Source of the DNA: a virus
IMG/VR virus record: IMGVR_UViG_3300044977_000123
Coordinates: 1 to 64,000 of that record
DNA length: 64,000 nucleotides
Strand: one strand, 5' to 3'
Shown here: piece after piece, positions 1 to 64,000 of the stretch
Position numbering within the stretch: position 1 is the first letter of the stretch
Layout: each line of letters begins with the position of its first letter
Made by a program: the position numbers and the translations under genes
The notes under the pieces: model-generated
The model's input: the letters and a program-made list of their open reading frames with translations, nothing else
Databases searched by the model: none
Told to the model about the DNA's origin: nothing

Positions 1-86
1 CCAGGCCGCCGCCTCACGGGGGGGCGGCCCGCCCCTACCGCCCCGCCCCGCCCCCACCCTCCCAGACCCGAGGAAAGGAGCACCAG

Positions 87-266
87 ATGCTCACCGTCAT
101 CGCCGCCCTGGTCGTACTCGCCAGCCTCGCCTACGCCGGGCACCGGACCGGTCGATCCCTCGCCCGCAGCCGGGAAGCCCTCGAAGCCGACCAGGCCGCC
201 GGGGAGCGGATCGTGCGCGAGGCCGAGGCCATCACCGCGGCCGCCGCCAGGAAGGACATCCCGTGA
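87..266 (+). CDS. small membrane protein
   Basis: AGGAAAGGAG RBS, ATG at 87, hydrophobic N-terminus; stop overlaps next GTG (GTGA). Confidence 0.65.
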   Translation: MLTVIAALVVLASLAYAGHRTGRSLARSREALEADQAAGERIVREAEAITAAAARKDIP

Positions 267-742
267 CCACACCGCTCACCATCACCGTCCACGGCATCCC
301 CGCGCCACAGGGCAGCAAGAAGTACGTCGGGCACCGCACCAGCAAGGCCACCGGGAAGTCCGCGGCCGTCCTGCTGGAGTCGTCAAAGAAGGTCGCGCCG
401 TGGCGCAGCGCCGTCGAAACTGCCGCACGACTCCTCCTCGTCGAACTCCCGGACTGGACGCCGCTCGACGGCCCGCTGTGCGCCGACATGGTGTTCACCC
501 TGCCGAAGCCGACGAGCGCCCCGAAGCGGACCCGGACGTGGCCGATGCGGTACCCGGACCTCAGCAAGCTCCTGCGGTCGACGGAGGACGCCCTCACCAC
601 GGCCGGCATCTGGGCCGACGACGCCAGGGTGGTCAAGTACGGGCAGCTCGAAAAGGTCTTCCCCGGCGAGCACCCCGACGCCCTCGACCAGCCCGGCGCC
701 GTGATCCGCGTCTGGCCGCTCGCCGAGGCGGTGGACCAGTGA
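263..742 (+). CDS. rusA: RusA-family Holliday junction resolvase
   Basis: GIPAPQGSK, PDLSKLLRSTEDALT and WADDARVV motifs. Confidence 0.9.
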   Translation: MTTPLTITVHGIPAPQGSKKYVGHRTSKATGKSAAVLLESSKKVAPWRSAVETAARLLLVELPDWTPLDGPLCADMVFTLPKPTSAPKRTRTWPMRYPDLSKLLRSTEDALTTAGIWADDARVVKYGQLEKVFPGEHPDALDQPGAVIRVWPLAEAVDQ

Positions 743-1578
743 AGCCCCTGCCGCCGCACGGCACCCACGCACGCGCCATCGGCCGCCCCTCCGGCGGCAT
801 CCCGCGCTGCCCGTGCCAGCCCTGCCGGCGCGCCGAATACCTCTACGACCGGCGACGCCGCTACCTCAAGCAGACCGGCCGATCCCTCACCGTCGACCCG
901 ACCCCCACCCGCGCCCACCTGCTGGCACTCGTCGCCGAGGGCGTCACGAAGGAAGACATCGCCACCGCCGCCCCATGCTCCCGCAGCGTCATCGACACCA
1001 TCCTGACCAGGGAGCCCAAAACGATCCGCCGCACGACCGCCGACCGGATCCTCGCCGTGCGCCCCGAGCAGCAGCCCTCCTATCGAGAGCGTCGCGTCGA
1101 CGCCATTGGCAGCACGCGCCGCGTCCGGGCACTCGTCGCCATCGGCCACTCCGTGAAAACGATCCAGGTCGAGTCGGGCGTCAACCACACCGCCATGTCG
1201 GCGATCGTCGAAGGCGCCACACCCACACTCCGCCCGGAAGTTGCAGCAGCAGTCACCCGCGCCTACAAGACTCTCGTCACGATCCCCGGCACGTCGGCAC
1301 GATCCCGGAACCGGGCCGTGAAGCTCGGATGGCAGGGCCCGGCGGCGTGGGGAGCCGACATCGACGACCCGGCTGCACAGCCCGAGCCCGACGCCGCCGA
1401 ACCGAAGCCCGGGAAGGTCGAGGCAGCCGCGATCCGCGCTGCGGACGTCAAATGGCTCGCCAAGATCGGCGTCGCCGAGGACGACATCGCCGCCCGCGTC
1501 GGCATCAGCGTCAAGTACGTCCGCGGCCAACTCGGCGGCCACCGCGCGCCCGGATGGCGCGAGCAGGTAAGTGCCTGA
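739..1578 (+). CDS. actinophage Zn-finger/HTH DNA-binding protein
   Basis: GTG coupled to rusA stop; HGT...CPCQPC N-terminus; C-terminal HTH (IAARVGISVKYV). Confidence 0.7.
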   Translation: MKPLPPHGTHARAIGRPSGGIPRCPCQPCRRAEYLYDRRRRYLKQTGRSLTVDPTPTRAHLLALVAEGVTKEDIATAAPCSRSVIDTILTREPKTIRRTTADRILAVRPEQQPSYRERRVDAIGSTRRVRALVAIGHSVKTIQVESGVNHTAMSAIVEGATPTLRPEVAAAVTRAYKTLVTIPGTSARSRNRAVKLGWQGPAAWGADIDDPAAQPEPDAAEPKPGKVEAAAIRAADVKWLAKIGVAEDDIAARVGISVKYVRGQLGGHRAPGWREQVSA

Positions 1579-1633
1579 TGAACGGCAACCATGCGACCCG
1601 TCACACGACCCAGACCCGGCAGCGGGAGCCGGC

Positions 1634-1837
1634 ATGAGCGACGACATGAGCCTCACGCGTCTCTACCCGCCGACGTGCCGCTGGAACACCCCCAACGGCC
1701 GGTGCGGCGCCCCGTCGAGGCCGTACGCCTGCGGGCAGCGGTGCGACGAGCACTCGCCCTGGGCGCTCGCCGGGACACCCGAGCCGCTCACCCCGACCGA
1801 GATCAAGCAACGCCAGGAAGGAGCCACCCCGCAGTGA
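1634..1837 (+). CDS. small Cys/His-rich protein
   Basis: RBS GGGAG; C..C..C..CDEH pattern; coupled to next gene. Confidence 0.55.
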   Translation: MSDDMSLTRLYPPTCRWNTPNGRCGAPSRPYACGQRCDEHSPWALAGTPEPLTPTEIKQRQEGATPQ

Positions 1838-2469
1838 CCAGCACCCCCGAGGCCGACCTCGCCAAGTTCGAGTCCCTCATCGAACCCGACCCGACCGCGT
1901 TCGCGACCGTCGGACTCGCCCTCGCCCACATCCGCGACCAGCACCTGTACCCGCAGCCCCGGTTCGCGGACTACTGCAGCACCCGCTGGGGACTGCACGG
2001 CAAACGCGGAGACCAGTTCATCGTCTCCGCCCGCGCCGTCGCCGACATGGCAGAACTCGGACTGCCCGTACCCGGCAACGAGTACGCGGCCCGGATCCTC
2101 GCCTGCGTCCCAGCCGAGATCCGCGCCACCGTCTGGATCCGCGCACTCGAACTCGGCCGCGGCCACGCCGACTCCGGGACCATCACCGCAGCCCGCACCG
2201 CCATCGAAGGCGAGATCGAAGCCGCCGAGGCCTCCCGCAACACCAACACGCCGAAGGGCGTCCGCCGTAGTCCCCAGCGCAGCCAGGCCGATGCCCTCGC
2301 CTCCGGCATCCAGGCCCTCACCGGCCTGTGCGCCGGCCTCAACGGCATCGACGAAATCGACCCTGCTGTCACGAAAGAAGAGGCCGCGCAGTGGGTGCGC
2401 GACCTCTCCGACTCGCTGCGTGTCCTGCGCAGCCTCACCACGAAACTCAAGGAGCACGCACCATGGTAG
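1834..2469 (+). CDS. phage hypothetical protein
   Basis: GTGA coupling; VGLALAHIRDQHLY...FADYC..RW segment of a type common in phage proteins. Confidence 0.65.
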   Translation: MTSTPEADLAKFESLIEPDPTAFATVGLALAHIRDQHLYPQPRFADYCSTRWGLHGKRGDQFIVSARAVADMAELGLPVPGNEYAARILACVPAEIRATVWIRALELGRGHADSGTITAARTAIEGEIEAAEASRNTNTPKGVRRSPQRSQADALASGIQALTGLCAGLNGIDEIDPAVTKEEAAQWVRDLSDSLRVLRSLTTKLKEHAPW

Positions 2470-3278
2470 CCACCACCTCCACCGAGCAGCTCAAGACCAA
2501 GCAGACCTCGACCGTCCAGTGGCTCGCCGTGTCCGCGGTCGCCACCGATCCGCAGGTCAACACCAGGTCGCTCGACACGAACTGGGTCGACGCCCGCGTC
2601 CCCTCGTTCGACCTCGCGAAGCTCGGCGTGCCCGAAGTGTCCAAGCGCAAGGACGGCACCTACATCTGGCTCGACGGCCAGCACCGCGCCGAGTTGGTGC
2701 GCCGCGCCGGCTGGCCCAGCCAGAAGATCCAGTGCCGCGTCCACACCGGCCTCACCCTCGCCGAGGAGGCACTGCTGTTCCTCGGCCTCAACGGCGGACG
2801 GCAAGTCACGGCCCTCGCGAAGTTCCTGGCCCGGCGCACCGCCCAGGACCCGGACGCGGTCGGCATCGACGCGATCGTCCGCGCCGCCGGATGGCACATC
2901 GCGAGCGGCACGAACACCAAGTCCATCACCGCGGTCAGCGCCCTGGAGAAGGCCTACAACGCCACCGAGAAGCAGCCCGGCAAAGCCCTCGCGAAAGCCC
3001 TGCGCGTCGTCACCGAGGCCTGGGGCTACGCGCCCGAGGCCGTCAACGGCGACATCCTCCTCGGCGTGTCACTGCTCCTCGCGCAGCACGACCGCATCGA
3101 CATCGCCTCGCTGATCCACAAGCTCGCCGACTACACCGGCGGCCCCCGCGGACTCCACGGCACCGCGAAAGGCCTCAGGCCGTTCCTCGGCGGCACGACC
3201 GCCAACTGCGTCGCCGCGACGCTCGTGAAGGCCTACAACGCCAAGCGCACCACCGGGGCCCTGCCCGACTGGCGGTAG
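2463..3278 (+). CDS. ParB/Srx-like (DUF6551-like) protein
   Basis: LDGQHR motif; RBS AAGGAG. Confidence 0.75.
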   Translation: MVATTSTEQLKTKQTSTVQWLAVSAVATDPQVNTRSLDTNWVDARVPSFDLAKLGVPEVSKRKDGTYIWLDGQHRAELVRRAGWPSQKIQCRVHTGLTLAEEALLFLGLNGGRQVTALAKFLARRTAQDPDAVGIDAIVRAAGWHIASGTNTKSITAVSALEKAYNATEKQPGKALAKALRVVTEAWGYAPEAVNGDILLGVSLLLAQHDRIDIASLIHKLADYTGGPRGLHGTAKGLRPFLGGTTANCVAATLVKAYNAKRTTGALPDWR

Positions 3279-3285
3279 CCAATCG

Positions 3286-3311
3286 CGGGGCGGCCAGCCG
3301 GTCGCCCCGCC
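3286..3311 (+). terminator. GC hairpin after ParB-like gene
   Basis: GCGGGGCGGCC...GGTCGCCCCGC inverted repeat. Confidence 0.45.
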
Positions 3312-3339
3312 CACCAACAGACCACCAGGAGGGACTGAA

Positions 3340-3594
3340 ATGCGCGAACGCCCGTACCGCCAGCACGACCCGATCGCCGCCACAGCCCGCAGCCTGCCCG
3401 GCCAGTGGGTCCTCGTCGGCGACTACACCGGGCGCGGCTCCGCGATGGTCATGGCGCAGAAAATCCGCTCCGGGCAGTTCGTGGCGTACCAGCCGGGCGG
3501 GGCGTACGAGACCGAAGTACGCAGCGTCGGCGAGCTGCGGCCCGAGGTGTGGGTCATGTACGTCGGAGTGCCGGCCGAGGAGGCGGGGCTGTGA
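3340..3594 (+). CDS. hypothetical protein
   Basis: RBS AGGAGGG, GC3-biased ORF. Confidence 0.65.
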   Translation: MRERPYRQHDPIAATARSLPGQWVLVGDYTGRGSAMVMAQKIRSGQFVAYQPGGAYETEVRSVGELRPEVWVMYVGVPAEEAGL

Positions 3595-3599
3595 TCCGC

Positions 3600-4022
3600 T
3601 CATTCGCCGTTGCGGAACCGCGTCACCCGCTCAAGCGTCAGGCCCGACCAGGCAGCGACGTCCTCCACCGGCGTCAGCGGCGACTCGGCCCAGTCCGTCA
3701 GCGCCTGGCAGAGACTCTCCGGCACCCCAGGCGTGACCACGCCGGTCTCCCCGTCGATCCGGTCGACCGGGAACCAGCGCCTGTCCGGGTCAAGACGCCG
3801 GACCTCATCCTCCATCGCCTCCACACCACAGCCCTCGGCGAGGACCGCCCCAGTACGCCAGTCCGTGTACCGCCAGCCGTCGTTCTCCCACTCATCGGCC
3901 AGCGGGCCGCCATCGACGATCCGGTACCCCTGTGCTTCGAGTGCAGCAAGCTGACGCTCCATCGCAGCCGACCAGCCTTCGAGCACGGCGCGCACGTGGG
4001 CGCGGATCAGATCGTCGGTCAT
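3600..4022 (-). CDS. hypothetical protein
   Basis: protein-like composition; downstream of GIY-YIG gene. Confidence 0.6.
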   Translation of the reverse strand: MTDDLIRAHVRAVLEGWSAAMERQLAALEAQGYRIVDGGPLADEWENDGWRYTDWRTGAVLAEGCGVEAMEDEVRRLDPDRRWFPVDRIDGETGVVTPGVPESLCQALTDWAESPLTPVEDVAAWSGLTLERVTRFRNGE

Positions 4023-4085
4023 GCCCAGACAACGAGCGGCGGCGGGGAAGGTCGCGGGGGCGCTGCGGAGAGCGGGCGGGGAGGG

Positions 4086-4550
4086 TCAGGCGGAGGCGGC
4101 GCGCTCTTCGGCGGCGATCTTGCGCTGCCTGGCTTCGTGCGCCTTGATCTCGCGAAGCATGTACATCCGCAGATCGTTGGCGACCTCCACGCCTTTCGCG
4201 GCGCACAGGGCCCGGTAGTCGGCCCAGGTTGCGTCATCGACCCGGAACACCCTGGCGGGCTTGGCTGCCTTCCGGGTCTGCGTACCACCGGGAAGGGGCA
4301 CCCTGCCCTCGCGGATGTTGTATTTCGGCAGCTCATCCCGGATTGCGGCCAGCTCCGCAGCCAGGGCGTCGATCCGCGTCTCGTGCCAGACGACGCGCTT
4401 CTCGGCGACCTCCTCCCACCACGCCTTTTCGTAGGCGTGGCCCTTCCAGCGCTCTTCAGGGTTGTACGCGACGCCGACGTACAGCAACCGCCCCTCCGCG
4501 TCGAAGAAGCGGTAGAGGGCGGTACGGCGAGTGAGGTCGATGGGCGGCAT
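4086..4550 (-). CDS. GIY-YIG nuclease fused to a C-terminal ribbon-helix-helix-like domain
   Basis: ALYRFFD..GRLLYVG....ERWKGH...WW; C-terminal RVFRVDDATW...NDLRMYM. Confidence 0.8.
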   Translation of the reverse strand: MPPIDLTRRTALYRFFDAEGRLLYVGVAYNPEERWKGHAYEKAWWEEVAEKRVVWHETRIDALAAELAAIRDELPKYNIREGRVPLPGGTQTRKAAKPARVFRVDDATWADYRALCAAKGVEVANDLRMYMLREIKAHEARQRKIAAEERAASA

Positions 4551-4562
4551 ACAGCTCCTCGG

Positions 4563-4823
4563 TCAGGCCGGGGAGTCGCCTCCCGGCTTGGGCTTCCTGC
4601 TGGTGACGGTGGGTTCGCGCAGTGGCGCGACACCCTTCTTGCGGGCAATGCGGCGGATCGTCTCGCGGCTGTAGTCGGTCATCTCGGCCACGGTCTTCGG
4701 CGCAACGCCGGCGGTCAACGCCTCGGCAACGGCATCTTCGAAGGCGTCACGGGTCGCGGCCTCGGCGAGCTTCTTTGCCTCTACGGCCTGCTCAAGGCGG
4801 GTCACGGCTTCCTCCCTGGTCAT
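4563..4823 (-). CDS. small HTH DNA-binding protein
   Basis: VAEMTDYSRETIRRIAR HTH. Confidence 0.7.
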   Translation of the reverse strand: MTREEAVTRLEQAVEAKKLAEAATRDAFEDAVAEALTAGVAPKTVAEMTDYSRETIRRIARKKGVAPLREPTVTSRKPKPGGDSPA

Positions 4824-4843
4824 GGGCGCATGGTCCCACAGGC

Positions 4844-4906
4844 ATGTGGCCACATCCACTTGCGATCAGATAGCCACAACTCATGTGGCCAAGTGTATGT
4901 TGGCTA
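4844..4906. promoter_or_regulatory. divergent promoter with TGTGGCCACA-type operator repeats
   Basis: ATGTGGCCACAT palindrome at 4844; TAGCCACA 4871, ATGTGGCCAA 4883, ATGTTGGCTA 4897. Confidence 0.6.
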
Positions 4907-5087
4907 CTGGGTCGAGCGCCAGCCCGCATCTGCGCAAGGACGGCCGCTCCGACGCCCTGGTTCCGTGCGCCCTCGGAGCCCTCGCCCGTGGAGCTGTGAT
5001 GCCTGATCTCCCGCGATTACTCCCGCCCGCAAGGGCCTCCCCTCTCTTGTCCACCACCCCGCTGTCGCACCGTTCGAGAAGAGTTCA

Positions 5088-6077
5088 GTGAGCACAGATC
5101 AGCAGGAGGCGCGCGTCGCCACCGGGAGCGTCCCGCACGCCTTCCGGATGGCCGTGGCCTGGCACTGGGCAAAGGAGATGCCGCGGTCTCTGCGCGGCGG
5201 GTTCCTCACCCTGCTGTACGCCCTGGCGGCCCTGGCCGACTCAACCGGCCGGCTGCGGTTCGCCCGCGACGGCAAGCCCATCCGGATCAGCGACATCGCC
5301 GAGGCGTCCGGCTGCGATGAGAAGGACTGCCGCCGGTACCTGCTGGCCGCCGAAGCAGCCGGCGTCGTCCTTGTTGAAGGCGAACGGCGGCGCGGCAGGA
5401 CGACGCTCTACATCATCCTCGTCACGCCTGTGCCCGACTGGGGCGCGTCCGTCGCATCGCTCGACAGCACCCGCCGCAAGCCCCGGACACCTCCCCCGTG
5501 GGTCGCGGAGAAGAGGACGGAGAACGGGGGACTCACCCCGGAACTTTCGGGCGACGAGTTCCGGGGACTCACCCCGGAACTTTGGGACCAGTCCGAGAAA
5601 GAAGTTCCGGGGACTCACCCCCGACCGAGTTCCGGGGACTCACCCCGGAATGGTTCGGGGGACTCACCCCGGAACAACCCAGGAAGTACCCAAGAGCTAC
5701 CCCACGAGACGGCTGAGGTTGTCACCCAACCTCAGGAGGTAGCGGCCCCCGCAGTCGACAAGACCGATCCCGATGGCGAAGACAAGCCAGACGCCATCCC
5801 GGACGGCTTCGTGCGCTGCACGAAATGCCACGAGCGCATGGTCCCCCGCCGAGGCCAAGCCGCCCACGTCCACGCCCACTGCGATCCCCAGTCCCCCAAG
5901 AACCGGAAGGCCAAGACATGGACCAGCACGACGACAACGACGAACTCATCAGCCAACTCGGAGACGGACTCCAGGACGTCCTCGACGGATACGACGAGGA
6001 CTCGGCCCCCGCAGGAGTTCCCACCGGATTCCGGGGCCTCGACGCCATCACCAACGGACTCCGCCCCGGCAGCCTGA
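5088..6077 (+). CDS. phage replication initiator (lambda O-like organisation, N-terminal wHTH)
   Basis: LLYALAALAD...ISDIAEASGCDEKDCRRYL HTH; internal iterons; directly before a DnaB-like gene; 3' end uncertain (overlaps next gene by 160 nt). Confidence 0.75.
   Translation: MSTDQQEARVATGSVPHAFRMAVAWHWAKEMPRSLRGGFLTLLYALAALADSTGRLRFARDGKPIRISDIAEASGCDEKDCRRYLLAAEAAGVVLVEGERRRGRTTLYIILVTPVPDWGASVASLDSTRRKPRTPPPWVAEKRTENGGLTPELSGDEFRGLTPELWDQSEKEVPGTHPRPSSGDSPRNGSGDSPRNNPGSTQELPHETAEVVTQPQEVAAPAVDKTDPDGEDKPDAIPDGFVRCTKCHERMVPRRGQAAHVHAHCDPQSPKNRKAKTWTSTTTTTNSSANSETDSRTSSTDTTRTRPPQEFPPDSGASTPSPTDSAPAA
5527..5670. repeat. five iterons GGGGACTCACCCC (putative origin 1)
   Basis: copies at 5527, 5563, 5609, 5634, 5658; fullest form GTTCCGGGG-ACTCA-CCCCGGAAC. 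Confidence 0.85.
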
Positions 6078-6883
6078 CCGTCATCGCCTCGCGCCCCGGC
6101 CTCGGCCGCACCACGCTCCTCAGCGACATCTGCCGCCGCAACGCCATCGCCGACAGGCGCCCGGTAGCCGTATGGACACTCGAAGAGACCCGAGGCGACT
6201 TCGCCACCCGACTCCTCGGCGCAGAAGCCCGAGTCCCCCTGCACCACATCCGCAGCGCCCGCATGGACACCGACAGCTGGGAACGGCTCGCCAAGACGCT
6301 GCCCGGCCTGATGGACGCGCCGATCTACATCGGCGACCCGGCCGCCATCACCATGCCCGAACTCGCCGAGCAGGCAACCAGGCTCGTGGAGCAGCACGGC
6401 GTCCAACTGCTGGCAGTCGACGGAATCCAGGACATCCGCCCCGAGAAGCGCAGCGACCTGCGTGAACGGGAAGTCGGCGACGTCGTCCGCGACCTCAAGA
6501 CCCTCGCCCGCCAGTTGAGCGTTCCCGTCCTCGCCACCTCGCACCTCAACCGAGGACCCGAGCAGCGGTCCGACCACCGCCCGGAGATCGACGATCTCCG
6601 CGAGTCGGGGGCGATCACCTACGCGGCCGACACGATCATCCTGCTCCACCGCCCGGACGCCTACGAACGCGATTCGCCCCGCGCCGGCGAGGCCGACCTG
6701 ATCGTCGCCCGGAACAGGCACAACCCAACCTGCGTCAGCACCGTCGCCTACCAAGCGCATTACGGGCGCTTCATCGACATGGCCGAGGACTGGCAGCGCG
6801 AGGAGCCGCAGACCCCGACCTTCGACCTCCTCCAGATGTTCGGCGAGCAGCCTCCAAGCGGCGCCGACAGGCCGAGCCAATGA
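5918..6883 (+). CDS. DnaB-like helicase, C-terminal domain only, atypical Walker motifs
   Basis: GVPTGF..LD, ASRPGLGRTT, LKTLARQL, SHLNRGPE, DLRESGAI..AD, ARNRH. Confidence 0.85.
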   Translation: MDQHDDNDELISQLGDGLQDVLDGYDEDSAPAGVPTGFRGLDAITNGLRPGSLTVIASRPGLGRTTLLSDICRRNAIADRRPVAVWTLEETRGDFATRLLGAEARVPLHHIRSARMDTDSWERLAKTLPGLMDAPIYIGDPAAITMPELAEQATRLVEQHGVQLLAVDGIQDIRPEKRSDLREREVGDVVRDLKTLARQLSVPVLATSHLNRGPEQRSDHRPEIDDLRESGAITYAADTIILLHRPDAYERDSPRAGEADLIVARNRHNPTCVSTVAYQAHYGRFIDMAEDWQREEPQTPTFDLLQMFGEQPPSGADRPSQ

Positions 6884-7107
6884 CCAGCGCCCGCGACGTC
6901 CGTGCCGCTGCCGGCTACGCCCCGAAGGACCGGGCGCTCCGTGTCCGCTGCACGCACTGCCACGCCCTCGAAGGCCAGCCATGCACCACCCGAGGCCGTG
7001 TCCGGAAGGACCCGCACCCGTGCCGGATCGAGCTCGCCGCAGCCACCCCGGAGCCCACCGCCGAGCCCACCGCCACCGTCCTGCCGTTCCGGCCGAGGAG
7101 CACCTGA
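6880..7107 (+). CDS. small zinc-finger protein
   Basis: CTHCHALEGQPC...HPCR; ATGA coupling. Confidence 0.65.
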   Translation: MTSARDVRAAAGYAPKDRALRVRCTHCHALEGQPCTTRGRVRKDPHPCRIELAAATPEPTAEPTATVLPFRPRST

Positions 7108-7487
7108 TGCCCATCCGCCCGGAGAACAAGCACCGGTACCCGAAGAACTGGCCCGAGATCAGCTTCGAGATCCGGACGATCCGCGCAGCCGGCCGATGCG
7201 AGTGCCAAGGCGAATGCGGACGCGGCACCCACGAAGGGCGCTGCCCCAACCGCAACGGCCAGCCCGCCTACGGCACCGGCTCCACCGTTGTGCTCACCAC
7301 CGCGCACCTCGACCACACTCCCGAGAACTGCGACCCCGCCAACCTGCGAGCCATGTGCAACGGCTGCCACCTGCACTACGACCGCGACCACCACCGCGAG
7401 ACCGCCGCAGCAACCAGGCGGGCAGCGATCGAGGACGCCGGGCAGCTCGCGTTCGGGGCCGTCGACCCGCCGCCCGGTCCGGGCTAG
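7107..7487 (+). CDS. HNH-type endonuclease
   Basis: RYPKNW, CECQGEC, VLTTAHLDH..ENC...NL.AMCNGCHLHYD. Confidence 0.8.
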   Translation: MPIRPENKHRYPKNWPEISFEIRTIRAAGRCECQGECGRGTHEGRCPNRNGQPAYGTGSTVVLTTAHLDHTPENCDPANLRAMCNGCHLHYDRDHHRETAAATRRAAIEDAGQLAFGAVDPPPGPG

Positions 7488-7564
7488 CAACGGCCGCCGC
7501 TTTCCTAACTGACTGGCTAGTAAGAACGCCTCCCCACGACAGATGCCGCACCAAGGAGATCCAC

Positions 7565-8362
7565 ATGCACGACCACCCCGAGCCGCTGCCGCCCCTGACG
7601 CTCCCCGAGCAGCGAATGCTCCGCACCGCCCGGCTCTTCGCCGCCGAGCGACGCCTGTCCGAGCAGGGGCAGCCGATCCTCCAGTCGCGGCTCGAAGAGC
7701 TCGTGCGCCGGATGTCGAAGGTTCGCCAGCCGGCTCCGCGTCCGGTCGATGTGGAGCAGCCGCGGGTGCCGTGTGGTGCCGCCGAGCGCAGTGCTGCGAT
7801 CCGGGCCCGGCAGGCGGAGGTTCCGCCGGAGCCGAAGCCGGTTGCTGCGCCGAGGCCGAAGCCGGTTTCTCCGCCGCTGCCTCCGCTGCACGAGCGTCTG
7901 GACGACGAGTTGCGGGCGGTGGTTGCGGAGGTCGGGACGGGTGCGTCGAATCCGGTGATCGGGAAGCGGCTGGGGATTTCGGAAGATCGCGTGAAGTACG
8001 CGGTGTCGCGGGCGAAGCGGATCTTGGGCGTGAGTGACCGGAAGGTGCTGGCGGTTGCGCTGGCGGAGGTGCTGGCGCTGGGTGAGGGCGATGCGGGGGG
8101 CGAGAGCGGTGCTGTGTGGCCGCCTGCGGCGTCGAACCCGCAGAAGCGGGCGCGGGGAGCTTCGGAGCCTCAGCGGCCCGCAGAGGGCCCTTTCTGGCCG
8201 ATCGACTCCGTGCCGTCCGCCGAGGAATCCCCCGTCGCGGCCCCAGGGCACGCCCCAGACGCCCCCGCAGGGCATGGCAGCCCCACCGGTCCACCACGAC
8301 CGGCAACGGGCGGCACAGAGCCGTACAGCGCCACCGCAGCCACCGAGGCGGCCCGGTCATGA
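7565..8362 (+). CDS. LuxR-type HTH protein with Pro-rich flanks
   Basis: RBS AAGGAG; GASNPVIGKRLGISEDRVKYAVSRAKRILG. Confidence 0.7.
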   Translation: MHDHPEPLPPLTLPEQRMLRTARLFAAERRLSEQGQPILQSRLEELVRRMSKVRQPAPRPVDVEQPRVPCGAAERSAAIRARQAEVPPEPKPVAAPRPKPVSPPLPPLHERLDDELRAVVAEVGTGASNPVIGKRLGISEDRVKYAVSRAKRILGVSDRKVLAVALAEVLALGEGDAGGESGAVWPPAASNPQKRARGASEPQRPAEGPFWPIDSVPSAEESPVAAPGHAPDAPAGHGSPTGPPRPATGGTEPYSATAATEAARS

Positions 8363-8673
8363 GCGGCGTCACCGTCGGCCCGCTCGGCCGCACCGTCGCC
8401 GCAACGATCGCCCGCCGCCGACGCGCCGCCGGCATGTCGCAGGCCGCCGTCGCCCGCGCGATGACTGCTGCTGGCCGACCGATCCTGCGCTCGGCGCTGT
8501 CCGATGCGGAACTCGGCGTCCGGCGTCTCGACGTCGACGACCTGCACGCCCTCGCCCACGTCCTCGGCGTGACCGTCGCACAACTGCTGTCGCCCGCCGC
8601 GTGCGAGCACTGCCACGGCACACCCGGGCCATGGACCGCCTGCCTGGCCTGCGGAGCGGAGGGAGCACGGTGA
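8359..8673 (+). CDS. XRE HTH protein with C-terminal Zn finger
   Basis: RRRAAGMSQAAVA...ELGVRRLDVDDL..LA..LGV; CEHC...CLAC. Confidence 0.8.
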   Translation: MSGVTVGPLGRTVAATIARRRRAAGMSQAAVARAMTAAGRPILRSALSDAELGVRRLDVDDLHALAHVLGVTVAQLLSPAACEHCHGTPGPWTACLACGAEGAR

Positions 8674-8993
8674 ACAGTCCGTTCGTGCCCAAGGGCATCC
8701 CAAGGCCGCTCGGCCCGCAGACCTGCGGCTACATGCCGACAGGCAGCCCGGAGCACTACTGCGGCAAGCCTGCGACCTGGCACGTCATGTGGGACAGCGG
8801 CCTCGACAACAGCCTGACGTGCGATGAGCACATGGCATTGACGGAGCAGCGATGGGTGTTCGACGACCGACACCCCGTCGTCGCGGACTGCACCATGCCG
8901 GGCGCGCTGTGGCTGTACGCCGGGAAGCGCTGCGAGGTCCCGGCCAGCGACGGCAAGCAGATCACTGCCGCAGCCATGGCGGTGACCCGGTGA
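8670..8993 (+). CDS. Cys-rich hypothetical protein
   Basis: GTGA coupling at both ends. Confidence 0.6.
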   Translation: MNSPFVPKGIPRPLGPQTCGYMPTGSPEHYCGKPATWHVMWDSGLDNSLTCDEHMALTEQRWVFDDRHPVVADCTMPGALWLYAGKRCEVPASDGKQITAAAMAVTR

Positions 8994-9214
8994 CCGTCGC
9001 AGCGATCGTCATCCTCGCCGTGTGGGCGGTCGGCATCGTCGCCTTCGCCTGGACGACACCGAAGTTCGTCGACTCGCAGCCGATGGCCCGGCTGATGTTC
9101 GGCCTGCGCCCGCGGCTCGTCGGCGTGCTGCTCGCCACCGTGATCGTCATGTGGCCCGGGACACTCGGGGCGGCACTGCTGATCCGGGTGACCGAGAAGC
9201 GGAGGCAGCCGTGA
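8990..9214 (+). CDS. small two-TM membrane protein
   Basis: two hydrophobic segments; coupled. Confidence 0.6.
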   Translation: MTVAAIVILAVWAVGIVAFAWTTPKFVDSQPMARLMFGLRPRLVGVLLATVIVMWPGTLGAALLIRVTEKRRQP

Positions 9215-9480
9215 CCGCCCCGGTGCGCATCGTCCTGGTCGGTGGCCCCAGCGACGGCGCCGAGCACACCATCGACGTGGCGTGGCTGCGGGAGGCGTGG
9301 CCGCAGTTCCAGCGCCTGCCCGAGCCCCAACTCACCCTCGGCAACCTGGACGGCCGTGGCGGGGAGCTACCGATCCAGCGCATCCCGATCGAGCAGTACG
9401 GGCTGATGCACGACGCCCACGGGCAGCCGTCGCGGGACGACATGGGCCGGCTGCGGTTCCGGTACCGGGGCGAGTGGTGA
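9211..9480 (+). CDS. hypothetical protein
   Basis: LVGGPSDG motif common in phage proteins; coupled. Confidence 0.6.
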   Translation: MTAPVRIVLVGGPSDGAEHTIDVAWLREAWPQFQRLPEPQLTLGNLDGRGGELPIQRIPIEQYGLMHDAHGQPSRDDMGRLRFRYRGEW

Positions 9481-9548
9481 CCGGCGTCGGAGCAGCAGAA
9501 CGAGCCGTCGGGCGCGGAGGCCGGACGGCAGTGGTGGGGCGGACTGGG

Positions 9549-9806
9549 CTACTGGGCGGCCCGCTTCTGGGCCTCGATCTTTGCGAGCGCGTCGGGCGGG
9601 ATGTAGCCGGGCGTGGACCACACGCCGGCCTCGGGTCGTGTCGGCTTCGTGGCGCCTGGTCGGTGCAGGTACCAGCGAGCGAATTCCCGGAGCACGTCGG
9701 CGCGGGTCTTGCCTTCTGTCGCGGCTGCCTCTTCGAGCGCGAACCACTCGTCATGCGGGAAGCGGACTTGCCTTGGTGGCGTGTGGGTTTCCTTGGCGGG
9801 CGTCAT
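9549..9806 (-). CDS. ribbon-helix-helix (CopG-like) regulator
   Basis: TPPRQVRFPHDEW..LEEAA..EGKTRADVLREF. Confidence 0.75.
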   Translation of the reverse strand: MTPAKETHTPPRQVRFPHDEWFALEEAAATEGKTRADVLREFARWYLHRPGATKPTRPEAGVWSTPGYIPPDALAKIEAQKRAAQ

Positions 9807-9824
9807 GTCCGCAGGGTAGGGCGC

Positions 9825-9949
9825 GTAGCTACACAGTGGCAATGGCGCGTCGCTACACGGAGCCCGTCAAAAGATCTTGAGTGTAGCTACATGATTCTTT
9901 GTGAAACCGGTAGACGTGTAGCTACACGAGCCGTAGTGTGTAGCTACAC
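9825..9949. promoter_or_regulatory. five TGTAGCTACA-type operators in a divergent promoter
   Basis: GTAGCTACAC 9825, GTCGCTACAC 9849, GTGTAGCTACAT 9881, CGTGTAGCTACACG 9915, GTGTAGCTACAC 9938. Confidence 0.8.
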
Positions 9950-9992
9950 GGACGGCGCAGGGCCGGACCGGGTAGCGCAAGGGGAACCCGCC

Positions 9993-10400
9993 ATGAACGC
10001 GACGCAGCGCAAGAGCCTGGCCCGTCAAATCCAGTCCACCCTGACCCGCGTCATGGCCCTCCCCAAGGCCGCGCTCTTCCACCTCCTCAACGGTGCCGCG
10101 ATCCAGCGTCTCCTCGGCTCGGGCGACCTGATCCGCACCGGCGACTACCTCATCCAGATGGGCGGCGGCGACCTCCGCGACGGCTACCAGTCCTGGTACG
10201 GCCGCGCCGTCGTCAAGGCGTACCGGCAGGCCAACCACCGCGAGCCGCTTCGGGCCTGGGTGCAGCACCGCACCACCGGCCGCTGGATCCACGTCTACGT
10301 CTACTGCCCCGGCGACCCCGCGCTCCTTGCTGGCCTGGCCAGCTACAGCCGGACCGCGCACCTCGTTCCCGCCGGTGCCACCTTCGCGGAGGCGGCCTGA
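9993..10400 (+). CDS. hypothetical protein
   Basis: RBS AAGGGG, GC3 bias. Confidence 0.65.
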   Translation: MNATQRKSLARQIQSTLTRVMALPKAALFHLLNGAAIQRLLGSGDLIRTGDYLIQMGGGDLRDGYQSWYGRAVVKAYRQANHREPLRAWVQHRTTGRWIHVYVYCPGDPALLAGLASYSRTAHLVPAGATFAEAA

Positions 10401-10455
10401 GGCCGACTTCACCCAGCCCACCCAACCGTGCATCACCAGCCCGACGGAGACCCTG

Positions 10456-10920
10456 ATGCCCAGCACCGACGCCACCCTCACCGACACCCTCGCCGCCACC
10501 CGGCTCACGGCACCCCTCCGCACCGCGACCGTCGCCGACGTCGTGAACCGCCTCCGCTCCAGCGGCTACCCGCTTGCTGCGGTCGACGCCCTCGGCTGGG
10601 GCATGGGCGACGCCCAGTACGGCATTGAGGCGGCAGTCGCCGTCGCCGTCAAGGCCGGCGTGGTCGAGGTCTCAAAGCTGCGTGGCAAGCCCATGGTCGC
10701 GCTCACTGCTTGGGGCCGCGACGGCTACGAGCCGCAGCCCATGTTCCGGCTCATGTACCGCACGTCGAACGGTCCCGTCGAGCGCGTCCTGCCCGCGAAC
10801 GGCATCGAGCGGATCGGCGCGGTCGTGATGCGCCTCGCCGACCGCGACAAGGCCACCGACATCGAGGTCCGCGACGAGAACGGCAGCGAGTGCACGTTCG
10901 ACTTCCGCTGCTTCACCTGA
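10456..10920 (+). CDS. hypothetical protein
   Basis: RBS GGAG, GC3 bias. Confidence 0.6.
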   Translation: MPSTDATLTDTLAATRLTAPLRTATVADVVNRLRSSGYPLAAVDALGWGMGDAQYGIEAAVAVAVKAGVVEVSKLRGKPMVALTAWGRDGYEPQPMFRLMYRTSNGPVERVLPANGIERIGAVVMRLADRDKATDIEVRDENGSECTFDFRCFT

Positions 10921-11052
10921 CCACCTGACCGGGGCCGCCCCACCTCCCCCACCGGAGCGCCCCACCCCACCGACTGGCGGTGCGGGTCACGCGACCCGCT
11001 ACACCGACTCGCTACCCGCACCGCCATCCACCGCACCGACAGGAGGCTCGCC

Positions 11053-11496
11053 GTGAACGCCACCCACCTGGAGACCAGGATCTACGTGCACTCCCACGGC
11101 GAGCCCGAACTCGTCCGCACCGAAGCCCGCCCCGGCTGGAACGCAGCCAAGCTCCAGAAAGCGCACACGGACGCAGTGATCGGCCGGCTCAACCAGCGGC
11201 GCCGCGAACAGCTCGACGCTCGCTACGCCGACATCCTCGCCCACGCCGAAGTCGCGAACTGGGGCCAGCCCGAGGGCTGGCCGGATGACCCGGAGATGCG
11301 CGAGTACCGCAAGAGCAAGCACCTGGCGCAGCAGGAGTCCTGGTACGCCGCGTGCGTGGACGCCATCGACAGCCTGCACCCGCTTAAGACCAGACCGCTA
11401 CTCCGCCCGTTCCCGAAGGTCACCTACAAGGACCGGTCGCAGGAGATCGCGGCCAAGTACGAGGGCGTCACCTTCGAACACATCGAGCAGCACTGA
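11053..11496 (+). CDS. hypothetical protein
   Basis: RBS AGGAGG. Confidence 0.65.
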   Translation: MNATHLETRIYVHSHGEPELVRTEARPGWNAAKLQKAHTDAVIGRLNQRRREQLDARYADILAHAEVANWGQPEGWPDDPEMREYRKSKHLAQQESWYAACVDAIDSLHPLKTRPLLRPFPKVTYKDRSQEIAAKYEGVTFEHIEQH

Positions 11497-11559
11497 CCAC
11501 CCACCTGGCCCCGACCCCCGCCTAGCCGCCCGCCCGCACCTCACCCACCGGAGACCACC

Positions 11560-12282
11560 GTGCGCACCTACGCCACCGCCCAGCAGATCGGCACCCGCTC
11601 GCACCAGTGCGACGCCACCGCGACCAGGCACACCGCCGACGGTGGCCGCGCCTATGTCCTCCTCGACGGCATCGGTTCCGACGACGGGGTCCGCGACTGG
11701 ACCCGGGAGATCACGCAGCGCCTCGCGATCCTGACCGCCCGCACCCTGCAGCCGCATGAGGCGATTGAGCAGGTGCAGGCCGAGATCACCCGCGAGCCCG
11801 GCTGGGACGACGAGGTCCCCGGAGCATGCGCCGTCATCGCCGTCACCGGCCCTGACCAGTTGCTGCGTATCGCATGGATCGGTGACTGCCGCGCCTACCT
11901 GCTCCACCCGGACGGGCACCTGCAACGCCTGACGGCCGACCACAACCAGCGCGCCGAGTTCGAAGCCGCCGGCGCTGCTGTCCCCTACTGGGCACGGAAC
12001 ATCGTGACCCGCTGCATGGGCCACCCGAAGGGCGGCGAAGCACTGGAGCCCGAGTGGACTGCCGTCCACGACCGCACCGGCACCCGGATGCTGCTCGTGT
12101 CGGACGGCTGCTACGAGCCGATCGAGGACTCCTGCCTCGACCTCGCCGCCGACCTCGCCCTGTACGACGCGCCGGCCCGGGCCGCAGAGCACATCGTCGC
12201 CACCGCCATCGCGGCCGCCAGTGCGCACGCCGACAACGCGACCTGCCTCGTCGCGGACTTCGACTTCAACCCCGCCGCCTGA
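11560..12282 (+). CDS. PP2C/PPM-family Ser/Thr protein phosphatase
   Basis: LLDGIG, AWIGDCRAY, LTADHN, NIVTRCMG, LLVSDG, DNATC. Confidence 0.85.
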   Translation: MRTYATAQQIGTRSHQCDATATRHTADGGRAYVLLDGIGSDDGVRDWTREITQRLAILTARTLQPHEAIEQVQAEITREPGWDDEVPGACAVIAVTGPDQLLRIAWIGDCRAYLLHPDGHLQRLTADHNQRAEFEAAGAAVPYWARNIVTRCMGHPKGGEALEPEWTAVHDRTGTRMLLVSDGCYEPIEDSCLDLAADLALYDAPARAAEHIVATAIAAASAHADNATCLVADFDFNPAA

Positions 12283-12297
12283 CTGGAGATCACCACG

Positions 12298-12501
12298 ATG
12301 CCCGATCCGCGCATCTACCCGACGGAGCTTCAGGTCGGCGACCGAATCACCTCCGACCCGCGCCGGGACTACGTCGTCTCGACGATCACCGTGGACGACT
12401 TCGGCGACGTGGTGATCAACGACGGCACGCCGGATCGGGTCCGCATCGACCGCGAGCAGACCGTGACGATCACGCCGCGACAGGCCGACGCCAGTAGCTG
12501 A
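12298..12501 (+). CDS. small beta-rich hypothetical protein
   Basis: RBS GGAG; ELQVGDRI. Confidence 0.6.
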   Translation: MPDPRIYPTELQVGDRITSDPRRDYVVSTITVDDFGDVVINDGTPDRVRIDREQTVTITPRQADASS

Positions 12502-12564
12502 CCCGCTCCCGTCCCGTATCCCCTGCGGGGCGGGCCACCCGACCACCCAGCAAGGAGCAGCACC

Positions 12565-12885
12565 GTGACCGACACCAATCCGACCGAACCCGCCGTCGTC
12601 TACATCGCGATGCGCGGCACGTACCCAACCGGGGCCAGTGGCCACCTCGGCGACGTCCAGGCCCACGCCCAGCGATGCGAAGCCCAGTTCGACCGCGAGC
12701 CCCGCGAGTTCCGGTGGGACGAGACCCACGCCGGCCAGACGTGGCAGCTGATGGTGCTCAACGCCCGCACCGGGCGCTGGGGCAAGGCGCTTGTCGCGGT
12801 CCATGCCGCGCCGATCGTCGACGCCCCGTGCCCGTGCGGCGCGGAGCCGGTCCACCAGGCTGGCTGCACCGGCGGGGAGGCGTGA
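12565..12885 (+). CDS. hypothetical protein
   Basis: RBS AAGGAG. Confidence 0.6.
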   Translation: MTDTNPTEPAVVYIAMRGTYPTGASGHLGDVQAHAQRCEAQFDREPREFRWDETHAGQTWQLMVLNARTGRWGKALVAVHAAPIVDAPCPCGAEPVHQAGCTGGEA

Positions 12886-12887
12886 CC

Positions 12888-13484
12888 ATGAGCGAGCCCC
12901 TGACCGACGCCCAGCTCGCCGCGATCACCGCCCTGATTGGCGACACGGAACCTGCGACCAACTCCCTCCTGGGCAGCCTCGCCGAGTCCGTTCGCGACCG
13001 GCGGCAGTGCGAGCACCCGCGCCCAGAGGACTTCTTCTGCAACAACCTGACGGCGTGGGCCGGCGAGCGCATCGCCTTCGTGCTGCGGCGCCTCGTGAAC
13101 GCCGAAGCCGAGGTCCAGCGCCTCCGCGCCGAGATCATCGGGCTTGAAGACCTCAAGCAGCGCGCGCTCGACAAGAACGAGCAGCTCCGCGCCGAGTTGG
13201 CGGAGGCACGCGAGGCCCGGCTGGAGTGGTCCCGCATCGGCGACCACCCGGAACTCGCCCACTGGGCCGACTCCCTCGTGGGCGCCGACCTGACCCCGCA
13301 CCCCGCGTTCGCCTGGTGCAGCACCACGACCGGCTACGAGATCGCGGTCCAGGTCGCCACCACCGATGAGCTCAAGGAAGCCGCGCGCACAGAACTGCTC
13401 GCCGAGCTGCAGGCCGTGTTCGACGCGACGATCTGCCGGGTCCTCGGATACCGCTCGGCCACCACCGCCATCCCGGAGGTCTAA
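12888..13484 (+). CDS. coiled-coil phage hypothetical protein
   Basis: RBS GGAGG; AEVQRLRAE heptads. Confidence 0.6.
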   Translation: MSEPLTDAQLAAITALIGDTEPATNSLLGSLAESVRDRRQCEHPRPEDFFCNNLTAWAGERIAFVLRRLVNAEAEVQRLRAEIIGLEDLKQRALDKNEQLRAELAEAREARLEWSRIGDHPELAHWADSLVGADLTPHPAFAWCSTTTGYEIAVQVATTDELKEAARTELLAELQAVFDATICRVLGYRSATTAIPEV

Positions 13485-13486
13485 CC

Positions 13487-14182
13487 ATGCTGCCCGACCA
13501 CACTGCCACCGAGCGGACGCCGTACTGCGTGGCGCAGGGCTGTGCTGGCCTGCCGCCCCGCGAGCACCTTGAAGCGCACACCCGCGACGGGAGCACTGGC
13601 CCGGATCAGGTGGCCGAGCTGATCGACGCGTTCGAGCGGCACGTCCGCGCCCAGGACGCCACCGAGCCGATCATCGCCCGCTGGAAGAAGGGCCTGGAGC
13701 ACCACCCCGCTGGCACCACGGTGGAGTGCGTCGACGCCGACGACAACCTGCGCGGCATCTCCCTCGAACTCAGCGTCGACGACCGCGAAGCCCTGGGTCT
13801 GATGCTGGTCGACCCCGAGGGCGAGATGGACCAGGCCGACGATGGCGACGGCGAGACGATGCGCACCGCCTGGAACGAGGTCCGCGAGGCGCTGATCCAC
13901 CGTGCTGACGTGCGGACCGTGCTCGACCTGATGGACCGGCACGACCGCGCCGCGAGTCGCGCCCTGACCGCCGCTGCCTGGCATGCCTCCCCCGCCAAGG
14001 AGCAGTTCCCGCTGGCCATGCGCCTGTTCGGCGGCACGACTGTCCACTCTGCTCGACTCATCCCCGACTCGGGCACGGGCCTGTACGCCACGGCCTGCGG
14101 GGAGACGGGCAAGCCCGGCAGCGGCGCAGGCGTCGTTGACTGCGCGGCCTGCATCGCTCAGACCGCATCGAAGGAGAGCTGA
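13487..14182 (+). CDS. hypothetical protein with C-terminal H-C-CxxC domain
   Basis: RBS GGAGG; VHSARL..TACG..CAAC. Confidence 0.6.
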   Translation: MLPDHTATERTPYCVAQGCAGLPPREHLEAHTRDGSTGPDQVAELIDAFERHVRAQDATEPIIARWKKGLEHHPAGTTVECVDADDNLRGISLELSVDDREALGLMLVDPEGEMDQADDGDGETMRTAWNEVREALIHRADVRTVLDLMDRHDRAASRALTAAAWHASPAKEQFPLAMRLFGGTTVHSARLIPDSGTGLYATACGETGKPGSGAGVVDCAACIAQTASKES

Positions 14183-14183
14183 C

Positions 14184-14618
14184 ATGTCCGACACCCCGTT
14201 CCGCATCGTCGTCACGCCGCGCGGCAGTGATCACTTCCACACCGCTGACGACGAGCACGATGCCCGCATCCTGCTGGACATCGTGCAGGCCGCCGTGCGC
14301 GTTCAGTACGGCGAAGGCGCGGACGTCCGCCAGATCCGGCACATGGCACCGCCGTCCCGCTTCCACGCCACCCCGGCGGAGATCGACGCGTTCCTGCGGT
14401 TCCACTTCGCCGAGGACATGCTGCTCCGCTACCAGCAGGCCATCGGGAACCGCTCTGCGAGCGAAGCGGCCCGGGACATTCGGACGGAGTCCCACTCGCC
14501 GCTCGCCGGCACCAAGTTCACCGAAGGCATGACCTTCGCCGCCGACCACATCGACCCGCTTCGGGGTGGCGGGCACTACCCGTCCGAGCTGATCAACCTC
14601 ACACCGAAGGAGAACTGA
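14184..14618 (+). CDS. hypothetical protein
   Basis: RBS AAGGAG. Confidence 0.6.
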   Translation: MSDTPFRIVVTPRGSDHFHTADDEHDARILLDIVQAAVRVQYGEGADVRQIRHMAPPSRFHATPAEIDAFLRFHFAEDMLLRYQQAIGNRSASEAARDIRTESHSPLAGTKFTEGMTFAADHIDPLRGGGHYPSELINLTPKEN

Positions 14619-14619
14619 C

Positions 14620-14979
14620 ATGCAGATCCGAATCACTGACGGCGAGGGCCAGCCGACCGAGCTGATCGCGTTCGCCGAGTCCGACCCCAAAGCCCCCGCC
14701 TACCTGTACACCGACGTGGACGCGGACCGGCTCGTCGTGTTCACGGCCGTCATTCCCGACCTGGGTCCCGGCATCAACGTCAAGACCGACCAGTTCGGGG
14801 CATCGTTTCCGCTCGCGGACGTGGCTGCCCTGGTGGATGGCATCTGGTCGGCGGCGCAGCAGGCCGCGCACGAGCAGGGGGTCGTGCCGTGCCCGCATCC
14901 TCGCTGCGGGCCGTGCTCGTTCGACCGCGCTATTCCGCCAAGTGGGAACGCCGACGAGCTGGAAGGCGGTGCCCGGTGA
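14620..14979 (+). CDS. hypothetical protein
   Basis: RBS AAGGAG. Confidence 0.6.
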   Translation: MQIRITDGEGQPTELIAFAESDPKAPAYLYTDVDADRLVVFTAVIPDLGPGINVKTDQFGASFPLADVAALVDGIWSAAQQAAHEQGVVPCPHPRCGPCSFDRAIPPSGNADELEGGAR

Positions 14980-16702
14980 GTGCCCGGGATGATCTGCGCG
15001 TCCCGTTCGGTCTCGCCGTCGCGATGGCCGGGCAGCCGGTGTCGCTGGTCGATGAGTGCCTGGACGAGTACGAGGCGGCGCACCGCGCCGAGGTGCTGCG
15101 CGAGGCCGCCGCGACGATCCGCCACCACCACGGCGGCAACCACTCCTACGCCGACCTGCTCGACACCATGGCCGACGGGAGCGCGACGTGACCGCCGACC
15201 GTCCCGCCATCGGTTCCCGCCGCACCACCTGGCCCGCCGCCCTCCCGCTCCAGCAAGCCGCCGACACCCTGCGCGCGGGCGGCACCGACGTTCCCGATCG
15301 TCTCGTCAAACCCCTGGCGGACCTGCTGGAGGAGTACGCCAACGCCATGCCCTGGCTCGCGCCATACGGCGAGAACGAAGGCGGATACGGCCAGTGGGTC
15401 ACCGTCATGCGCGTCGCCGCCATCGTCAACGGCATCACTGACGGGAGTACGACGTGACCGTCCGCGTCATGCGCCGCGAGAACTATCCGCTCGCCGCCAA
15501 ACTCCGCAACGGCCGAGTCGTCCACCTTGCCCGCACTCTCCCTGACTCGGATCAGCTCCGGACCGCCTGCGGGAAGACCGGCCTGCCGCAGCCGCCATGG
15601 CCCAGCAGCAGCCGGGCCGATTGCACAGCCTGCCTGAACCAGCCCTGGTCGCAGGACCAGCGAACCCGCCCGTAGTTCGCCTGCCGCGCCGGATCCGCCG
15701 GCGCGGCCAACCCGAAGGAGCAGCCATGCAGGCCGAAGCCCGCATCCGAACTGTCAGGCACCACGAACTGATCCTGCCGCTCGGCGCGCACCACACCGAG
15801 GTCAGCCGCGCCATCTCCGTTGCCGTTGAGGGCTGGGAGCGCGGACGCGGCCAGCGGCTCGGCGATGTCACCGTCACCGCCGACGACACCCACCTGATCA
15901 TCAGCTACCAGTCGCTGGTCGACGAGAACGAGGAGACCGTGCGATGACCAAGGGCGAGTACGAGGAGCGCATGCGCCGCCTCAAGGACAACGCCGAGGAC
16001 GCCCGCAAGGCATACGTGCGGGCGAAGTCCCACTACGACGGCATCTGCGAGGAGATGCGGAACCTGCGCATCACCTACCGGGAGCAGCAGACCACCGAGC
16101 CGCTGCCTGCCGCCGAGGGTGGCGAGTGATGGCCGCCGTCCCGGTCGCGATCCGTGTCACCCGCTACGCCTGCCCAGTCTGTCGTCGCACCCACAGCAAG
16201 CGCGCCGGCTGTGTCGCGCACATCGCCCGCTGCTGGCGGAACCCCGACGCACACGCCTGCAAGACCTGCAGCCACTACGTGCCGTCGGAGGCTGGCCCGT
16301 ATCCGGAGCATCCCGGGTGGGACGAGCAGTGCGGGCTCGACATCGACCTGACCGGCGGCATCAAGGTCGGCTGCCCGGCCTGGAGGTCAGCCGATGCCTG
16401 ACCTGCCTGAGCCCACCGCTCCGGATCGCTGCCCGGCCTGCTGGTGCGCCGCTTGTGCCGGTCTGCTGTCGGAGCACGGCGTGGACGGCTGCCACTGCGA
16501 GGACTGCCTGCTGTCCCCCGACGTCGCATGCAGCCTCGCCGAGTTCCACCCTCCGCAGCGGATCGGGTACCTCGCCGCCCAGTTGGGGCCGCTGCTGTCG
16601 GTACACCTCGGCCTCAAGCACCAGCAGCGGTGTCTCTTCGCTGCTCACGCCACCCATCACGCCCTGCTCGACTACGACCACCCGAAGGAGCAACATGCCT
16701 GA
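14976..16702 (+). other. run of small hypothetical genes: 14976-15191, 15188-15457, 15454-15675, 15726-15947, 15944-16129, 16126-16401, 16394-16702
   Basis: mostly overlapping (A/G)TGA start-stops, RBSs, several CxxC-rich. Confidence 0.6.
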
Positions 16703-16892
16703 TCAGCTTCCCACCGACGAGCAGGTCCTGACCCTCTCCGCCCGGGGCTACAGCGCCCACGACATCGCCCACCACCTCGGCGTCGACGACCGCGCGGTCC
16801 AGAACGCGGTCGCCCGAATCCGCCGGCGACTCGGGGCCCGCAGCCTCGACCACGCCGTGCAGATCCACCAGACCCGCAAGGAGCAGCAGTGA
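16695..16892 (+). CDS. stand-alone LuxR-type HTH
   Basis: EQVLTLSARGYSAHDIAHHLGV...VQNAVARIRRRLGA. Confidence 0.75.
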   Translation: MPDQLPTDEQVLTLSARGYSAHDIAHHLGVDDRAVQNAVARIRRRLGARSLDHAVQIHQTRKEQQ

Positions 16893-17609
16893 TGAACCCC
16901 AGGCTCATTCTCGGCGCCCTCGACGAGGCACTTCGCCACGTCTCGCCCGGCGAGGACACCTACACCACCCACGGAGCGGCAGACGCCCGGGACGTCGCCC
17001 GGTCCCGATCGGAGGACTGCCACCCGCAAGGACAGCGGGGCCCGCAACATCTCACCGCCATCGACCAGGAGCTGCGGCACTGGATCGCGGGCGGCCCAAC
17101 GATGCTGGACCGCGGCGGCGAGTTCGAGCGCGCCTACGAGCGCGTCCAGCAGCAGGTCGAGCGGATTCTCGACGGTGATCTGGCCACGGTCACCCGACTG
17201 CTGGAGCAGGCGCACCGGCGCGCGCAGGCGCTGCTGGCCGAGGTGCGGGGCGGAAGCGAGGCCCCCGATGCCTGACCTCACGCCCGCCGACGAACTCCGC
17301 GCCGCCGCCGAGCGTCTCCGCGTCGCCCTCGCCCCTGCACCCCCCTGCCAGCACCCCGACTGCGGCCACCCCGAGGGCTGGCACAAGGAGGACAGCGACG
17401 GCCAGACCGTGTGCACCAGCTGCGACTACGACGCGCACGACTACATCAACCCCGGACTGGAGATCCCGGACGGTGTCGGGGAGCCGCTCGCGACCGTGTT
17501 CGACAAGTGGGCCCGGCTCGCCGACCTCGACCCCGATCTGCTCAACCGCGTCGGCGGCGACGAGACCCTCGCGACCGCCCGCGCGATTCTCGCCGGAGGA
17601 CAGCCATGA
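16889..17609 (+). other. two hypothetical genes: 16889-17275, 17268-17609
   Basis: overlapping ORFs; LTPADELRAAAERLR phage-type start in the second. Confidence 0.55.
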
Positions 17610-18046
17610 GCGAGTTGCCCCGCAATCTTCCCGCTGGCTACGGGACCGGCCGCTGCAGCTGCGACGAGAAGCCGGACGACAGGTGCTGCAAGCTGGGACA
17701 CCCCGGCGTTGTCCCGATCGAGATGATGCTGCCCAAGGCGATCGTCCGCCCGACCCGCTACACCGTCACCTGCGTCCCGCGCGACGCCGCCCCCGACGCG
17801 CACGTGTGGGCGCTGTACGTCGAGGAGCAGCGCGACGGGTCGTGGGTCGTCAGCAACGGTCACGAGTGGCTGGACGCCGACCACATGTGGCACATCGCCT
17901 GCAGTTCGAACGCCAAGGCGTGCAGCTTCGACGAGCAGACCGCGCTGCGCCTGGCCCGCGAGCATACGCCGAGGGTCGTCGTCGGACATCGCACCGTCGC
18001 CCAGGCGCTTGCGCTTGCCGCCGAATGGAAGAGGAACGGATCATGA
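17606..18046 (+). CDS. hypothetical protein (paralog of next gene)
   Basis: RPTRYTV...VE...W.V...F..TALRLA. Confidence 0.65.
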   Translation: MSELPRNLPAGYGTGRCSCDEKPDDRCCKLGHPGVVPIEMMLPKAIVRPTRYTVTCVPRDAAPDAHVWALYVEEQRDGSWVVSNGHEWLDADHMWHIACSSNAKACSFDEQTALRLAREHTPRVVVGHRTVAQALALAAEWKRNGS

Positions 18047-18399
18047 CCGACCTGCCCGAGGCCACTGCTCGCCCGTCGTCGTACACCGTCTCGATCCTGC
18101 CCGAGCGGAACATCGACACGCACCTGTTCGAAATCCGCGTCGAGGAACGCGGCCAGATCGACGGCACGACCCGCTGGGCTGTCGTCCGCATGGGCTACTG
18201 CCTGAACCGGCGTGGCCGCTGGGACTACGAGATGTTGCCGTCGAGCCGCACGGACCGGTGGATCGCCGGGCACCGGTTCGACCTGGAGACGGCGCTGCGG
18301 CTGGCGAAGAAGGCCGCACCGCTGATCACCGTCAACGGCTTCACCGTGGCCGACGTGCTCGCCCAGATCGAAGCCCGCAGCAAGGAGAACGGATCATGA
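18043..18399 (+). CDS. hypothetical protein (paralog of previous gene)
   Basis: RPSSYTV...VE...WAV...FDLETALRLA. Confidence 0.7.
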   Translation: MTDLPEATARPSSYTVSILPERNIDTHLFEIRVEERGQIDGTTRWAVVRMGYCLNRRGRWDYEMLPSSRTDRWIAGHRFDLETALRLAKKAAPLITVNGFTVADVLAQIEARSKENGS

Positions 18400-19946
18400 C
18401 CGACCGCAGCGTCCGAGCCGACCAGCTCGCCCACGACCGCCGCACCAACCCGCAGACCGACGACGACCTGCGCAGCCGCATCGCCGAAGCGCTGATGCGC
18501 TGGGCCGAGCGCAACAACAGTCCCCGCTACGCGCCGATCCGGCGACCCGAGACCGTCACGCGGAACGCGTACGACAGGGCCGACGCCGTGCTCGCCGCGG
18601 TCCAGCCGGAGCTGGACCGGCTCACCGCCGAGCGCGACCAGGCGCACCGCGACTGCCAAAGCTACGCCGACCTCGCCAGCGGAGCCGAGCGCACCCGCCA
18701 GTTCCACAAGGACGACGCCGACCGGTACGAGGAGCAGCTACGGCAGGAGCGGGACCGCTACCGGGCGGCGTGGCAGTCCGCGCGGTTCCGCGCCGAGGCG
18801 CACAGCGAAGGCAGCCAGCGGCACATCGAGGCTCGCGACGACTGGAAGGGCTGGATGCACGAGCAAGCCCACCGCGCCGAGCAGGCCGAGGCTGCGATCG
18901 CCCGCGTCCGCCGCTACTGCGAGCTGACTGCCGACTCCTGCCGCGTGCAGGCCCGCGAGATGGCCATCGACGTGCTTCAGATCATCGACGGCAAGAATCC
19001 GCACGAGGTGCTGATCGACCGCACCTCGGTCGGCTCGCCCGACGTCCGGCTGATAGCGGCACGGACGCCGCCCGAGGACGTCGAGCGGATCCTGCGGCGG
19101 GCGCGAGGACTGGACGACGACGATCGGCCGAACCCGCCGTATGACCTGCCCGACGGCTTCCGGTCCGGCGCCGGAGGTGAGCAATGATCCGCCGCACCTA
19201 CGCCTGCCCCGGCGAGACAAGGCCGCCGACGTGCCGCTGTGCCTGCTACGGCTGCCGGCACCACTGCTCCGCCCACAACCCGCCCGTTCTGCACGACTGG
19301 AGGACCATCATGGACCGCACGTTCTGGCGCCGCGTCAGCGACGTCCTGCACCACCGCTACCCCCGCCCCGGGCCGGTCCACATGCCCCGCCACGGCGACG
19401 CCGTCGACCTGTGGCTCAAGGCGAAGCGGGACGAGTACAGCGAGGCCGTCGACACGCAGTGGGACACCATCGACGACCTCCTCACCGCCTACCGGCTCCA
19501 CGCCGCGCTGAGGACGCCGCTGGACCAGGCGGTCAGCGCAGGCGGCGAGCCGTGACCGCGATCACCCCTCAGGCATGCCCGGCCTGCGGACACCACACCA
19601 GCAGCTGCATCTGGGGCCGCTGCACCACATTCGTGCCCGGACCGCCCGGCGGCCCACTCGCCGAGTACTGCGGCTGCGAGTGCTACCAGGCCATCACCGG
19701 GCGCACCTTGAACAGCGAGATCGCCGAGAGCCTGCGTACCTACCTCGACAAGGAGACCTGACCATGTCCATCCACTTCCCGCCGACCGCCGAAGAGATCG
19801 CCGCCCTGCCCCCTGCCGACGCCTCCCAGGCCCACGAGTTGTACGACGCTGCCGAGCACGCCCAGGGCGACGAGCAGGCCGCGCTCACCGCGCTCGCCGA
19901 GCACTGCATCCACTGCGGCCAGCCACTGCCCGGGGGCGTCGAGTGA
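18396..19946 (+). other. hypothetical genes: 18396-19187, 19184-19555, 19552-19761, 19764-19946
   Basis: ATGA/GTGA coupling, RBSs. Confidence 0.6.
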
Positions 19947-20440
19947 CCGGCCGCGCCTGGGTTGTGGTGACCGGTAGCCGCGACTTCAGCGACTACCGGT
20001 CCCTGGCGACGGTCTTGAACGAGACGTGGCACGACGCCACACAGGACGGCTACAGCGGCCTCACGCTCATCCACGGGGCAGCGAAGGGTGCGGACAGTCT
20101 GGCCGAGCAGTGGTGGGAACGCCACAAGCACCACGGAGTGCAGCAGCGCAAGCACCCCGCCCGGTGGACCGACCCGTGCCGCAGCGAATGCACCCCCGGC
20201 CACCGGCGCACCCGCCGCGACGGCAGCACCTTCTGCCCCGCCCAAGGCAACTACCGCAACCAGCTGCTCGTTGACTGCGCAGCACCCCACCTGCCCGGCG
20301 TCCTCCTGCTGGCGTGCTTTAGCAGGCCGGAATCCAGGGGCACCCGCGATTGCCTCGACCGCGGCATTGCAGCAGGCATTCCGTACCGGCTGATCGGCAA
20401 CCCACCCACCCTCAAGGAGCCATTCCTGTGCTTGATCTGA
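19943..20440 (+). CDS. SLOG-superfamily (DUF2493/YspA-like) protein
   Basis: VVVTGSRDF, LIHGAAKGAD, G.YRNQ.LVD, SRGT. Confidence 0.8.
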   Translation: MTGRAWVVVTGSRDFSDYRSLATVLNETWHDATQDGYSGLTLIHGAAKGADSLAEQWWERHKHHGVQQRKHPARWTDPCRSECTPGHRRTRRDGSTFCPAQGNYRNQLLVDCAAPHLPGVLLLACFSRPESRGTRDCLDRGIAAGIPYRLIGNPPTLKEPFLCLI

Positions 20441-23400
20441 TCCATGCTCCGTGGTCGCCCGTGCAGGTCGCTGCCCTCAACCGGGTCCAGCGCTCGGGCC
20501 GGATGCACCCCTTCACGTGCGGCGCCCCCCATGCACTGCACCAGACGCTGATCGCCGAGACGGACGGCTGGCACTGCCCGGACGAGGCGTGCGACTACCA
20601 GCAGGACTGGGCGCACGGCTTCATGGCCGACCCGGACGCGGTTGCGGCGCTGATCGAGTCGGATCCGCTGCGGCGGCTGGGCGCATCATGATCGAGACCC
20701 TGTTCATGGTCGCCTGCTCGGGTCCGTGCAGGCGGTACCTGGCCTGCGAATTGGGCGACTGGGTTGCCGTACCCGACTACATGCGGGACGTCTTCGACAG
20801 CCGGGCCGAGGCCGAGCAGGCAGCCCGGGATGCCGGCTGGTGGCCGGAACCCGGGCAGCCGATCGCCTGTCCGCAATGCCGGGCGGCGACATGACCGCCC
20901 AGCGCGCCGACGACCAGGTCATGTGCCTGTCCTGCTACAAGCCGACCCCGTTCGCGGAGCTGGCCCTCAACGCCTGGGGTGTGCCGATGCAGCGCTGTGT
21001 GCGCTGCGCCGCACTGGCCTCGGGCTCGGACTGCGAGCCAGCGTGGGCGGAGCGCCCTCGACGCGTCCGGCCGAACATCACCCACCTGCCCGACATAGCG
21101 ACCTTCGAGGAGCAGCCTTGACCACCACCCCATCTGACCAGTCCGTCGCCGAGACCCGCGCGATGGCGCTGGCCATGTTCCCCGACATCCCGTGCTTCTT
21201 CGAGCTGATGGACCCGTCGTGCCCGAAGGCCGCCCTGTGGGTCGTCTACTTCGCGCACGAGGAAGCGACGGACTGCACGCACGACATGGCGTGGCCGGTG
21301 TGCGACGAGCACAAGGCTGCCGTGCAGCGTATGGCCAGCGCGTTCTGGCGGATGTGGCTGCAGGCCCCGCCGGTGCCGTGCGACAAGTGCGGGACACCGA
21401 TCCGGCTCGACAGGGTCGAGGCGATCCGATGACCACCACCCTGCCGCCGTTCTCGGGCAGCCGCCCCACCTGTCCGAAGTGCGGGCACCACGAGGCCCGC
21501 ACGACCTGGCGCCCCGAGGATCAGCTGTGCTCCTGCCGGACGCCGACCGGCATCGGCGAGCGTCTGTGTCGCGAGTGCTGGCGTTGCAGCTACCACTGGA
21601 ACGAGGCCCTCGCTGTCCACGCCGACACCACCCCGGAGGCTGAGCGTCTGCCGCTGGGTCAGCAGTTCGACATCCGCACGGCCTACGGGATGCAGGCGTC
21701 GAGTGTGCTCGTCACTCACCCCGCGTCCGGGCTGCACAAGGTGCTTCGCTGCGGCAACCCGGCAGCCGCCGATGCGGCCACGGTTCCGCTGTACATGTTC
21801 CAGGCGCTGCTCGACGATGTCGACGCTTGGGGGCGGCAGCCCATCGGGGCGAGTTGTGCGCCGGCCGCCGAGGAAACTGAACCGAACAACCTGGAGCAGC
21901 CGTGACCGACCTTCAACCCGCCTGGGACGCCGCGATAGCCGCCTGCCTGAAGGGCCACGCCGACTGCTCGTACGGTGGCATGACCCCGTCCGGCGGCTAC
22001 TGGCTCGCCGCCGAGGGCTGCACCGAGAACCACTGCGAGCGCTGCGCCTGGTGCGGCGCCGAAGCGGTGACCGGGTTCGCTGGCTGGGGCGATGACGGCT
22101 CGTCGATCTGGGGTGTCCCGGCCTGCCAGCCGTGCGCCGACCGGTGGGTGGCCGAGCACCCGGAGTGGAAGCGCCGCGACCTGGACGACGCACCCGTCCA
22201 GTCGTTGGCCGAGGCTCTTGCCGACGCCAAGGCGGAGAAGGAGCGGATGCTGGCCGAGATGGATCCGATGGTCCGGGAGCTCTGTCTCGATGCGGACCGC
22301 AGGATGGAGAACCTGCTGTTGTGGGGCAATTCCGACGGGCCACCGCCGGATGCCAAGCCGGGGAAGATGTTCGGCGGACTCATGGAGGCGCTCGGCCTGG
22401 ATGGGGACGAGAACATCGGTGGGACGAACACGGGTCTTCGCCGCCAGGACCTCGACGTGGCCATGGCGGCGCTCTTCCCCGAGCCCCCCGAGCAGCGGGT
22501 GGCGCGGATCCTGACCGACGCCGGCTGGACCGATGCCGCACTCGCAGGCGGGAAGAGTGAGCCGAAGTGGGCGACGGACGCGTGCCCGTCGGACTGCCCG
22601 CACACCAGCGTCGAGCATTGGCACCACTACTTCTGCGACGCCCCGTACGTCGCTGGTCCGGACGGCATCCTGGAGCCACCTGACTTCACCGGCGTTGCCG
22701 TCAAGCTGGTGCCGAGAGTGCCGCCCATCAGGAAGCGGAGCAAGAAGTGATCGACGACATGAGCGCGTGGCCTCATCGTGATTTCCCGCTGTCTCTGATG
22801 TTCTGCACGCTGGAGGTCGGCACGACGATCCTGCTGCGTGCTGGCGTTGATGAGCGGCTGCTGCGGGTGATCGAGGAGCTGCGGCCGGGCAGTTGGCGGG
22901 TCCGGCCAACAACCAGCGCACGGCCCCTGAACGCCGAGTACCGGCGGAGGCAGCGGACGCGGGCGAAGCGGAGGCGACGGTGAACATCGTGATCGGGTTG
23001 GCGCTGCTCGTCTACGCCGTCCTGCTCGCCACCTGGGTGGTCCGCGAGCACCGCCGGATGCTCCGGCGCGAGCGGGCATTCACCGAGGCGTGCCGGGCTG
23101 AGGAGCAGGCGAAGACGGCGGCGTTGATCGAGGAGATGATGGAGCGGCATGGCTGACGACGAGTTCCGCAGCAAGGTGATCGAGAGCCTCGCCGGGGTGT
23201 GGCTGGAGTTGGAGATCGAGGAGCAGGTGTACTGCTATCAGATCCACGGGGAGGCCATCTTCCACCCTGCGACGCACACGATCCGGCGGCGCACGAAGGC
23301 CCGGATCGTCGGGCCAACGGTCGTCGAGGACGAGGAGAACCTGTGGCCGGCGCCTGCCCCTGCGGCCACGGCCCGGATCTTGCCTGCCTGAACGGCCGCA

Positions 23401-23802
23401 TCTACGGCCCGTACGGCACCGAGTCGTGCTTCGGGCCATGTGCCGACACCTACGGCTACTGCAAGAGCCTGGACGGCTGCTGCGACCCCGAGAACCAGGA
23501 GGACAACGATGCCTGATCGCGCCCCGCTCGACGACCCGGCCTACACGCCGGAGCATCCGCCCGTCGACGGGATCATCCCCGCCGTGGTGGCCCGGTGGGG
23601 TGCGGTGTCGCAGCGGCGCTGGTTCCGCCGGTACTGGGCGGAGTTGGCGCAGCAACAGGGGCAGGACCTGCGGCAGTTCTTCATCGAGTCCGAGCATCAT
23701 CGGGGGCCGTGCTGCCTGTCCTGCGCAGACGAGTGGGATGCGGGGACGGGCGTGATCATGGACGGCTGGTGCTGCTGCCGCGACGAGAGGGCCAAGGCGT
23801 GA
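20428..23802 (+). other. small hypothetical genes: 20428-20691, 20688-20894, 20891-21121, 21118-21432, 21429-21905, 21902-22750, 22747-22983, 22980-23156, 23149-23391, 23343-23516, 23509-23802
   Basis: chain of overlapping start/stops; many CxxC Zn-ribbon motifs. Confidence 0.55.
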
Positions 23803-23966
23803 CGGAGCATGAGGCCCTGCGCGGCCCGACCCGAGGCCAGTTCAAGGTCTGCTACTGCACCGCCCCGTGCTGCCGCCGGGTGGTGGACGGCCGCTCGGTG
23901 TGCATCTGCGCCGGCTGCCGGGCCGTGCCGGAATGCGCGGGGAACCAGGCGGTGAGCGATGGTTGA
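23799..23966 (+). CDS. 8-Cys mini-protein (copy 1)
   Basis: GTGA coupling; CYC..CC...CIC..C....C; paralog at 29828-29983. Confidence 0.65.
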   Translation: MTEHEALRGPTRGQFKVCYCTAPCCRRVVDGRSVCICAGCRAVPECAGNQAVSDG

Positions 23967-24887
23967 CCTCGGCCCGCTCGCCCCGTGGCCCCCGATGTTC
24001 CCGTGGCCACCCGCCGGCGACTGGGTCCGGATCACCTCCGTGCTGGACTGGGTCACGGGCGAGTTCGTGCCGCTGCCCGGCGAGATCCACCGCGATGACC
24101 TCGACTGGCTGTGCCGATCCTGGCAGCCGGTGCTGGAGATCGAACGACTCGTACGGGCTGCGGCCCGGGGAGGGGCGGGATCAAGGTGATGCGCTTCTTG
24201 GCCCTGTGTCCGTGGCTGGTCGCCCTGTCGACGCTCGGGGCGGTGATCGGTGTTGTCGTCGGCCAGCTGGCGGTGACGATGACGTGCGGGTTCATGCTCC
24301 TGGTCGTGGTCAACGCCGGTTTGATCGTGGCGGACTTGACTCTTGCCCGACTGGACAGCGAAGAGGCCGTCGCGCCACCGGAGCGGACGGCCCGCTTCCC
24401 CAACGGCGAAGGCTGCCCGCCCGGGACGTGTCCGGTCTGCGGCCAGCACGACCCGGACCGACTGGAACGCTGCTGGGGGCATCTCGACGCGCACCCGTCG
24501 TGCGCGGAGTGGGTGCGCGAGCTGCCGCAGCTCACCAGGGAGCAGTGGCGGGAGCAGATCCACCACTTCCCCAGCCGGAGCGCCGAGGCGCTCCCGACGA
24601 TGGCGGGCATCCGGCCGTCCGAGATGCGCGAGATCCTGCAGGAGATGGGCAACCCGACGCCCCATCCGACCGAGCAGGAGATCGACCGGTACATCAGCCG
24701 CAAAGCCCACCAGCAGCGACGTATGGCCGAGCAGGCCGCCTGTCCCCACCGGGACATCCGCGCCCTGAACGACCAGACGGACGTGTGCGGGGACTGCTTC
24801 GCGATCCAACGCCCGATCCCCGAGTCGCTGATCCAGAAGCCCACACCTCCGCCCGATCCTGGCCCGGCGAGTCCCCGGGCGAAGTGA
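23959..24887 (+). other. two hypothetical genes: 23959-24189 and 24186-24887 (two N-terminal TM segments)
   Basis: overlapping ORFs. Confidence 0.55.
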
Positions 24888-24924
24888 GCGGCGGCCGTCC
24901 CCGCATGTCGGGACGGCCGCCGCT
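24887..24924 (+). terminator. terminator hairpin ending the left arm
   Basis: AGCGGCGGCCGTCCC...GGGACGGCCGCCGCT 15-bp stem right after the last + gene. Confidence 0.7.
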
Positions 24925-25084
24925 GTCGCGCAGGTACCGGGGTCGACTGCCTGTCGGCCGGGGTGCGCACCAACGACGCTACGGCGCGGCACTGACAGGC
25001 GGTCGGGAACGGGGACTCTGCGGACGGTGCGTCGGCGGATCTGCTAGGCGGCGTCCCAGATCGTGTCGCGTTCGAGCATCGTCG

Positions 25085-25252
25085 TCAGCGGTGCCTACCG
25101 GGGCGCGGCGACGGCTGCCCCTGCGGCTGCGGGAACTTCGACTGCTGGGCGGCGCGGCGGCGGGCGGCTCGCGCGGCCAGGGTGATGAGCAGCGCCGGGA
25201 TGCCGACGATGACCAGCAGGATCAGCAGTTCAAGGATCCGGTTCTCGACCAC
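25085..25252 (-). CDS. small membrane protein
   Basis: LELLILLVIVGIP TM segment. Confidence 0.45.
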   Translation of the reverse strand: MVENRILELLILLVIVGIPALLITLAARAARRRAAQQSKFPQPQGQPSPRPGRHR

Positions 25253-25345
25253 GTCGACGCCCCCAAAGATTCCAGCGAGAGGCAGACGATAGCGCACCCG
25301 CCCGGCCCGGCGATACGCAGTTCAGCTGCGGGGGTAACCGCATGG

Positions 25346-25723
25346 CTATCGCCGCGGTCGCGCCGCGGGCATCAGCATGAGCTGCCGTTCGACGACCTCG
25401 ACCTGCGCCGCGAGGGCCTTGAGGCGGGCGGCTTCGGCGCCGTGGGCGTCGAGCAGAGCCTTGTACGCGTCGGCGGGCAGGAGGTCGGCGAGGACGCGGG
25501 TCGCGTCGCGGTAGGACTCGCGGAGGCTGTCGAGCTGGCGGCGGAGGGTGGCGGTGGCGCAGAGCGCGAGGACCCACGGCTCGTCGGCGAGGACGTTGTG
25601 ACGCCAGCGGTCGGCGGGGACGGTGTCCGCGAGCCACGCTGCGACGTGCGTGTGCCAGCCGGGTGTGGTGGGTGGCGGGACGGCGGCGGGCCAGTGGGGC
25701 GGAGTGCGGAATCGCTCGGACAT
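25346..25723 (-). CDS. hypothetical protein, probably SOS-regulated
   Basis: PPHWP..VPPP..PGW..WL.D..P motif; LexA box over the start codon. Confidence 0.7.
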   Translation of the reverse strand: MSERFRTPPHWPAAVPPPTTPGWHTHVAAWLADTVPADRWRHNVLADEPWVLALCATATLRRQLDSLRESYRDATRVLADLLPADAYKALLDAHGAEAARLKALAAQVEVVERQLMLMPAARPRR

Positions 25724-25743
25724 ATGTTCGATTATGCGTTCGA
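25716..25743 (-). promoter_or_regulatory. LexA (SOS) box plus a degenerate second box
   Basis: minus strand TCGAAC-ATAT-GTCCGA vs actinobacterial consensus TCGAAC-N4-GTTCGA. Confidence 0.7.
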
Positions 25744-25762
25744 GGGGACGCAAAAGGCCAGC

Positions 25763-26140
25763 TCAGGCCTGTCCCCACTGGGGGATCACGATGCCGTCGT
25801 TCTGGCAGTACATCCGCAAAGCATCCACCGCCGTCCGATAGCCCGCCTCGAACTGCGTCATCTGACCGACCAATTCGCTGGGAGTATCGCCGTTCGGCGA
25901 GTAGTCAAGCTCGCTGGTCAGGGTTTCGGCATCCTCGCCGAGTTGCGTGTCGAGCCGTACAGCAGTATCCGGATCCGCGTTGAAGTTCTCGTTTGCCTTG
26001 ATCCACTGCAGTACGAGGCCACAGAACGCCGCCTGCTGCTTGTCCAGCTCCGCCTGACTCGGCCCTGAGGGTGCCGATGAACAGCCAGCAGTGGCCAGGA
26101 CGACGGTCGTGAGGAGTGAAACGATGATGGCCTTAAGCAT
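25763..26140 (-). CDS. lipoprotein
   Basis: MLKAIIVSLLTTVVLATAG-C lipobox; lower GC. Confidence 0.7.
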   Translation of the reverse strand: MLKAIIVSLLTTVVLATAGCSSAPSGPSQAELDKQQAAFCGLVLQWIKANENFNADPDTAVRLDTQLGEDAETLTSELDYSPNGDTPSELVGQMTQFEAGYRTAVDALRMYCQNDGIVIPQWGQA

Positions 26141-26550
26141 GATCCCCCCGGGTTGACCTGCGCGGAGCCTAGCGGAGAGCCCCCCGGGCCTGTCCACGCC
26201 CAGGACGCGCTCAGCGAAGCGGGCGGCCAAGCCGGCTACCACCCCGGCCATACCGCCCGCACTGCGTGGAACCCTCCACGAACAACAACAGCAGCCCGGC
26301 CAGCATCCCACCGGGCCGGATAGAAGCCGCCCCAAAATCAGGGGAAGCCGCAGATTGCTCCCCACCGCTCACGACCCGCTGCTCCCCGCGATCGTCGTCA
26401 CCGGCCGGCTGACCGGCGCAACGAGCTCGGCATCGGCGGCGTCCAGGTCGCCCGGCGCTGCGCCGGGCCCTCCACCCGCCCGGCAGCTGCCAGGATGCAC
26501 ACCGCGCCCAGCAGGAGCACGCTCGGAAGAAACGCCTGCAGGAGGCCGCC

Positions 26551-26739
26551 ATGCTCGTCGTCCTCGCGATCCTGATCGTGGTCGCTATCGCGTTCGGAGT
26601 CCTCGGCGTGATCATCAAAGGCCTGTTCTGGCTCTTCGTGGTCGGCGTCGTACTCCTCGCGATCTCCCTCGTCATCGCCGGAATCAAAATCGGCAGCCAC
26701 CACAGGTCACGCAACAAGACCCCCGGGCCGTCCGTCTGA
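26551..26739 (+). CDS. small two-TM membrane protein
   Basis: RBS AGGAGG; hydrophobic. Confidence 0.65.
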   Translation: MLVVLAILIVVAIAFGVLGVIIKGLFWLFVVGVVLLAISLVIAGIKIGSHHRSRNKTPGPSV

Positions 26740-26741
26740 CT

Positions 26742-29700
26742 TCACGGCCGGAGCATCCGTTGCGGCCCCGGCAACACCGCCTGCGCCTCCAGCTCCGCGA
26801 CCCGGGCCGCGAGCCGGTCCCGCTCAGCCCTCGCCGCAGTCAGTGCCGCCACCCACTCGATCAGCTCGTGCGACTCCAGATGCTCGCGGACAATGATCTC
26901 CTCGGCGGTGTACTGGCGCATGAGGCCAGCGCGGACGATTTCCTCGGCGGTGCCGCCGGGTACGGCACTGAAGTCGGGCACGCCCTGGTCGTGGGTCCAG
27001 CCGCAAGCCAGCGGGCACAGGTACCGCATTGTCGGGGTCACTGCTGCTCCCCTCGGTCTCGCCTGTCGCCGAGCGCAACCACGACCCGGCCGCCCATCCA
27101 CGTCCCCGCTGCAGCCAGCACGCCGAACGCCCCAAGGAACGCCCCGACGCTGTGGCAGTCGGGCAGCCACGTCGCCAGCCCGGCCAGCACCAGCGACAGA
27201 GAGGTCACCACGCCGGCGTACAGCACGATCAGCGGCATCAGCGGATCCCGGATCACCGCTGCTCCTCGCCCGTTGCGGCCCCGGCAACGCTGGCCGGCGC
27301 GTGGTGCAGGTGCACGTGGGCGGCGTAGTCGTGCCGTGCCATATCCGGGCTCTTGAAGCCACCGCTGCCCCAGCGGGTGCTCGGGTGGACATCGGAGGCA
27401 CAGCGCCAGGCGTAGGTCCGAGGCAGCGGCTCCACGTAGACCGGCGACTCAGCGACGACCGGCGCCGCCTGCCCGTCGGCCTTGGCCTGGTGCTGCGGAT
27501 CCTGGCAGTCCATCGTGGTCCACTTCTCCTTCTTCCGGCAGCTCTTGAAGAACTCGCCGGCCCACGCCTCCCGCTCCAGTCCGCGCGCAGCGAGCAGCTC
27601 ATCGAGCTCGGGCCCGGCGGCGAGAACAGCCCGCCCGGTCTGGCAGGCCCGGGAGACGTACGGGGCGAGCGGCAGCACCGCGAGGATGTCGGCGGGGACC
27701 TGCGTGACCGGCGAGCTGTAGAACCCACCGTCGGGGTCCACGGCCCGCATCGCTGCCCGGGCGAGCGGCAGCCAGCCGTCCTCCCGCCGATGCCCGAACA
27801 CCTTGCCGCGCGCGAGGATCGGCCCCGGGCCCATGCCAACGCGCAGCAGCACCTCGTAGTCGGACACCGGCGCCAGACCCGACAGATTCGCGATGTCGAA
27901 GCGGGCGATCGGACGAACCTGGCCCTGGTCGCCGCCGGGCCACTCCTCGATGCGGATCACGAGCATGCGGGGGTCTCCTCGGTGCAGCAGTCGGGGCACG
28001 GCTTGCCTTTCGGCTCGCCGTAGATCGGGTCGAGGCCCTGCGAGAAGTCTGGGATCTTCCCGCGACCGTGGCAGCGCGGGCACAGTGGTGGTGGCGGGTC
28101 GAGGGCATCGGCGAGACGCTGGCGAACCCACCCGGGGAGGGCGTCGAGTGCAGCAACCTCCCGGACCCGCACCAGCTGCTCCTCGGCGGTGTCCGCGACC
28201 GGGATCCCGACGCGCCGGCACTCAGCCCGGATCGAGGCAGCCGCAGCGGTCGCGTCATCGCGGGACATCAGCGGATGCCCGACGACCGCTCGGACCAGTT
28301 CCCGGAACGCGTTGCCGTCGACATGCGGATCCCAGGCGGCGAACGTGATCCGGCCGAGCTGGTGGTGCAGCGGCGTCGCTTCCGCCGTCCAGTCGGTCAT
28401 GGCCCGGTTGAGCATCTCGCCGATGCTCTCCAACTCGGCCTCGGCCTTCTCGGCTCGCTCGTCGGCTGTCCGGCAGGCGTCGAGCATCCGTGAGCACGAC
28501 AGGCAGTTGGTCTCCCAGGTGATCGCGTTGCGATATTCCAGCAGCTCCGCGAGGACCGCCCGCAGATCGTCGGCGGCATCCGGAAGCCACGTCGGGGCAT
28601 CCAGCCATGCGCGGACGCGGAGGGCGGGATCGTCGGTCATCACAGCTCCAGGGTGATCGTGAGGGTGCGTTTCGACGCCGTGAGGTACATCTGCCGCTCG
28701 CTCGGCCAAGACGACTCCGGCGCGACCGTACTGACCTTGACCTCGGCGAACTGGACGTTCGACATCTCCACCGTCTGGATCACGCCGCCGGGCTGCGTCA
28801 GCGTCATCTCGGCATGGTGGGTAACGGTGGAGTGGTTGAGGAGGATGCTCTGCACCGGGCCCGTCTCGACCGGGCCCATGTCCAGTCCGGTGAGCAGGTT
28901 GTCGCCACCACGGGCGGCCAGGGCGACGCGGAGGAGTTGGACGTGCTGCTGGAGGGCGAACTCCCGCCGCGAGGCATCCCCCAGTACCTCGGTTGCGAAC
29001 CCGCCCACGATCGCCTCGGCCGTCTCCGGGTAGTCCGGGTGCTGCTCGCACCAGGATCGGACGATGCTGAACAGGGTGCTGCGGGCGGTCACTCGGTCAC
29101 GTCCCCATCGGGCCCGAGCCCACCGACGCTGAACATGCCGTCCGCTGCGAACACGGCCTTGATGTCGGCAAGCGTCATGCCCTCGAACGGCAGCACGCAG
29201 TCCGGGCAACAATGAGCCTCGGCCGGGAGCGGCTTGCCGCAGTAGCAGCAGGGGTCGCCGGGCTTCTGGGGGGCGTGACCGCAGGGGCTGTCGTGATCCG
29301 GATGTCCGGGGATGTCGCACCGACCGGCTTGTGTGTCGGCGCACCAGCGGCACAGCTTCGTGCCGTCCGGGTCGTGCCAGTGCGCCTGATAGGTGTCGGT
29401 GCAGCGGGGACAGGTGAAGGTGTCGCTCACGGGTTTCCGTCCTTCTCGATCAATCTGGCCGCGAACCGCAGCTGCTCCACGCTCAACGTCACACCGTCGG
29501 GGCCGCGCACCGGGAAGCCGATGTCGGCATACTGGAGCAGCCGTGCAACGGCCTCCCCGTGGTCCTTCTCGTCCCGGTCGACGGTCATCAGGTACAGCCG
29601 CAGATCCGGGCCGACCGTGATCGAGTGCGACAGGTTGGCGTCCGACCATTCGAGGTTCACGCCACCCGCTTCGGTCGGGTAGATCCGGACGGGTTCCTGC

Positions 29701-29831
29701 TGCTGCGGCAGGGCGTCGGCGATGATCCCGGCGCGGAGCAGGGCCTGCGGACTCGGAGCCTCGCCGATGCCGTCCAGCCAACCGGGCTTGAGGCGGCCCA
29801 GCTCGCCTATGCGATCCCAGATGCGGGTCAC
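26742..29831 (-). other. hypothetical genes: 26742-27041, 27038-27256, 27253-27966, 27957-28640 (CxxCxGxG), 28640-29092, 29089-29430, 29427-29831
   Basis: chain of overlapping start/stops on the minus strand. Confidence 0.55.
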
Positions 29832-29983
29832 TTCAGTCCCTCGTTTCCTCGACAGCCGGGCAGTGCCCGGCATCCCTCGCACACGCATTGCCCGTCGCGG
29901 CGGCAGCACAACTCGGTGCAGTAGCAGACCCTGAAGCCACGGGCCGGGCCGCAGTGGGCGGCGTGGAAGCCGGCCGGGGTCAC
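29828..29983 (-). CDS. 8-Cys mini-protein (copy 2; absent from the ORF track)
   Basis: hand translation VTPAGFHAAHCGPARGFRVCYCTELCCRRDGQCVCEGCRALPGCRGNEGLK; coupled on both sides. Confidence 0.7.
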   Translation of the reverse strand: MTPAGFHAAHCGPARGFRVCYCTELCCRRDGQCVCEGCRALPGCRGNEGLK

Positions 29984-31060
29984 CATCGGTCGACCGATGC
30001 GTTGCCGATCCGCAGGTACTCGTCGCAGGCCCCGGCCCAGCGGTCCCGCCCCTCATCCTGGTCGCTGAAGAGCCGCCATTCGCCGTACGGGCACTCGTAG
30101 AAGCTGTCCGGGCCGTCCGTGGCGAGCTTGGCTATCTCCACCGCGTCGTCAACGTCGCAGGCCTGCTTGACGACGTTGAGCATGTCCCACGGCTGGAAGC
30201 TTCGGCGCGCACCGAAGACCTCCTGCTGGTGGCCGCCGCTGACCCAGTCCCGGCCCTCGTACACGTCGGGCGTACTCACGACGGGGATGATCTCCCCGCG
30301 CCGGAACGGCCACTCGGGCGGCTCGGTCGGGCCCGGCGTCCACGTGCCGGTGATCACCACGAAGCTGATCCGGTCGAGCGGCACGGTCTGCTGCCCATTC
30401 AGCAGCCACAGCAGTTCCTCGGCCTTGGTGTCGCGGCCGGTCACGTAGTCGAACACTTCGATCCCTCTTTCCCGATCAGGTGCTCGCCGAATTCCAGATG
30501 CGCCCCAACGACCGTCGTCCAGCGCCGGGATGTCCAGCCGCAGTAGCACGACGCCCAGCAGCCATGACGGCCAGTGCGATACAGAGTCGGGTAGTGAGTC
30601 ACGGCCGACTCTCCGGCGTCCAGCAGTCGTCGCGGATCGTCCCGTCCGGCCACCAGTGCGTGCGGAATGCCGACAGCACCCAGGTGCAGGTGCGGCGCTG
30701 CTGATCCCAGTCGTGGCCAGTGGGGACTTCGGCATGGGTTCGCCCGCATCCGGGGCAGAGCCACACGTCGGGAAGTTCTCGGGCCTGTTCCAAGGTGATC
30801 CATGTGGCCTCAATGTCCTCGTCGGCGAGCCAGCGCCGTGCCGCCTCTTTCGCGCGCTCTGGGGTGCGTGCCGCGAGCGCCGTCGACCAGTAGCGCTGCG
30901 CGCCGGGGTTCCGCTTCTTGTTGCGGGCGAGGTAGTACCAGCAGATGTCGCCGAGCATGAAGCCGTAGCGGTCGTCAGGAGCGGGGTCCAGCCAGTCGCC
31001 CGGGTTGAGGTAGGCGTTCTCGTCTTTGATGTACGGGCCCATCACGAACACGTCGGTCAC
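29980..31060 (-). other. hypothetical genes: 29980-30456, 30441-30602, 30599-31060
   Basis: overlapping ORFs, RBS. Confidence 0.55.
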
Positions 31061-31422
31061 GTCGCCTCCTGGTAGGGCGTGGCGAGCGCCGTCAGCACGG
31101 CCCGGACGCGAGTGTCACGGCCGCAGGTGCACTGGGCGTCGACCATCTGGTCACAGTCGCACCAGCCGGTCTCGTCGACCGCGTGCTCCCACCCCAGGGC
31201 CTCGTCCAGCAGGGTCCGCCGCCCAGCGACGTCGGCCAGAACACGGTGCGGGTTGAAGTGTCGCCAGAACTGGTCGGCTGCCGGACCGCCGACGCCGTAG
31301 AAGTCCGGCTCCCGGAACATGTCGCGGGCAGCCATGAGCAGGCCCTGCGCCACGCCGTGGTCACGAGCCAGCCAGTCGCGGACCTGCTTGACCAGCGCGG
31401 CAATCTCCGGCGACTCAGGCAT
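31057..31422 (-). CDS. DUF6221-like protein
   Basis: HFNPHRVLADVAGRR.LL...VLTALATPY. Confidence 0.6.
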   Translation of the reverse strand: MPESPEIAALVKQVRDWLARDHGVAQGLLMAARDMFREPDFYGVGGPAADQFWRHFNPHRVLADVAGRRTLLDEALGWEHAVDETGWCDCDQMVDAQCTCGRDTRVRAVLTALATPYQEAT

Positions 31423-31792
31423 GGGATTCCTCGCTTGGCGCCTCGTTGCGGAACGGTCCGTCGGCCCGCTGCACGATGATCGTCAGGAGTGGCCCAGCCT
31501 TCGGCGCCCGCTCCCCGTACGGCCACGCCGCCGAGCCGTAGCCTGCATGGCTCCAGTCCCGCTCGATGACCCGGTACTGGCCACACTCGTTCGCTCCGGG
31601 TTCGAGCCGCCACTTGGGCGTCCACAGCAGCAGCGTGTCGCCAACCGCAGGCGGCATCAGGAACGGCACGAAGCCGTCCGGCGGCGTGCTGGATGCGGCC
31701 TGGAGCGTGTCGTAGCGGAACTTGCCACCGTCGGCCGGAACACGGACGTAGAACGAGCAGATCGGCGAGAACCGCAGCAGGTCATCGATCAC
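31415..31792 (-). CDS. hypothetical protein
   Basis: overlaps both neighbours. Confidence 0.55.
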   Translation of the reverse strand: MIDDLLRFSPICSFYVRVPADGGKFRYDTLQAASSTPPDGFVPFLMPPAVGDTLLLWTPKWRLEPGANECGQYRVIERDWSHAGYGSAAWPYGERAPKAGPLLTIIVQRADGPFRNEAPSEESHA

Positions 31793-32214
31793 GATGCGCT
31801 CCGCTCCGGGTCGACTTCGGGGTGCGTGAACCGCACGGGCAGTCCGAGGTACCGCGTGTATGAGATCTCCGCCGTGGTGGACTCCCCCACGTAATCGCCG
31901 ACGACCAGCACCTCCTGCGCCATGCGGATCTTCGCGCGGTGCAGGGCGTCCAGTTCGCGCTTCGCCTCGTCCGGGTTCGCAAGCTGCGCGGCCTCCATCG
32001 CCATGTTGACGTGCGGCATCAGCACGATCCGCCCGGCCAGCGACTCGTTCGCCGCAGCCTCGGCCATCTGCGCCTGGAACCGCATCGAGCCGCAGATGCA
32101 GACGACGGTCGGCGTGCGCTTCGTCTCGGCGAGATACGCGGCGAACCGCTCGACCTCGACCTGGTCGCCGGGTTCGAGCTTGGTGCGCGGGTCGTCCCCG
32201 CAGTTCGACGGCAT
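31789..32214 (-). CDS. nucleoside deoxyribosyltransferase-like (Rossmannoid) protein
   Basis: VVCICGSMRF, LHRAKI.MA.EVLVV, YVGEST.AEI.Y. Confidence 0.65.
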   Translation of the reverse strand: MPSNCGDDPRTKLEPGDQVEVERFAAYLAETKRTPTVVCICGSMRFQAQMAEAAANESLAGRIVLMPHVNMAMEAAQLANPDEAKRELDALHRAKIRMAQEVLVVGDYVGESTTAEISYTRYLGLPVRFTHPEVDPERSAS

Positions 32215-32215
32215 G

Positions 32216-33360
32216 TCAGCTTCCCGAACTTCCGGCGGTCGTGGTCATGGAGCGCTCGACGCCGTCGAGCAGCGCGCCCACCGCGCCGGCGAGACCGTCG
32301 TCGAGCTGGGCGTTCAACTCCCCCAGCGGCAGGTTGGTGAGGTTCGGCAGCCAGCCGTCGACGGGCGCGGGCTCGGCGACGAGGGCGTAGCCGGTCCGGC
32401 GGGGCTGGCCGGCCTTCGTCGTTGCGGAGTCGTGCAGGTTGCGGGCGAGGATCCGACGGGGCTGCTTGCCGCTGTGCGCGTCGACCACCTCGGCTCCGTT
32501 CAACCCGGACGTGTAGCTGACGATCCGGATGGTGGGGCCACCGCGCGGATCGCAGGAGCGGTAGATCTGGTCCTTGGTGATCACGGGGTGGCCTCCGTCT
32601 CGATGGGCAGCCACTTGGTGACCGTGACCTCGCGCTGCTCCATGGCGGTCGCGGTGACGGTATCGCCGTGCCAGCCGTGATCGTCGGTTCCGTCGCCACC
32701 GCCGACCTCGAAGTCGCCCATGTCGAGCGGGGCCTCGTACTCGACCGCCCAGGTGTCGCCGTCGTCGTCACTGAAGACCACGCGGCGCTTCTGGGAGTAC
32801 TTCAGGACGGTGATGTGCTCGTCGGCGAAGATGCCGTCCGTCCAGTCGCCCTCGTCGGGGCTGTCCGGGGGCACACCGAGGCCTTCGAGCTCGGCAACGG
32901 TGAACGTGCGGGTGATCGGCATGAGGGTCCTTCAGGTGAGGGTTGACGGGCTCGGTCAGACGTGCCGGAACGTGATGTCGGCGAGCTCGGTACGAGCCTC
33001 CGCGATCGTTGTGCGTCCGTTCGCGAGATCCCCGATGAGTCCGGCGGCGTGGTACTCGCCCTCGTCGGTGGCGTCTGTGAGACGGCTGGCGATCTCGGCG
33101 ATGAGCGCGAGGACATCGCTGTCCGCGTCGGTCTCGCCGTCCTCGTCGTCGAGGTACACGTCGTGGTCGGCGAACGCTGCAACGATCGCCGGGTCGTTCT
33201 TGAACTGCTCCAGCGACTCGTCCTCGGTGTCCCAGTCGCCGTTCTGGAGTGCACCAATGAGGTCGCCGAGGACGCGGGTCTTCATGGCATCGGGGGCGTT
33301 CAGCTCGACGAGTGCCTTGGCGACGGGGTCGAAGATGTCGCCGGCAGAGTTCCAGCCCAT
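32216..33360 (-). other. hypothetical genes: 32216-32584, 32581-32922, 32956-33360
   Basis: RBS GAAGGA, coupling. Confidence 0.6.
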
Positions 33361-33427
33361 GAGGGGCTCCTTCAGGTTGAGGGTTGGCCAGGGCTGCTCG
33401 CACAGCCCCGGTGGGACAACTGCTCTG

Positions 33428-33601
33428 TCAAATTGACGAGTTGAAGCCAGCGACAGCGAGGCGCTCGTCCGGGTTCTCCGCGAGGACCCGGGCGGCCACG
33501 GAGCGCTTGGCCGAGGGGTCGGCCATCTGGGCCAGCGGCCGGCGACGCCTCGGCGGCGCAGTCTCGGCGGGCTCGGGGCGGGTCTGCAGGGTGGCGGGCA
33601 T
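33428..33601 (-). CDS. FxSxx-COOH RiPP precursor-like peptide (57 aa)
   Basis: RBS GGAGG; ends RVL......RLAVAGFNSSI-stop, the family signature. Confidence 0.8.
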   Translation of the reverse strand: MPATLQTRPEPAETAPPRRRRPLAQMADPSAKRSVAARVLAENPDERLAVAGFNSSI

Positions 33602-33618
33602 GATGCCTCCAGTAGTGA

Positions 33619-34455
33619 TCAGGTGTTGGCGGCGAGGAGTTCGCCGTCGAGCGTGGCCAGACGCAGCCGCGCACGCATCGGAACCGGGTCCTTCCCCGGA
33701 ATCGGCCAGTCGTCCGCACGGACCCCGTACACGGGCGGCTCCCAGGCCTCGCTGCCGTAGAAGCGGTAGACGCCCACCCAGTCCGAGTCGAAGTAGCACG
33801 GCAGCAGACCGCCCCAGTTCGGGATCGCCTTCGGCGCACGGGCGTTCGTGTCCTTCAGCTGCAGCCGGGCCTGTTCCAGTTCGGCGCGGTGCCGGGTGCA
33901 ATACCAGTGGACCTTGTGCCAGCCGGTATCGGGGAGCAGCTCGATGGCGTAGTCGCTGGCGTCACTGCCGCACACGCCGAGCCGGTTGCGGAAGTCCGGC
34001 TCCGGCGACGCGGGCTGCTCCTGCCCGGCGAGCTCGAACAGGCTCGGCATGCTGTCCGGTGCGGACGGCTCCGGATACGGCCGCAGCCGGGGGGCGGCGC
34101 AGCGCCGGTACAGCTCGCCGCCCTGGTGTCGGTGCGCGTACAGGACCGGGGACTTGTAGCACGGCGCGTCCCGGACGACGAGTTCCCGAATCCTTGGCCG
34201 GCCGATGCGGTCGACGCCGAGGACGTCCCGGGCGACCGCCCACGGGCTGACTTCGTCCTCGCGGGGCGTTGTGAGCGCGTAGGCGAGGGCGAGGAGTAGT
34301 TCCTTCGACTCGTGGTCGGCGCGCTGGTCCTGGTAGATACGGCGGGCGTAGCGGGCGAACTCGTTGCCGTCGTCGCCACCGCCGCCTTTGCGCTTCCGCT
34401 TCGGCGCGGGGATCTCACGGGCGGGCGCGAGGTGCAGGGCTGCACCCATTTCCAT
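33619..34455 (-). CDS. hypothetical protein
   Basis: RBS AGGAG, GC3 bias. Confidence 0.65.
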   Translation of the reverse strand: MEMGAALHLAPAREIPAPKRKRKGGGGDDGNEFARYARRIYQDQRADHESKELLLALAYALTTPREDEVSPWAVARDVLGVDRIGRPRIRELVVRDAPCYKSPVLYAHRHQGGELYRRCAAPRLRPYPEPSAPDSMPSLFELAGQEQPASPEPDFRNRLGVCGSDASDYAIELLPDTGWHKVHWYCTRHRAELEQARLQLKDTNARAPKAIPNWGGLLPCYFDSDWVGVYRFYGSEAWEPPVYGVRADDWPIPGKDPVPMRARLRLATLDGELLAANT

Positions 34456-34559
34456 CTCCTGGTGATATCAGGTGATTGATCCACTTATTGTCCCACTTCT
34501 GACGCGCCGCCAAGGCCGGTTTGGCGTAAGCCAGAGTGAGAGGTTCGTGCAGGTCAGCG

Positions 34560-34820
34560 CTAGTTCGTCGGCCACAGGAACACGGCCGGGACCGCATCGT
34601 CCGGGGCCAGGTCGTCCTCGCCGTACTCAGGGTCGGCAGCTACCTGCTCCTCAGTCAGGTAGTGCTCACCGGAGTAGGTGCTGTCGGCGCTGTACATCGC
34701 CGTCTCGACCTCGGCGAGCGGCGAGAAACCGTTGCCCTCGCCGTCCTCCGACAGCACAACGATCGTGTCGCCGGGCAGGTCCAGTTCCGCGAGCTCGGCG
34801 CGGAGTTCGTCCAGGGTCAT
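34560..34820 (-). CDS. acidic hypothetical protein
   Basis: RBS AAGGAG; D.EGNGFSPL motif. Confidence 0.65.
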   Translation of the reverse strand: MTLDELRAELAELDLPGDTIVVLSEDGEGNGFSPLAEVETAMYSADSTYSGEHYLTEEQVAADPEYGEDDLAPDDAVPAVFLWPTN

Positions 34821-34853
34821 CGTGCTCTCCTTCGTAGTGGTGCCAGTTGCAGG

Positions 34854-35651
34854 TCAGCCACGACCAGCCGCGACCATCGCCGCGACCGCGATCCAGCCCT
34901 TGTGCCACGACTGATCGAGCAGGTATCCGGCGCCCGGGTCCCGCTTCAGCCAGCCCCGATGCCCAGTCACCGCAGCCAGCTGGACGACGCCGCGCGGATG
35001 CTCGTCGCGCCAGTGGCCGCCCTGCCGGTCGGCGACGTAGTGCGTGACCGCAGAGACGGCGAGAGCAGCAGCTGCTCGGCGCGGGCTCAGGTTGAGACCG
35101 AGCAGCCGGTCGGCAGCCAGGAGCGCGAGGTCCTCGCGCGGCCCGTAGTCGCAGACGATCCGGTTCGCCGGGTAGATCGCCTCAGCAAGGTAGGTCAGCT
35201 GCGGGTCGAGCCGGCTGAGGTCTGCGGCGTCGAGCCACTGCTGTGCCCAGTCCGCCTGCTCGCTGATGAACGAGCCCTTGGATGCGGCGTGCCAGCGGCC
35301 GTCGTAGTGGAACACGATGATCAGAGAGCCGTCGGCCTTGTCGAACACCTCGAACGGCTCGGCCGGGAGCGGCGGCGCGAAGTCGTGGACGCCGTGCATC
35401 GCCGTCACGAAGATCTTCGGGAACGGGAACGCCACGATCCCGCCCGTGACGTCGTCGGCTATGAGGCCCCGGCAGGCCATGGTGACCGGCGTCCAGATGT
35501 GCCCGTACTGGCAGTCCCGGGTGTACGTGAAGATCGACAGCGGCAGGTCGGGGTGGGACTTGCGGGTGACGTGGCCGGCCTCAATCGCTGCAGCCAAGTC
35601 ATCGGGCGGGAACAGGTCGGCCAAGGTCAAGCCGGTCGTCGCGGTGGTCAC
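34854..35651 (-). pseudogene. chimera: N-terminal part of a T4 Rnl1-like RNA ligase fused in frame to a DUF3307-like C-terminus
   Basis: CRGLI, FPKIF, KADGS, ASKGSF, EAIYPANRIV; then THYVADR...LDQSWH; ligase motifs IV/V absent. Confidence 0.7.
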
Positions 35652-35790
35652 GGGGTGCTCCTTGAAGGTTGAGCAGCGCAGGATTGATCGGGACGGGCAG
35701 GGCTCATGCGCTGAGCGGATCAGAATCGGCGGATCGATGATGCAGGCGTATGAGTCATGGTGCACCCCCGGGCGGGGAGATCGGGCGGGG

Positions 35791-36444
35791 TCAGGCGGCG
35801 CGCTTGGCCGCGTTTCGGGTCCGTCGGCGCAGGTTCGCGATCGCGGACTCGCCGACGCCTTCGGTACCAGCCGTGGTGCCGGCGCGCCGGTCGCAGCCCC
35901 AGTGCACTGACGGGGTCTCGCCTTCGTGCCACAGCTCCCGGAACGAGCCCCTGGCTCGCCCGAGGAGGGACCTGTACGTCTGGTCTGCGATGTCGAGCAG
36001 GCGTGCCGCTGAGGGATAGTCGTCCACGGCGGCCAGCGCAGTGAATGCCTCCCGCTGGCGCGGGGTGAGGGCTGCGAGAATCTGCTCCAGGGCGAGCCGC
36101 TCGACGATGCCGTTCTCCGGGCTCGGTGTGGTGCGCCCGGACCAGCGCCAGTACATGGCGAACTTCAGGCCGTTGTTGGTGCCGTCCGACCGTGCTCCGT
36201 GGTGGCGCATACTGTCGCGGACGTCCTGGGCGAGGGCTTGGCGTCCGGCCTCCATCAGCTCGGTCCGCAGCGGCGCCTCGCCGGCCTCGCAGAGACGTTC
36301 GACAATGCCGTGCCATGCGGCGGCGTACAGGTCGTCGCGGTCCCCGGCCAGCCACCACGCCCGGTTGTTCGACACGACCGACCGGGCAAGCTTGTCGAGG
36401 TCGGTGAGGGTCCAGCCGTAGCGGATGCCGTCGGTGGTGGTCAT
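35791..36444 (-). CDS. ECF/sigma-70-like protein
   Basis: DDLYAAAW (region 2-like); LAALTPRQREA...AARLLDI...SLLGRAR (region 4-like). Confidence 0.6.
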   Translation of the reverse strand: MTTTDGIRYGWTLTDLDKLARSVVSNNRAWWLAGDRDDLYAAAWHGIVERLCEAGEAPLRTELMEAGRQALAQDVRDSMRHHGARSDGTNNGLKFAMYWRWSGRTTPSPENGIVERLALEQILAALTPRQREAFTALAAVDDYPSAARLLDIADQTYRSLLGRARGSFRELWHEGETPSVHWGCDRRAGTTAGTEGVGESAIANLRRRTRNAAKRAA

Positions 36445-36457
36445 CGTGTGGCGCCTT

Positions 36458-36808
36458 TCAGGCTGCGCGGTTAGCGCGCTTCTCGGAGTGGCCGTGGGAT
36501 CGGCCACAGCGCTTGCAGGCCCCGACATGGGTGCAGTCGGGCAGCTCAGCGATCCATGGTCGGATGATCAGCGTCTTGGGGTGCATCCCGTGCTCGACCA
36601 TGTGCGCCCGCATAAAGTCGACGTCGTCGCGTTCGAACGACCCGTACTCCATGAGCGCACCCGCGATGGAGATCGCCAGCACCCGGGACTGGCCGCGGCC
36701 TTCGAACCGGGCCGCGTAGGGCAGCCACCAGTTCATGCCGGTACCGACTGCGTTGGCCTTGACCTCGTCGACGATCAGGCCGAACCGGGCGGTCGTCGTG
36801 GTGGACAT
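36458..36808 (-). CDS. hypothetical protein
   Basis: RBS AAGGAG. Confidence 0.6.
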   Translation of the reverse strand: MSTTTTARFGLIVDEVKANAVGTGMNWWLPYAARFEGRGQSRVLAISIAGALMEYGSFERDDVDFMRAHMVEHGMHPKTLIIRPWIAELPDCTHVGACKRCGRSHGHSEKRANRAA

Positions 36809-36848
36809 GCGGGGCTCCTTCAAGAGGCTGGCAGGGATGGGGTGGTGA

Positions 36849-37466
36849 TCAGACGCGGCATGCCCAGCCCTCGGGCTCCTCGGCACTGACGCCGCCGTAG
36901 TAGTTGACGTCGAAGTAGTCGGTGGTGATGTCCGAGCCGTTGTAGTTGTAGGCGCGGTGGATGGTGCGTAGTTCGTCGGCGAGGGCCTTGAGCGCCGGGG
37001 TTGCGACGCGCCGCTCACGGCCGCAGGCGTCTGCCCCGCTGGTCCAGCCCCAGGCCTCGGGAATGTTCCGGATGATGATGTCGATGGAGCCGCCGCCGGA
37101 GTACTTCTGCGTGCGGACGGCGAACTTGATGACGGCTGGCGCGTCGGCGATCGGGTCGGCGATGGCGAGCGCGCCGGGCTCGGCAGCCTTGAGGCCGATC
37201 TTGCGGGAGAGCTTGATGTCGGCGCGCATGAGCTTCGCAATTACGGCGATGTCCCAGATGTTGCGGACGGTGTCGTACTTCGCGCCGTAGGTGCGGTGGT
37301 CGACCCAGCCGGTCGCGGTGAGCCTCTCGCCACCGGTGCGGGCCTTAATGATGAGGCGGGCGAGCATGCGGCGGCCGGCTTCGCGTTCTTCGTCACCGGT
37401 GCGGGGGTGGTCGATGAGCGCCTGGAGGAGCTGAATCTTCTTCGCAGTCTTCGTGGCGGTCATCAT
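36849..37466 (-). CDS. LPD29-like (large polyvalent protein-associated) domain protein
   Basis: KFAVR..YSGGGSIDI...AYNYNGSDITTDYFDVNYY. Confidence 0.7.
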   Translation of the reverse strand: MMTATKTAKKIQLLQALIDHPRTGDEEREAGRRMLARLIIKARTGGERLTATGWVDHRTYGAKYDTVRNIWDIAVIAKLMRADIKLSRKIGLKAAEPGALAIADPIADAPAVIKFAVRTQKYSGGGSIDIIIRNIPEAWGWTSGADACGRERRVATPALKALADELRTIHRAYNYNGSDITTDYFDVNYYGGVSAEEPEGWACRV

Positions 37467-37497
37467 GTCCATCCCCCTGCTGCTCACTGCCTGTTTA

Positions 37498-37576
37498 TGT
37501 ACTTACAGAATCCTCCCCGCGCGCACCCTTGTCAAGCCATACCCCAAGGCTGGATGCTAGATTTGTACTTACAGAA
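37498..37576. promoter_or_regulatory. two TGTACTTACAGAA operators in a divergent promoter
   Basis: identical 13-mers at 37498 and 37564. Confidence 0.7.
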
Positions 37577-37591
37577 ACGAGGGAGGCGATC

Positions 37592-37771
37592 ATGGCCAGG
37601 CCGAAGACTGGGACAACCCCCGTCCGCAACGTCCGCGTACCCGACGGCCTTTGGCACGCCGCCCAAGAGAAGGCCGCCGCCGAGGGCAGAACGCTTACCG
37701 AGGTGATCCTCAGCGCACTCCATCGCTACGTTTCCGCGCCGGCCAAGGCGCCGGCCGATTCCGACGACTGA
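37592..37771 (+). CDS. ribbon-helix-helix regulator
   Basis: TPVRNVRVPDGLW.AAQEKAAAEGRTLTEVI..ALHRYV; RBS GGAGG. Confidence 0.8.
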   Translation: MARPKTGTTPVRNVRVPDGLWHAAQEKAAAEGRTLTEVILSALHRYVSAPAKAPADSDD

Positions 37772-37777
37772 GCCCAG

Positions 37778-39169
37778 CTATGCGGCGGCGCCCGGCGTCC
37801 AGGACGTCGCGAGGCTCCGCAGGCGGCCGAACCGACCTTGGAACGACAGCCAGATCTCCTTGCCCTGCCCGCCGTTGCGGTTCTTGCCGACGATCAGCAG
37901 CACCTTCCCCGCGGTCGGGCCGGTGTCGGAGCCGTCCGCCGCCAGTTCGCGGTGCAGCAGCACGATGACCGAGGCGTCCTGCTCGATCTGCGATGAGTCC
38001 TTGAAGTCCGTGACCAGCGGCTGCCGCCCGACGGCTCCGCGGTTGAACTGGGCGAGGGCGACCACGGGCACGTCGAACTCGTGCGCCAGGCGCTTCAGGC
38101 CGCGCGAGATCCCCGCGACCTCCTGCGTCCGGTTCCCGCCCGCGCTGCCGCCAGGGCTCGGCGAGATGAGCTGCAGGTAGTCGACCAGGACCATGCCCGG
38201 CGGTGTGCCCTGGCCGTGCATCCACCGCACCCGCGCCCGGATCTTCTCGACCGTCAGCGACGGCGAGTCGTCGAGGATGAAGTTGTGGGCGCCGCGCATC
38301 ACCGCATCGACGCGGGCGATCTTGTCCCAGTCGTCGTCGGTGACCTGTCGCCGCACCAGGTGGCTGAGTTCGACACCGGCCTCGGCGGCAGTCAGCCGGG
38401 CGAGGAGTTCCCGGCGGCCCATCTCCAGTGAAGCCACCAGAACGGGCAGGCCCTTCTTGAGTGCGATGTGCGCGGCGAGGTTCATGGCGAACAGCGACTT
38501 GCCGCCGCCCGTCCCGGCGCCGACGACCGTGAGCTCCTTGGGCTTGAACTGCACAACCTCGTTGAGGTCAGGCCACGGCGAGTCGAGGGCGCGCGGATCC
38601 TCCTTTGCGGACAGCTCGTCGATGAACGGCTCCCACTCGTCCGCGACGGACATGGTCTGCGTATCGCCGCCGGCTGCGTCGGCGAGGAGTGCTTGCAGTT
38701 CGCCGAGGGCGGCGTCGAGGACCTCTTCGGGCTCGGCTTCCTTGGCGCGGGCCATTGACGCGAGGCGCTCGCCGATCTCGGTGAGGCGGCGCAGCGTGTA
38801 CTTGCTGCGGACGATGTCGGCATACCACTGGGCGTTCGCGGCGGTCGGAACGTTGTGGACGAGGGTGTGCAGGTAGCCGGGGCCGCCGCAGCGGACGAGG
38901 TCGCCTTGCTTCTCCAGCGCCTTGGCGACGGTGATCGGGTCGGGCTGCTCGCCGCCGGGGGCACCGTGGAGGCTGAGGATCGCCTGGTGGATGAGTCCGT
39001 GGGCACCCCGGTAGTAGTGCTCGGGCTTGAGGATCTCGTCGGCGTCGCTGATGGCGCTGTCGGAGATGAGCATCGCGCCGAGGACGGCCTGCTCGGCGGC
39101 GAGATCGGTGGGGTACGTCGGCTCGGCCGGCTCGGTCTCGTCGTCGTACGGGTCTTCGTGCTGGGTCAT
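37778..39169 (-). CDS. dnaB: replicative DNA helicase, full length
   Basis: AEQAVLGAML N-domain, GAGTGGGKS, SLEM, VDYLQL, LAQFNR, IEQDA, KNRNG. Confidence 0.92.
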   Translation of the reverse strand: MTQHEDPYDDETEPAEPTYPTDLAAEQAVLGAMLISDSAISDADEILKPEHYYRGAHGLIHQAILSLHGAPGGEQPDPITVAKALEKQGDLVRCGGPGYLHTLVHNVPTAANAQWYADIVRSKYTLRRLTEIGERLASMARAKEAEPEEVLDAALGELQALLADAAGGDTQTMSVADEWEPFIDELSAKEDPRALDSPWPDLNEVVQFKPKELTVVGAGTGGGKSLFAMNLAAHIALKKGLPVLVASLEMGRRELLARLTAAEAGVELSHLVRRQVTDDDWDKIARVDAVMRGAHNFILDDSPSLTVEKIRARVRWMHGQGTPPGMVLVDYLQLISPSPGGSAGGNRTQEVAGISRGLKRLAHEFDVPVVALAQFNRGAVGRQPLVTDFKDSSQIEQDASVIVLLHRELAADGSDTGPTAGKVLLIVGKNRNGGQGKEIWLSFQGRFGRLRSLATSWTPGAAA

Positions 39170-40005
39170 GCGGCGTCCTGATAGTCGGGGTGGCAGTGGC
39201 AGGGCTGCGCGAGGGAGAAGCCGTTGGCGTCGGTGACGTCGCGGGTGCGGGTGTCGGGGTCGCAGTCGCGGTCGCCGCACCAGTCGGGCAGGCTGGGAGA
39301 GGCCCGTTGCCGGTCGTCGGCCTGCTTGGCGCGCCAGGTCTGAGCGAGCTCGGGCATGTCGTCGGCTGCGGCACGCCAGAACGCGGGGGTGCGGACCTTG
39401 CACTCGGCGGTGACCCAGGCGATGAACGCCGGTTCGTCGTCCAGGGGGACGACGCCTCGCACGGCTTTCTGGGCGGCAGTGAGTCGGGTGGTGGTTTTGC
39501 TCGCGTCAGCGATGGTCTCTCTCTCGGCGACTGGAGCGGCGGACTGGCCGTCGGCCGGGAGAGGAGAGGTACTTGAGGAGCAAAGAGGAGTAGGGGTCAT
39601 CTGTTGGATGAAGAATCCGGCCGATTCCTCATCTGATGGATGAAGGGTCGTGTTCGATGCTTCATCTGTTGGGTGAAGAATCTCGTCGGCCACTTCGGGA
39701 TCTTCATCTGATGGATGAAGAATCTTGGGGTCCATCACGGGGATGCGGTACCGCGCGGACCTGCCCTTGACGCCTGCCTCGACGACCTCCAGGACACCCT
39801 TGCGGATCAGCGCGCTGCGCAGGTTCGACCAAGCCGGGACGCTCAGGCGCACGCGCCGCAAGATCTCCGGGTCGTTGATCTTCGAGAAGGTGAGACGCGT
39901 CTTCTCGTTCGCGTCCCGCGCCAGGACGATCAGTCCCTTCCACTCCCCCGCCGTGAGGGTGTCCGGGGCATGGTCCATCACCTCTTCGACCAGCTTGATG
40001 CCCAT
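39166..40005 (-). CDS. replication initiator 2 (phage-type)
   Basis: N-terminal wHTH-like region, internal iterons, LPDWCG..CD..TR...PC.CHP C-terminus; coupled to dnaB. Confidence 0.75.
   Translation of the reverse strand: MGIKLVEEVMDHAPDTLTAGEWKGLIVLARDANEKTRLTFSKINDPEILRRVRLSVPAWSNLRSALIRKGVLEVVEAGVKGRSARYRIPVMDPKILHPSDEDPEVADEILHPTDEASNTTLHPSDEESAGFFIQQMTPTPLCSSSTSPLPADGQSAAPVAERETIADASKTTTRLTAAQKAVRGVVPLDDEPAFIAWVTAECKVRTPAFWRAAADDMPELAQTWRAKQADDRQRASPSLPDWCGDRDCDPDTRTRDVTDANGFSLAQPCHCHPDYQDAA
39597..39720. repeat. four iterons TCATCTGWTGGRTGAAG (putative origin 2)
   Basis: copies at 39597, 39629, 39662, 39704. Confidence 0.85.
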
Positions 40006-40103
40006 CAGCGCACCACCGCCGAGCGGTGGTCGTAATGAGCGAGGCGCAGTGACACGGACTCTCCGGCGTTCGTACGGTTCGGGTAGGCGAACTGCAGCGT
40101 CGG

Positions 40104-40331
40104 CTAGCCGTCGGCCTCGGCGAGCGGGTCGGTCATGTAGGCGTCGACGTCCCGGCGCCGGTAGCGCACCGGAGCCCGGATGCCTTTGCCGAGCTTCACG
40201 TAGGGGATGCCGACCTTCTTGTAGCGGTGGTCGGCGAGGGTCTGTGGCTTGAGCCGCGTGATCACGGAGACCTCTTTGGCCGTGAGTAGGTCCTCCGGGT
40301 CTCCGACCAGCTGCGTTGATTCTGTAATCAC
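40104..40331 (-). CDS. excisionase/AlpA-like HTH protein
   Basis: LLTAKEVS..TRL..QTL...R....GIPYVKLG...VRYRRRDV. Confidence 0.8.
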   Translation of the reverse strand: MITESTQLVGDPEDLLTAKEVSVITRLKPQTLADHRYKKVGIPYVKLGKGIRAPVRYRRRDVDAYMTDPLAEADG

Positions 40332-40434
40332 GCGCTTCCTTTCAAAACGTGAGTGCTTCGATGTTAGAAGTATATACGGCAAAGTAGGCCCGTGTCGTTG
40401 GTTGCAGACCTAGATCGCGTGAGAGGCTGCCGCC
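40332..40434. promoter_or_regulatory. AT-rich divergent switch region
   Basis: AT-rich spacer between the Xis-like and XRE genes. Confidence 0.6.
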
Positions 40435-40962
40435 ATGGCAGCGGACGAACCGACGAACAAGCGAAGGGCCAACCAGCTCGGCCCCACAGGGCAAGCAGTC
40501 GCCGTCAACGTCGCCAGAATCCGCGTAGCCCTCGGCCTGTCGACCTACAAGCTGTCCGAGCGGCTCACCAACCTCGGCCGGCCCATCGCAGCCTCCGCGA
40601 TCAGCAAGATCGAGGGCGGCACCCGCCGCGTCGACGCCGACGACCTCATGGCCCTCGCTGTCGCCCTCGACGTCCCGCCGTCGGCGCTCCTCCTGGAGCC
40701 AGTCAGCGAAGGCCCGCTGGTCCTACTCGACGACTACGAGGACATGGCGGCCGTGGTGTGGGACTGGGCAGAGGGCAAAGGGCCTCTTCGTCTGCCCGAG
40801 GACGACGACGGCGAATACTGGAATGCCTGGCAGTCCCGTGCCAAACCGGCGGGTCGGCGGGAATTCCGGGTGACGGCCCGGGCCGAAGCGAAGGCCACCA
40901 CTATCGCCACAGAAGTGCTGGACAGGCTCGCGAAGCACCGGTCGCGCCGCCCCGCCGAGTAG
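40435..40962 (+). CDS. XRE-family repressor
   Basis: NVARIR...GLS..KLS......ISKIEGGTRRVDADDLMALAVALDV. Confidence 0.85.
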   Translation: MAADEPTNKRRANQLGPTGQAVAVNVARIRVALGLSTYKLSERLTNLGRPIAASAISKIEGGTRRVDADDLMALAVALDVPPSALLLEPVSEGPLVLLDDYEDMAAVVWDWAEGKGPLRLPEDDDGEYWNAWQSRAKPAGRREFRVTARAEAKATTIATEVLDRLAKHRSRRPAE

Positions 40963-40973
40963 CCCCGCCCGCG

Positions 40974-41008
40974 CCGCAGCCCCCGCCCGACCTGGACGGG
41001 GGCTGCGG
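40974..41008. terminator. hairpin between convergent genes
   Basis: CCGCAGCCCCCG...CGGGGGCTGCGG. Confidence 0.65.
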
Positions 41009-41016
41009 GGTGACGG

Positions 41017-42396
41017 TCAGCCGGCGATGGCCAGCTCGGTGCGTGTGCGGTGAAGGAGGTCCTGGACGGGGATCTCGGCCTTCCAGCGCCTCAGGGCGGC
41101 GGTGTAGTCCCGCACATAGTCCAGGGCGCGCGTGGACTGCACCCGCGACAGGATGTCGACGGCCCGATGCCCCATGTCCAGCCCCTCGTCGAGACGTCCG
41201 GCCTGCAGGTGCGCGGAGCCTACGATAGCGAACCGCATCCCCACCGACCGCGTGAAAACATCGGCCGACATGGTGGCCGCACGGTCGTTCCAAGCAAGCG
41301 CCTCGGCAGGCCGGTGCAGGTCGCGGAACACCTCGGTCGTGTCGGCGGACATTCGGGCATGGGTCATGTAGCTGATCCACGCGGGCTCACCGTCGGGATG
41401 CTCCTCGGCCCGATCCAGCAGCTGCTCGCACTGCGCGACCGCTTTCGCCGCCGCGCGGGCGTCGCCGGCCCGGCCATGCGCACGGGCCTCGATCAGCCGC
41501 GTGAACGCCAGTACACGCGGTGCCGCCGTCCCCTGCGCCCGCTCGTAGGCGCCCTGGGCCATGTCAACAGCCTCCGCCGCATAGCCGCGCAACAGAGTCT
41601 GCAGCGCCATCGTCGTCAGGACATAGCCGCCCAGCTCCACATTCCCGCCAGCCCGCGCCAGAGCCAGGGCCTGGATGAAATGCCGCTGGGCGACATCGTG
41701 ATGGCCGACGTCCACAGCTGACCAGGCCGCCATCCGGGACAGCTCCGCGGTCACCGCGAACAGTTCCCCGCCGATGTCGTCGCTGTACGAGCCGTGGAGC
41801 AGCGGCGCGGCTCGGCGCTGCAGGCAGTCGGTGATCGCGCTGGCCTTCCAGTTCCCGCCGCCGTACTTGGAGTCCCAGGCGCGGGCGTCGTCCGCTGCCT
41901 GCCACAGCTCGTCGAGGTCTGCGCGGCCCACGCGGGCCCCGTCGCGGCGGGCAGTGGCTGCGGCGGCCGGCGTGACGAGCCAGCGGGTGACGGGGGTGGT
42001 GAAGGCGGCGATGGCGAAGGTCTGGCCGAGGAGTTGACGGCGGTTCACGGCGCTCCAGAAGGTGCAGGCGACGCGGACGGCGTCGGCGGGGTCCCTGGAG
42101 AAACTCAACCCCATGTCGGTGCTCGCAGCGGGGAGGCTGACCATGCCGATTTCGGTGACGGTGACCGGCCGGGAGAGTCGTTCACTGAGCGCGACGGCGA
42201 TCAGCGACGGTACCGGGTGGCGCGGCACCATGCCGTAATCCGCCCAGTTGGTGACACTCGTGTACGTGTAGCGCAGGGTCAGGCCCTGCCGCCGGCCGAG
42301 GTGGTTGACCTGCTGGGCCAGCCATGTGCGGCTGGTCTTGCTGGCCTCCAGGAGGCGCTGTAGATCCTGGTTGGGTCCTCGTTGTGCTCGTGCCAT
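41017..42396 (-). CDS. HTH-TPR transcriptional regulator (NsdA-like)
   Basis: GPN..L..LL, LA..VN, LRY...SV..W, SKYGGG, AELSRMAAW.A.D.G....AQRHF.QAL.LA. Confidence 0.85.
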   Translation of the reverse strand: MARAQRGPNQDLQRLLEASKTSRTWLAQQVNHLGRRQGLTLRYTYTSVTNWADYGMVPRHPVPSLIAVALSERLSRPVTVTEIGMVSLPAASTDMGLSFSRDPADAVRVACTFWSAVNRRQLLGQTFAIAAFTTPVTRWLVTPAAAATARRDGARVGRADLDELWQAADDARAWDSKYGGGNWKASAITDCLQRRAAPLLHGSYSDDIGGELFAVTAELSRMAAWSAVDVGHHDVAQRHFIQALALARAGGNVELGGYVLTTMALQTLLRGYAAEAVDMAQGAYERAQGTAAPRVLAFTRLIEARAHGRAGDARAAAKAVAQCEQLLDRAEEHPDGEPAWISYMTHARMSADTTEVFRDLHRPAEALAWNDRAATMSADVFTRSVGMRFAIVGSAHLQAGRLDEGLDMGHRAVDILSRVQSTRALDYVRDYTAALRRWKAEIPVQDLLHRTRTELAIAG

Positions 42397-42594
42397 TGCC
42401 GACCTCCGGGGCCGCACTTTCGGGCTACCGAGCGTAGGCCAATCCGTGGGCGCGCGTGCGGGGTCTGCGAGGAGTTTGCCCCCGTGTTTGCGTGTCCCCA
42501 GGTTACGGGTCGGCGGTTTCCTGATGGTCCGACCGGCTCCCGTACCGTGCTCCAGCCGGCCGCCTCACATCACTTCCAGAGGAGATCACGGCTG

Positions 42595-43599
42595 ATGGAA
42601 AACGTACTGGTCACGGGTGGTGCCGGGTTCATCGGCTCGCACTTCGTCAAGCAGCTGCTGCGAGCCGACGACGTCGCCACCGTGACGGTCCTCGACGCCC
42701 TCACCTACGCCGGACACATCCACAACCTCGGCGAGGCCTTCCTGTCGCCGAAGCTCGCCTTCGTCGAGGGCAACATCCTTGACCGGCCGCTCGTCGAGCA
42801 GCTCGTCGCCCGGCACGACAGCGTGGTGCACTTCGCCGCCGAGTCCCACGTCGACCGCAGCTTCTACGCGGCAGGGACGTTCCTCGCCACCAACGTGCTC
42901 GGCACCCAGGTCCTCCTGGACGCGGCCCAGCGCCACGGCGTCGAGCGCTTCGTCCACGTCTCCACCGACGAGGTCTACGGCCCGCTCCTCACCGGGTCGG
43001 CCGCCGAGGACGCCCCGCTGCGCCCCTCCGTGCCGTACGCCGCATCCAAGGCCGCCTCCGACCTGATCGCACTGTCGTACTGGCAGACCTACGGCGTGCC
43101 GGTGTGCGTCACCCGCTCGTCCAACAACTACGGGCCGAACCAGCACCCCGAGAAAATCATCCCGCTGTTCGCGACACGGCTCCTCAAAGGCGAGCCCGTC
43201 ACCCTCCACGGCCAGGGCCAGCACATCAGGAACTGGGTGCACGTCACCGACAACTGCGCCGGCATCGAACTCGTCCTGCGCGACGGCATCCCCGGCGAGG
43301 CCTACAACCTGGGCGGCGGCACCGATCTGACGAGCCGCGAACTCACCGCGCTGATCCTCGACGCCTGCGGAGCCGACTGGGACCAGGTGACCTACATCCC
43401 GGACCGGCCCGCGAACGACGTGCGCTACTCCATGGACTGGTGCAAAGCCGCCGCTCTCGGCTACAAGCCAACCCAGGACCTGCAGGAGGGGCTGGCGCAG
43501 ACCGTGGAGTGGTACCGCGCGCACCCGGACCGTTGGGCGCCCCAACTGCGCAAGCCCGGCGCACAGCTCCAGCTGTCCGCTCCGACCCCAGGAAGGTGA
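42595..43599 (+). CDS. rmlB: dTDP-glucose 4,6-dehydratase
   Basis: TGGAGFIGS, DALTYAG, HFAAESHVDRS, STDEVYG, YAASK, SNNYGP.QHPEK. Confidence 0.93.
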   Translation: MENVLVTGGAGFIGSHFVKQLLRADDVATVTVLDALTYAGHIHNLGEAFLSPKLAFVEGNILDRPLVEQLVARHDSVVHFAAESHVDRSFYAAGTFLATNVLGTQVLLDAAQRHGVERFVHVSTDEVYGPLLTGSAAEDAPLRPSVPYAASKAASDLIALSYWQTYGVPVCVTRSSNNYGPNQHPEKIIPLFATRLLKGEPVTLHGQGQHIRNWVHVTDNCAGIELVLRDGIPGEAYNLGGGTDLTSRELTALILDACGADWDQVTYIPDRPANDVRYSMDWCKAAALGYKPTQDLQEGLAQTVEWYRAHPDRWAPQLRKPGAQLQLSAPTPGR

Positions 43600-43604
43600 C
43601 GACG

Positions 43605-44741
43605 ATGAACGCAGCAACCAGTCAGGCAGCCGTCAACGCCAAGCCCTTCATCCACGGCCCGGAGGCCGATGCGGTGGCCGCAGTGCTGGCCGAGGGCCAG
43701 TACGGGCACAGTCGGGAGACGGAACGGTTCGAGCAGGAGCTCGCCCGGTTCCTCCAGGTGCCCGACGTCGTCGCGGTGACCTCGGGCACCGACGCCCTCC
43801 ACATCGCGCTCCTCGCGGCAGGCGTCCGGCCGGGCGACGAGGTCGTCGTGCCCTCGATGACGTTCTGTGCGAGCGTGCAGGCGATCCTGATGTGCGGCGC
43901 GGTCCCGCGCTTCGCCGACGTCGACCCCGACGCCCTGTGCGTGACCTCCCGCACCGTCACCGAGGCGATCACCCCGGCCACCAGGGCGGTCATGCCCGTG
44001 CTGTACGGCGGTCGCGCCGTTGACTTGGGCGACATCGCCGACACCCTGACCGACCGGGGCATCGTGATCGTCGAGGACGCCGCGCAAGCGTTCGGCTCCC
44101 GCTGCGGCCCCGTGCGGGTCGGCGGCCGCCCGCAGGTGACGACGTGCTTCAGCTTCGGCCCGATCAAGCAGCTCACCTGCGGCCAGGGCGGCGCGATCGT
44201 GCCCCGCACCGAGCAGGAGGCGGCTACGGTCCGGAGCCTGCGCCTGCTCGGCATTGTCCAGCCCCAGGGCGAACGCCTGCGGACCACGACCTACACGGTC
44301 GAGCAGGCTGGCCTGCGGGCCCCACTGTCCGGCATCAACGCGGCGATCGGCCGCGTCCAGCTGGCCCGGTTCGCGGAGCTGGAGGCCAAGCGCAGGAACC
44401 TGTGGCGCGCCTACGCTGCCCGACTGACCGAGGTGGACGGCGTCGCCCTGGTGGACGTGGACATCGACCGCACGGTGCCGTTCAACTGCGTGGTCCGCGT
44501 CCCGGACCGCGACACCGTCTTCGGGTACATGCGCGACCGGGGCATCGGCGTCGGGGTCCACTACCCGCCGAACCACCTGCAGCCCGCATTCGCCCGCTGG
44601 CACCGGCCCCTGCCCGTGACCGAGACCATCGCCGAGGAGATCATGAGCCTGCCGTTCCACCCCGCCATGGACGAGACCGACACCCAGTCGGTGGTCTCGG
44701 CACTCGCCGACGCACTGCACCACACCGGGGCCGGCCGATGA
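43605..44741 (+). CDS. DegT/DnrJ/EryC1/StrS sugar aminotransferase
   Basis: SGTDALH, EDAAQAFG, FSFGPIKQL..GQGG (PLP Lys), GVHYPP, SLPFHP. Confidence 0.92.
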   Translation: MNAATSQAAVNAKPFIHGPEADAVAAVLAEGQYGHSRETERFEQELARFLQVPDVVAVTSGTDALHIALLAAGVRPGDEVVVPSMTFCASVQAILMCGAVPRFADVDPDALCVTSRTVTEAITPATRAVMPVLYGGRAVDLGDIADTLTDRGIVIVEDAAQAFGSRCGPVRVGGRPQVTTCFSFGPIKQLTCGQGGAIVPRTEQEAATVRSLRLLGIVQPQGERLRTTTYTVEQAGLRAPLSGINAAIGRVQLARFAELEAKRRNLWRAYAARLTEVDGVALVDVDIDRTVPFNCVVRVPDRDTVFGYMRDRGIGVGVHYPPNHLQPAFARWHRPLPVTETIAEEIMSLPFHPAMDETDTQSVVSALADALHHTGAGR

Positions 44742-45379
44742 GACTCGCAGCCGTACTCGGCAAAGGCACCCTCGCAGCCCACGCCTGCGACGTCATCGCC
44801 GCAATGCCCGACACCGTCCTGGACACCGTGGTCCCGAGCGCAGACGAGCCCGACTGGGACATGCGCCTGTCCGACCACGTGGCCGCACGCTGGCCCGACA
44901 TCCGCATCGTGCACTCCGGGGACTGGCGCGAACTGGAGCCGGGTCGCTGCGGCTTGGTGTTCAGCGTCCTGTACGACCGGATCATCGGCCGCAGCCTCAT
45001 CGACGCCACCGAGCAGATCATCAACTGTCACCCGGGCCGACTGCCCCAGTACCGGGGCGCTCGCCCCGTGAACTGGGCGCTGCACAACGGCGAGCAGCTG
45101 CACGGCATCACGATCCACTCCATCGACCCCGGCATCGACTCCGGGCCGGTCCTCGCCGAAGCCCTGTTCTCGATCTGGCCGGACATCGACGAGGTCCAGG
45201 ATGTGTGGCAGCGGTCCATGGAGCACGGACGGCTCCTCATCTCGGACACGCTGCCCAGGCTCGACCGCATCGTGCCCCGCCCCCAGGACGGGACGCAGGC
45301 CGTAACCCACTACATGCGGGACAACGGCCTGCTCGGCGACCGCAGCGACTGGACCAGGTCCCTCTCCACCGGCCGCTGA
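44738..45379 (+). CDS. N10-formyl-THF-dependent (sugar) N-formyltransferase
   Basis: INCHPGRLPQYRG..P, GITIH.ID.GIDSG. Confidence 0.88.
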   Translation: MRLAAVLGKGTLAAHACDVIAAMPDTVLDTVVPSADEPDWDMRLSDHVAARWPDIRIVHSGDWRELEPGRCGLVFSVLYDRIIGRSLIDATEQIINCHPGRLPQYRGARPVNWALHNGEQLHGITIHSIDPGIDSGPVLAEALFSIWPDIDEVQDVWQRSMEHGRLLISDTLPRLDRIVPRPQDGTQAVTHYMRDNGLLGDRSDWTRSLSTGR

Positions 45380-45386
45380 CTGATCC

Positions 45387-46553
45387 TCACCGGATTGCGG
45401 CGTCCAGCAGGACATCGACGAGCCGGTCCGCCGCATCGGGCCGCCCCTGCGACCGAGCCCGCTCCGCCATGACGGTGCGGCGCTCCGGCTCGGCCAGCAG
45501 CGGCGCCAGTGCAGCCCGCAGGACGTCCCCGTTCACCTCCCCGAGCAGCGCGATCGCAGCGCCTGCCCGGTGGAGGTGCTCCGCGTTGTGGGTCTGCTCG
45601 TTGCCCGCAGAGCTGGCGAGGGGAATCAGGACGGCGGCCTTGCCGAGCGCGGTCAGTTCGGCGATCGTGCCCGCACCGCTGCGCGACACCACCACATCGG
45701 CCAGCGCCAGGACATCAGGGAGCTCCGGGCCGACATAGCCCGTGAGCAGGTACCGCGACGCCAGGCCCGGCGCCAGGCTGCTTGTGCGGTCGCGCAGGCC
45801 GGCCAGGTTGCCCGGCCCGCACTGGTGGACGACATTCGCCTGTGCGAGGAGCCACGGCAGGATGCTGCTCACGAGCGTGTTGATCTGCTGCGACCCCTGG
45901 GCGCCACCAGTGACGTAGACCGTAGGCAGCGACAGGTTGAACCCGTACAGGCCCAATGCCTCGACCGCCTTGCCGGGCCGGCCGGTGAAGACCTCCGGCC
46001 GCACCGGGTTCCCCGTGACGACTGCGCTGGCGCGTACGGACTCCGTGAGCAGCGCCAGTGTCGACTCGGAGGAGACCGCGACTCTGGTGGCGACACGCGT
46101 CAGTGCCCGGTTCGCCAGACCCAGGCGGACAGTCTGCTCGTGAATGACGAGCGGCACCCGGCACATCCTTGCGGCCAGCCCGATCGGGACGGCAACGTAC
46201 CCGCCGGTGGCGAGTATGACGTCCGGCTTGAACGCGGCGACGATCGAGCGGGCCTGGGCGACACCCAGCGGCACCCGGCCCATGTCCTTGACGTTCGCTG
46301 GCGAGGCGAGCTTCAGTGGGTTGCTGGACCGTCGGATCTTGCCCGTGGCGACCGGGGCGAAGCGGATGCCCTCTGCTGCGGCGACGCGGGACTCCAGGCT
46401 GTTGGCGACGCCCACCCATAGGACGTCCACGGGCCTGCCTTCGGCGGCGAGTCGGCCTTGGAGGGCTCGTACGGCTGTGAGTGCCGGGTAGGTGTGGCCG
46501 CCGGTGCCGCCGCCGGTGACGATCAAGCGGAAGGTCCGCGAGTCAAGGTTCAC
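45387..46553 (-). CDS. MurG-like GT28 glycosyltransferase
   Basis: TGGGTGGH.YP, GGYV, HEQ, TGNPVR, GGAQGS..IN, SRSGAGTIAEL, EQ.HNA. Confidence 0.88.
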   Translation of the reverse strand: MNLDSRTFRLIVTGGGTGGHTYPALTAVRALQGRLAAEGRPVDVLWVGVANSLESRVAAAEGIRFAPVATGKIRRSSNPLKLASPANVKDMGRVPLGVAQARSIVAAFKPDVILATGGYVAVPIGLAARMCRVPLVIHEQTVRLGLANRALTRVATRVAVSSESTLALLTESVRASAVVTGNPVRPEVFTGRPGKAVEALGLYGFNLSLPTVYVTGGAQGSQQINTLVSSILPWLLAQANVVHQCGPGNLAGLRDRTSSLAPGLASRYLLTGYVGPELPDVLALADVVVSRSGAGTIAELTALGKAAVLIPLASSAGNEQTHNAEHLHRAGAAIALLGEVNGDVLRAALAPLLAEPERRTVMAERARSQGRPDAADRLVDVLLDAAIR

Positions 46554-46816
46554 GAGGACACGCTAGCGGGACGCGCGACGGCTATTCGCGATAGACGCGG
46601 ACCCGCAGGCCCGGCATGATGCGCCGCACCAACATCGACAGAGGGGGCGGAGTGAGCAAGCGCGACTCGATCTGGGACTGAGCAGCATCCGGGCGTCCGC
46701 CACCTGGGACTGAGGTGGCGGGCGCTTCTGCATGCCACGGTCCGCCTGGATCCGCGCGCACGTTCAGCCGGACAGTTCCTGACAGTCCCGGACGGCGGCG
46801 GGTGCATCCTGGTGCG

Positions 46817-47137
46817 ATGAGCGAGCAGCCCGACCGCGACGAGGCCACCGGCCACACCTACCGCGACAAGGTCAACGCGCCGCTGCGCCCCGAGACCATT
46901 GCGGCGCTGAACGAGCGGCTCGCCAGCGGCGACTACCCGGTGACGCTGATCGGCTGCGAGGCCGCGGGCTTCACCGCCCCGCCGGGCCGCATCGAGATCA
47001 TCTATGCCACGCGTGCGACGACGTACGCGCAGGAGGTGCTCGCCGAACTCGGCATCCACGCGCCGACCAGCGAGACTGAACTGGATGCGCTGATCGAGCG
47101 GGTGTCCCGGCTCATTCAGGACGCCGCCGAGGACTGA
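46817..47137 (+). CDS. hypothetical protein
   Basis: GC3-biased ORF. Confidence 0.55.
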   Translation: MSEQPDRDEATGHTYRDKVNAPLRPETIAALNERLASGDYPVTLIGCEAAGFTAPPGRIEIIYATRATTYAQEVLAELGIHAPTSETELDALIERVSRLIQDAAED

Positions 47138-47146
47138 GCATGGCGA

Positions 47147-47173
47147 AGGCCCCGACCGGGATGGCCGGGGCCT
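47147..47173. terminator. hairpin between convergent genes
   Basis: AGGCCCCG...CGGGGCCT. Confidence 0.5.
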
Positions 47174-47186
47174 CACACATGCCCGG

Positions 47187-47851
47187 CTACAGCTTCGCCA
47201 ACGGCGACCGCTGCCCTTTCCCGAGCCCGCGCAGTTCCTCCCAGTCGACGGTCTTCCGCCGGCGCGGGATCGCGTCGACGTCCCCGCTGCGTCGTAGATC
47301 GGCACGTCGACCGCGCCCGCCTTCGACGTCCCGAACTGGACTTCCCACGAGTCCACTGCCTTGACCCAGCCCAGGCGCACCACGTGATCGAAGTCCGCGC
47401 GCCGGATGCCGAGGCGGACGGCTGCCTGCTCTGGCCCCAGAGGCGTCTCCTGCGCGACGAGCCCGGCCACGCCTTTGCGGCGGCACAGGCGCTCGACCTG
47501 CATGGGGTGGAGCAGCGTCGGACTGGAGCCGAGCCGGGTCAGCAGCCCGCGACGGACGAACCGTTCGACCGTCCACGCCTTGACAATCATCGGCCCGTTC
47601 GGCGGATTCGGAGTTCCGAGAGCCGCAGCAATCAGGCCGGCTGCGTGGTGGGTGCCGACCGGCTGCGGTAGCGCCCGCGCGATCTTCTCGGCGTTCATGG
47701 CCTCGACGGTGGCGCGCAGCCACGTCGTCTCGGAGGCGTCTGGTGGCGGGATGAGCTTCGCGTGCCGGGCCCACGTGAACTGGGCGTCGGTGACGTGCAG
47801 CAGCTTCGCTGCCTGGAACGGGTGGTACTCGGCGAGACGGCCGCGCGGCAT
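47187..47851 (-). pseudogene. repeated-HTH hypothetical protein with apparent frameshift near 47285
   Basis: RBS AAGGAG; protein-like to VPIYDAA, continues as DVDAIP..VDWEELR..SPLAKL in another frame. Confidence 0.55.
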
Positions 47852-48027
47852 GGCTGCTCCTTCGGTCGGGGTGCTGCCGAAGGTGACACAAGATCTTAAA
47901 GTATGTCAATACGGTTCAGATGATGATGAATTGGACACGTACACCCCTACTGCGGGCGCGCGGAAACGGGGCGAGACACAGCGATGCCCGGCCCGAGACT
48001 TGCGGGCCGGGCATTGGAGAGGGTGGG

Positions 48028-48342
48028 CTACTCGGCGGCAGGCTCGGCGGCGGGCTTCTTGCGCGGCCTGGTGCCCCAGGCTCCGGTGTGGCCGCGCTCG
48101 ATGTCTTGGACGGTTCCAAGTGAGACGCCGAGTTGCGCGGCGATCTTCCGGTAGGACACGCCTTGTCCGCGCAGCTCCAGTACGACGTTGCGGCGCAGCT
48201 CTCGCAGACGCGGGGCCCGTTCGGCTTGATCGGCGAGCACCTGACTGATGGCGAGCGCGCGTAGATGCGGGTCCGGCATGGCTTCCAGCTCGGACAAGGC
48301 GTCAAACACCCGTCGTGCCTCCTCAGTTACGTCTCTGGTCAC
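48028..48342 (-). CDS. HTH regulator (divergent from the transfer operon)
   Basis: LRGQGVSYRKIAAQLGVSLGTVQDIERG. Confidence 0.75.
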   Translation of the reverse strand: MTRDVTEEARRVFDALSELEAMPDPHLRALAISQVLADQAERAPRLRELRRNVVLELRGQGVSYRKIAAQLGVSLGTVQDIERGHTGAWGTRPRKKPAAEPAAE

Positions 48343-48513
48343 GCCCGGACCCCTTTCACGGGCGAGCCACTTCCCATGAGCGTATGGCATGGCATACAGT
48401 CAGTGGAAGGTAGCCCGCGCTACCAACGCAAAATGGCCCGGGCCGGCGCTCGCAACGCCACATGGCCCGGGCCAGACCCACCTCTCGCCGCTAAGCCTTC
48501 GAGGAGAGTCCAA

Positions 48514-50126
48514 GTGCAGAGTACCCAGCACGTCCCCGCCAGCACAGATGCCCCGCGTGTCCCGCTGCGTCGCCGGATCCCCGGCGCGACGCTCGCCAAG
48601 CCCGGCCCGCGCCCGACGCCGCCGCAGCAGCGCCTCACCGCCCGGCCGATCCCCCGCGACCTGTGGGACGAGCACCACGCCTTCCGCGCGTTCGGCGACC
48701 CGGCATGACCGAGCAGACTCTCCCGGGCCAGCTCAGCATCGACGACGCCCTCGCCCCGCCCTACGCGGTGGCCCGAGCCGAGGCAACGGACCGGAGCGAC
48801 CGGCTCAACGGCCGCATCCCGACCGCGCCCTGGCATGCGGCCAGCATGAACCGGGCGCAGGTCACCGCCGCGCTCGCCAGCAGCGAGGACGATGCGCTGT
48901 GACCGCCGACAGCACCCACACCAACACTCGCGAGCAGGCCAACGACGAGCCGCGCGAGCGGACCGAGCCGACGGCCGACAGTGCCATCATCATCGCCGCG
49001 TTCGCCGCTGCTCTCCGCGCCTACGCCGACGCCGCGAACACCCCCGGCGTGGCCCCCGACATCCGCCTCAACGTCCAGAACCCCAGCCGATGGGACCCGT
49101 TCCCGATCGCCGACGTACTCCTCGACACCGGAGCCCTGGCGACGCTCACCGCACGCCTCGCCGTCCTCACCCGGCAAGCCGAACGCGCCCGCACGCAGCA
49201 GGCGTAACCCCCAGACGACCGGGCCCGCCGCCGTTCCCCCACGGGGCGCGGGTCCGGTCACCCACCCCGGCCGGGACCGAGGGTCACACCGGTCCCGGCC
49301 GGCACCAACCAAGGAAGGACCGCCATGCGCCCGTTCAAGGAGACCGCCGCCAAGGCCATCGACGCGACCGCATCCGCACTCCACAGCGTTGGCGCGACCG
49401 TCTACGGCCAGACCAGCAGCGAAGCCGCAGACGCCCTCGCCAACACGTTCCTCGCACCCATCCGAAGCCGCGTCGACACCAGCTGCGACTGCGACACCTA
49501 CGGCCGCCCCAACCATTGACCCCGCGACACCAACCGGAAGTGAGTGCCATGAAGCGCCTCGGCCCCACATGGACCGTCACCTGGCCCACTCGACCGTCCG
49601 GCCTGTACACGGAGATGGTCCATGCCGCCGATGCGACCGATGCGGTCCGTGTCGCCTCCGAGCATCCCTGGCCGACGGCGCCCGGCTCCACCGTCGCGTT
49701 CGACTACGCGCCGTCGGTCTGGCGCGTCCGGCGCCCGTACCGGTGGCGCTCCCGCCATGTCCAGGGGCCGATGTTTCCCGACGCGATCTTGGGCCTCGTT
49801 GCCTTCACGCCGCTGCCGGAAGGGGCCTGACCGTGCACGCCTACCTGATCACCGCGTCGCCGACCTGGCGCCAGCGGATGCTGCGCCTCGCCGGCCGAAT
49901 CGCAGCCCGCACGCTGATCACCGCCGCGATGCTGCTCCTCGGCCTGATCGTGCTCGGGCTGCGGGCCAGCCGCGCCCTGCTCAACCTCACCGCGACCGTC
50001 GCCGCCCGAGCCGAATTCGCCGCCGCGGACTGGGCCGGGACGCTGCCGTTCGGCGCCGTCATCGGACGCGGCGTCGCCGAGGCCTTCACCGAAGAGTTCA
50101 ACGACGCCTACCAGGCCGCGGCCTGA
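48514..50126 (+). other. small AICE/plasmid-type genes: 48514-48708, 48705-48902, 48899-49207, 49325-49519, 49549-49830, 49833-50126
   Basis: RBSs and coupling; upstream of spd/tra genes. Confidence 0.5.
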
Positions 50127-50136
50127 CCGCTAGGAG

Positions 50137-51132
50137 ATGTCCACCTTGACCGAGCAGACGCTCACCCCGGCCAGCGACGAGCTGCGGCACTTCCTGCCGT
50201 GGCTCAACGACGCCGCGCCCACGGGTGTCGCCGAGGCCCCGGCCAAGCCCGCTCTCGCGGTCGTCGCATCGCAGACACCGGAGGAACTCGCGGAACAGCA
50301 GCGCGTCGCGCTGGAGGCCAAGGAGGCCGCAGAGAAGCAGGCCGAGAAGAAGCGCCTGCGCCGCAACACCCGGATGGGCATGGGCGCCATCATCCTGATC
50401 TCCGCCGTCATCACCTACGTCGGCAGCACCAACGCCCACGACCTCCTGATCCGTCACCACACCTCGACCGTCGCCGCGTGGCTGCTCTACCCGGCCCTCG
50501 AAGCCGGCCTCGTCGTGGAGATCCAGATTGGTGGTCTCCTCGCCGAGTACAACCGCAGCGTCCGCTTCTGGGGCGCTGCGTTGCGCGTCGTCACCGCCGC
50601 CTCCGCGCTCACTCTCAGTGCTGCCGGGCCGGCCGAGCTCGGCGACTGGTTCGGGGCGATGTACCACGCCCTCGGGCCCATCGGACAGTTCTTCTTCGCC
50701 GAGTTCCTCGCCCACGCCCGGCCCGAGTTCCGGGGTGCGGCCGATGACATCGAGGAGCGGACGAGTGCCCATCCGCGACCCGTTCAGTCCGCGGCGGACC
50801 GTCACGTGAAGGCGACCCGTAAGCGGACGGCAAAGCGTCCGTCCGCGCCCGGACGAGTCGCGGACGGACGGACGAAGCGCACGGACGAGACACCCGCGAC
50901 GCCGGCCGAGCCAATCGCCGTCCCGGACGACGACGATCTCCTCGTCCGCGCCCATGCCGCGGCGGACGAGCTGGAGCGGACGGACCAACGGCTGAACCGG
51001 GACAACCTCGTCCGGGCCATTCGTGCTGGTGGCGGCACGATCCAGAACAAGGACGCCGGACGGCTCCTCGCCCAGCTACGCAACGAGCGCGGCGGACCGG
51101 ACCTCCGGTCGGTCCGCGAGAAGGGAGCCTGA
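50137..51132 (+). CDS. Spd-like multi-TM membrane protein
   Basis: about 4 TM segments, basic C-terminal region; directly upstream of traB. Confidence 0.65.
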   Translation: MSTLTEQTLTPASDELRHFLPWLNDAAPTGVAEAPAKPALAVVASQTPEELAEQQRVALEAKEAAEKQAEKKRLRRNTRMGMGAIILISAVITYVGSTNAHDLLIRHHTSTVAAWLLYPALEAGLVVEIQIGGLLAEYNRSVRFWGAALRVVTAASALTLSAAGPAELGDWFGAMYHALGPIGQFFFAEFLAHARPEFRGAADDIEERTSAHPRPVQSAADRHVKATRKRTAKRPSAPGRVADGRTKRTDETPATPAEPIAVPDDDDLLVRAHAAADELERTDQRLNRDNLVRAIRAGGGTIQNKDAGRLLAQLRNERGGPDLRSVREKGA

Positions 51133-51133
51133 G

Positions 51134-53242
51134 ATGGCCGTCGACCGTATCGTCCGTCCGTCCGCAGGCGCGGACGAAGACCTGGAGGTCCCCGGCTTCC
51201 TCCAGTCCGGCCGTGCCTCGCAGGCGATCGTCGGGGAGCTCGTCCGTCCGGACCGTCCGGCGTTCGACGCGGACGACGACGACATCGCTCCGGGCCTCAT
51301 CGAGTACTACCGTCCGCGTCCGCCGGTCCTGTCGCGGGCCGCGTCGGCGACGCTGGTGGCGGCCAGGGCGACGGGTCGCGGTGTCGGCTGGTCGGCCCGG
51401 CACGGCTGGCTCGTGGCCCGCTGGTTCGGTCACGGTGCGCGAGCGACCGCCGTACTGGGTCACCGGTACGTTCGGGCGCACGACCACATCGAGGCCCTCG
51501 GCGGTATGAACGGCCCTGCGTGGCGGAAGATCCTCGACACGCGGGCACGGCGCTGGAAGTTCCTCAGCTACGGCGCCGGCGGACTGGCGGCGGCGGACCT
51601 CGCCTCGTGGTGGGCCCTTGTGCGCTACGAGCACTTCGACGTCTTCCCCGGGCTCGCCGTCGCGCCCGCCGTCGAGGCCCTCGCCGCCGCCGGCCTGCTG
51701 ACCGTCTACGGCCGCTACCGGCTCGCGGCAAGGCTCGGGCCGACGCAGGTCGTGGACCCTGCGGACCTCGCGGAGGCTGACCCCGACGACCCGTTCCCGA
51801 TCGGCCACGCAACCACCTTCGACCAGGCCGCCGAGTGCCTATCGCGCGCGTTCCACGCCGAAGGCATCGAGACCCGGGACATCAGCGTCACCACCCGCCC
51901 GGCCTGGGGCTGGGAGCTCAAAGTCCTCCTCAAGGGCTGCACCCCGGCAAAGGTCGTTGCTGCGGCCGACAACCTCGAAGCACACATGGATCTGCCCGCG
52001 GGCGGGTTCATGCCGGAGCCGCACACCGCGAACCGGTCGAGGCTGACGGTGCGCCTGGTGGAGCGGGACCCGTTCGCGGACATGCCCCGGCCTGCCGTGC
52101 ACGCCCCGCGGTCCCTGTCGGTGCATGACCTGACGATCCTGGGTCGGGCGATGGACGGCGGCGACCTCGCGCTGTCGTTCGACGGATTCTGTGCGCTGGT
52201 GATCGGCGCGATGGGCGCAGGGAAGACGCTCGGGGCGCTGCGGACGTTCGCCGAGGCGCTGACCGCGTGCCGGGACGCCGTGTGCTGGGACTTGGACCCG
52301 CTGAAGGGCGGCCTCGGCGAGTTCGGCGACCTTATGGCGCTGCGGGCCCGCGGCCCCGAGGAGTGCGACGCAGCCCTGCTCAAGGCCCTGGCGTACGTGG
52401 AGGCCCGCGCGAAGGTCATCCGGGAGATCGGCATGGGAGACCGCTGGGTCGCGACCGAGGAGCACCCGGACCTGTACGTGTTCGTCGACGAGTACCTGCA
52501 GCTGTCCCCGAAGGGCAAGCAGACCGCAATTCAGGTTCTGCGCACGGGACGCCAGTACGGCATCTACCTGGTCATCGCGGGCCAGGAGGCCACCGAGGAC
52601 GCCTTGGGTGACGCCATCGCCTCGCTCATCGCCTACCGCATCCTGATGCCCTGCCGCTTCGAGGACATCAAGATTTGCTTCGGCGTCGGCAAGGGCGCGC
52701 TGGGCTGGCGGCCGGACCGCATGGAGCCCGCGGTTGGCCAGGTCGTCAACGACGCCGGCCAGAGCTTCATCATGGGCGGCCTGTTCACCCGGGCGATCCG
52801 CTACCGGTACTTCGCCTACTCCCCCGAGCAGATCGCCTCCGCGATTCCCGGGCGCATCGAGGCCGGGATGCCGCAGATGGATGCGGACACGCTGCGCGCT
52901 GCCGGGGAGGACGTGCCGACTGGCGGCCGGGTGCCCACGCTCGCCGACCGCCTCGATGCAACGGGCACTGTCGACGGGCAGCTGCTGGCGTGCGTGCTGG
53001 ACCTGTACAGCAAGCACCGCGCCGAGTTCGTGCCGACGCGCCTGATCCTCGCGCAGCTCGACGGCGCACCCGGCTGGGACCCGGGCGCGGCCCCGGGCCG
53101 GAGCCTGGGCCTGCTGATCTCCCGTCACGCGCTGGACGCGACCTCGTCGAAGGGCCAGTGGGGCGAGGAGCGGGATGTCCGCGGCTGGACCCTGAAATGG
53201 ATCCGGGCGGCGGCCGAGGATCTGCTCCGCGACCCGCCGTAG
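51134..53242 (+). CDS. traB: TraB-type FtsK/SpoIIIE conjugative DNA translocase
   Basis: TM segments, Walker A GAMGAGKT, DPLKG, VFVDE, GRQYGI...AGQ, C-terminal wHTH-like (VRGW). Confidence 0.85.
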   Translation: MAVDRIVRPSAGADEDLEVPGFLQSGRASQAIVGELVRPDRPAFDADDDDIAPGLIEYYRPRPPVLSRAASATLVAARATGRGVGWSARHGWLVARWFGHGARATAVLGHRYVRAHDHIEALGGMNGPAWRKILDTRARRWKFLSYGAGGLAAADLASWWALVRYEHFDVFPGLAVAPAVEALAAAGLLTVYGRYRLAARLGPTQVVDPADLAEADPDDPFPIGHATTFDQAAECLSRAFHAEGIETRDISVTTRPAWGWELKVLLKGCTPAKVVAAADNLEAHMDLPAGGFMPEPHTANRSRLTVRLVERDPFADMPRPAVHAPRSLSVHDLTILGRAMDGGDLALSFDGFCALVIGAMGAGKTLGALRTFAEALTACRDAVCWDLDPLKGGLGEFGDLMALRARGPEECDAALLKALAYVEARAKVIREIGMGDRWVATEEHPDLYVFVDEYLQLSPKGKQTAIQVLRTGRQYGIYLVIAGQEATEDALGDAIASLIAYRILMPCRFEDIKICFGVGKGALGWRPDRMEPAVGQVVNDAGQSFIMGGLFTRAIRYRYFAYSPEQIASAIPGRIEAGMPQMDADTLRAAGEDVPTGGRVPTLADRLDATGTVDGQLLACVLDLYSKHRAEFVPTRLILAQLDGAPGWDPGAAPGRSLGLLISRHALDATSSKGQWGEERDVRGWTLKWIRAAAEDLLRDPP

Positions 53243-53372
53243 ACCCGTCTGCGACCCGCCATCGACCCGCCGACGACCCGTCGGCGTCACCGCAGGTCAG
53301 ACGGCCCAAGACGGGTCGTCGGCGGGTCCGAGACGGATCTATGGCGGGTCCAGGACGGATCACCGGCGGGTT
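53231..53372. repeat. putative clt (cis-acting locus of transfer) array
   Basis: GACCCG at 53231/42/53/64/75; inverted CGGRTC at 53312/23/34/45/56 and CGGGTT at 53367; all 11-bp spaced. Confidence 0.8.
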
Positions 53373-53405
53373 GGATCACCTGAAATCGATGGAGAGGAGC
53401 GGCAG

Positions 53406-54182
53406 ATGGCCGCCAAGCGCACCACCAAGAAGACTGCCGCCCGCAAGCCGGCCCGGCGCGCCCCGATTGGCCGCCGCCCCGCGAACCGGCGTGATCCGCT
53501 GCACCGCTTCGCCGCCTGGTGCGGTCGGCTGCTCGCCCACCATGCTGCCCGGCACACTGCGGCGGTCCGCTCCCGGAAGGATGCGGCGATCCTGCGGGCG
53601 ACGCATGCGGGCTGCGCGGTCTGCGGAGGCACGGGCACGATCTTCACGAAGGACAAGAAGACGGGGGCATTCAGCGGCTCCAAGCCCTGCACCGCCAAGC
53701 CCGCCACCGTGAAGGTCTCCCGGCTCAAGGTTCATACGGCTGCGCGGGTCGGCGTCGACAAGCACTCCGGGCTGATCGGCTGGACGTGCCCGTGCGGCGC
53801 GAAGGAGAAGCCCCGCCATCGCGATGCGAAGGCCGCGACGGCAGCGCTCCGTGTGCACGAGAAGCGCAAGCACAACGGCACGACCGTCGGCGGCGCCTGG
53901 TACGCGCAGTTGCCTGAGGGGACAGCGCCGGCCAAGCCGATCACCGCAGCCCCGCCCGTGACCAAGACGGCTCCTGCGGGCGGCATGACCGACGCCGAGT
54001 GGATCAAGCAGAACTCGCGGCTCAGCCCGGCCGCCGCCGACCGCAAAGGTGTCTGCTGGTGCTGCGGCGGCAACGGCGCCCTCTACTCCGCGCACGGCGG
54101 CAAGCAGACCACGACCGTCTGCGGGATGTGCCACGGCACCGGGAAGGCCGCGACTGCCAGCGCCTCGAGGGGCGGTAGCTGA
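53406..54182 (+). CDS. basic protein with CxxCxGxG Zn fingers
   Basis: RBS GAGGAG; CAVCGGTG, CWCCGGNG, CGMCHGTG. Confidence 0.65.
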   Translation: MAAKRTTKKTAARKPARRAPIGRRPANRRDPLHRFAAWCGRLLAHHAARHTAAVRSRKDAAILRATHAGCAVCGGTGTIFTKDKKTGAFSGSKPCTAKPATVKVSRLKVHTAARVGVDKHSGLIGWTCPCGAKEKPRHRDAKAATAALRVHEKRKHNGTTVGGAWYAQLPEGTAPAKPITAAPPVTKTAPAGGMTDAEWIKQNSRLSPAAADRKGVCWCCGGNGALYSAHGGKQTTTVCGMCHGTGKAATASASRGGS

Positions 54183-54807
54183 TGGACTCCACGCTCTACT
54201 GCCCGCGCTGCGGAGGAACGGCCTTCGTCGACATCACCAACGAATTCACCGCACTGAAGGGGAAAGCCAATGCCGGACTCATGGAGATGGAGGTGAGCGG
54301 CCAGTGCGGGGCATGCGGAGCGCAGGCGTACAACTCCATGATCGGGCCGATCGACTCGTTCAAGATCACGACTGGTGCAGTCGGGCGGCGGCGATGAGCA
54401 GCCACGACAGTGCGCCCTACGACTGGGCCAAGGACGCCGTGCTCGCCGCAGCCCTGGCCCCGCGCAACCTGCCTGCTGTGGTCCCGCCGATTCCCGGCGT
54501 CGTCCACAATCCGGGCCAGCAGCCCTACTACGCCCACACGCCCGCCGTCGTGCACCCGTATGACCCGCTGCCGCAGCGCATGATGGGCTGCGGTGTGATG
54601 GCGTTCGGGATCCTCGCCGGCGCCGGTGTCGCTGAGGCCGGGTCCTATCTGATGTTCGCTGGCCTGTCGTTGGCGACGCACGCTGTGATCGGGATCGCGG
54701 CGACCGTGGCGTCCGGGGCGGTTGCGGTGGTGGCGTTGCGGATCTCTGGTGGGGTGCGGATCACGAACTTTCACCAGGGCGACAACTCGACCTGGTCGGG
54801 CCGGTGA
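54182..54807 (+). other. Zn-ribbon protein 54182-54397 and two-TM Spd-like protein 54394-54807
   Basis: coupled ORFs. Confidence 0.55.
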
Positions 54808-54999
54808 GTCCGCCCCGGCCACGCACCTGGGGTCGCAGGGTCAGCGTCTGGCTATCGCACCTGATTTGGTGGATGTGCCTACTCGGGATCCCGGTCGTCG
54901 CCGGCCGCCACTGACGGCGCGCGTTCCGTCTTGTGCGCCGCCGCATCGAAACCGGGGCATCGGCCCCAACGTCTCTACATGCAACCTTCGGAGGTCATC

Positions 55000-55200
55000 A
55001 TGCCGTTCCGCTTCACCAAGTCGTTCAAGATCCTGCCGGGTGTGAGGATTCGCTTCAACGGCAAGTCGAGGAGTATCACCTTCGGCTCCGGCCGGGTGCA
55101 CGAGACGCTGTCCTCGACCGGCCGCCGCACGACGTCCGTTCGGATCGGCGACGGACTGTCCTGGCGCAAGAGCAGCAAGCGGCGCGACCGGAGAGGATGA
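55000..55200 (+). CDS. DUF4236-like protein
   Basis: MPFRFTKSFKILPGVRIRFN..S.SITFG. Confidence 0.75.
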   Translation: MPFRFTKSFKILPGVRIRFNGKSRSITFGSGRVHETLSSTGRRTTSVRIGDGLSWRKSSKRRDRRG

Positions 55201-55392
55201 TGAACCCGTGACCGAGTCCCGCTTCACTGCCCCCGCCGCAGGCTGGTACGAGTTCCGCAAGGAGTACCGGGTGGTCCTGGGCGGTCCGCCGATCATCGTT
55301 GGCTGGTACCCGTGGAGCAAGGGGCCCGAGGTCGACCCGGAGGCCGAGTCGACGACTATGGCCGTACCGTTCGATAGTGAGACAGGACCACG

Positions 55393-55761
55393 GTGACTGA
55401 CGCCCTGGCGTCCTGGCTCCGTGCCCAGCTCGACGCCGACGAGCAGTGGGTCGACTGCCTGCCGACAGACGCCGACTACGAGCGCTGCGCCATCACCGGG
55501 TCGCTCAGCATCAACCGCATCCGGGCGCTCCGAGTCGTGACGGAGACCGCGGACGTTGCGGCCGTCCGCCGGCAGATCGGCAACCACACAGCGGACGCCA
55601 ACGACTGCTGCCGGACCTGCGCGCACTGGGTCACCGACTGGGTCGACGGCCACAAGACCCGACTCGCCTACGAAGGCGTCCGGGCACCGTGCCTGAGCCT
55701 GCGGCTGCTGGCGCTGCCATATACGGGCAGGCCCGGCTTTCGGGAAGAATGGCGGCCATGA
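55393..55761 (+). CDS. DUF6221-like protein
   Basis: L.SWLRAQLDADE...PC.SLRLLALPY..RPGFREEWRP. Confidence 0.75.
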   Translation: MTDALASWLRAQLDADEQWVDCLPTDADYERCAITGSLSINRIRALRVVTETADVAAVRRQIGNHTADANDCCRTCAHWVTDWVDGHKTRLAYEGVRAPCLSLRLLALPYTGRPGFREEWRP

Positions 55762-56315
55762 CCTCGCCTGTCCGCCGCAGTTCATCGACCCCGTCAACTG
55801 CAGCTCGCCCGTCGGGCCGGGGCCGTCTCTGGGCCGCTGGAATCGTCATCCTGGCCGTGGTCGCGCTGGTCGTCGTCGAGCACGGCAGCAGCACTCCGAA
55901 GGCGGCGGCAGTGACGCCGGCGACCTTCCCGTCCGTGTCGCCCAGGCAGGCTGTTGCCGAGTGGCTCAACGGGAACGGTCCCGCTGAGATCAGGAGCCTC
56001 AAGAGGGACTACGAAGGGTTCACGAGTGACCTCACCCTCGACTCCCTGTTCGCTGTCCAGGAGGACTGCACGCTGCTGAACCAGGAAGGCAGATCCGACC
56101 CGGAATTCGCACCAATCCCCGATGCTCAGGCCGAAGCCGACTGGACTGCTGCCCTCGCACTGTTCGACAAGGGCGGCAATGACTGCCTGGACAGTCTTAC
56201 GCGGGCTGACATCGACGAGGGCTCGACAGCCGTCACCGAACTGCAGCAGGCTGACGATGATCTGACGCAGACCATCGCGCGGATCACGGCACTCACTGGC
56301 GTGACGGTGTCCTGA
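55758..56315 (+). CDS. membrane-anchored exported protein
   Basis: single TM segment, then a helical acidic domain. Confidence 0.6.
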   Translation: MTSPVRRSSSTPSTAARPSGRGRLWAAGIVILAVVALVVVEHGSSTPKAAAVTPATFPSVSPRQAVAEWLNGNGPAEIRSLKRDYEGFTSDLTLDSLFAVQEDCTLLNQEGRSDPEFAPIPDAQAEADWTAALALFDKGGNDCLDSLTRADIDEGSTAVTELQQADDDLTQTIARITALTGVTVS

Positions 56316-56420
56316 GGCGCCGGCCGCCGCTCGATCGGGTGACCGCCCCGCCGAAGCACCGCGCGCCGGCCGCCCGGCCCCGTACGCTGCGGCCACCAAC
56401 CGCGCACCGAGGGAGCCACC

Positions 56421-58800
56421 ATGGCGTCGATCCGCACCTACAACGGAGAGATCCGTATCTGCACGTCCTGCGGCCAGCCCGCCTACGAAGGCGACTACGG
56501 GTGGGAGCACTTCGACGAGCAGTGGGACGGCATCCACTGCAGCCAGTTCCCGCTCGCCGACGACGTCGTGGCAATCAACTGGGACGAGGGATCGCTCGGC
56601 GACCTGAAGGCGCAGTACGTGGACACGCACCCGCAGCGGCAGGGCCAGGGCCAGCGGGCGTGAAGGTGCGGTGAATCCGCGCCCGCGTACGCCCCACCCG
56701 GCGCATGCTGGTCCTACTGCCTCACTCGCAGCGCCCCCGGCCCGGCCGACTCCACCCGTCGGTCGGGACCGCGCATGCCCGGTGCGAGGCGCATCATGGT
56801 CACCGTGGCAGATCCCCAACTGAACTTCCTGCGCAAAGCCGTCCGCGACCAGTGGTGGGCAGCCAGCGCCGCCATCTACCGCGAGCCCCGCGAGCAGATC
56901 TACAGCGCCGACGGCCAGTACCGGGAAGCCGTCATGTGCGACCCGCGCGCCCGTAGCGACCTTGCCGACGCCGAAGCGAAGCGCGGCCTCACCGACCTGC
57001 TCGTCAACATCAGCCGCGACGAGACCGCAACAGCCAAAGAGCGGGCCCTCGCCGGGCGCGTCCTCAACTGGCTCGCGTCCGCCTACAGCGACCGGGCCGA
57101 ATACAAGACCGAGTGGTGGCCGACGGACGCGCCGTGCCGCCAGTGCCACGGCGAGCCGATGGCCGGGTACGCCTGCAACCAGTGCGGGGCGGGTTCGGGC
57201 GCATCATGATGAGCATGACCCCGATCGTCATCGCCCGCGCCGTCGAGACCTGCGGCGGCCTCCCCGCACAGTGGGACGCCTGGACCGCCGACGGCCAATA
57301 CCTCTATCTGCGCTACCGGCACGGCATCGGCACCGTCAACGCCGAGCCCAGTCCGGACATTGCCACCTGGACCGAGGACCACCTGGTTGCCGAGTTCGAC
57401 ACCGGCGACGGGCTCGGCGTCATCGAGCTCGCCGAGTTCTGCGAGCGGGCCGGGCTGGTCCTCGCGGACGGGTTCGAGCATGTGCCGTACGCGGATTACG
57501 TGGAGCAGGAGATGAGGCGGGCATGAGTGAGCAGCCCGACCCGCACAGCCTCGGCGCCGAAACGATGCGCGCCGCCTTCGCCGAACTGGCGAACCCCCGC
57601 CGCACCCTCAGCCCTTACGACGAAGCCCTGATCGCCCACGCCCGGATGCAGCCGCCCGACGATTTCCAGCGCCTCGTCGACGAATCCGTCCTCGCCGGGG
57701 AGCACGTCCACACCTGGCGGGGTGGGGAACTGCGATGTGTGATGGGAGAGTGCGACTGATGGGCGACGACGACCTGACCGCGAGCATCGAGGCCGCCATC
57801 GAAGCGCTGCCCACCGACCTCGTCCCGTTCGACCTCGGCTGCTCCACCGTCCTCACTCTGCCGCCGTGGCCGCCGCTCCTTGCTGGCGCCTGGTACGAGC
57901 GCGGGAAGGGCTGGGGCTGGTACGGGGCCGGTGGGGAACGCGAGCCGGTTCCTGCGGGGATCATCGCCGACGCCGGGCTGCCCACTGAGGTCGACCTGCC
58001 GGACGGGCTGAACGTCCTCTTCTTGCACGGGCGGCCGTTTCGGAACGTGATCCCGAGGAGGCAGCCGTGACGGACGCCGACCGTCTCATCGCCGTCCTGC
58101 GTACCGCGATCACCACGGCCGAGGCGCACCGGCGCGGGCTGGCCGAACTGTGCGACCAGCTCAAGAAGGCGGGGGTGGGAGTGATGCCGGCCTTTGCAGC
58201 ATGGGACGCCGTCAATGCCTCCGAGGCGCTCGTCAGCTCCCTGCGATACCGACTCGGCGAGGCCGAGGAAGCGCAGCGGGAAGACGAGCGGATCGACGCC
58301 AGCCTGCGGGAAACGGGACTCGACCCGGACGACTTCGAGGACGATGAGGACGAGCCGTCCAGCGCCGCAGCACTGCCCGAGTGGGCCCGCGAACCGGCAC
58401 TGCTGATGGACCCGTCGCCGCTTGCAATGCGGATGATCACGAGTGCAGACGTGTTCTCGCGGCTACCGTCGCCCAGCTGCTATCAGACATCGTTCGGTCC
58501 GGTTCACTCGCGGCCGTCGTGCCGCTGCCCGAGGTGAGCGACGCCGACTGGCGGCACGACGGCACCATCCCGCCGATCTGCCACGCGATCGCGGCCGCCC
58601 GGGATGCGGCCATGATGCACTCGCCGTGGGAACAGGAGCTGGAAGTGTTCCTCAACCCGGCCGACGCCAAGGCGTTCGCACCGTTCACCCGCGTCCGGGG
58701 CCTGCCGCTCAAGACGTCGCTCGGCGTCCCCGAAGGCCGAGTGTTCATCTTCGACCGGCACCGGATGCGCTACCTGCCCGACGGGGCGCTCGACTCCTGA
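56421..58800 (+). other. hypothetical genes: 56421-56663, 56796-57209, 57206-57526, 57523-57759, 57759-58070, 58067-58537, 58534-58800
   Basis: mostly overlapping start/stops. Confidence 0.55.
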
Positions 58801-59053
58801 GCTGGCTGCGCCCGCGCCATCCACCGGCCGCCGCGCCCCGGCACCTCGTACGCCTTCCCCGATGCGAGGGGCTCCAGGTCGAGTGCGGCACAGACCCGGG
58901 CGAGCAGGGACTCGGTCTCACCCCGCGTGTCCGCCTGCACCGTCACCATCGCTGCGCTCATGCCCACCATCGTGACTGACCGTCACACCGTTCGCACGAG
59001 GAACGCGAGAAACCGGTCCGCAATCCGCCTGATCCTCCTGTACCGTGGGCGGC

Positions 59054-59187
59054 ATCCAGGTGCGAAGGCGGGTCCTACTTCCACTGTTAATGGGGATGTC
59101 GCGGGTTCGAGTCCCGTCACCGACTTCGGTCGGTGTAGCTCAGTTGGCAGAGCGCCTTGTCGGATCCACCGACCTTGACCTCTGGAT
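59054..59187 (+). ncRNA. yrlA: Y RNA 1 (YrlA-type) with permuted tRNA domain
   Basis: terminal stem ATCCAG/CTGGAT with GGTGCGA/TTGACC Ro site; T arm 59101-117, acceptor hairpin 59118-135, D arm 59136-153. Confidence 0.85.
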
Positions 59188-59204
59188 CAACAACTTCACA
59201 TGCA

Positions 59205-59274
59205 CCTCCCGGTGCGCTGGCCAGCGGCTACTTCTTGGTGAATCACGCCGCAGGCCGACATTGATCTCGGGAGG
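59205..59274 (+). ncRNA. Y RNA 2 (short, no tRNA domain)
   Basis: CCTCCCG-GTGCG...TTGATC-T-CGGGAGG, same Ro-type stem. Confidence 0.7.
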
Positions 59275-59284
59275 ATATGCATCG

Positions 59285-59425
59285 GGGGTGCCCGGTGCGA
59301 CAGCAACGGGTTCATCAATGGGTCGCGGGTTCGAGTCCCGCCCGGTCGGCGCAAGCTGGCCGGTAGCTCAGGCGGTAGAGCAGTTGACTACAACTCCCGT
59401 CGCTGACCTTGATCTCGGGCACCCC
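59285..59425 (+). ncRNA. yrlA: Y RNA 3 (YrlA-type)
   Basis: GGGGTGCCCG/CGGGCACCCC stem with GGTGCGA/TTGATC; T arm 59325-341, acceptor hairpin with GCAA loop, D arm TAGCTCAGGCGGTAGAGC. Confidence 0.85.
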
Positions 59426-59461
59426 ACTGCATGTCTTCCCCTCCACGTGAGGGGTTTTGCT

Positions 59462-61162
59462 TTGTCCCGCTTCAACACCCGGACCGCCCGTCCGTCCGGC
59501 ATATCGCCCGTGACCACGACCGGGCAGACCGTCACCACCCACGAGGGCGGCACCGGCTTCCTCCGCGACGAGAAGAGCGAGCTGTTCCTCCTCGCGGTGG
59601 CGAACTTCGTCGGCCAGGACACCTTCTACGAGCAGGGCGGCCAGCGCGACGACCGCTACACCCAGCTCGTCCGGCAGCTCGCCGTCGCCGACCCTGAGTG
59701 GACCGCTGGACTGCTCGGCTGGCTCCGCGCCGACGGCAACATGCGCACCGCATCGCTCGTCGGCGCGGCCGAGTACGTCAAGGCCCGTCTCGACGCCGCA
59801 GGCAGCCGCGAGCGCCGCATCCACGAGCAGGGGGCCGACAAGGCCGCGACCGTATGGTCCGGCGACAGCCTCGACTACTCCGCCGCCGCGAACCGTCGCG
59901 TCATCGCCTCCGTCCTGCAGCGCCCGGACGAGCCCGGCGAGCTGCTGGCCTACTGGACGTCCCGCTACGGCCGGAACCTCCCGAAGCCCGTGAAGCGCGG
60001 TGTCGCCGACGCTGTCCAGCGGCTGTACAACGAGAGGAGCCTCCTCAAGTACGACACCGACTCGAAGGGCTACCGGTTCGGCGACGTCCTCGAGCTCGTC
60101 CACGCCTCGCCCGCAAAGCCCTACCAGCACGACCTGTTCAAGCACGCCATCGACCGGCGCCATAAGCGCGACAACCCGATCCCCGACGGGCTGCGGATCG
60201 TTCGCAGCCGCGAGGAGCTCTTCAGCCTGCCCGTCAAGGCCCGGCGCGCCGTACTGGAGTCGGCGCAGGGCATGGAGCGGCTCGCGGACGCTGGTGTCAA
60301 CTGGGAGGCACTGGCGGGCTGGCTCCAGGGCCCGATGGACCAGGAGGCGTGGAAGGCAGTCATCCCGTCCATGGGCTACATGGCGCTCCTGCGGAACCTG
60401 AGGAACTTCGACCAGGCCGGCGTGTCCGACAGCGTCGCGCAGCAGGTCGCAGCGAAGCTCGCCGACCCGGAGCAGGTCGCCCGCTCCCGGCAACTGCCGA
60501 TGCGGTTCTACTCGGCGTACCGGGCTGCGCCGTCGCTGCGCTGGTCATGGGCGCTGGAGCAGGCGCTCGGGCATTCGCTCGCGAACATCAACCGGCTGCC
60601 CGGCCGGACCCTGGTCCTGGTCGACACGTCCGGGTCGATGCACGCCGGGTTCAGCAAGGACGGCACGGTGATGCGCTGGGACGCGGCGGTCGTGTTCGGG
60701 ATCGCCCTCGGGTACCGGTGCGCGCAGGCCGATGTGGTGTCGTTCTCCGACGCCGGCTACGGCTACGGCTGGAATTCGCGCGGCAACAGCGACGCGAGCC
60801 GACCGTTCGCGCTCACGCCCGGAGGCTCGGTCCTCGCGGAGGTCAAGCGCTGGAACGACGACGGCTACTTCATCGGCGGCGGCACCGACACTGCTGGCGC
60901 GGTCCAGCGGCACTTCGCCGGGCACGACCGGGTCGTGATCCTCACCGATGAGCAGGCCAACAGCAACGGCTCCGTCGACCGGGCGGTCCCGGCGAACGTG
61001 CCGATGTACACCTGGAACCTCGCGGGTTACCGGGCTGGCCACGCGCCGTCCGGGAGTCGCAACCGGCACACGTTCGGCGGGCTCACCGATGCGGCCTTCC
61101 GCATGGTGCCGCTGCTGGAGGCTGGGGCGAACGCCACCTGGCCCTGGCTCCAGTCCGCCTGA
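59462..61162 (+). CDS. rsr: Ro60/Rsr TROVE-vWA RNA-binding protein
   Basis: TTG start with RBS; TFYE, GNMR, YMALLRNLRN, SRQLPMRF, LVDTSGSM, GGTD, ILTDEQ. Confidence 0.92.
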   Translation: MSRFNTRTARPSGISPVTTTGQTVTTHEGGTGFLRDEKSELFLLAVANFVGQDTFYEQGGQRDDRYTQLVRQLAVADPEWTAGLLGWLRADGNMRTASLVGAAEYVKARLDAAGSRERRIHEQGADKAATVWSGDSLDYSAAANRRVIASVLQRPDEPGELLAYWTSRYGRNLPKPVKRGVADAVQRLYNERSLLKYDTDSKGYRFGDVLELVHASPAKPYQHDLFKHAIDRRHKRDNPIPDGLRIVRSREELFSLPVKARRAVLESAQGMERLADAGVNWEALAGWLQGPMDQEAWKAVIPSMGYMALLRNLRNFDQAGVSDSVAQQVAAKLADPEQVARSRQLPMRFYSAYRAAPSLRWSWALEQALGHSLANINRLPGRTLVLVDTSGSMHAGFSKDGTVMRWDAAVVFGIALGYRCAQADVVSFSDAGYGYGWNSRGNSDASRPFALTPGGSVLAEVKRWNDDGYFIGGGTDTAGAVQRHFAGHDRVVILTDEQANSNGSVDRAVPANVPMYTWNLAGYRAGHAPSGSRNRHTFGGLTDAAFRMVPLLEAGANATWPWLQSA

Positions 61163-61339
61163 CTTGCCACCAGGATGTGCCTGCGAGGTGCATCCTGGAT
61201 TCACTCGGCCCTCAGTAGCCTCCCCCGACTGCTGGGGGTCGAGGTGCGTTCGGGTGCAGGTGGGACCGCATTCGGGCGATCAAGAGCGCATACTGGCAGC
61301 AGCCACTGCCCTCACTCCTGCCACATGGGGAGCTGCGCC

Positions 61340-62047
61340 ATGCCCGTGCTCAACGTCTGCCCCGGAAGCCACAACAACGCGTGGAGGAAGGCCGAAGCCG
61401 CCGGCGAACCCCACGACCTCACCCCCACCTGGGGAACACCCTTGCACTGCTTGACGTGCATGGGCCGCGCCTACCACCAGCTCTGCGAACTCCCCGAACT
61501 CCTCGCCGCCGTCTGGCTGGAGGCCATCAACGGCACCCGCGCCGGCGACAAGGTCGGGACGATCGGCCGCGCACCCGAAGCCACGTGGCCCGGCCAGTCC
61601 GCGAGGCTGATGACGGACCTCATCGTGGGCGGCCTCGTCGAGCTCGAAGACGACCTGCGGGACCTTCGGCACCTCAATGTGCGCCCCGACCGTGGACGCG
61701 AGGGCCAGACCGTGTCCGGTGCAGTGACGTTTCTCCTCACGCACCTCGACTGGGCCCTCACCCACCACCCCGCCGCGACCGAGACCCACGACCGGGACTC
61801 CGCGAACCCGGCCAGCCAGATCAGCTACTGGAACCGGGCGGCGACCCGGTTCACCCGGCGCGACCAGCTCCGCGTGCAGATGGCCGCACCGTGCCCGAAG
61901 TGCGCACTCCGATCGCTGGCCCACGTCGACGGCGAGGACTACATCTCGTGCGGCAACCCGCTCTGCGAGAACCTGATGACCGAGTCCGAGTACGAGGACT
62001 GGTCGCAGCAGGTCGCCAAGGAGGAACACATCAAGCTCGTGGCTTGA
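61340..62047 (+). CDS. phage protein with C-terminal Zn ribbon (late-regulator-like position)
   Basis: RBS GGGGAG; C..C and PCPKC...ISC...C. Confidence 0.65.
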   Translation: MPVLNVCPGSHNNAWRKAEAAGEPHDLTPTWGTPLHCLTCMGRAYHQLCELPELLAAVWLEAINGTRAGDKVGTIGRAPEATWPGQSARLMTDLIVGGLVELEDDLRDLRHLNVRPDRGREGQTVSGAVTFLLTHLDWALTHHPAATETHDRDSANPASQISYWNRAATRFTRRDQLRVQMAAPCPKCALRSLAHVDGEDYISCGNPLCENLMTESEYEDWSQQVAKEEHIKLVA

Positions 62048-62099
62048 CGAAACGATCTAGGGGTGGAACGCTTTCAACCGCGACCCCATGCCCTGAATC

Positions 62100-62123
62100 A
62101 GGCCCCGTCATTTGCGGGGCCTT
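62100..62123 (+). terminator. hairpin
   Basis: AGGCCCCG...CGGGGCCTT. Confidence 0.5.
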
Positions 62124-62148
62124 CGTCATGTCCAGGGGGTGGCATCCC

Positions 62149-62361
62149 ATGGTCATCCTCGAAGGCGACCTCACGGCGATCACCTGGACGACAAGGCAGG
62201 CGGCCGAAGCCGCAGGCGTCGACCAGGCGCGGATCCGCAAGTGGGCGTTCCGTGGCAAGCTCGCGCCCGTCAACCCCCACGCCGTTCACCCGCGCTACCG
62301 GGCCCTGGACGTTCTGCGGGTCGAAGCCGAGATGAGCGGGCGTATCCCGGTCGCCGCCTGA
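62149..62361 (+). CDS. MerR-like HTH DNA-binding protein
   Basis: TTRQAAEAAGV..ARIRKWAFRGKL...RYRALDV. Confidence 0.75.
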   Translation: MVILEGDLTAITWTTRQAAEAAGVDQARIRKWAFRGKLAPVNPHAVHPRYRALDVLRVEAEMSGRIPVAA

Positions 62362-62563
62362 CCCCTACTCTCCCTGCTGCTGCGCTATGCGCCGGCGGGG
62401 CCCGGACCCGTGTCGAGGGTCGCGGGAAGCTCGCGGTCCTGATCGGCCCCCCAGTCGGGGCCGCGAGTCCAAGCGTGACCGTGCGTCCCGCCGCTGTTGC
62501 CGGTCTTGGGAAGAGTGGACGCAAGGCACCCGGGGCGACTCGGGTGCCACCACGACGAAGGCG

Positions 62564-63319
62564 GTGACCGTGCGTTTCCTTCATCGTGCCCGCCAGGAGT
62601 TCTGGTGGTTCGCCGAGCAGCACGCTGGTCGCTTGTGGCTCCGGGTTTGCCCTGATGGCGTGTCGTGCTGGCTGGACTGGCTGCCCTCGTTCTGCCTGAG
62701 CCGACGGTATGCGGCAGAGCGGGCGCTCAACCCGGAGCTGTTCGAGGGGCGGTGACCATGCCTGTCACCCGCGTCCTGGTCTGGTGCGACTGCGACCACC
62801 CACTGGATGAGCACCGCTCGAACAGCGGTCCGTGCATGGGTGTCGACGCCTACGGCTATCCGTGCGAGTGCAGGTCGTTCGAGCCGATCACCAACGACAG
62901 TCCGGAGCCCGCAGCTTGACCGACGACGACCCGATGCGCGCCCTCGTCAGCCCGTTTGTCCACCCCGACGACTTCGATCCGATCTTCGGCCGGTGCTCCC
63001 GCTGCGGTGGCGACGCCATCTTGATCGAGACCGGCTGGCATCACGACGGCAAAGGCTGCGACCCGCGCAAAGCCGAGGCCGCGCAGTTCATCCCCGACGC
63101 ACCGGAGGGCTGATTGCCATGGCCGAGCTGAAGTCGATCAGCGTCCGCTGCCCGGCCTGTGGCGTACAGGTCGAGCTTCCCGCGCGCCTGTGCCTTTCGT
63201 CGAACCACGCGGACCCGGTGGCTGACCTGACCGTCGACCTGGATCCGGTCCGCGCCCACGCAGCCGAGCACGCCGAGGTGCTGCCCGCAGCCCTCGCGCA
63301 CTTCGGCGTCCCCTGGTAG
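62564..63319 (+). other. small genes: 62564-62755, 62758-62919, 62916-63113, 63119-63319
   Basis: closely spaced Cys-containing ORFs. Confidence 0.5.
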
Positions 63320-63341
63320 CCCTCACCCTCGAAGGACCCGC

Positions 63342-63662
63342 ATGTCCGAGCACAAGCACGCCCACCCGCACGTGACTCCGACGCAGCCCGTGCCGACGGT
63401 GGGCCGTGTCGTCCACTACGTCAGCCATGGCAGCCCGGTACTTCCGGACGGCTCGCAGATGTACCGGCCCGAGTGCCGGGCCGCGATCGTCACCGAGGTC
63501 GGCGACTGGCCCGAGGGCATCAGCGAGGCCGACCGCAGCAACATCGCCGTCCCGGTCGGTCTGTGCGTGCTCAACCCGACCGGCCAGTTCTTCCTGCAGG
63601 GCGCGATGCAGAGCGAGATCGGCCACGAAGGTGGCAGCTGGCACTGGCCCGAGAGGGTCTGA
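63342..63662 (+). CDS. phage hypothetical protein
   Basis: PTVGRVVHYVSHG...CRAAIVTEV...WHWPERV motif. Confidence 0.75.
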   Translation: MSEHKHAHPHVTPTQPVPTVGRVVHYVSHGSPVLPDGSQMYRPECRAAIVTEVGDWPEGISEADRSNIAVPVGLCVLNPTGQFFLQGAMQSEIGHEGGSWHWPERV

Positions 63663-63787
63663 CGCCTCAACCCAACTTCCCGCTGCGCCCTGCGCATCCG
63701 GGTCTTCAGCGTGCGCGCGGTCCCTGGTTGGGGAACTGCGGCGACCGCGCGCACCCAGTTCCCCCGCAGTTCCCCGAGGAGAAGATC

Positions 63788-64000
63788 ATGCCCACCCGCT
63801 CCCAGCGCCGCGCCGATTCCCGCGACGAGGCCCGCGCCAACCCGATCCCGCCCCGGCCGCGCAGCCACGGTGACGTCGGCCTCGCCGTCCACGCCCCGCG
63901 CCGCATGCCCGTCCGACCGCCGTCCGAGCGGTCCGGGCAGACGCGGCGCAACACCAAGCGGACGGCCCGCGCCGAGTACTGGCGGACCGTCATTGTGCAG
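63788..64000 (+). CDS. basic hypothetical protein (runs off the window)
   Basis: RBS GAGGA, ATG at 63788. Confidence 0.4.
   Translation, partial: MPTRSQRRADSRDEARANPIPPRPRSHGDVGLAVHAPRRMPVRPPSERSGQTRRNTKRTARAEYWRTVIVQ

Follow-up and report, generated by a model that had tools for sequence, protein, structure and literature searches.

A probable virus-borne orphan FxsA-type precursor gene and its possible action on host Fxs systems

We analysed a window of 64,000 nucleotides, the first 64 kb of a 123,222-bp linear IMG/VR virus record (G000; CheckV completeness 92%), and found in it a 57-codon gene whose predicted product is almost certainly a true FxsA homologue and a new member of the FxsA (FxSxx-COOH) precursor family. 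On this element the precursor is very probably an orphan. Judged by sequence comparison, there is about an even chance that it is a host-derived precursor, dependent on a host maturase and kept to interfere with or to exploit the predicted TIR/ParA-STAND conflict system Fxs.

The gene and its membership of the FxsA family

The fxsA-like open reading frame occupies a 257-nt gap separating two minus-strand genes (Table 1), and its product ends in ...VAGFNSSI, followed directly by the TGA stop codon. An earlier sequence-only reading had described a frame of this extent with a good ribosome-binding site and this ending, and the description was confirmed exactly, with 57 aa, a GGAGG motif and third-position GC of the coding type. 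The GC content at codon positions 1, 2 and 3 was 0.72, 0.62 and 0.88, respectively, with neighbouring genes alike, in a sequence of 69% GC overall. By analogy, Phe53 and Ser55 are the residues where the cross-link of an FxsB-type enzyme would be expected. The GC-rich hairpin 3' of the stop codon is kept in two metagenomic relatives (L002 and L003), and its folding energy is unexceptional for its composition (z -1.04). A promoter and terminator scan of positions 30000-40000 returned one promoter-like and one terminator-like site, none of them near the fxsA-like gene and in a number no higher than in shuffles, while Rfam gave no match in 32500-40500. The sequencing runs containing part of the stretch were soil-metagenome DNA only, with no RNA run among those listed.

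Endings of the form F-x-S-x-x arise at random, being present in 3 of the 1584 open frames of at least 40 aa in the whole 123-kb record, so the bare ending alone is not beyond chance and the reality of the gene rests on homology. Full-length homology to FxsA, retention in metagenomic relatives and a match to the family model all argue for a real gene, and the ribosome-binding site and the GC codon-position pattern likewise speak against a chance frame with a chance FxSxx ending. The probability of such a frame is negligible, and we rejected it on the profile and pairwise homology to FxsA peptides encoded beside FxsB.

The NCBIfam FxSxx-COOH model TIGR04268 matched residues 33-57 of the phage peptide through the end of the profile (E 5.7e-5). 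The score of 23.3 bits lies below the curated cut-off of 28 bits, so that the model search suggested by the sequence-only reading gave the expected match by E value but fell short by the curated threshold. The two closest bacterial FxsA peptides adjoining FxsB scored 27.8 and 26.1 bits on the same model and a Kitasatospora FxsA passed at 29.9 bits; since genuine FxsB-adjoining precursors score 27.8 and 26.1 bits, the cut-off misses the subfamily of the phage peptide. The C-terminus of the peptide also aligns to the end of the profile for SjiA-type FXSXX-COOH peptides (NF040585), yet its 17.1 bits, where the cut-off is 75, place it outside that family. Pfam gave no match to the peptide.

The phage peptide retains all residues invariant across A2, a 12-row alignment of the peptide and its relatives. 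When the A2 profile was run over 401 Streptomycetaceae genomes, 47 genomes matched at E ≤0.01, and the best matches (78.5 and 77.8 bits; next best 33.7) fell in two of the 401, both followed after about 50 nt by an FxsB of 578-581 bits. Against one of these two bacterial FxsA peptides, the phage peptide was identical at 35 of 61 positions (57%) over its full length (E 4e-19), including all of the last 11 residues. It is thus a small peptide with F-x-S-x-x at the extreme C-terminus (FNSSI) and with homology to precursors encoded beside FxsB, and it resembles bacterial FxsA (TIGR04268; maturase FxsB, TIGR04269) in size, in the leader motifs R-R-x-L-x-x-[LM] and R-V-L-x-E and in the tail V-A-[AG]-F-x-S-S-I. 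The full-length homology to FxsB-adjoining peptides supports the identity that the sequence-only reading had proposed, an FxSxx-COOH-type precursor.

A scan of GTDB with the DNA pattern for R-L-x-V-[SA]-[GA]-F-[NS]-S-x-[IL]-stop gave nine matches. Two were 30-31-aa frames in unrelated MAGs; the other seven, in Kitasatospora, Streptacidiphilus and 'Saccharothrix sp. ST-888', all lay directly upstream of an FxsB above its cut-off (7/7). The GTDB scan with profile A1 returned no match. In the two genomes with the closest FxsA, a search for a prophage of the G000 kind found only scattered similarity of the housekeeping type and fxsA itself.

Table 1. Features of the fxsA-like gene and its surroundings in the 64,000-nt window
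Feature	Position	Strand	Remark
fxsA-like gene, 57-aa FxSxx-COOH-type precursor	33428..33601	(-)	ATG 33599-33601, stop TGA 33428-33430
Codons of C-terminal F53-N54-S55-S56-I57	33431..33445	(-)	
Ribosome-binding site GGAGG	33606..33610	(-)	4 nt 5' of ATG; invariant among 4 aligned phage copies
Sole phage stretch with nucleotide similarity to bacterial Fxs loci	33428..33547	(-)	75-79% over 126 nt, to fxsA of two Streptomycetaceae genomes
GC-rich hairpin	33388..33411	(-)	9-10 bp stem, 4-6 nt loop; 17 nt 3' of stop, without U-run
Downstream neighbour, 134 aa, phrog_11183, function unassigned	32956..33360	(-)	RNA-ligase-like gene instead in L002, L003
Upstream neighbour, 278 aa, without family match	33619..34455	(-)	unrelated gene instead in L002, L003, L004
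T4 Rnl1-type RNA ligase	34854..35765	(-)	two genes upstream of fxsA-like gene
Weak sigma-70 region-4 match	35791..36528	(-)	24.6 bits, cut-off 25.7
DnaB-like replicative helicase	37778..39403	(-)	head of co-directional block
DUF6221 protein	31057..31422	(-)	with RNA ligase, flanks fxsA position in G402 too

Absence of the Fxs maturase and the phage neighbourhood

The bacterial Fxs locus runs in the order FxsA, FxsBH, an AAC(3)-like acetyltransferase, FxsC (TIR-like) and FxsT (a KGGVGR ParA-like ATPase with TPR), FxsBH being a radical-SAM/SPASM cyclophane synthase fused to an aKG-HExxH hydroxylase domain. The FxsB-family enzyme MscB forms a three-residue cyclophane from Phe-C4 to Ser-C-beta on F-x-S (PMC11002830; PMC10114670). 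Kaur et al. placed FxSxx peptides in NTP-dependent conflict systems and suggested a toxin or signal role for the peptide once processed (PMC7159879). In a preprint of October 2026, FxsC is assigned as a TIR active in degrading NAD+, and FxsT as a ParA with an inactive TIR; its authors regard the function of Fxs as uncharacterised and suggest for the peptide a role as antiviral molecule or diffusible alarm (bioRxiv 10.64898/2026.10.19.760177). The immune role of Fxs is a prediction from comparative genomics only. In PADLOC, the ParA part of FxsT was the only part to match a candidate family (PDC-M28B), with no match for FxsC and no model covering the peptide.

FxsB scored above its cut-off in 328 of the 401 sampled Streptomycetaceae genomes, so a phage of Streptomycetaceae hosts would usually meet one. 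Some of these genomes hold several Fxs loci, or two FxsB about 10 kb apart (G091:C1 4,176,994-4,188,855; also G064 and G112), and one cell can therefore hold several FxsA subtypes. The AAC(3)-like acetyltransferase lies between FxsBH and FxsC in both annotated loci (L014 10847-11695; L049 12662-13468), scores 159-162 bits against a cut-off of 270, and may carry out an additional tailoring step on the peptide.

Throughout the 123,222-bp record, window included, we found neither FxsB (TIGR04269) nor a Radical_SAM domain (PF04055), and homologues of FxsC and FxsT were absent from both the window and the record. A tblastn search of the phage with all called proteins of four bacterial Fxs loci yielded one spurious 34-aa match only, from a non-Fxs flanking protein, and the Fxs-locus proteins gave no tblastn match in L002-L004. 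The phage precursor has no FxsB beside it and no TIR-like FxsC or ParA/TPR FxsT in a cluster with it, whereas 22 of 25 bacterial peptides lie directly upstream of FxsB, within a 1.5-kb flank, two others being 7.5 and 16 kb away and one at a contig end. Because the maturase, FxsC and FxsT are all absent, the phage locus represents a virus-borne orphan precursor and not an Fxs cluster. The orphan status claimed by the sequence-only reading for the 64 kb was borne out on the larger record, which holds no cognate fxsB anywhere.

The alternative that the gene is not an orphan, either because its maturase is encoded in the 8% that the record lacks or because the contig is a chimera with host DNA, draws on the linear and incomplete state of the record, and is very improbable. 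In 22 of 25 bacterial loci the maturase gene lies within 1.5 kb of the precursor gene, yet here both flanks consist of phage genes with homologues in related phages, and nucleotide similarity to Fxs loci is confined to 126 nt of fxsA. Moreover, the relative G402, which is 100% complete, has neither FxsB nor a radical-SAM domain.

Among the predicted products of G000 are a large terminase, a portal, a tape-measure protein and tail-fibre proteins. No isolate phage in the collection has a portal more than 30% identical to that of G000, indicating that the virus has no cultured close relative. The fxsA-like gene belongs to a series of small genes on one strand that extends from the helicase (39403) to 30599, and the placement of the gene inside a phage, as the sequence-only reading had it, held up on the co-directional block with its DnaB-like helicase, sigma region-4-like protein and RNA ligase. 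We infer that the run fits an early or replication region, its timing being judged by gene content only. Outside the window, G000 carries a large serine recombinase (G000:C1 107451-107897 (+); Resolvase domain 61.5 bits, 577-aa frame), and G402 too encodes a large serine recombinase together with a tyrosine-recombinase match; with these recombinases lysogeny is possible, and the phages may be temperate.

RNA-repair-type genes gather near the peptide gene. These are the T4 Rnl1-type ligase of Table 1, a phrog_850 'RNA-binding protein' at 59045-61162 (+) and, in L002 and L003, a second ligase of the RLIG1 type (PF17720) directly 3' of fxsA (L003 10238-10831 (+)). RNA ligases are classic phage answers to host anticodon nucleases, and the stretch around fxsA may therefore be a counter-defence island. 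Elsewhere in the window we observed a GDP-mannose-4,6-dehydratase/epimerase-type enzyme (42382-43599 (+)) and a MurG-like family-28 glycosyltransferase (45387-46553 (-)), which may together serve to modify DNA or the cell envelope with sugars; the dehydratase gene shows 70-73% nucleotide identity to genes of two Streptomycetaceae genomes. The window also encodes an FtsK/SpoIIIE-like protein (51023-53242 (+); phrog_12531, E 6e-90). ARAGORN called a tRNA-SeC (anticodon TCA) at 39629-39719 (+), where Rfam found no tRNA at E up to 0.1, and this is probably a false call.

Orphan copies in related phages and selection on the gene

We searched 50,697 isolate phage records and 72,556 plasmids by tblastn with the phage peptide and the closest bacterial FxsA, and neither collection gave a match. 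When IMG/VR records other than that of the window were scanned, neither profiles A1 and A2 nor the DNA pattern for the C-terminus gave a match. A search of IMG/VR with A5, a broader alignment of bacterial FxsA, matched 17 stretches, two of which were confirmed (G402 and G403). The G402 peptide (record of 175,260 bp, 100% complete) ends in ...EVAAFQSSI and scores 19.7 bits on TIGR04268, below the cut-off, as does the G000 peptide with its tail ...LAVAGFNSSI; the G403 peptide (60,917 bp, 83% complete) ends in ...EVAAFNSSI and passes the cut-off at 28.6 bits. Both new records are without FxsB and without any radical-SAM domain, and no Fxs-locus protein matched in the loci taken from them.

The early region of G402 is collinear with the window from 40.9 to 16.1 kb; here too, fxsA is flanked by homologues of the RNA ligase and of the DUF6221 protein. 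G403 and G000 show amino-acid identities of 78% in the terminase, 63% in the portal and 70% in a minor tail protein, and have other genes in common. By these sequence comparisons, G402 and G403 are kin of G000. A survey of orphan copies had been proposed with the sequence-only reading, and these two further related phages, with orphan FxsA of other subtypes, strengthen the observation of an orphan precursor.

Over the last 45 aa, the number of residues identical to the best bacterial type was 31-32 for G000, 31 for G403 and 23 for G402, compared to 16-21 between different phage subtypes. G000 and G403 are thus closer to bacterial types than to each other, which points to separate captures or replacements from hosts rather than a single ancient capture; G402 stands out by little, its 23/45 being barely over the phage-to-phage range. 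In the overall reading to which we give about an even chance, a group of related soil actinophages would have acquired the FxsA gene, and none of the other Fxs genes, from hosts resembling Streptomycetaceae.

A word-based search found five relatives of the phage peptide with 76-91% identity, all metagenomic. A profile search of 1.84 billion representatives gave eight proteins at E ≤0.001, comprising one from the close-relative clade, six short peptides with 37-51% identity and the same tail, and a protein of 2165 aa (P0011) matching 22 profile positions. On TIGR04268, ten relatives (4/5 of the close ones and 6/6 of the distant ones) scored 17.9-23.7 bits, all below the cut-off. Three metagenome loci carrying the gene (L002, L003 and L004) all showed phage context; L003, from a 33-kb contig, is collinear with the window across about 17 kb (window 23.9-41.0 kb). 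The reading frame and the downstream intergenic stretch (33358-33613) are 85-86% identical to L002 and L003, and the genes on either side differ as listed in Table 1.

Among three phage copies, nine of the last 11 codons vary synonymously, including switches between Ser TCN and AGC, and only the final residue changes (I/L). The dN/dS ratio over the whole gene was 0.35-0.43, on the basis of about 20 substitutions per pair. These results show that the amino-acid sequence of the peptide is held constant while the codons drift, and that the gene is under selection and mobile among phages. At the 5' end the pattern is of another kind. Across window positions 33500-33613 (the ribosome-binding site and roughly 35 initial codons), the nucleotide sequence hardly varies among four aligned phage copies, with at most one synonymous change per pair in the first 14 codons and 8-9 in the last 22; this could reflect recent recombination or an RNA-level constraint.

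Possible action on host Fxs systems and comparison with known systems

That the phage peptide acts on the host Fxs system, in either direction, appears fairly likely from these comparisons, and counter-defence specifically, the version we prefer, comes close to an even chance without quite reaching it. Presumably only a host FxsBH could mature the phage peptide, giving a Phe53-Ser55 cyclophane, possibly with hydroxylation in addition. With its leader motifs and core kept, the peptide should be accepted by an FxsBH of the matching host type and yield the same product as the host peptide. The phage would in this way supply a look-alike of the host's own peptide, a hypothesis close to the mimic or decoy that the sequence-only reading had suggested. 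The candidate targets are FxsC, the TIR-like and predicted NAD+-degrading effector, and FxsT, with its ParA-like ATPase, inactive TIR, STAND module and TPRs. The look-alike may replace the host peptide once host expression is shut off, so that the FxsT/FxsC switch would stay silent, or it may saturate FxsBH and the receptor of the peptide and so blunt the response. The phage would benefit if the peptide is a 'keep-off' ligand of the FxsT/FxsC switch or if the maturase and receptor are flooded. STAND proteins are usually activated by their ligands; should FxsT be activated by the mature peptide, a phage with an identical copy would harm itself, which counts against counter-defence. Structure prediction for a complex between the phage peptide and FxsT (G135 protein, residues 613-1432) scored 0.00 and speaks for neither side. 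A narrower and rather doubtful form of the counter-defence proposal is host-matched RiPP-precursor mimicry, in which each phage would copy the FxsA subtype of its own host, the host radical-SAM enzyme would mature the copy, and the FxsT/FxsC TIR suicide switch would be silenced after host expression is shut off.

The main rival to counter-defence is that the phage boosts an antiviral or alarm peptide. Here the phage would exploit the host Fxs, the FxsBH-matured product either fending off competing phages (by superinfection exclusion or lysogenic conversion) or serving the phage as a density signal. We consider this unlikely, although the phage core is identical to the host type, so that the product should be the same molecule, and the 2026 preprint proposes an antiviral molecule or diffusible alarm as the Fxs peptide (bioRxiv 10.64898/2026.10.19.760177). 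The recombinases of G000 and G402, which make lysogeny possible, would also suit exploitation. However, the phage carries no receptor and no other Fxs part, nothing points to secretion of the peptide, and its gene lies among replication-type and RNA-repair genes, away from the recombinase. It is more improbable still that the product is a small unmodified protein acting independently of Fxs on another target, or a nearly neutral passenger from hosts. Phage genomes do hold many small captured genes, both neighbours of this gene differ between relatives, as at a mosaic spot, and dN/dS over the whole gene is only moderately low. Nevertheless, leader motifs of the FxsB-recognition type and the core are retained in three separately derived subtypes, the core residues stay fixed despite synonymous turnover, and chance does not readily explain why kin phages would have captured this one tiny gene repeatedly.

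Our search of a literature library found no report of a phage-borne FxsA in the articles themselves; supplements could list viral copies. The main text of the 2026 preprint, considered apart from its supplements, contains none of the words 'mimic', 'decoy' or 'counter-defense' (bioRxiv 10.64898/2026.10.19.760177).

Fxs occurs in about four of every five sampled Streptomycetaceae genomes, and the chemistry of its enzyme family is known while its biological role is only predicted. Phages that repeatedly take the precursor alone, in versions tracking bacterial subtypes, argue independently for a role of the peptide in conflict between phage and host, and the phage fxsA, a single 57-codon gene, provides a simple experimental handle. 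If counter-defence is true, it would represent a new class of anti-defence factor dependent on a host maturase; if the peptide acts as an agonist, phages would be using a host RiPP pathway against rivals. Host-matched mimicry, if true, would make FxsA a labile 'all is well' ligand of Fxs, and the phage copy would be the first case of an anti-defence factor in the form of a RiPP precursor on which a host enzyme acts.

T4 Dmd and the pseudo-ToxI RNA of phage PhiTE are phage-encoded look-alikes of the small component of a host defence system. The likeness to the phage FxsA is in logic only, in that the phage provides the small 'keep-off' part of a host suicide system; the difference is that the FxsA part would be a RiPP precursor activated by a host enzyme. 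Arbitrium AimP is likewise a small phage-encoded peptide, a signal processed to a short C-terminal product, but arbitrium phages encode their own receptor, whereas G000 has none and its peptide is copied from a host system. Prochlorosin precursors are RiPP precursors encoded away from their maturase and served in trans within the same genome as the enzyme. The phage FxsA resembles them as a precursor without an adjacent enzyme, and differs in that the precursor is viral and the enzyme would come from the host.

Follow-up and report, generated by a model that had tools for sequence, protein, structure and literature searches.

Five adjacent genes in an actinophage genome may make up a genuine, horizontally mobile module for cell-wall precursors, whose glycosyltransferase (GT) of the MglA type would make lipid II and would also accept a second donor, an N-acyl amino sugar; we give this reading a probability of about 0.4. 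The genes lie in a stretch of 64,000 nucleotides (the window) of the virus record IMGVR_UViG_3300044977_000123. In the proposed mechanism, the sugar operon would convert host dTDP-glucose into dTDP-4-formamido-4,6-dideoxyhexose, and the donor site of the MglA-type GT may be roomy enough for this formamido sugar as well as for UDP-GlcNAc. We hypothesize that the GT transfers the sugar to a precursor linked to undecaprenyl diphosphate, for which lipid I is the simplest candidate, and that a divergent NsdA-like regulator times the sugar branch. This would lead to an element-controlled wall change, in the form of a modified or capped peptidoglycan precursor, and if this is true the lysogen may exclude other phages or resist wall-directed attack.

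An apparently intact cassette in a temperate actinophage

The five genes that had been proposed to form a unit are all present, at positions 41017-46553, and all look intact. Genes in the window were called with the use of GC content at the third codon position (GC3), and the locus contains the following features:

40104..40331, minus strand: small HTH_17 gene, excisionase/MerR-like (Pfam HTH_17, 29.4 bits on ORF 40104-40382; GC3 call)
40435..40962, plus strand: XRE-family HTH protein, 175 aa (Pfam HTH_3, 24.7 bits)
41017..42417, minus strand: NsdA-family TPR-like regulatory protein, 466 aa (NF053720, 363.1 bits, cut-off 75)
42418..42594, no strand: intergenic region between the divergent regulator and rmlB, presumed from its position to hold promoter and operator
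42595..43599 (alternative start 42547), plus strand: RmlB (TIGR01181, 363.4 bits, cut-off 365.1)
43605..44741 (alternative start 43596), plus strand: DegT/DnrJ/EryC1 PLP-dependent nucleotide-sugar aminotransferase (PF01041, 306.9 bits)
44738..45379, plus strand: short N-formyltransferase, 213 aa, catalytic core only (PF00551, Formyl_trans_N, 69 bits)
45387..46553, minus strand: MglA-type GT28 glycosyltransferase, 388 aa (PF03033 and PF04101, 102 and 109 bits)

The carrier is a temperate high-GC actinophage. The 123-kb virus record encodes a terminase, a portal protein and a tape measure protein, in line with the element being a phage, and a serine recombinase (107451-107897) that makes lysogeny plausible. 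A phage-type switch had been proposed alongside the cassette, and Pfam confirms both the XRE gene and the HTH_17 gene divergent from it. These two genes are context only: no HTH_17 homologue was found beside the cassette in the other loci examined, placing this gene outside the conserved cassette, and the XRE gene, which is convergent with the NsdA-like gene, was found by tblastn in 0 of 85 related loci. The intergenic region before rmlB contains one weak inverted repeat (42499-42509 / 42539-42549, 82% complementary), and no sigma-70-like site was found in it. The DegT and formyltransferase genes share 4 bp where one ends and the other starts, and the GT, encoded on the opposite strand, meets the formyltransferase tail to tail with the stop codons 7 bp apart.

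The regulator had been labelled HTH-TPR. The TPR-like part of this label stands, given the NF053720 score and an AlphaFold model (pLDDT 82) with a confident N-terminal four-helix bundle (residues 17-81), a disordered linker and a TPR-like superhelix. For the HTH part, the window protein gave no match to a Pfam HTH family; the positional homologue in one other locus (L131) scores HTH_3 and HTH_31. The window protein stays below the NsdA and NsdB equivalog cut-offs.

The operon is predicted to make a dTDP-formamido sugar

The best solved relative of RmlB is the TDP-glucose 4,6-dehydratase 1r66 (E 1e-105), and the NAD and catalytic motifs are aligned, with GGAGFIGS, STDE and YxxxK visible. PDB relatives of the DegT protein include WbpE, ArnB and DesV-type enzymes. 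Identity among cassette loci is 66-84% for RmlB and 56-76% for DegT. The formyltransferase has homologues, 68-77% identical, in 13 other loci, and its catalytic triad reads as intact, Asn96, His98 and Asp134 being invariant in 13 homologues. Its structural model resembles the formyltransferase domain of ArnA (TM 0.73-0.77) and superposes on the sugar N-formyltransferases Rv3404c, FdtF, WlaRD and WbkC (TM 0.64-0.74, normalised to the query). From these family assignments follow the gene identities of the original prediction, and we infer from them the same route to a dTDP-formamido-dideoxyhexose; amination at C4 would be the simplest reading because no 3,4-ketoisomerase is present. The prediction had also proposed reliance on host dTDP-glucose, with no RmlA nearby. 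The whole 123-kb record contains 0 matches to NTP_transferase, which fits this dependence, and 0 matches each to Glycos_transf_2 and Glycos_transf_1.

Surface-glycan pathways, such as those of Rv3404c of M. tuberculosis (dTDP-Qui4N), FdtF, WlaRD and WbkC, follow the same route from RmlB through an aminotransferase to an N10-formyl-THF-dependent formyltransferase with the Asn-His-Asp triad, and feed O-antigens or unknown mycobacterial glycans. The window formyltransferase is only 20-25% identical to those enzymes, reaches 35.6 bits with NF005755 against a cut-off of 238 and, unlike that group, has no extra C-terminal domain. The partner transferase differs as well, being a MurG-like GT28 in the cassette and an O-antigen or glycolipid GT in the surface-glycan pathways.

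The glycosyltransferase as an MglA orthologue

The GT had been taken for an uncharacterised MurG paralogue. On sequence grounds it is instead an orthologue of MglA, originally called MurG2, which has been described in Kitasatospora viridifaciens as an alternative lipid II synthase. Translated, the mglA primers in print give the peptides MRLIVT and DRLVDVL, and both match the window GT at one constant offset (residues 9-13 and 376-382). MglA would be 381 aa long, judged from the +1146 in a primer name of the preprint, and is collinear with the 388-aa window GT, which has 7 extra N-terminal residues. Both proteins carry both GT28 domains and lie outside the dcw cluster; MglA is 31.2% identical to dcw MurG according to the available text of the article (mBio 2021, PMC8092295), against 31-32% here. 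The comparison with MglA rests on the primer-encoded peptides, the identity to dcw MurG and this inferred length. Unlike mglA, the window gene belongs to a phage and meets, tail to tail, an operon for a dTDP-amino sugar that has a regulator of its own; in the mglA preprint text the words aminotransferase, dehydratase and synteny have 0 occurrences, and no such neighbours are mentioned there.

According to the available parts of PMC8092295, MglA replaces MurG, gives wild-type muropeptides and peptidoglycan when it acts alone, and permits murG depletion in S. coelicolor. By orthology, the window GT probably catalyses the same reaction as canonical MurG, with UDP-GlcNAc. The original prediction had counted against itself a GT that complements murG and uses only UDP-GlcNAc; of these two, complementation is what PMC8092295 shows, for the orthologue.

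The window GT shares its fold family and both G-loops with canonical dcw MurG (TIGR01133; E. coli 1f0k and 1nlm), and the GGGTGGH and TGGY loops are conserved in the GT clade, so its acceptor side looks MurG-like. Unlike canonical MurG, the window GT is mobile and scores under the TIGR01133 cut-off (231.3 against 250.25 bits). Compared with three genomes that have both genes, its identity is about 31% to the dcw-type MurG but 72-75% to the paralogue, and it recurs at 69-79% identity in several actinobacterial families. At the donor site, three residues are smaller than in E. coli MurG: Thr141 for Asn128, Ala218 for Ser192 and Gly295 for Leu265. They are invariant in 71 clade members, and three canonical Streptomycetaceae MurG carry N, S and M at these positions. 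The equivalents of E. coli MurG His19, Arg164, Glu269, Gln289 and Asn292 are all kept. In the MurG:UDP-GlcNAc structure paper, Glu269 reportedly contacts the hydroxyls of the ribose, and such a contact would favour UDP as the donor nucleotide over dTDP. Asn128, Ser192 and Leu265 are given as binding-site residues in the available part of PMC10966019, and His19, Arg164, Glu269 and Gln289 as UDP-GlcNAc contacts there and in that of PMC8554846.

The sugar operon recurs with the MglA-type gene

Co-occurrence of the genes outside the window, on which the original prediction depended, is found. The same genes are together in 29 of 85 related loci, and the GT adjoins DegT in 29 of the 30 loci fetched with DegT as query, the thirtieth (L110) ending at a contig end. 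Among 401 Streptomycetaceae genomes, 36 have a cassette-type DegT (at least 59% identity) and 141 a member of the GT clade, mostly without sugar genes; MglA is said to occur in 38% of strains in the available text of PMC8092295. The GT is also present in 34 of the 36 DegT-positive genomes (odds ratio 41, Fisher p 6.6e-15), and the other two (G192 and G244) have a partial GT match adjoining DegT (L125 and L123). The arrangement is far beyond chance, and the 34 genomes together with the 29 adjacent pairs suggest that the sugar operon depends on the GT. In the other direction, 107 of the 141 GT-carrying genomes are without cassette-type DegT, and no DegT above 40% identity was found in five large genomes with a solitary GT. 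Mapped on the GT tree, context changes 36 times, compared with 39.9 on average after shuffling of the labels (6 of 200 shuffles gave a value as low), and no alignment column sets the 33 GTs linked to sugar genes apart from the 38 solitary ones, with residue frequencies differing by at most 0.39, in a V/I change. A GT that is the same in both contexts and so often without DegT does not need the formamido sugar.

Three N-acyl variants of the cassette share RmlB, DegT and GT; among 30 loci, 11 have the formyltransferase, 10 an ATP-grasp type 1 and nine an ATP-grasp type 2 enzyme. This points to the acyl diversification typical of surface sugars, as in the Qui4N derivatives of O-antigens. Hardly any copy of the operon is seen without the MglA-type GT facing it tail to tail, and the median distance from the GT stop to the last sugar gene is 13-33 bp. 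The GT lies between DegT and formyltransferase in L139 and L140, and all cassette genes are co-directional in L067 and L073. In most loci, operon and GT are convergent transcription units, and no terminator was predicted between them. Most copies are chromosomal or plasmid-borne, in four genomes between polA and hrpB, and 50,697 deposited phage records yielded no GT of this clade. Neither another recurrent GT nor a recurrent exporter or second target gene was found in the cassette loci clustered, nor an aglycone pathway near the cassette in the loci examined. Derivation from known antibiotic or surface-glycan clusters, the other outcome that would have weakened the prediction, finds no support: no PKS, NRPS or polysaccharide cluster was seen around the cassette in 13 formyltransferase-type loci. 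We found no published account of the five-gene layout in the literature.

Weighing a second donor against other roles

Several points speak for a second donor: the sugar operon seems to depend on the GT; no other transferase is on offer in the clustered loci or in the phage, among the families searched; the GT/operon junction is conserved and tight; three acylation variants have RmlB, DegT and GT in common; the acceptor side looks MurG-like; the donor site of the clade differs from that of canonical MurG at three positions; and lysogeny is plausible. Against it, by orthology to MglA the clade plainly works with UDP-GlcNAc, and the equivalents of the UDP-GlcNAc contact residues are retained. 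The locus best matching the mglA primers (L064) is without cassette, most GT carriers are without sugar genes, GT sequence does not track context, and operon and GT are separate convergent units. An identical GT for formyl and aminoacyl variants would also be odd if the acyl group sat in the pocket.

It is possible, if on the unlikely side, that the GT only makes ordinary lipid II from UDP-GlcNAc. The sugar would then go to a host transferase (for a wall glycopolymer or protein) or act as a soluble nucleotide-sugar analogue disturbing a host enzyme, for instance canonical MurG, which the insensitive GT would bypass. The published function of MglA (PMC8092295, available text) and the orthology found here argue for this, as do the one-way pattern of occurrence, a GT sequence alike in every context and an operon that is a separate unit with its own regulator; the three clade-invariant donor-site changes could equally confer insensitivity. 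The toxin-and-immunity or self-resistance logic of such a bypass would explain why the sugar genes are never seen without the GT and the GT is often alone. Yet a sugar pathway beside one GT in 29 of 30 loci, interleaved with it in two, bears the usual mark of a pathway plus its transferase, and use by a host transferase would need no such adjacency. The cassette has no recurrent exporter or second target gene, and to our knowledge no dTDP-sugar has been shown to act as an inhibitor in vivo.

A signalling role for the sugar or a derivative of it, the second option of the original prediction, is improbable; the NsdA-like TPR regulator would sense this small molecule and thereby control lysis, lysogeny or development. 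Going by the NCBIfam family name, NsdA-family proteins are differentiation regulators, as NsdA papers reportedly describe, and the large helical repeat domain of the model could bind a ligand or partner. The gene is divergent from rmlB in the window, and a homologue (24-60% identity) lies near rmlB in nine of 12 other formyltransferase-type loci with flanks, a tenth having an unlabelled 394-aa gene in its place. However, the regulator is the least conserved cassette part (56-84% for the enzymes), is missing beside the cassette in L134, L135 and L137 and, at the threshold used, in most ATP-grasp type 1 loci; three acyl groups would demand three ligand specificities, and such signalling gives no reason for the strict coupling of operon and GT.

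Decoration of a non-wall target, namely phage DNA, a virion protein or a diffusible natural product, is very improbable. The cassette does occur in a phage, phages glycosylate their own DNA, and the GT shares the GT-B fold with DNA glucosyltransferases. Speaking against it are the preponderance of chromosomal and plasmid copies, with the polA/hrpB site in four genomes, the lack of the GT clade in the deposited phage records, the MurG acceptor loops of the GT and its orthology to MglA, and the aglycone pathway not seen nearby. That operon and mglA-like gene merely hitch-hike on the same small island is disfavoured to the same degree: the GT is often solitary and convergently transcribed, but the tail-to-tail junction is kept across three variants and across chromosomes, plasmids and phages at gene identities of 56-84%, which makes the arrangement look old, and the co-occurrence odds ratio is high.

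A close parallel to the phage-borne cassette is offered by prophage envelope conversion systems, in which O-antigen or wall teichoic acid is glycosylated by GtrABC-type or GT2/GT-A enzymes. There too, a temperate phage carries, by its regulatory region, sugar genes that are dispensable for the virion and draw on host precursors. Unlike those systems, the sole transferase here is a lipid II synthase paralogue, and phages carry the cassette less often than chromosomes or plasmids do. In Actinobacteria, murG-like genes, with a role stated to be unknown, adjoin vanHAX glycopeptide-resistance operons (PMC8698665, available text). Unlike there, no van genes lie at the cassette; the likeness, drawn from the description in that text, is that an extra MurG-like gene is tied to a mobile cell-wall-remodelling operon in both.

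Five genes of the cassette

Because the DNA of the window is full of spurious ORFs, genes were called by third-position G+C. This calling placed exactly five genes between 41017 and 46553, confirming the compact unit of the original prediction:

41017-42417, minus strand: NsdA-family TPR-like regulator (466 aa; NF053720, 363.1 bits against a cut-off of 75)
42595-43599 (or from 42547), plus strand: RmlB (334 aa, or 350 aa; TIGR01181, 363.4 bits)
43605-44741, plus strand: DegT-family aminotransferase (378 aa; 306.9 bits)
44738-45379, plus strand: formyltransferase core (213 aa; PF00551, 69 bits)
45387-46553, minus strand: GT28 glycosyltransferase (hereafter GT) with both MurG domains (388 aa)

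The 350-aa form of RmlB falls 1.7 bits short of the TIGR01181 equivalog cut-off (365.1). Its nearest solved relative is the TDP-glucose 4,6-dehydratase 1r66 (E 1e-105), and its GGAGFIGS, STDE and YAASK motifs align with the same residues in that structure; we take GxxGxxG to be the NAD-binding motif, and Thr-Asp-Glu and Tyr-x-x-x-Lys to be catalytic. The aminotransferase matches PF01041 over the gathering score and at full length (profile positions 7-359 of 360), and its PDB relatives include both C3- and C4-aminating kinds. The catalytic Asn96, His98 and Asp134 of the formyltransferase are kept in all 13 homologues aligned. Its AlphaFold model (pLDDT 82) contains the full core fold, with a TM score of 0.73-0.77 to the ArnA formyltransferase domain, and also superposes on the sugar N-formyltransferases FdtF, WlaRD, WbkC and Rv3404c. 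The protein scores below the dTDP-4-amino-sugar equivalog NF005755 (35.6 bits against a cut-off of 238), and we infer from gene context alone that its substrate is a dTDP-4-amino sugar.

The first gene had been read as an HTH-TPR protein, of which the TPR part holds: the regulator meets the NF053720 subfamily cut-off over profile positions 2-432 of 432. No Pfam HTH was found in the window protein; HTH_3 and HTH_31 were scored by one positional homologue (locus L131). The AlphaFold model of the regulator has a confident N-terminal four-helix bundle, a disordered linker and a helical repeat domain, and a fold search with this model returned weak TPR matches at best (E 3e-3 and weaker). Assignment to NsdA or NsdB proper was rejected, the scores being 160.9 against a cut-off of 830 and 117.9 against 700, respectively.

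The formyltransferase and GT genes face each other and end 7 bp apart (45379-45387), and no terminator or inverted repeat was predicted between them. Their transcripts should overlap, and expression interference is possible. Only one promoter-like site was predicted, at the XRE/HTH_17 region, and the regulator-rmlB spacer contains one weak inverted repeat.

The GT is an orthologue of the lipid II synthase MglA

The MurG-like character of the GT was borne out by both GT28 domains, each over its cut-off (PF03033, N-terminal, 102.4 bits; PF04101, C-terminal, 108.6 bits), but the enzyme is not the unknown paralogue that had been supposed. It scores under the canonical-MurG equivalog TIGR01133 (231.3 bits against a cut-off of 250.25). 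Three large genomes each contain a dcw MurG copy at 287-296 bits with this model and a second copy, belonging to the same clade as the GT, at 239-247 bits; the GT shares 30.8-31.7% identity with the dcw copies and 72-75% with the second copies. A chromosomal murG is thus rejected as its identity, a separate over-cut-off copy being present in each of the three genomes checked, and neither FtsW nor MurC families were found among the GT neighbours at 82 loci. Relatives of the GT number in the thousands. Among 7010, the best 120 share 73-79% identity with it; they belong to Streptomyces, Kitasatospora and further actinomycetes, and most bear a MurG annotation. The clade is also present in Streptosporangiales, Pseudonocardia, Nocardiopsis and Cryptosporangium.

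Passages of PMC8092295 describe Kitasatospora viridifaciens MglA (first named MurG2) as 31.2% identical to MurG. According to the same passages, MglA alone sustains wild-type peptidoglycan and permits murG depletion in S. coelicolor; MurG replacement and lipid II synthesis in vivo are published for the K. viridifaciens orthologue only. MglA was reported in 2021 as the first enzyme that can stand in for MurG, the lipid II synthase that is universal otherwise. In order to compare the GT with MglA, we deduced the ends of the latter from the gene-specific parts of the mglA deletion primers printed in that source (PMC8092295), which code for MRLIVT at the start codon and for DRLVDVL at +1105. The window GT contains RLIVT at residues 9-13 and DRLVDVL at residues 376-382, an offset of 7 at both ends, and neither primer peptide occurs in three canonical MurG proteins. 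At the DNA level, exact primer patterns were found in 0 of 140 loci. Fuzzy matching fitted the mglA primers to both ends (5' and 3') of many clade genes. The best fit, with 2 and 3 mismatches, is a Kitasatospora locus (L064), where a third primer also matches just upstream; the flank primers P1 and P4 matched nowhere in the loci searched. Judged by two short peptides and their collinearity rather than by a full alignment, we take it as established that the GT is an MglA orthologue.

This clade is one among several. A search of 401 Streptomycetaceae genomes with TIGR01133 gave 627 matches at E <= 1e-30, and about 190 of these genomes carry two or more MurG-like genes against 141 with the MglA-type clade, indicating that other MurG-like clades exist. 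Passages of PMC8698665 mention murG-like genes adjoining vanHAX and state that their role is unknown.

Genes found next to the GT

To survey GT neighbourhoods, a 20-member clade alignment was used, which retrieved 5 viral loci (a single-protein scan of viral contigs had returned nothing) and 80 genomic loci, the best 80 of 515 tblastn-positive stretches. Plasmid loci L001 and L002 and own-genome loci L003-L005 are left out of the resulting 85-locus counts. By tblastn with the window proteins, a cassette-type DegT (56-63% identical) lies beside the GT in 29 of the 85 loci, so the predicted co-occurrence outside this record was found. All called genes of 86 loci (the 85 and the window) were then clustered; a GT was called in 82, and the other four are missing from the GT tree.

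Context of the GT at the 82 loci with a GT call
Formyltransferase: 4 loci
ATP-grasp type 1: 11 loci
ATP-grasp type 2 (408 aa, L-amino-acid-ligase C-terminal domain): 9 loci
Other sugar genes: 9 loci
LMW phosphotyrosine phosphatase only: 6 loci
No recurrent neighbour ("solitary"): 43 loci, of which five calls are unsafe because less than 5 kb lies downstream of the GT in 7 loci

The remaining recurrent families near the GT are generic (response regulator, SDR, ABC ATPase and WhiJ-like DUF5753). Antibiotic or surface-polysaccharide genes do not recur, and the cassette being a fragment of such a cluster, an outcome that would have counted against the original prediction, was rejected. Six plasmids carry a clade member, and the same layout is annotated on Streptomyces plasmids with an ATP-grasp gene replacing the formyltransferase.

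At six loci (L029, L044, L046, L069, L082 and L089) the GT stands tail to tail with an LMW phosphotyrosine phosphatase alone, with no RmlB, DegT or ATP-grasp. Such a pair may be what is left of an ATP-grasp type 1 cassette, or the two genes may work together by themselves.

The sugar operon is tied to the GT in one direction

The census was repeated from the aminotransferase on the 401 evenly drawn Streptomycetaceae genomes, with a DegT threshold of at least 59% identity. A cassette-type DegT is present in 36 of the 401 genomes and the GT clade in 141; both occur together in 34 (odds ratio 41, Fisher p 6.6e-15), and the two other DegT genomes have a partial GT beside the DegT (L123 and L125). 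Among the 30 DegT loci fetched, the GT adjoins the DegT in 29, and the remaining locus ends at a contig edge. All 30 fall into three acylation types, with a formyltransferase (11), an ATP-grasp type 1 (10) or an ATP-grasp type 2 (9). The operon of RmlB, DegT and an N-acylating gene is thus essentially only found beside an MglA-type GT, and about a quarter of the GT-carrying genomes (34/141) have it.

The GT and the operon also lie close together: the median gap between the GT stop and the convergent last sugar gene is 13-33 bp, compared with the 7 bp of the window. Two loci, L139 and L140 (identical to L101 and L102), have a rearranged formyltransferase variant, with an opposite-strand GT between the DegT and the formyltransferase; their RmlB (82-84%) and DegT (76%) are nearest to those of the window. 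All cassette genes are co-directional in L067 and L073. An NsdA-family gene (24-56% identity) is found near rmlB in 9 of the 12 other flanked formyltransferase-type loci, and a tenth has an unlabelled gene at the regulator's place. In four Streptomycetaceae chromosomes the formyltransferase cassette occupies one site, between polA and an hrpB-type helicase gene (L033, with its duplicate L133, and L134, L135 and L136). Neighbours at this site include a GNAT and a DUF3103 protein as well as WhiJ-like genes (DUF5753 and an HATPase_c_2 protein).

A literature search on MglA, phage MurG, NsdA, ATP-grasp and formyltransferase topics found no published description of the cassette, in agreement with the earlier statement that no characterised precedent for its layout was known. 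The strict coupling of an amino-sugar operon to MglA, in one direction and in three variants, seems not to have been described before, and neither does its presence in a phage. The new points are a phage-borne MglA orthologue, a dTDP-amino-sugar operon linked to it, the three N-acyl versions of this operon and its being tied to the enzyme.

Does the GT use the sugar?

We favor, with a probability of roughly 0.4, a reading in which the GT would be a back-up lipid II synthase in its own right and the operon an add-on exploiting its tolerant donor site. The operon occurs essentially only beside this GT, a nucleotide-sugar pathway needs a transferase and no other one recurs beside the operon, all of which counts for the GT using the sugar. 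Compared with canonical MurG, the clade has a smaller residue at three binding-site positions (Thr141/Asn128, Ala218/Ser192 and Gly295/Leu265 or Met). Many actinomycete GT-B enzymes accept both UDP and dTDP donors. Against donor use, the MglA orthologue works with GlcNAc, and 107 of the 141 GT-carrying genomes are without the operon; five large genomes whose GT is solitary contain no DegT that exceeds 40% identity. Equivalents of His19, Arg164, Glu269 and Gln289, residues named for catalysis and UDP-GlcNAc binding in passages of PMC10966019 and PMC8554846, are retained in the clade.

The GT sequences themselves were examined for a trace of the sugar. On the tree of 82 clade members, 36 changes account for the context labels, compared with 39.9 when the labels are shuffled; 6 of the 200 shuffles went as low as this. 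The 33 sugar-linked and the 38 solitary GTs compared are not set apart by any column of their alignment. The original interpretation stands as regards the pathway, the co-occurrence and the phage setting, but the GT belongs to a known kind of enzyme, MglA, that does not need the sugar.

In the main rival explanation, the GT would make lipid II only, serving as a bypass or being otherwise coupled to the operon, and the sugar would act elsewhere. The many GTs without the operon suit this explanation, and producer genes never found without the GT, with the GT often alone, is a pattern also of toxin-immunity or self-resistance pairs. We consider this rival somewhat less probable than the favored reading.

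The boldest reading takes donor use to its chemical end. Lipid I would then carry a 4-formamido-4,6-dideoxyhexose, a sugar without a 4-hydroxyl. Peptidoglycan polymerases attach the growing chain to the GlcNAc 4-hydroxyl of the incoming lipid II, so such a precursor could start a strand and not extend one; if abundant, this lipid II analogue could stall synthesis. That the operon-fed GT builds an analogue with a 4-N-acyl-4-amino-4,6-dideoxyhexose in place of GlcNAc, fit for strand start only, seems to us improbable. If true, mobile elements would control peptidoglycan strand initiation, or cap strand ends, and would do so with one of three "serotypes" that differ chemically (a formyl group or either of two aminoacyl-type groups). 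This could serve to exclude rival phages, to withstand lytic enzymes or to arrest growth, and MglA would gain a second physiological donor.

Returning to the favored add-on reading, donor use, if true, could reveal a new modification of peptidoglycan precursors under mobile-element control; if refuted, the linkage could turn out to be a pairing for bypass or immunity at an essential cell-wall step. In both cases the result would matter for the conflict between phages and their hosts and for the wall-deficient lifestyles of actinomycetes that produce antibiotics.

The phage that carries the cassette

The record is a single piece of 123,222 bp, of which the window is the first 64 kb, and is classed in IMG/VR as linear and 92% complete (CheckV). 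G+C is about 70% throughout the window, and a composition scan of the window detected no compositional or GC break at the cassette. The remainder of the record encodes a large terminase, a portal, a tape measure, a tail fibre and a DNA methyltransferase, and a Resolvase-domain recombinase lies within a 505-aa ORF of the record; family searches of the record found neither a tyrosine integrase nor ParB. They also found no member of the NTP_transferase (RmlA), GT2 or GT1/GT4 families, which extends to the whole record the earlier remark that RmlA is absent near the cassette, and the GT28 is the sole transferase that these searches found. The phage genes and recombinase, together with the absence of RmlA, point to an actinophage that is probably temperate and able to lysogenise and that would draw dTDP-glucose from its host. 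The cassette is a candidate lysogenic-conversion module of this phage.

Among deposited phages, DNA searches found nothing relevant to the cassette or the neighboring 16 kb, and a GT protein search gave matches at 36% identity or less, in records looking like bacterial fragments or containing canonical MurG. One IMG/VR contig (L007) has the same GT, along with a portal that shares 50% identity with the one of this phage.

Several other genes of the window were noted. A T4-type RNA ligase domain (34.2 bits) is present in a 303-aa protein (34854-35765, minus strand), and a TROVE domain (53.6 bits) in a 566-aa protein (59462-61162, plus strand) that weakly matches Rsr, a Ro-like RNA-binding protein. 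Together the two hint at a theme of RNA repair or tRNA defence; an Rfam scan of the window at gathering thresholds found neither a Y RNA nor another family. ARAGORN called a tRNA-SeC (anticodon TCA) at 39629-39719 on the plus strand, a probably false call since a well-supported ORF of the minus strand (39166-40005) encloses it and the Rfam scan did not find it. Two DnaB-type helicase genes are found in this one phage, a 321-aa protein with the DnaB_C domain only (5918-6883, plus strand) and a full-length replicative helicase (37778-39169, minus strand) with 307.6 bits to TIGR00665, below the cut-off of 385. A 702-aa protein (51134-53242, plus strand) has no Pfam match and matches weakly to plasmid TraB (28.9 bits) and to an EccC FtsK-like ATPase. 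On the plasmid pSGZL (L002), a related cassette lies just upstream of an "ATP/GTP-binding protein" gene and a replication-relaxation gene.

Follow-up and report, generated by a model that had tools for sequence, protein, structure and literature searches.

What the tRNA-like domain of Y RNAs is offered to, and for what purpose, has been a standing question in bacteria and phages since 2014. It is posed here by a viral genome of 123 kb with 69% G+C (IMG/VR record IMGVR_UViG_3300044977_000123), the first 64,000 nucleotides of which (the window) were analyzed. At about positions 59053-59190 of the plus strand, 5′ of a Ro60/TROVE gene, lies an RNA designated Y RNA 1, in which the original prediction had recognized a complete circularly permuted tRNA-Asn(GUU). 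Is its anticodon-like arm real, does the arm make the molecule a tRNA, and what might read it?

Genomic context of the Y RNA locus

The virus is a temperate phage of the actinobacterial type, and three tandem Y RNAs are located just upstream of its Ro60 gene. The distinguished features of the locus are as follows:

59053..59190, plus strand: Y RNA 1, YrlA class, the whole unit being deduced from its terminal helix
59205..59274, plus strand: Y RNA 2, YrlB-like, folding as a hairpin (limits approximate)
59279..59434, plus strand: Y RNA 3, an armless YrlA (Rfam YrlA match at 59300-59409, match to covariance model R1 at 59302-59386)
59438..59464, plus strand: terminator-like hairpin with a U tract, reaching into the first bases of the Ro gene
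59462..61162, plus strand: Ro60/TROVE gene (Pfam TROVE, 2.7e-14; phrog_850 RNA-binding protein, 1.9e-50)

The TTG start codon of the Ro60/TROVE gene was assigned on the basis of the N-terminal sequence MSRFN, common to relatives in an alignment of Ro proteins (A2). The Ro60 of this record shows 47-71% identity to 80 viral Ro genes and at most 47% to the Ro of named phages. The gene begins 272 nt 3′ of the Y RNA 1 unit, on the same strand (59190 to 59462), i.e. well inside the distance of about 4 kb from a Ro60/TROVE gene, same strand, by which YrlAs are delimited in Chen et al. 2014 (PMC4201824). R1 found only two matches across the whole 123-kb record, both at the Ro60 locus.

Annotation of the genes flanking the locus was searched for a functional clue and none was found. 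The phage carries no ordinary tRNA genes. It does encode an Rnl1-family ligase (34857-35765, minus strand; PF09511, 3.1e-8; phrog_562, 4.5e-32), and a second RNA ligase gene is located elsewhere in the record (PF09414, 2.9e-17); both are at least 23 kb from the Ro gene and not linked to it.

In public runs, a soil metatranscriptome contig was identical to the record over 59227-59471. This was the only contig from an RNA library identical to the window, and no RNA contig covering Y RNA 1 was found in these runs. The remaining matches are short conserved stretches of T or D arms of other organisms.

Y RNA 2 is a hairpin resembling a Ro-binding stem, with GGUGCGCUGG and GGCUACUUC motifs and without T, D or acceptor arms, and is matched by neither R1 nor Rfam. 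Folding suggests that its GGGAGG sequence (59269-74) may alternatively pair with the tail of Y RNA 3. The latter scored 48.8 bits with the Rfam YrlA model (gathering score 69) and 51.9 bits with R1, in a match from which the anticodon-like arm is deleted, as expected from the earlier description of this RNA as armless. Its minimum free energy (MFE) fold is distinguished from shuffles by z = -5.39, and its flanks resemble those of relatives’ proximal YrlAs, which do have the arm.

Structure of Y RNA 1

R1 matches Y RNA 1 at 59067-59158 with 88.2 bits. The following elements could be distinguished:

59054-59059 with 59182-59187, plus strand: basal helix, covarying in relatives (CCCGG/CUCGGG vs UCCAGG/CUCUGGA)
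59060..59066, plus strand: GUGCGAA, the likely Ro60-contact motif, read from sequence, in an internal loop
59067..59078, plus strand: upper Y stem, 5′ strand, helix partner of 59159-59170 with two mismatches, C.A and U.C
59075-59078, plus strand: CUAC, the YUAY conserved in relatives, at the end of the 5′ strand of the upper Y stem
59079..59080, plus strand: UU linker from the Y stem to the lower anticodon stem (positions 27-28 in the original prediction), U in 52/64 and 57/64 relatives
59081..59093, plus strand: lower anticodon stem C81-G93, C82-G92, A83-U91, paired in 19/19 sequences of alignment A1
59084-59090, plus strand: 7-nt loop CUGUUAA, with the triplet GUU at 59086-59088
59094..59095, plus strand: positions 42-43 (GG), with C59156 (position 28) and C59155 (position 27) as probable partners
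59096..59100, plus strand: variable loop AUGUC (44-48), C59100 being the Levitt partner of G15 (59143)
59101..59117, plus strand: T arm GCGGG-UUCGAGU-CCCGU, 100% paired in A1
59118..59135, plus strand: acceptor stem CACCGAC-TTCG-GTCGGTG of 7 bp, with UUCG closure at 59125-59128
59136-59137, plus strand: U8 and A9
59138-59153, plus strand: D arm GCUC-AGUUGGCA-GAGC
59154, plus strand: G26
59155-59156, plus strand: C27 and C28
59157-59158, plus strand: 3′ UU linker
59159-59170, plus strand: upper Y stem, 3′ strand

The segments named in the original prediction, i.e. TTCCA (59079-83), CTGTTAA (59084-90), TGGGG (59091-95), ATGTC (59096-100) and onward to G 59154, were all found in place, and together they provide all four cloverleaf arms in permuted order, including an anticodon-like arm with a 7-nt loop.

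The molecule has the features of a YrlA: a conserved T arm located 5′ of the D arm with a closed acceptor between them, and the tRNA tertiary-pair signature with a covarying Levitt pair 15:48, whose covariation in YrlAs is described by Chen et al. 2014 (PMC4201824). G15:C48 or A15:U48 is present in 94 of 105 distinct relatives, and Y RNA 1 has G59143 with C59100. All 7 pairs of the acceptor stem covary (alignments A1 and A3), and its closure in relatives is often a UNCG-type tetraloop. The putative Ro60 contact near the 5′ end of YrlAs is given by Chen et al. 2014 (PMC4201824) as GNCGAAN0-1G; the corresponding site of Y RNA 1 reads G-UG-CGAA-GG (59060-59068), one base more than the published form, and relatives have mostly GGUGCGCA or else GGUGCGAA. 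Compensating differences between relatives were observed in the upper Y stem (GGCGACGG/CCGUCACC and others), and the conservation of YUAY is stated in the legend of figure 2 of the same paper. The linker following position 28 is UA in 31/64 and UU in 12/64 relatives.

Rfam at gathering thresholds gave no match in the window. The score of Y RNA 1 with RF02553 was 38.4 bits, from a local match to model positions 24-84, below the gathering score of 69. This sub-threshold score reflects the scope of the model, which has no positions for the hairpin; it is because of the arm that the Rfam YrlA model misses these RNAs.

The arm had been considered unusual for YrlAs, a view that did not survive comparison with the literature. 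According to Chen et al. 2014 (PMC4201824), many YrlAs, that of Mycobacterium smegmatis among them, possess a further stem-loop 5′ of the T arm, the fourth of the molecule and named “V”. In five of the seven seed-alignment sequences of that study, a 3-bp stem and a 7-nt loop are present at the V position. Judged by sequence, the arm of Y RNA 1 is this known “V” stem-loop, present in 64 of the 96 RNAs surveyed below, and for this window Y RNA 1 is an ordinary result, one further YrlA. We found no paper in which a YrlA hairpin is named an anticodon arm, although some reviews outside the coverage of the search might do so.

Pairing of the anticodon-like arm

A fully paired stem (5/5) with U33 and a purine at position 37, in fixed register, occurs in 0.36% of 200,000 shuffles of the arm’s own 17-mer, and 0.08% of all genomic 17-mers (246,410) have it; a chance origin is thus improbable. 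In A1 all 19 sequences form the three inner pairs of the arm, in which 6, 9 and 9 double-sided changes are seen.

The two outer pairs had been ascribed to U.G pairing of positions 42-43 with the two U’s at 59079-59080, an assignment that is probably wrong. Only 3 of 64 arm-bearing relatives allow Watson-Crick pairing with these U’s, which show no covariation, while 56 of 64 allow it with the two bases that follow N26. Among these relatives pair 28:42 is CG in 25, UA in 20, GC in 8, UG in 6 and AU in 4, and in A1 the outer pairs are formed in 36 of 38 cells, with 9 and 6 double-sided changes. The same GG (59094-59095) and CC (59155-59156) are aligned with each other by the Rfam YrlA model, and all five V-bearing sequences in the seed of Chen et al. 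2014 (PMC4201824) fit outer pairing with the 3′ flank. Since the outer pairs are made with the two bases after N26, the tRNA-like unit runs to 59156, and covariation in relatives moves its opening from the 26/27 proposed originally, probably in error, to 28/29. The Ro-binding stem thus probably branches off the anticodon stem between these two positions.

A longer, four-pair helix (UGGG/CCUU) was considered and rejected; only G94-C56 and G95-C55 are supported, the third pair being mostly G.U and the fourth unpaired in 57/95. Single-sequence folding was also rejected as an arbiter, as the cloverleaf was neither recovered nor ranked by it. For 59053-59190 the energies of the three-strand model, the self-contained hairpin and the MFE structure are -42.8, -45.7 and -50.4 kcal/mol, respectively, and over 59040-59200 the MFE shows no advantage over shuffles (z = 0.09).

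The variable loop following the arm has 5 nt in 43/64 relatives and 4 nt in 21/64. Class II variable arms lie between positions 45 and 48 and have loops of 3-5 nt and connectors of 1-2 nt, and the hairpin of Y RNA 1 is not arranged in this manner. These features make it improbable that the hairpin is the variable arm of a class II tRNA and the Y stem its anticodon stem, as proposed by Chen et al. 2014 (PMC4201824). The order of helices at the junction is compatible with their proposal, and where YrlAs have no arm, the anticodon stem is indeed extended by the Y stem (Rfam consensus; S. Typhimurium structure). However, the hairpin precedes positions 42-43, and a class I type variable loop of 4-5 nt comes after it. 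Its 3′ strand runs directly into 42-43, the partners of 27-28, and its loop has 7 nt and the frame of an anticodon loop. The last base of the 4-5-nt linker is the Levitt partner (94/105), and so the arm takes the place of positions 27-43 in class I tRNAs.

Loop frame and triplet in related YrlAs

Adjoining the 80 related viral Ro genes, 96 distinct YrlA-like RNAs were surveyed; at least one closed-acceptor YrlA-like RNA was located upstream, on the same strand, at 73 of the 80 loci. The arm was present in 64 of the 96 RNAs and absent in 32, although detection and pair counts are biased towards the arm by the construction of R1 from arm-bearing sequences and the fitting of A3 to R1. The armless state of these 32 RNAs and of the phage’s own Y RNA 3 counts against the explanation favoured below. 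A pattern search of viral contigs (GTTACTTC...GGTTCRA) had a low yield, only 11 of 123 matches being YrlA-like.

Within the 64 arms the loop frame is nearly invariant (C32 in 53, U33 in 62, a purine at 37 in 61, A38 in 63), and a 7-nt loop with C32, U33 and A38 occurs in about 95% of arms, in actinobacterial and Xanthomonas phages and in low-G+C contigs. Cultured relatives with this type of arm include Gordonia phage VanLee and Mycobacterium phage Archie. Position 37 follows the rule of true tRNAs, with G37 after G36 in 15/15 and A37 after other bases in 46/49, a regularity that may reflect few clades. The expected conservation of the GUU loop was therefore observed for the frame and not for the triplet: 20 different central triplets occur among the 64 arms (GCU 16, GUU 10, UGG 7, UGU 5, and others), with entropies of 1.5-1.8 bits at positions 34-36. 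The triplet varies among orthologues, and near-identical relatives can differ in the triplet only, so GUU represents a lineage state rather than a conserved Asn identity. In the 34 pairs at least 90% identical elsewhere, differences amount to 0.147 per site in the triplet, 0 in the loop frame and 0.009 in the arm stem, as against 0.347 in the freely covarying acceptor-stem columns. Nine loci have more than one YrlA with the arm, and at each of them the triplets differ (e.g. GUU, GCU and UGG at locus L290).

Such a pattern would be expected of a decoy for host anticodon nucleases, in which the GUU loop competes with tRNA-Asn or GUN tRNAs and the triplet is retuned by lineage: the triplet is among the fastest-changing positions and is flanked by the slowest, and it differs at 9/9 multi-arm loci. 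T4 Rnl1 reseals cut anticodon loops, and a ligase gene of the Rnl1 family is present in this phage. A related idea has been published: in Hughes et al. 2020 (PMC7790460), YrlA is suggested to inhibit an anticodon nuclease competitively. We nevertheless regard this explanation as rather unlikely, as drift accounts for the rate pattern equally well and one third of the relatives have no arm. The triplet changes at a rate similar to that of the freely covarying acceptor-stem columns, so neutral drift in a constrained loop suffices and no ligand is needed.

Drift would also suit a structural leftover, i.e. an ancestral anticodon arm whose U-turn hairpin props the three-way junction and has no ligand of its own. 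Conservation of the frame positions required by the fold alongside drift of the exposed bases speaks for this explanation, as does repeated loss of the arm (Y RNA 3; 32/96 relatives); descent of the arm from a tRNA is consistent with the model of a dimeric-tRNA origin cited in Wang et al. 2018 (10.1101/312249). It remains doubtful to us that propping is the whole explanation: any stable hairpin could act as a prop, yet the anticodon-type 7-nt loop is the one kept, and the dependence of position 37 on position 36 is that of true tRNAs, though perhaps in few clades.

Y RNA 1 as a candidate tRNA

The reordered cloverleaf was called tRNA-Asn(gtt) by ARAGORN, as was the unchanged 76-mer treated as a circle. 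The expectation that a tRNA finder would recognize it was thus confirmed, but the call has no discriminating power: a tRNA was also reported for 476 of 500 controls in which the arm was shuffled, and tRNA-Glu for Y RNA 3, which has no arm. ARAGORN on the reordered or circular fragment was rejected as a test of the arm for this reason. On the native sequence it reported no tRNA at the Y RNA 1 site. The arm is the cause of false tRNA calls at such sites in public phage records.

Y RNA 1 shares with permuted tRNA genes the location of the 3′ half before the 5′ half and the short acceptor linker. In place of the standard arm order and free acceptor ends of a decoding tRNA-Asn, it has permuted arms and a UUCG-closed acceptor; the 5-bp anticodon stem, 7-nt loop, U33 and purine 37 are present, with the stem assembled from three strands. 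Identity elements are not conserved with the anticodon. The discriminator G73 is a determinant for AsnRS, and Y RNA 1 has U at this position. Position 73 is a pyrimidine in 71/96 relatives, with no class specificity, and in the ten GUU-class RNAs it is U in seven, C in three and G in none. The commonest class, GCU, has a variable loop of only 4-5 nt. The predominance of pyrimidines at position 73 and the GCU arms without a long variable arm argue against a decoding tRNA.

It is consequently very improbable that the locus is a true circularly permuted tRNA-Asn gene whose transcript is cut, ligated and opened into a decoding tRNA. Every arm is present, the phage has two RNA ligases and no ordinary tRNA, and in its 7-bp acceptor the molecule is similar to M. 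smegmatis YrlA, whose acceptor is opened by RNase P and receives CCA; such processing was raised as a possibility by Wang et al. 2018 (10.1101/312249). Against this stand the U73 of Y RNA 1 and the U or C of all its GUU-class relatives, the use of an identical scaffold for GCU arms, the conservation of the Ro-binding stem and motif, and the lack of triplet conservation among orthologues. The earlier suggestion that Y RNA 1 may be the precursor of a real tRNA is disfavoured on the same grounds, together with the UNCG-type closures.

Proposed role of the tRNA-like domain

The explanation we favour, and consider somewhat probable, is that Y RNA 1 is a non-decoding mimic of a whole tRNA within the YrlA family, putatively offered to a reader of anticodon loops as part of a Ro60 particle. 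Y RNA 1 would be made together with the two further Y RNAs upstream of the phage Ro60. Its stem holds the putative Ro60-binding motif, and its head would form a full tRNA look-alike, in rotated order and with the acceptor sealed by a tetraloop, in which the anticodon stem is built from three strands (the 3′ segment supplies 27-28 and the 5′ segment 29-31, and 39-43 form one uninterrupted strand). The arm may descend from that of an ancestral tRNA, with selection having maintained the geometry of its loop rather than an Asn identity. Y RNA 1 would thus not decode, and the Ro60 particle would present the shape of a tRNA, elbow and anticodon loop, to a protein that reads anticodon loops of tRNAs. 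Given the two phage RNA ligases, we hypothesize that its role is most plausibly in conflicts over tRNA damage and repair.

Most YrlAs located beside this clade of Ro60 have a full anticodon stem-loop with a fixed frame and a free triplet, and a Ro stem probably inserted at 28/29. These three properties narrow the search for a partner to proteins that read anticodon loops. With much more reserve, it may be speculated that the “V” stem-loops of YrlAs across bacteria and phages are full anticodon stem-loops with triplets retuned per lineage, that phages place several YrlAs with unlike triplets side by side at Ro60, and that Ro60-YrlA particles are programmable baits or sensors for anticodon-reading enzymes. 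If true, this would supply the long-sought class of partners for the YrlA tRNA-like domain, the candidates being defence nucleases, toxins, modifiers and repair ligases.

Comparison with known systems

The closest known counterpart is M. smegmatis YrlA, whose gene likewise lies 5′ of that for a Ro60 orthologue and is accompanied by another Y RNA (Chen et al. 2014, PMC4201824). It has the same order of T arm, 7-bp closed acceptor and D arm, a 3-bp/7-nt hairpin (CCA-CUUCUAA-UGG) after GUUAC, and A42 and A43 that can pair with the UU following N26. Unlike Y RNA 1, its triplet is UCU and it is bacterial. Chen et al. 2014 (PMC4201824) showed that in vivo it associates with Rsr, is cleaved by RNase P and receives a CCA tail. 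In the available part of that paper its hairpin is labelled V (variable arm) and is not called an anticodon arm.

S. Typhimurium YrlA and Rfam RF02553 share with Y RNA 1 the conserved sequences of the T and D arms, the closed acceptor, the Levitt pair, the UA of YUAY and the Ro-binding stem on the anticodon side. In contrast to Y RNA 1, S. Typhimurium YrlA has neither the hairpin nor an anticodon loop, and its Y stem directly continues the anticodon stem (Wang et al. 2018, 10.1101/312249).

The same paper also cites the permuted tRNA genes known from red algae and certain archaea. These resemble Y RNA 1 in that the 3′ half comes first, the acceptor is initially closed and the two ends form a helix at the anticodon side. 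They differ in their splicing endonuclease, circular intermediate and decoding product; Y RNA 1, for its part, has a conserved predicted Ro60-binding helix, a probable opening at 28/29 and misfit identity elements.

Phage YrlAs listed in Table S2 of Chen et al. 2014 (PMC4201824), i.e. that of mycobacteriophage ET08 and 21 others, are likewise located upstream of a phage Ro60, and ET08 YrlA has CUC-AUUGAAA-GAG at the position of the arm. Y RNA 1 differs from this group in its phage lineage (Ro at most 47% identical), its triplet and the presence of three tandem Y RNAs.

b7a-tRNA and other tRNA-like RNAs linked to RNA repair were reportedly described by Burroughs and Aravind in 2016. Like Y RNA 1, they are tRNA-like partners of an RNA-binding platform, with a proposed role in RNA repair (via Wang et al. 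2018, 10.1101/312249; Iyer et al. 2021). As presented in these sources, b7a-tRNA differs from Y RNA 1 in resembling an authentic tRNA, in not being permuted and in having a Band-7 protein as its partner.

Genomic context of the Y RNA cluster

The virus record containing the window (123,222 bases, 69.3% G+C) codes for a portal, a tail tape-measure-like protein, a serine recombinase, Ku, DnaB-type helicases and HTH regulators, which points to a large, probably temperate phage. No ordinary tRNA gene was found in the whole record using ARAGORN. Its only tRNA call, a tRNA-SeC(tca) at 39629-39719 of the window, is not backed by Rfam, which gave no tRNA-family match there at E <= 1. This stretch, flanked by a DnaB-like gene and an HTH regulator gene, contains repeated GGATGAAG/CTTCATC-type words in direct and inverted orientation and may be a binding-site array. 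Three DUF6221 paralogues were also identified (31060-31422, minus strand; 55393-55758 and 56775-57206, plus strand), two of them within 4 kb upstream of the Y RNA cluster, as was a sugar-modification block (42382-46553) encoding an NAD-dependent dehydratase/epimerase, a DegT-type aminotransferase and a family-28 glycosyltransferase.

The record encodes two RNA ligases, and no polynucleotide kinase/phosphatase was recognised beside either gene:

34857-35765, minus strand: Rnl1-family RNA ligase (PF09511, 3.1e-8; phrog_562, 4.5e-32)
119408-120508 of the whole record (G000; L351:17408-18508), outside the window, plus strand: second RNA ligase, with an OB-fold domain (PF09414, 2.9e-17; phrog_968)

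The 410 bases preceding the Ro60 gene contain three Y-RNA-like units:

about 59053-59190, plus strand: Y RNA 1, Y-RNA-like unit with tRNA-like arms
about 59205-59274, plus strand: short Y-RNA-like unit without tRNA-like arms
about 59279-59434, plus strand: Y RNA 3, Y-RNA-like, armless
59438-59454: terminator-like hairpin after Y RNA 3
59462-61162, plus strand: Ro60 gene (Pfam TROVE, 2.7e-14; phrog_850, 1.9e-50)

The closest relatives of the Ro60 gene come from Kitasatospora and Actinocrinis assemblies (59% identity). Its product is 47-71% identical to those of the Ro genes of 80 uncultured viral contigs and shares at most 47% identity with proteins of named Streptomyces, Gordonia and Arthrobacter phages. 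In Streptomyces phage Kela, the gene immediately preceding the Ro-like gene is annotated as an RNA ligase (L141 729-1481); in Gordonia phage Rabbitrun, a nucleotidyl transferase gene is found a short way upstream of the Ro-like gene (L139 1-520).

At gathering thresholds Rfam gave no matches in the window. At E-value thresholds the YrlA model matched 59300-59409 (48.8 bits versus a gathering score of 69) and, locally, 59094-59156 (38.4 bits; model positions 24-84). The flanks of Y RNA 3 are nearly base-for-base those of Ro-proximal arm-bearing YrlAs of relatives (L294, L292, L278 and others), and it retains only ...AUCAAUGGG where these carry UUCCACUGUUAAUGGGG; the arm loss looks like a deletion of the arm's 5′ half. 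A 245-base contig from a soil metatranscriptome (run X7), possibly DNA carry-over, is identical to 59227-59471; it spans the Y RNA 2 tail, Y RNA 3 and the terminator, and ends right past the terminator's U tract.

Structure of the anticodon-like arm

The original prediction placed a complete, circularly permuted tRNA-Asn(GUU) at 59079-59154. All the tRNA-like segments that it named are present in Y RNA 1; the arm is real, and the RNA belongs to a known family. A stem of this kind, with all five pairs formed and with U33 and purine 37 in fixed register, is rare: it arose in 0.36% of 200,000 shuffles of the 17-mer and occurs in 0.08% of the genome's 17-mers. ARAGORN calls no tRNA at this site in the native sequence; the reordered sequence was indeed called tRNA-Asn(gtt), as was the unchanged 76-mer treated as a circle. 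This call was nevertheless discounted as evidence for the arm, because 476 of 500 controls with the 17 arm bases shuffled were also called tRNA and armless Y RNA 3 was called tRNA-Glu. The ARAGORN score is determined by the T, D and acceptor arms alone.

In an alignment of 19 arm-bearing sequences (A1; MAFFT, not structure-fitted) the three inner pairs of the hairpin are formed throughout, with 6, 9 and 9 double-sided changes. For the two outer pairs originally proposed, U59079.G59095 and U59080.G59094, there is no covariation: both U's hardly vary, and 6-7 of the 19 sequences are unable to pair in this way. Instead, positions 42 and 43 covary with the two bases after N26, on the 3′ side of the D arm (36 of 38 cells paired; 9 and 6 double-sided changes). 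Both pairs with this 3′ flank are Watson-Crick in 56 of 64 arm-bearing relatives, versus 3 of 64 for the self-contained hairpin, and 28:42 is CG in 25, UA in 20, GC in 8, UG in 6 and AU in 4. All five hairpin-bearing sequences of the published seed alignment are compatible with this pairing. The corresponding elements of the window are:

C59155-G59095 and C59156-G59094, plus strand: outer anticodon-stem pairs, by covariation in relatives
UU 59079-80 and UU/UA 59157-58, plus strand: conserved linkers between the anticodon stem and the Ro-binding stem

Judging from this covariation, three strands make up the anticodon stem, and the break in the cloverleaf lies between 28 and 29, not at 26/27 as predicted; the Ro-binding stem is placed by the same pattern as exiting there via the conserved linkers. 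In 94 of 105 relatives the stretch of 4-5 nt separating this stem from the T arm terminates in the Levitt partner of base 15, which assigns the arm to positions 27-43 of a class I tRNA. For Y RNA 1 alone, nearest-neighbour energies (three-strand model, -42.8 versus self-contained hairpin, -45.7 kcal/mol; MFE, -50.4) cannot choose between the models.

Distribution of the arm among relatives

A blastn search with 58900-59500 matched 32 phage records. In Mycobacterium phage Archie, Microbacterium phage SM23 and a group of Xanthomonas/Xylella phages the match extends across hairpin, T arm, closed acceptor and D arm, which follow one another in this rotated order beside a Ro-like gene, with the loop CTGTTAA and stems differing in sequence. 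Public records annotate 'tRNA-Asn' and 'tRNA-Arg(tct)' at YrlA arm/T arm sites beside Ro-like genes (L001 1474-1540, phage SM23; L138 1204-1275, Gordonia phage VanLee); these look like false calls provoked by the arm.

Viral contigs were also scanned, without bias, for T loops with a D arm after them, and the 162 matches comprised 102 tandem tRNAs, 38 unclear cases and 22 YrlA-like RNAs, i.e. with a closed acceptor and without an upstream acceptor strand of their own. In 12 of these 22, a hairpin with a 7-nt loop and three inner pairs sits as far from the T arm as in a tRNA. The covariance model R1, built from A1, gave 113 hits in 80 viral Ro loci fetched via a Ro alignment; 12 hits, among them genuine tRNAs and some YrlAs whose hairpins are shorter, were removed for failing a 7-bp closed-acceptor test. 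Deduplication left 96 distinct closed-acceptor RNAs, 64 with the arm, a share possibly overestimated because R1 derives from arm-bearing sequences. At least one YrlA-like RNA was present at 73 of the 80 loci and at least one arm-bearing RNA at 57. Nine loci hold two or more arm-bearing RNAs, with differing triplets in every case: contig L290 has three tandem YrlAs upstream of Ro (733-824, 883-976 and 1033-1127; GUU, GCU and UGG), and the other eight loci have two apiece.

Conserved loop frame and variable triplet

Of the GUU loop, whose conservation was at issue in the original prediction, the frame is kept (C32 in 53, U33 in 62, purine 37 in 61 and A38 in 63 of 64 arms), but the triplet varies (1.5-1.8 bits of entropy at each of 34-36), with 20 kinds: GCU 16, GUU 10, UGG 7, UGU 5, UUG 4, CUU 3 and others. 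The base at 37 is G in 15 of 15 arms with G36 and A in 46 of 49 with another base at 36, which is the tRNA pattern, although a few clades could be enough to yield such counts. For 34 pairs of RNAs whose identity is at least 90% when triplet and acceptor are left out, differences per site were 0.147 in the triplet, 0 in the frame (32, 33, 37, 38), 0.009 in the arm stem, 0.06-0.09 in other regions and 0.35 in acceptor-stem columns.

Orthologues of Y RNA 1 were set by flank motifs (seven loci by script; the window and two Kitasatospora loci by flanks). The triplet is GUU in the window, in both Kitasatospora loci and in two viral contigs; three other loci have GGU, GCU and UGU, one each, an outlier has GAC, and one orthologue is armless, with a 12-nt stretch instead. 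GUU is therefore a lineage state, not a family constant.

The head of Y RNA 1 is probably not a decoding tRNA. The would-be discriminator base is a pyrimidine in 71 of 96 relatives and does not track the triplet; the GUU class has U there in 7 cases, C in 3 and never G, which also speaks against a precursor of a real tRNA, as had been proposed. Many acceptors are sealed by UUCG, UCCG or UGCG, and the Ro-binding stem and motif are conserved around the opening. Bacterial serine tRNAs require a long variable loop; GCU, the commonest class, has a mere 4-5 nt.

Proposed function and comparison with known YrlA RNAs

Beyond the observed sequence features, conservation, covariation and linkage to Ro60, we propose, by analogy with the family, that Ro60 would bind the stem of Y RNA 1 and that the head would fold as a tRNA L-shape. 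The arm may stack next to the Ro-bound stem in the manner of an ordinary anticodon stem-loop, and arm and head together could form a non-decoding mimic of a whole tRNA. A fixed frame with a free triplet fits a docking site for anticodon-loop-binding proteins, the triplet being irrelevant or tuned to local partners; it also fits a purely structural hairpin. With two RNA ligases and no ordinary tRNA gene in the phage, involvement in conflicts over tRNA damage and repair is plausible, although the ligase genes are not adjacent to Ro.

The possibility that YrlA acts as a competitive inhibitor of anticodon nuclease was suggested by Hughes et al. 2020 (PMC7790460). The text of a preprint discusses an origin from dimeric tRNA transcripts and a likeness to permuted tRNA genes, and describes S. 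Typhimurium YrlA as lacking an anticodon loop (Wang et al. 2018, 10.1101/312249). In the body text of the papers searched, the YrlA hairpin was not found described as an anticodon arm, nor were the three-strand stem and the variable triplet. At the family level our analysis adds that the arm is a full anticodon stem-loop; the opening lies at 28/29, the frame is conserved and the triplet is hypervariable. According to Chen et al. 2014 (PMC4201824), YrlA RNAs adjoin Ro60 in 254 bacteria and 22 phages, many of these RNAs have a fourth stem-loop, 'V', 5′ of the T arm, which starts with a conserved YUAY, and that of M. smegmatis has a hairpin of the same kind with a 7-bp acceptor and is Rsr-bound, RNase P-cut and CCA-tailed in vivo. 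The arm, originally thought unusual, is thus common to much of a known family (64 of 96 distinct relatives), and this 'extra' arm is present both in Y RNA 1 and in the M. smegmatis YrlA, which has been studied by experiment.
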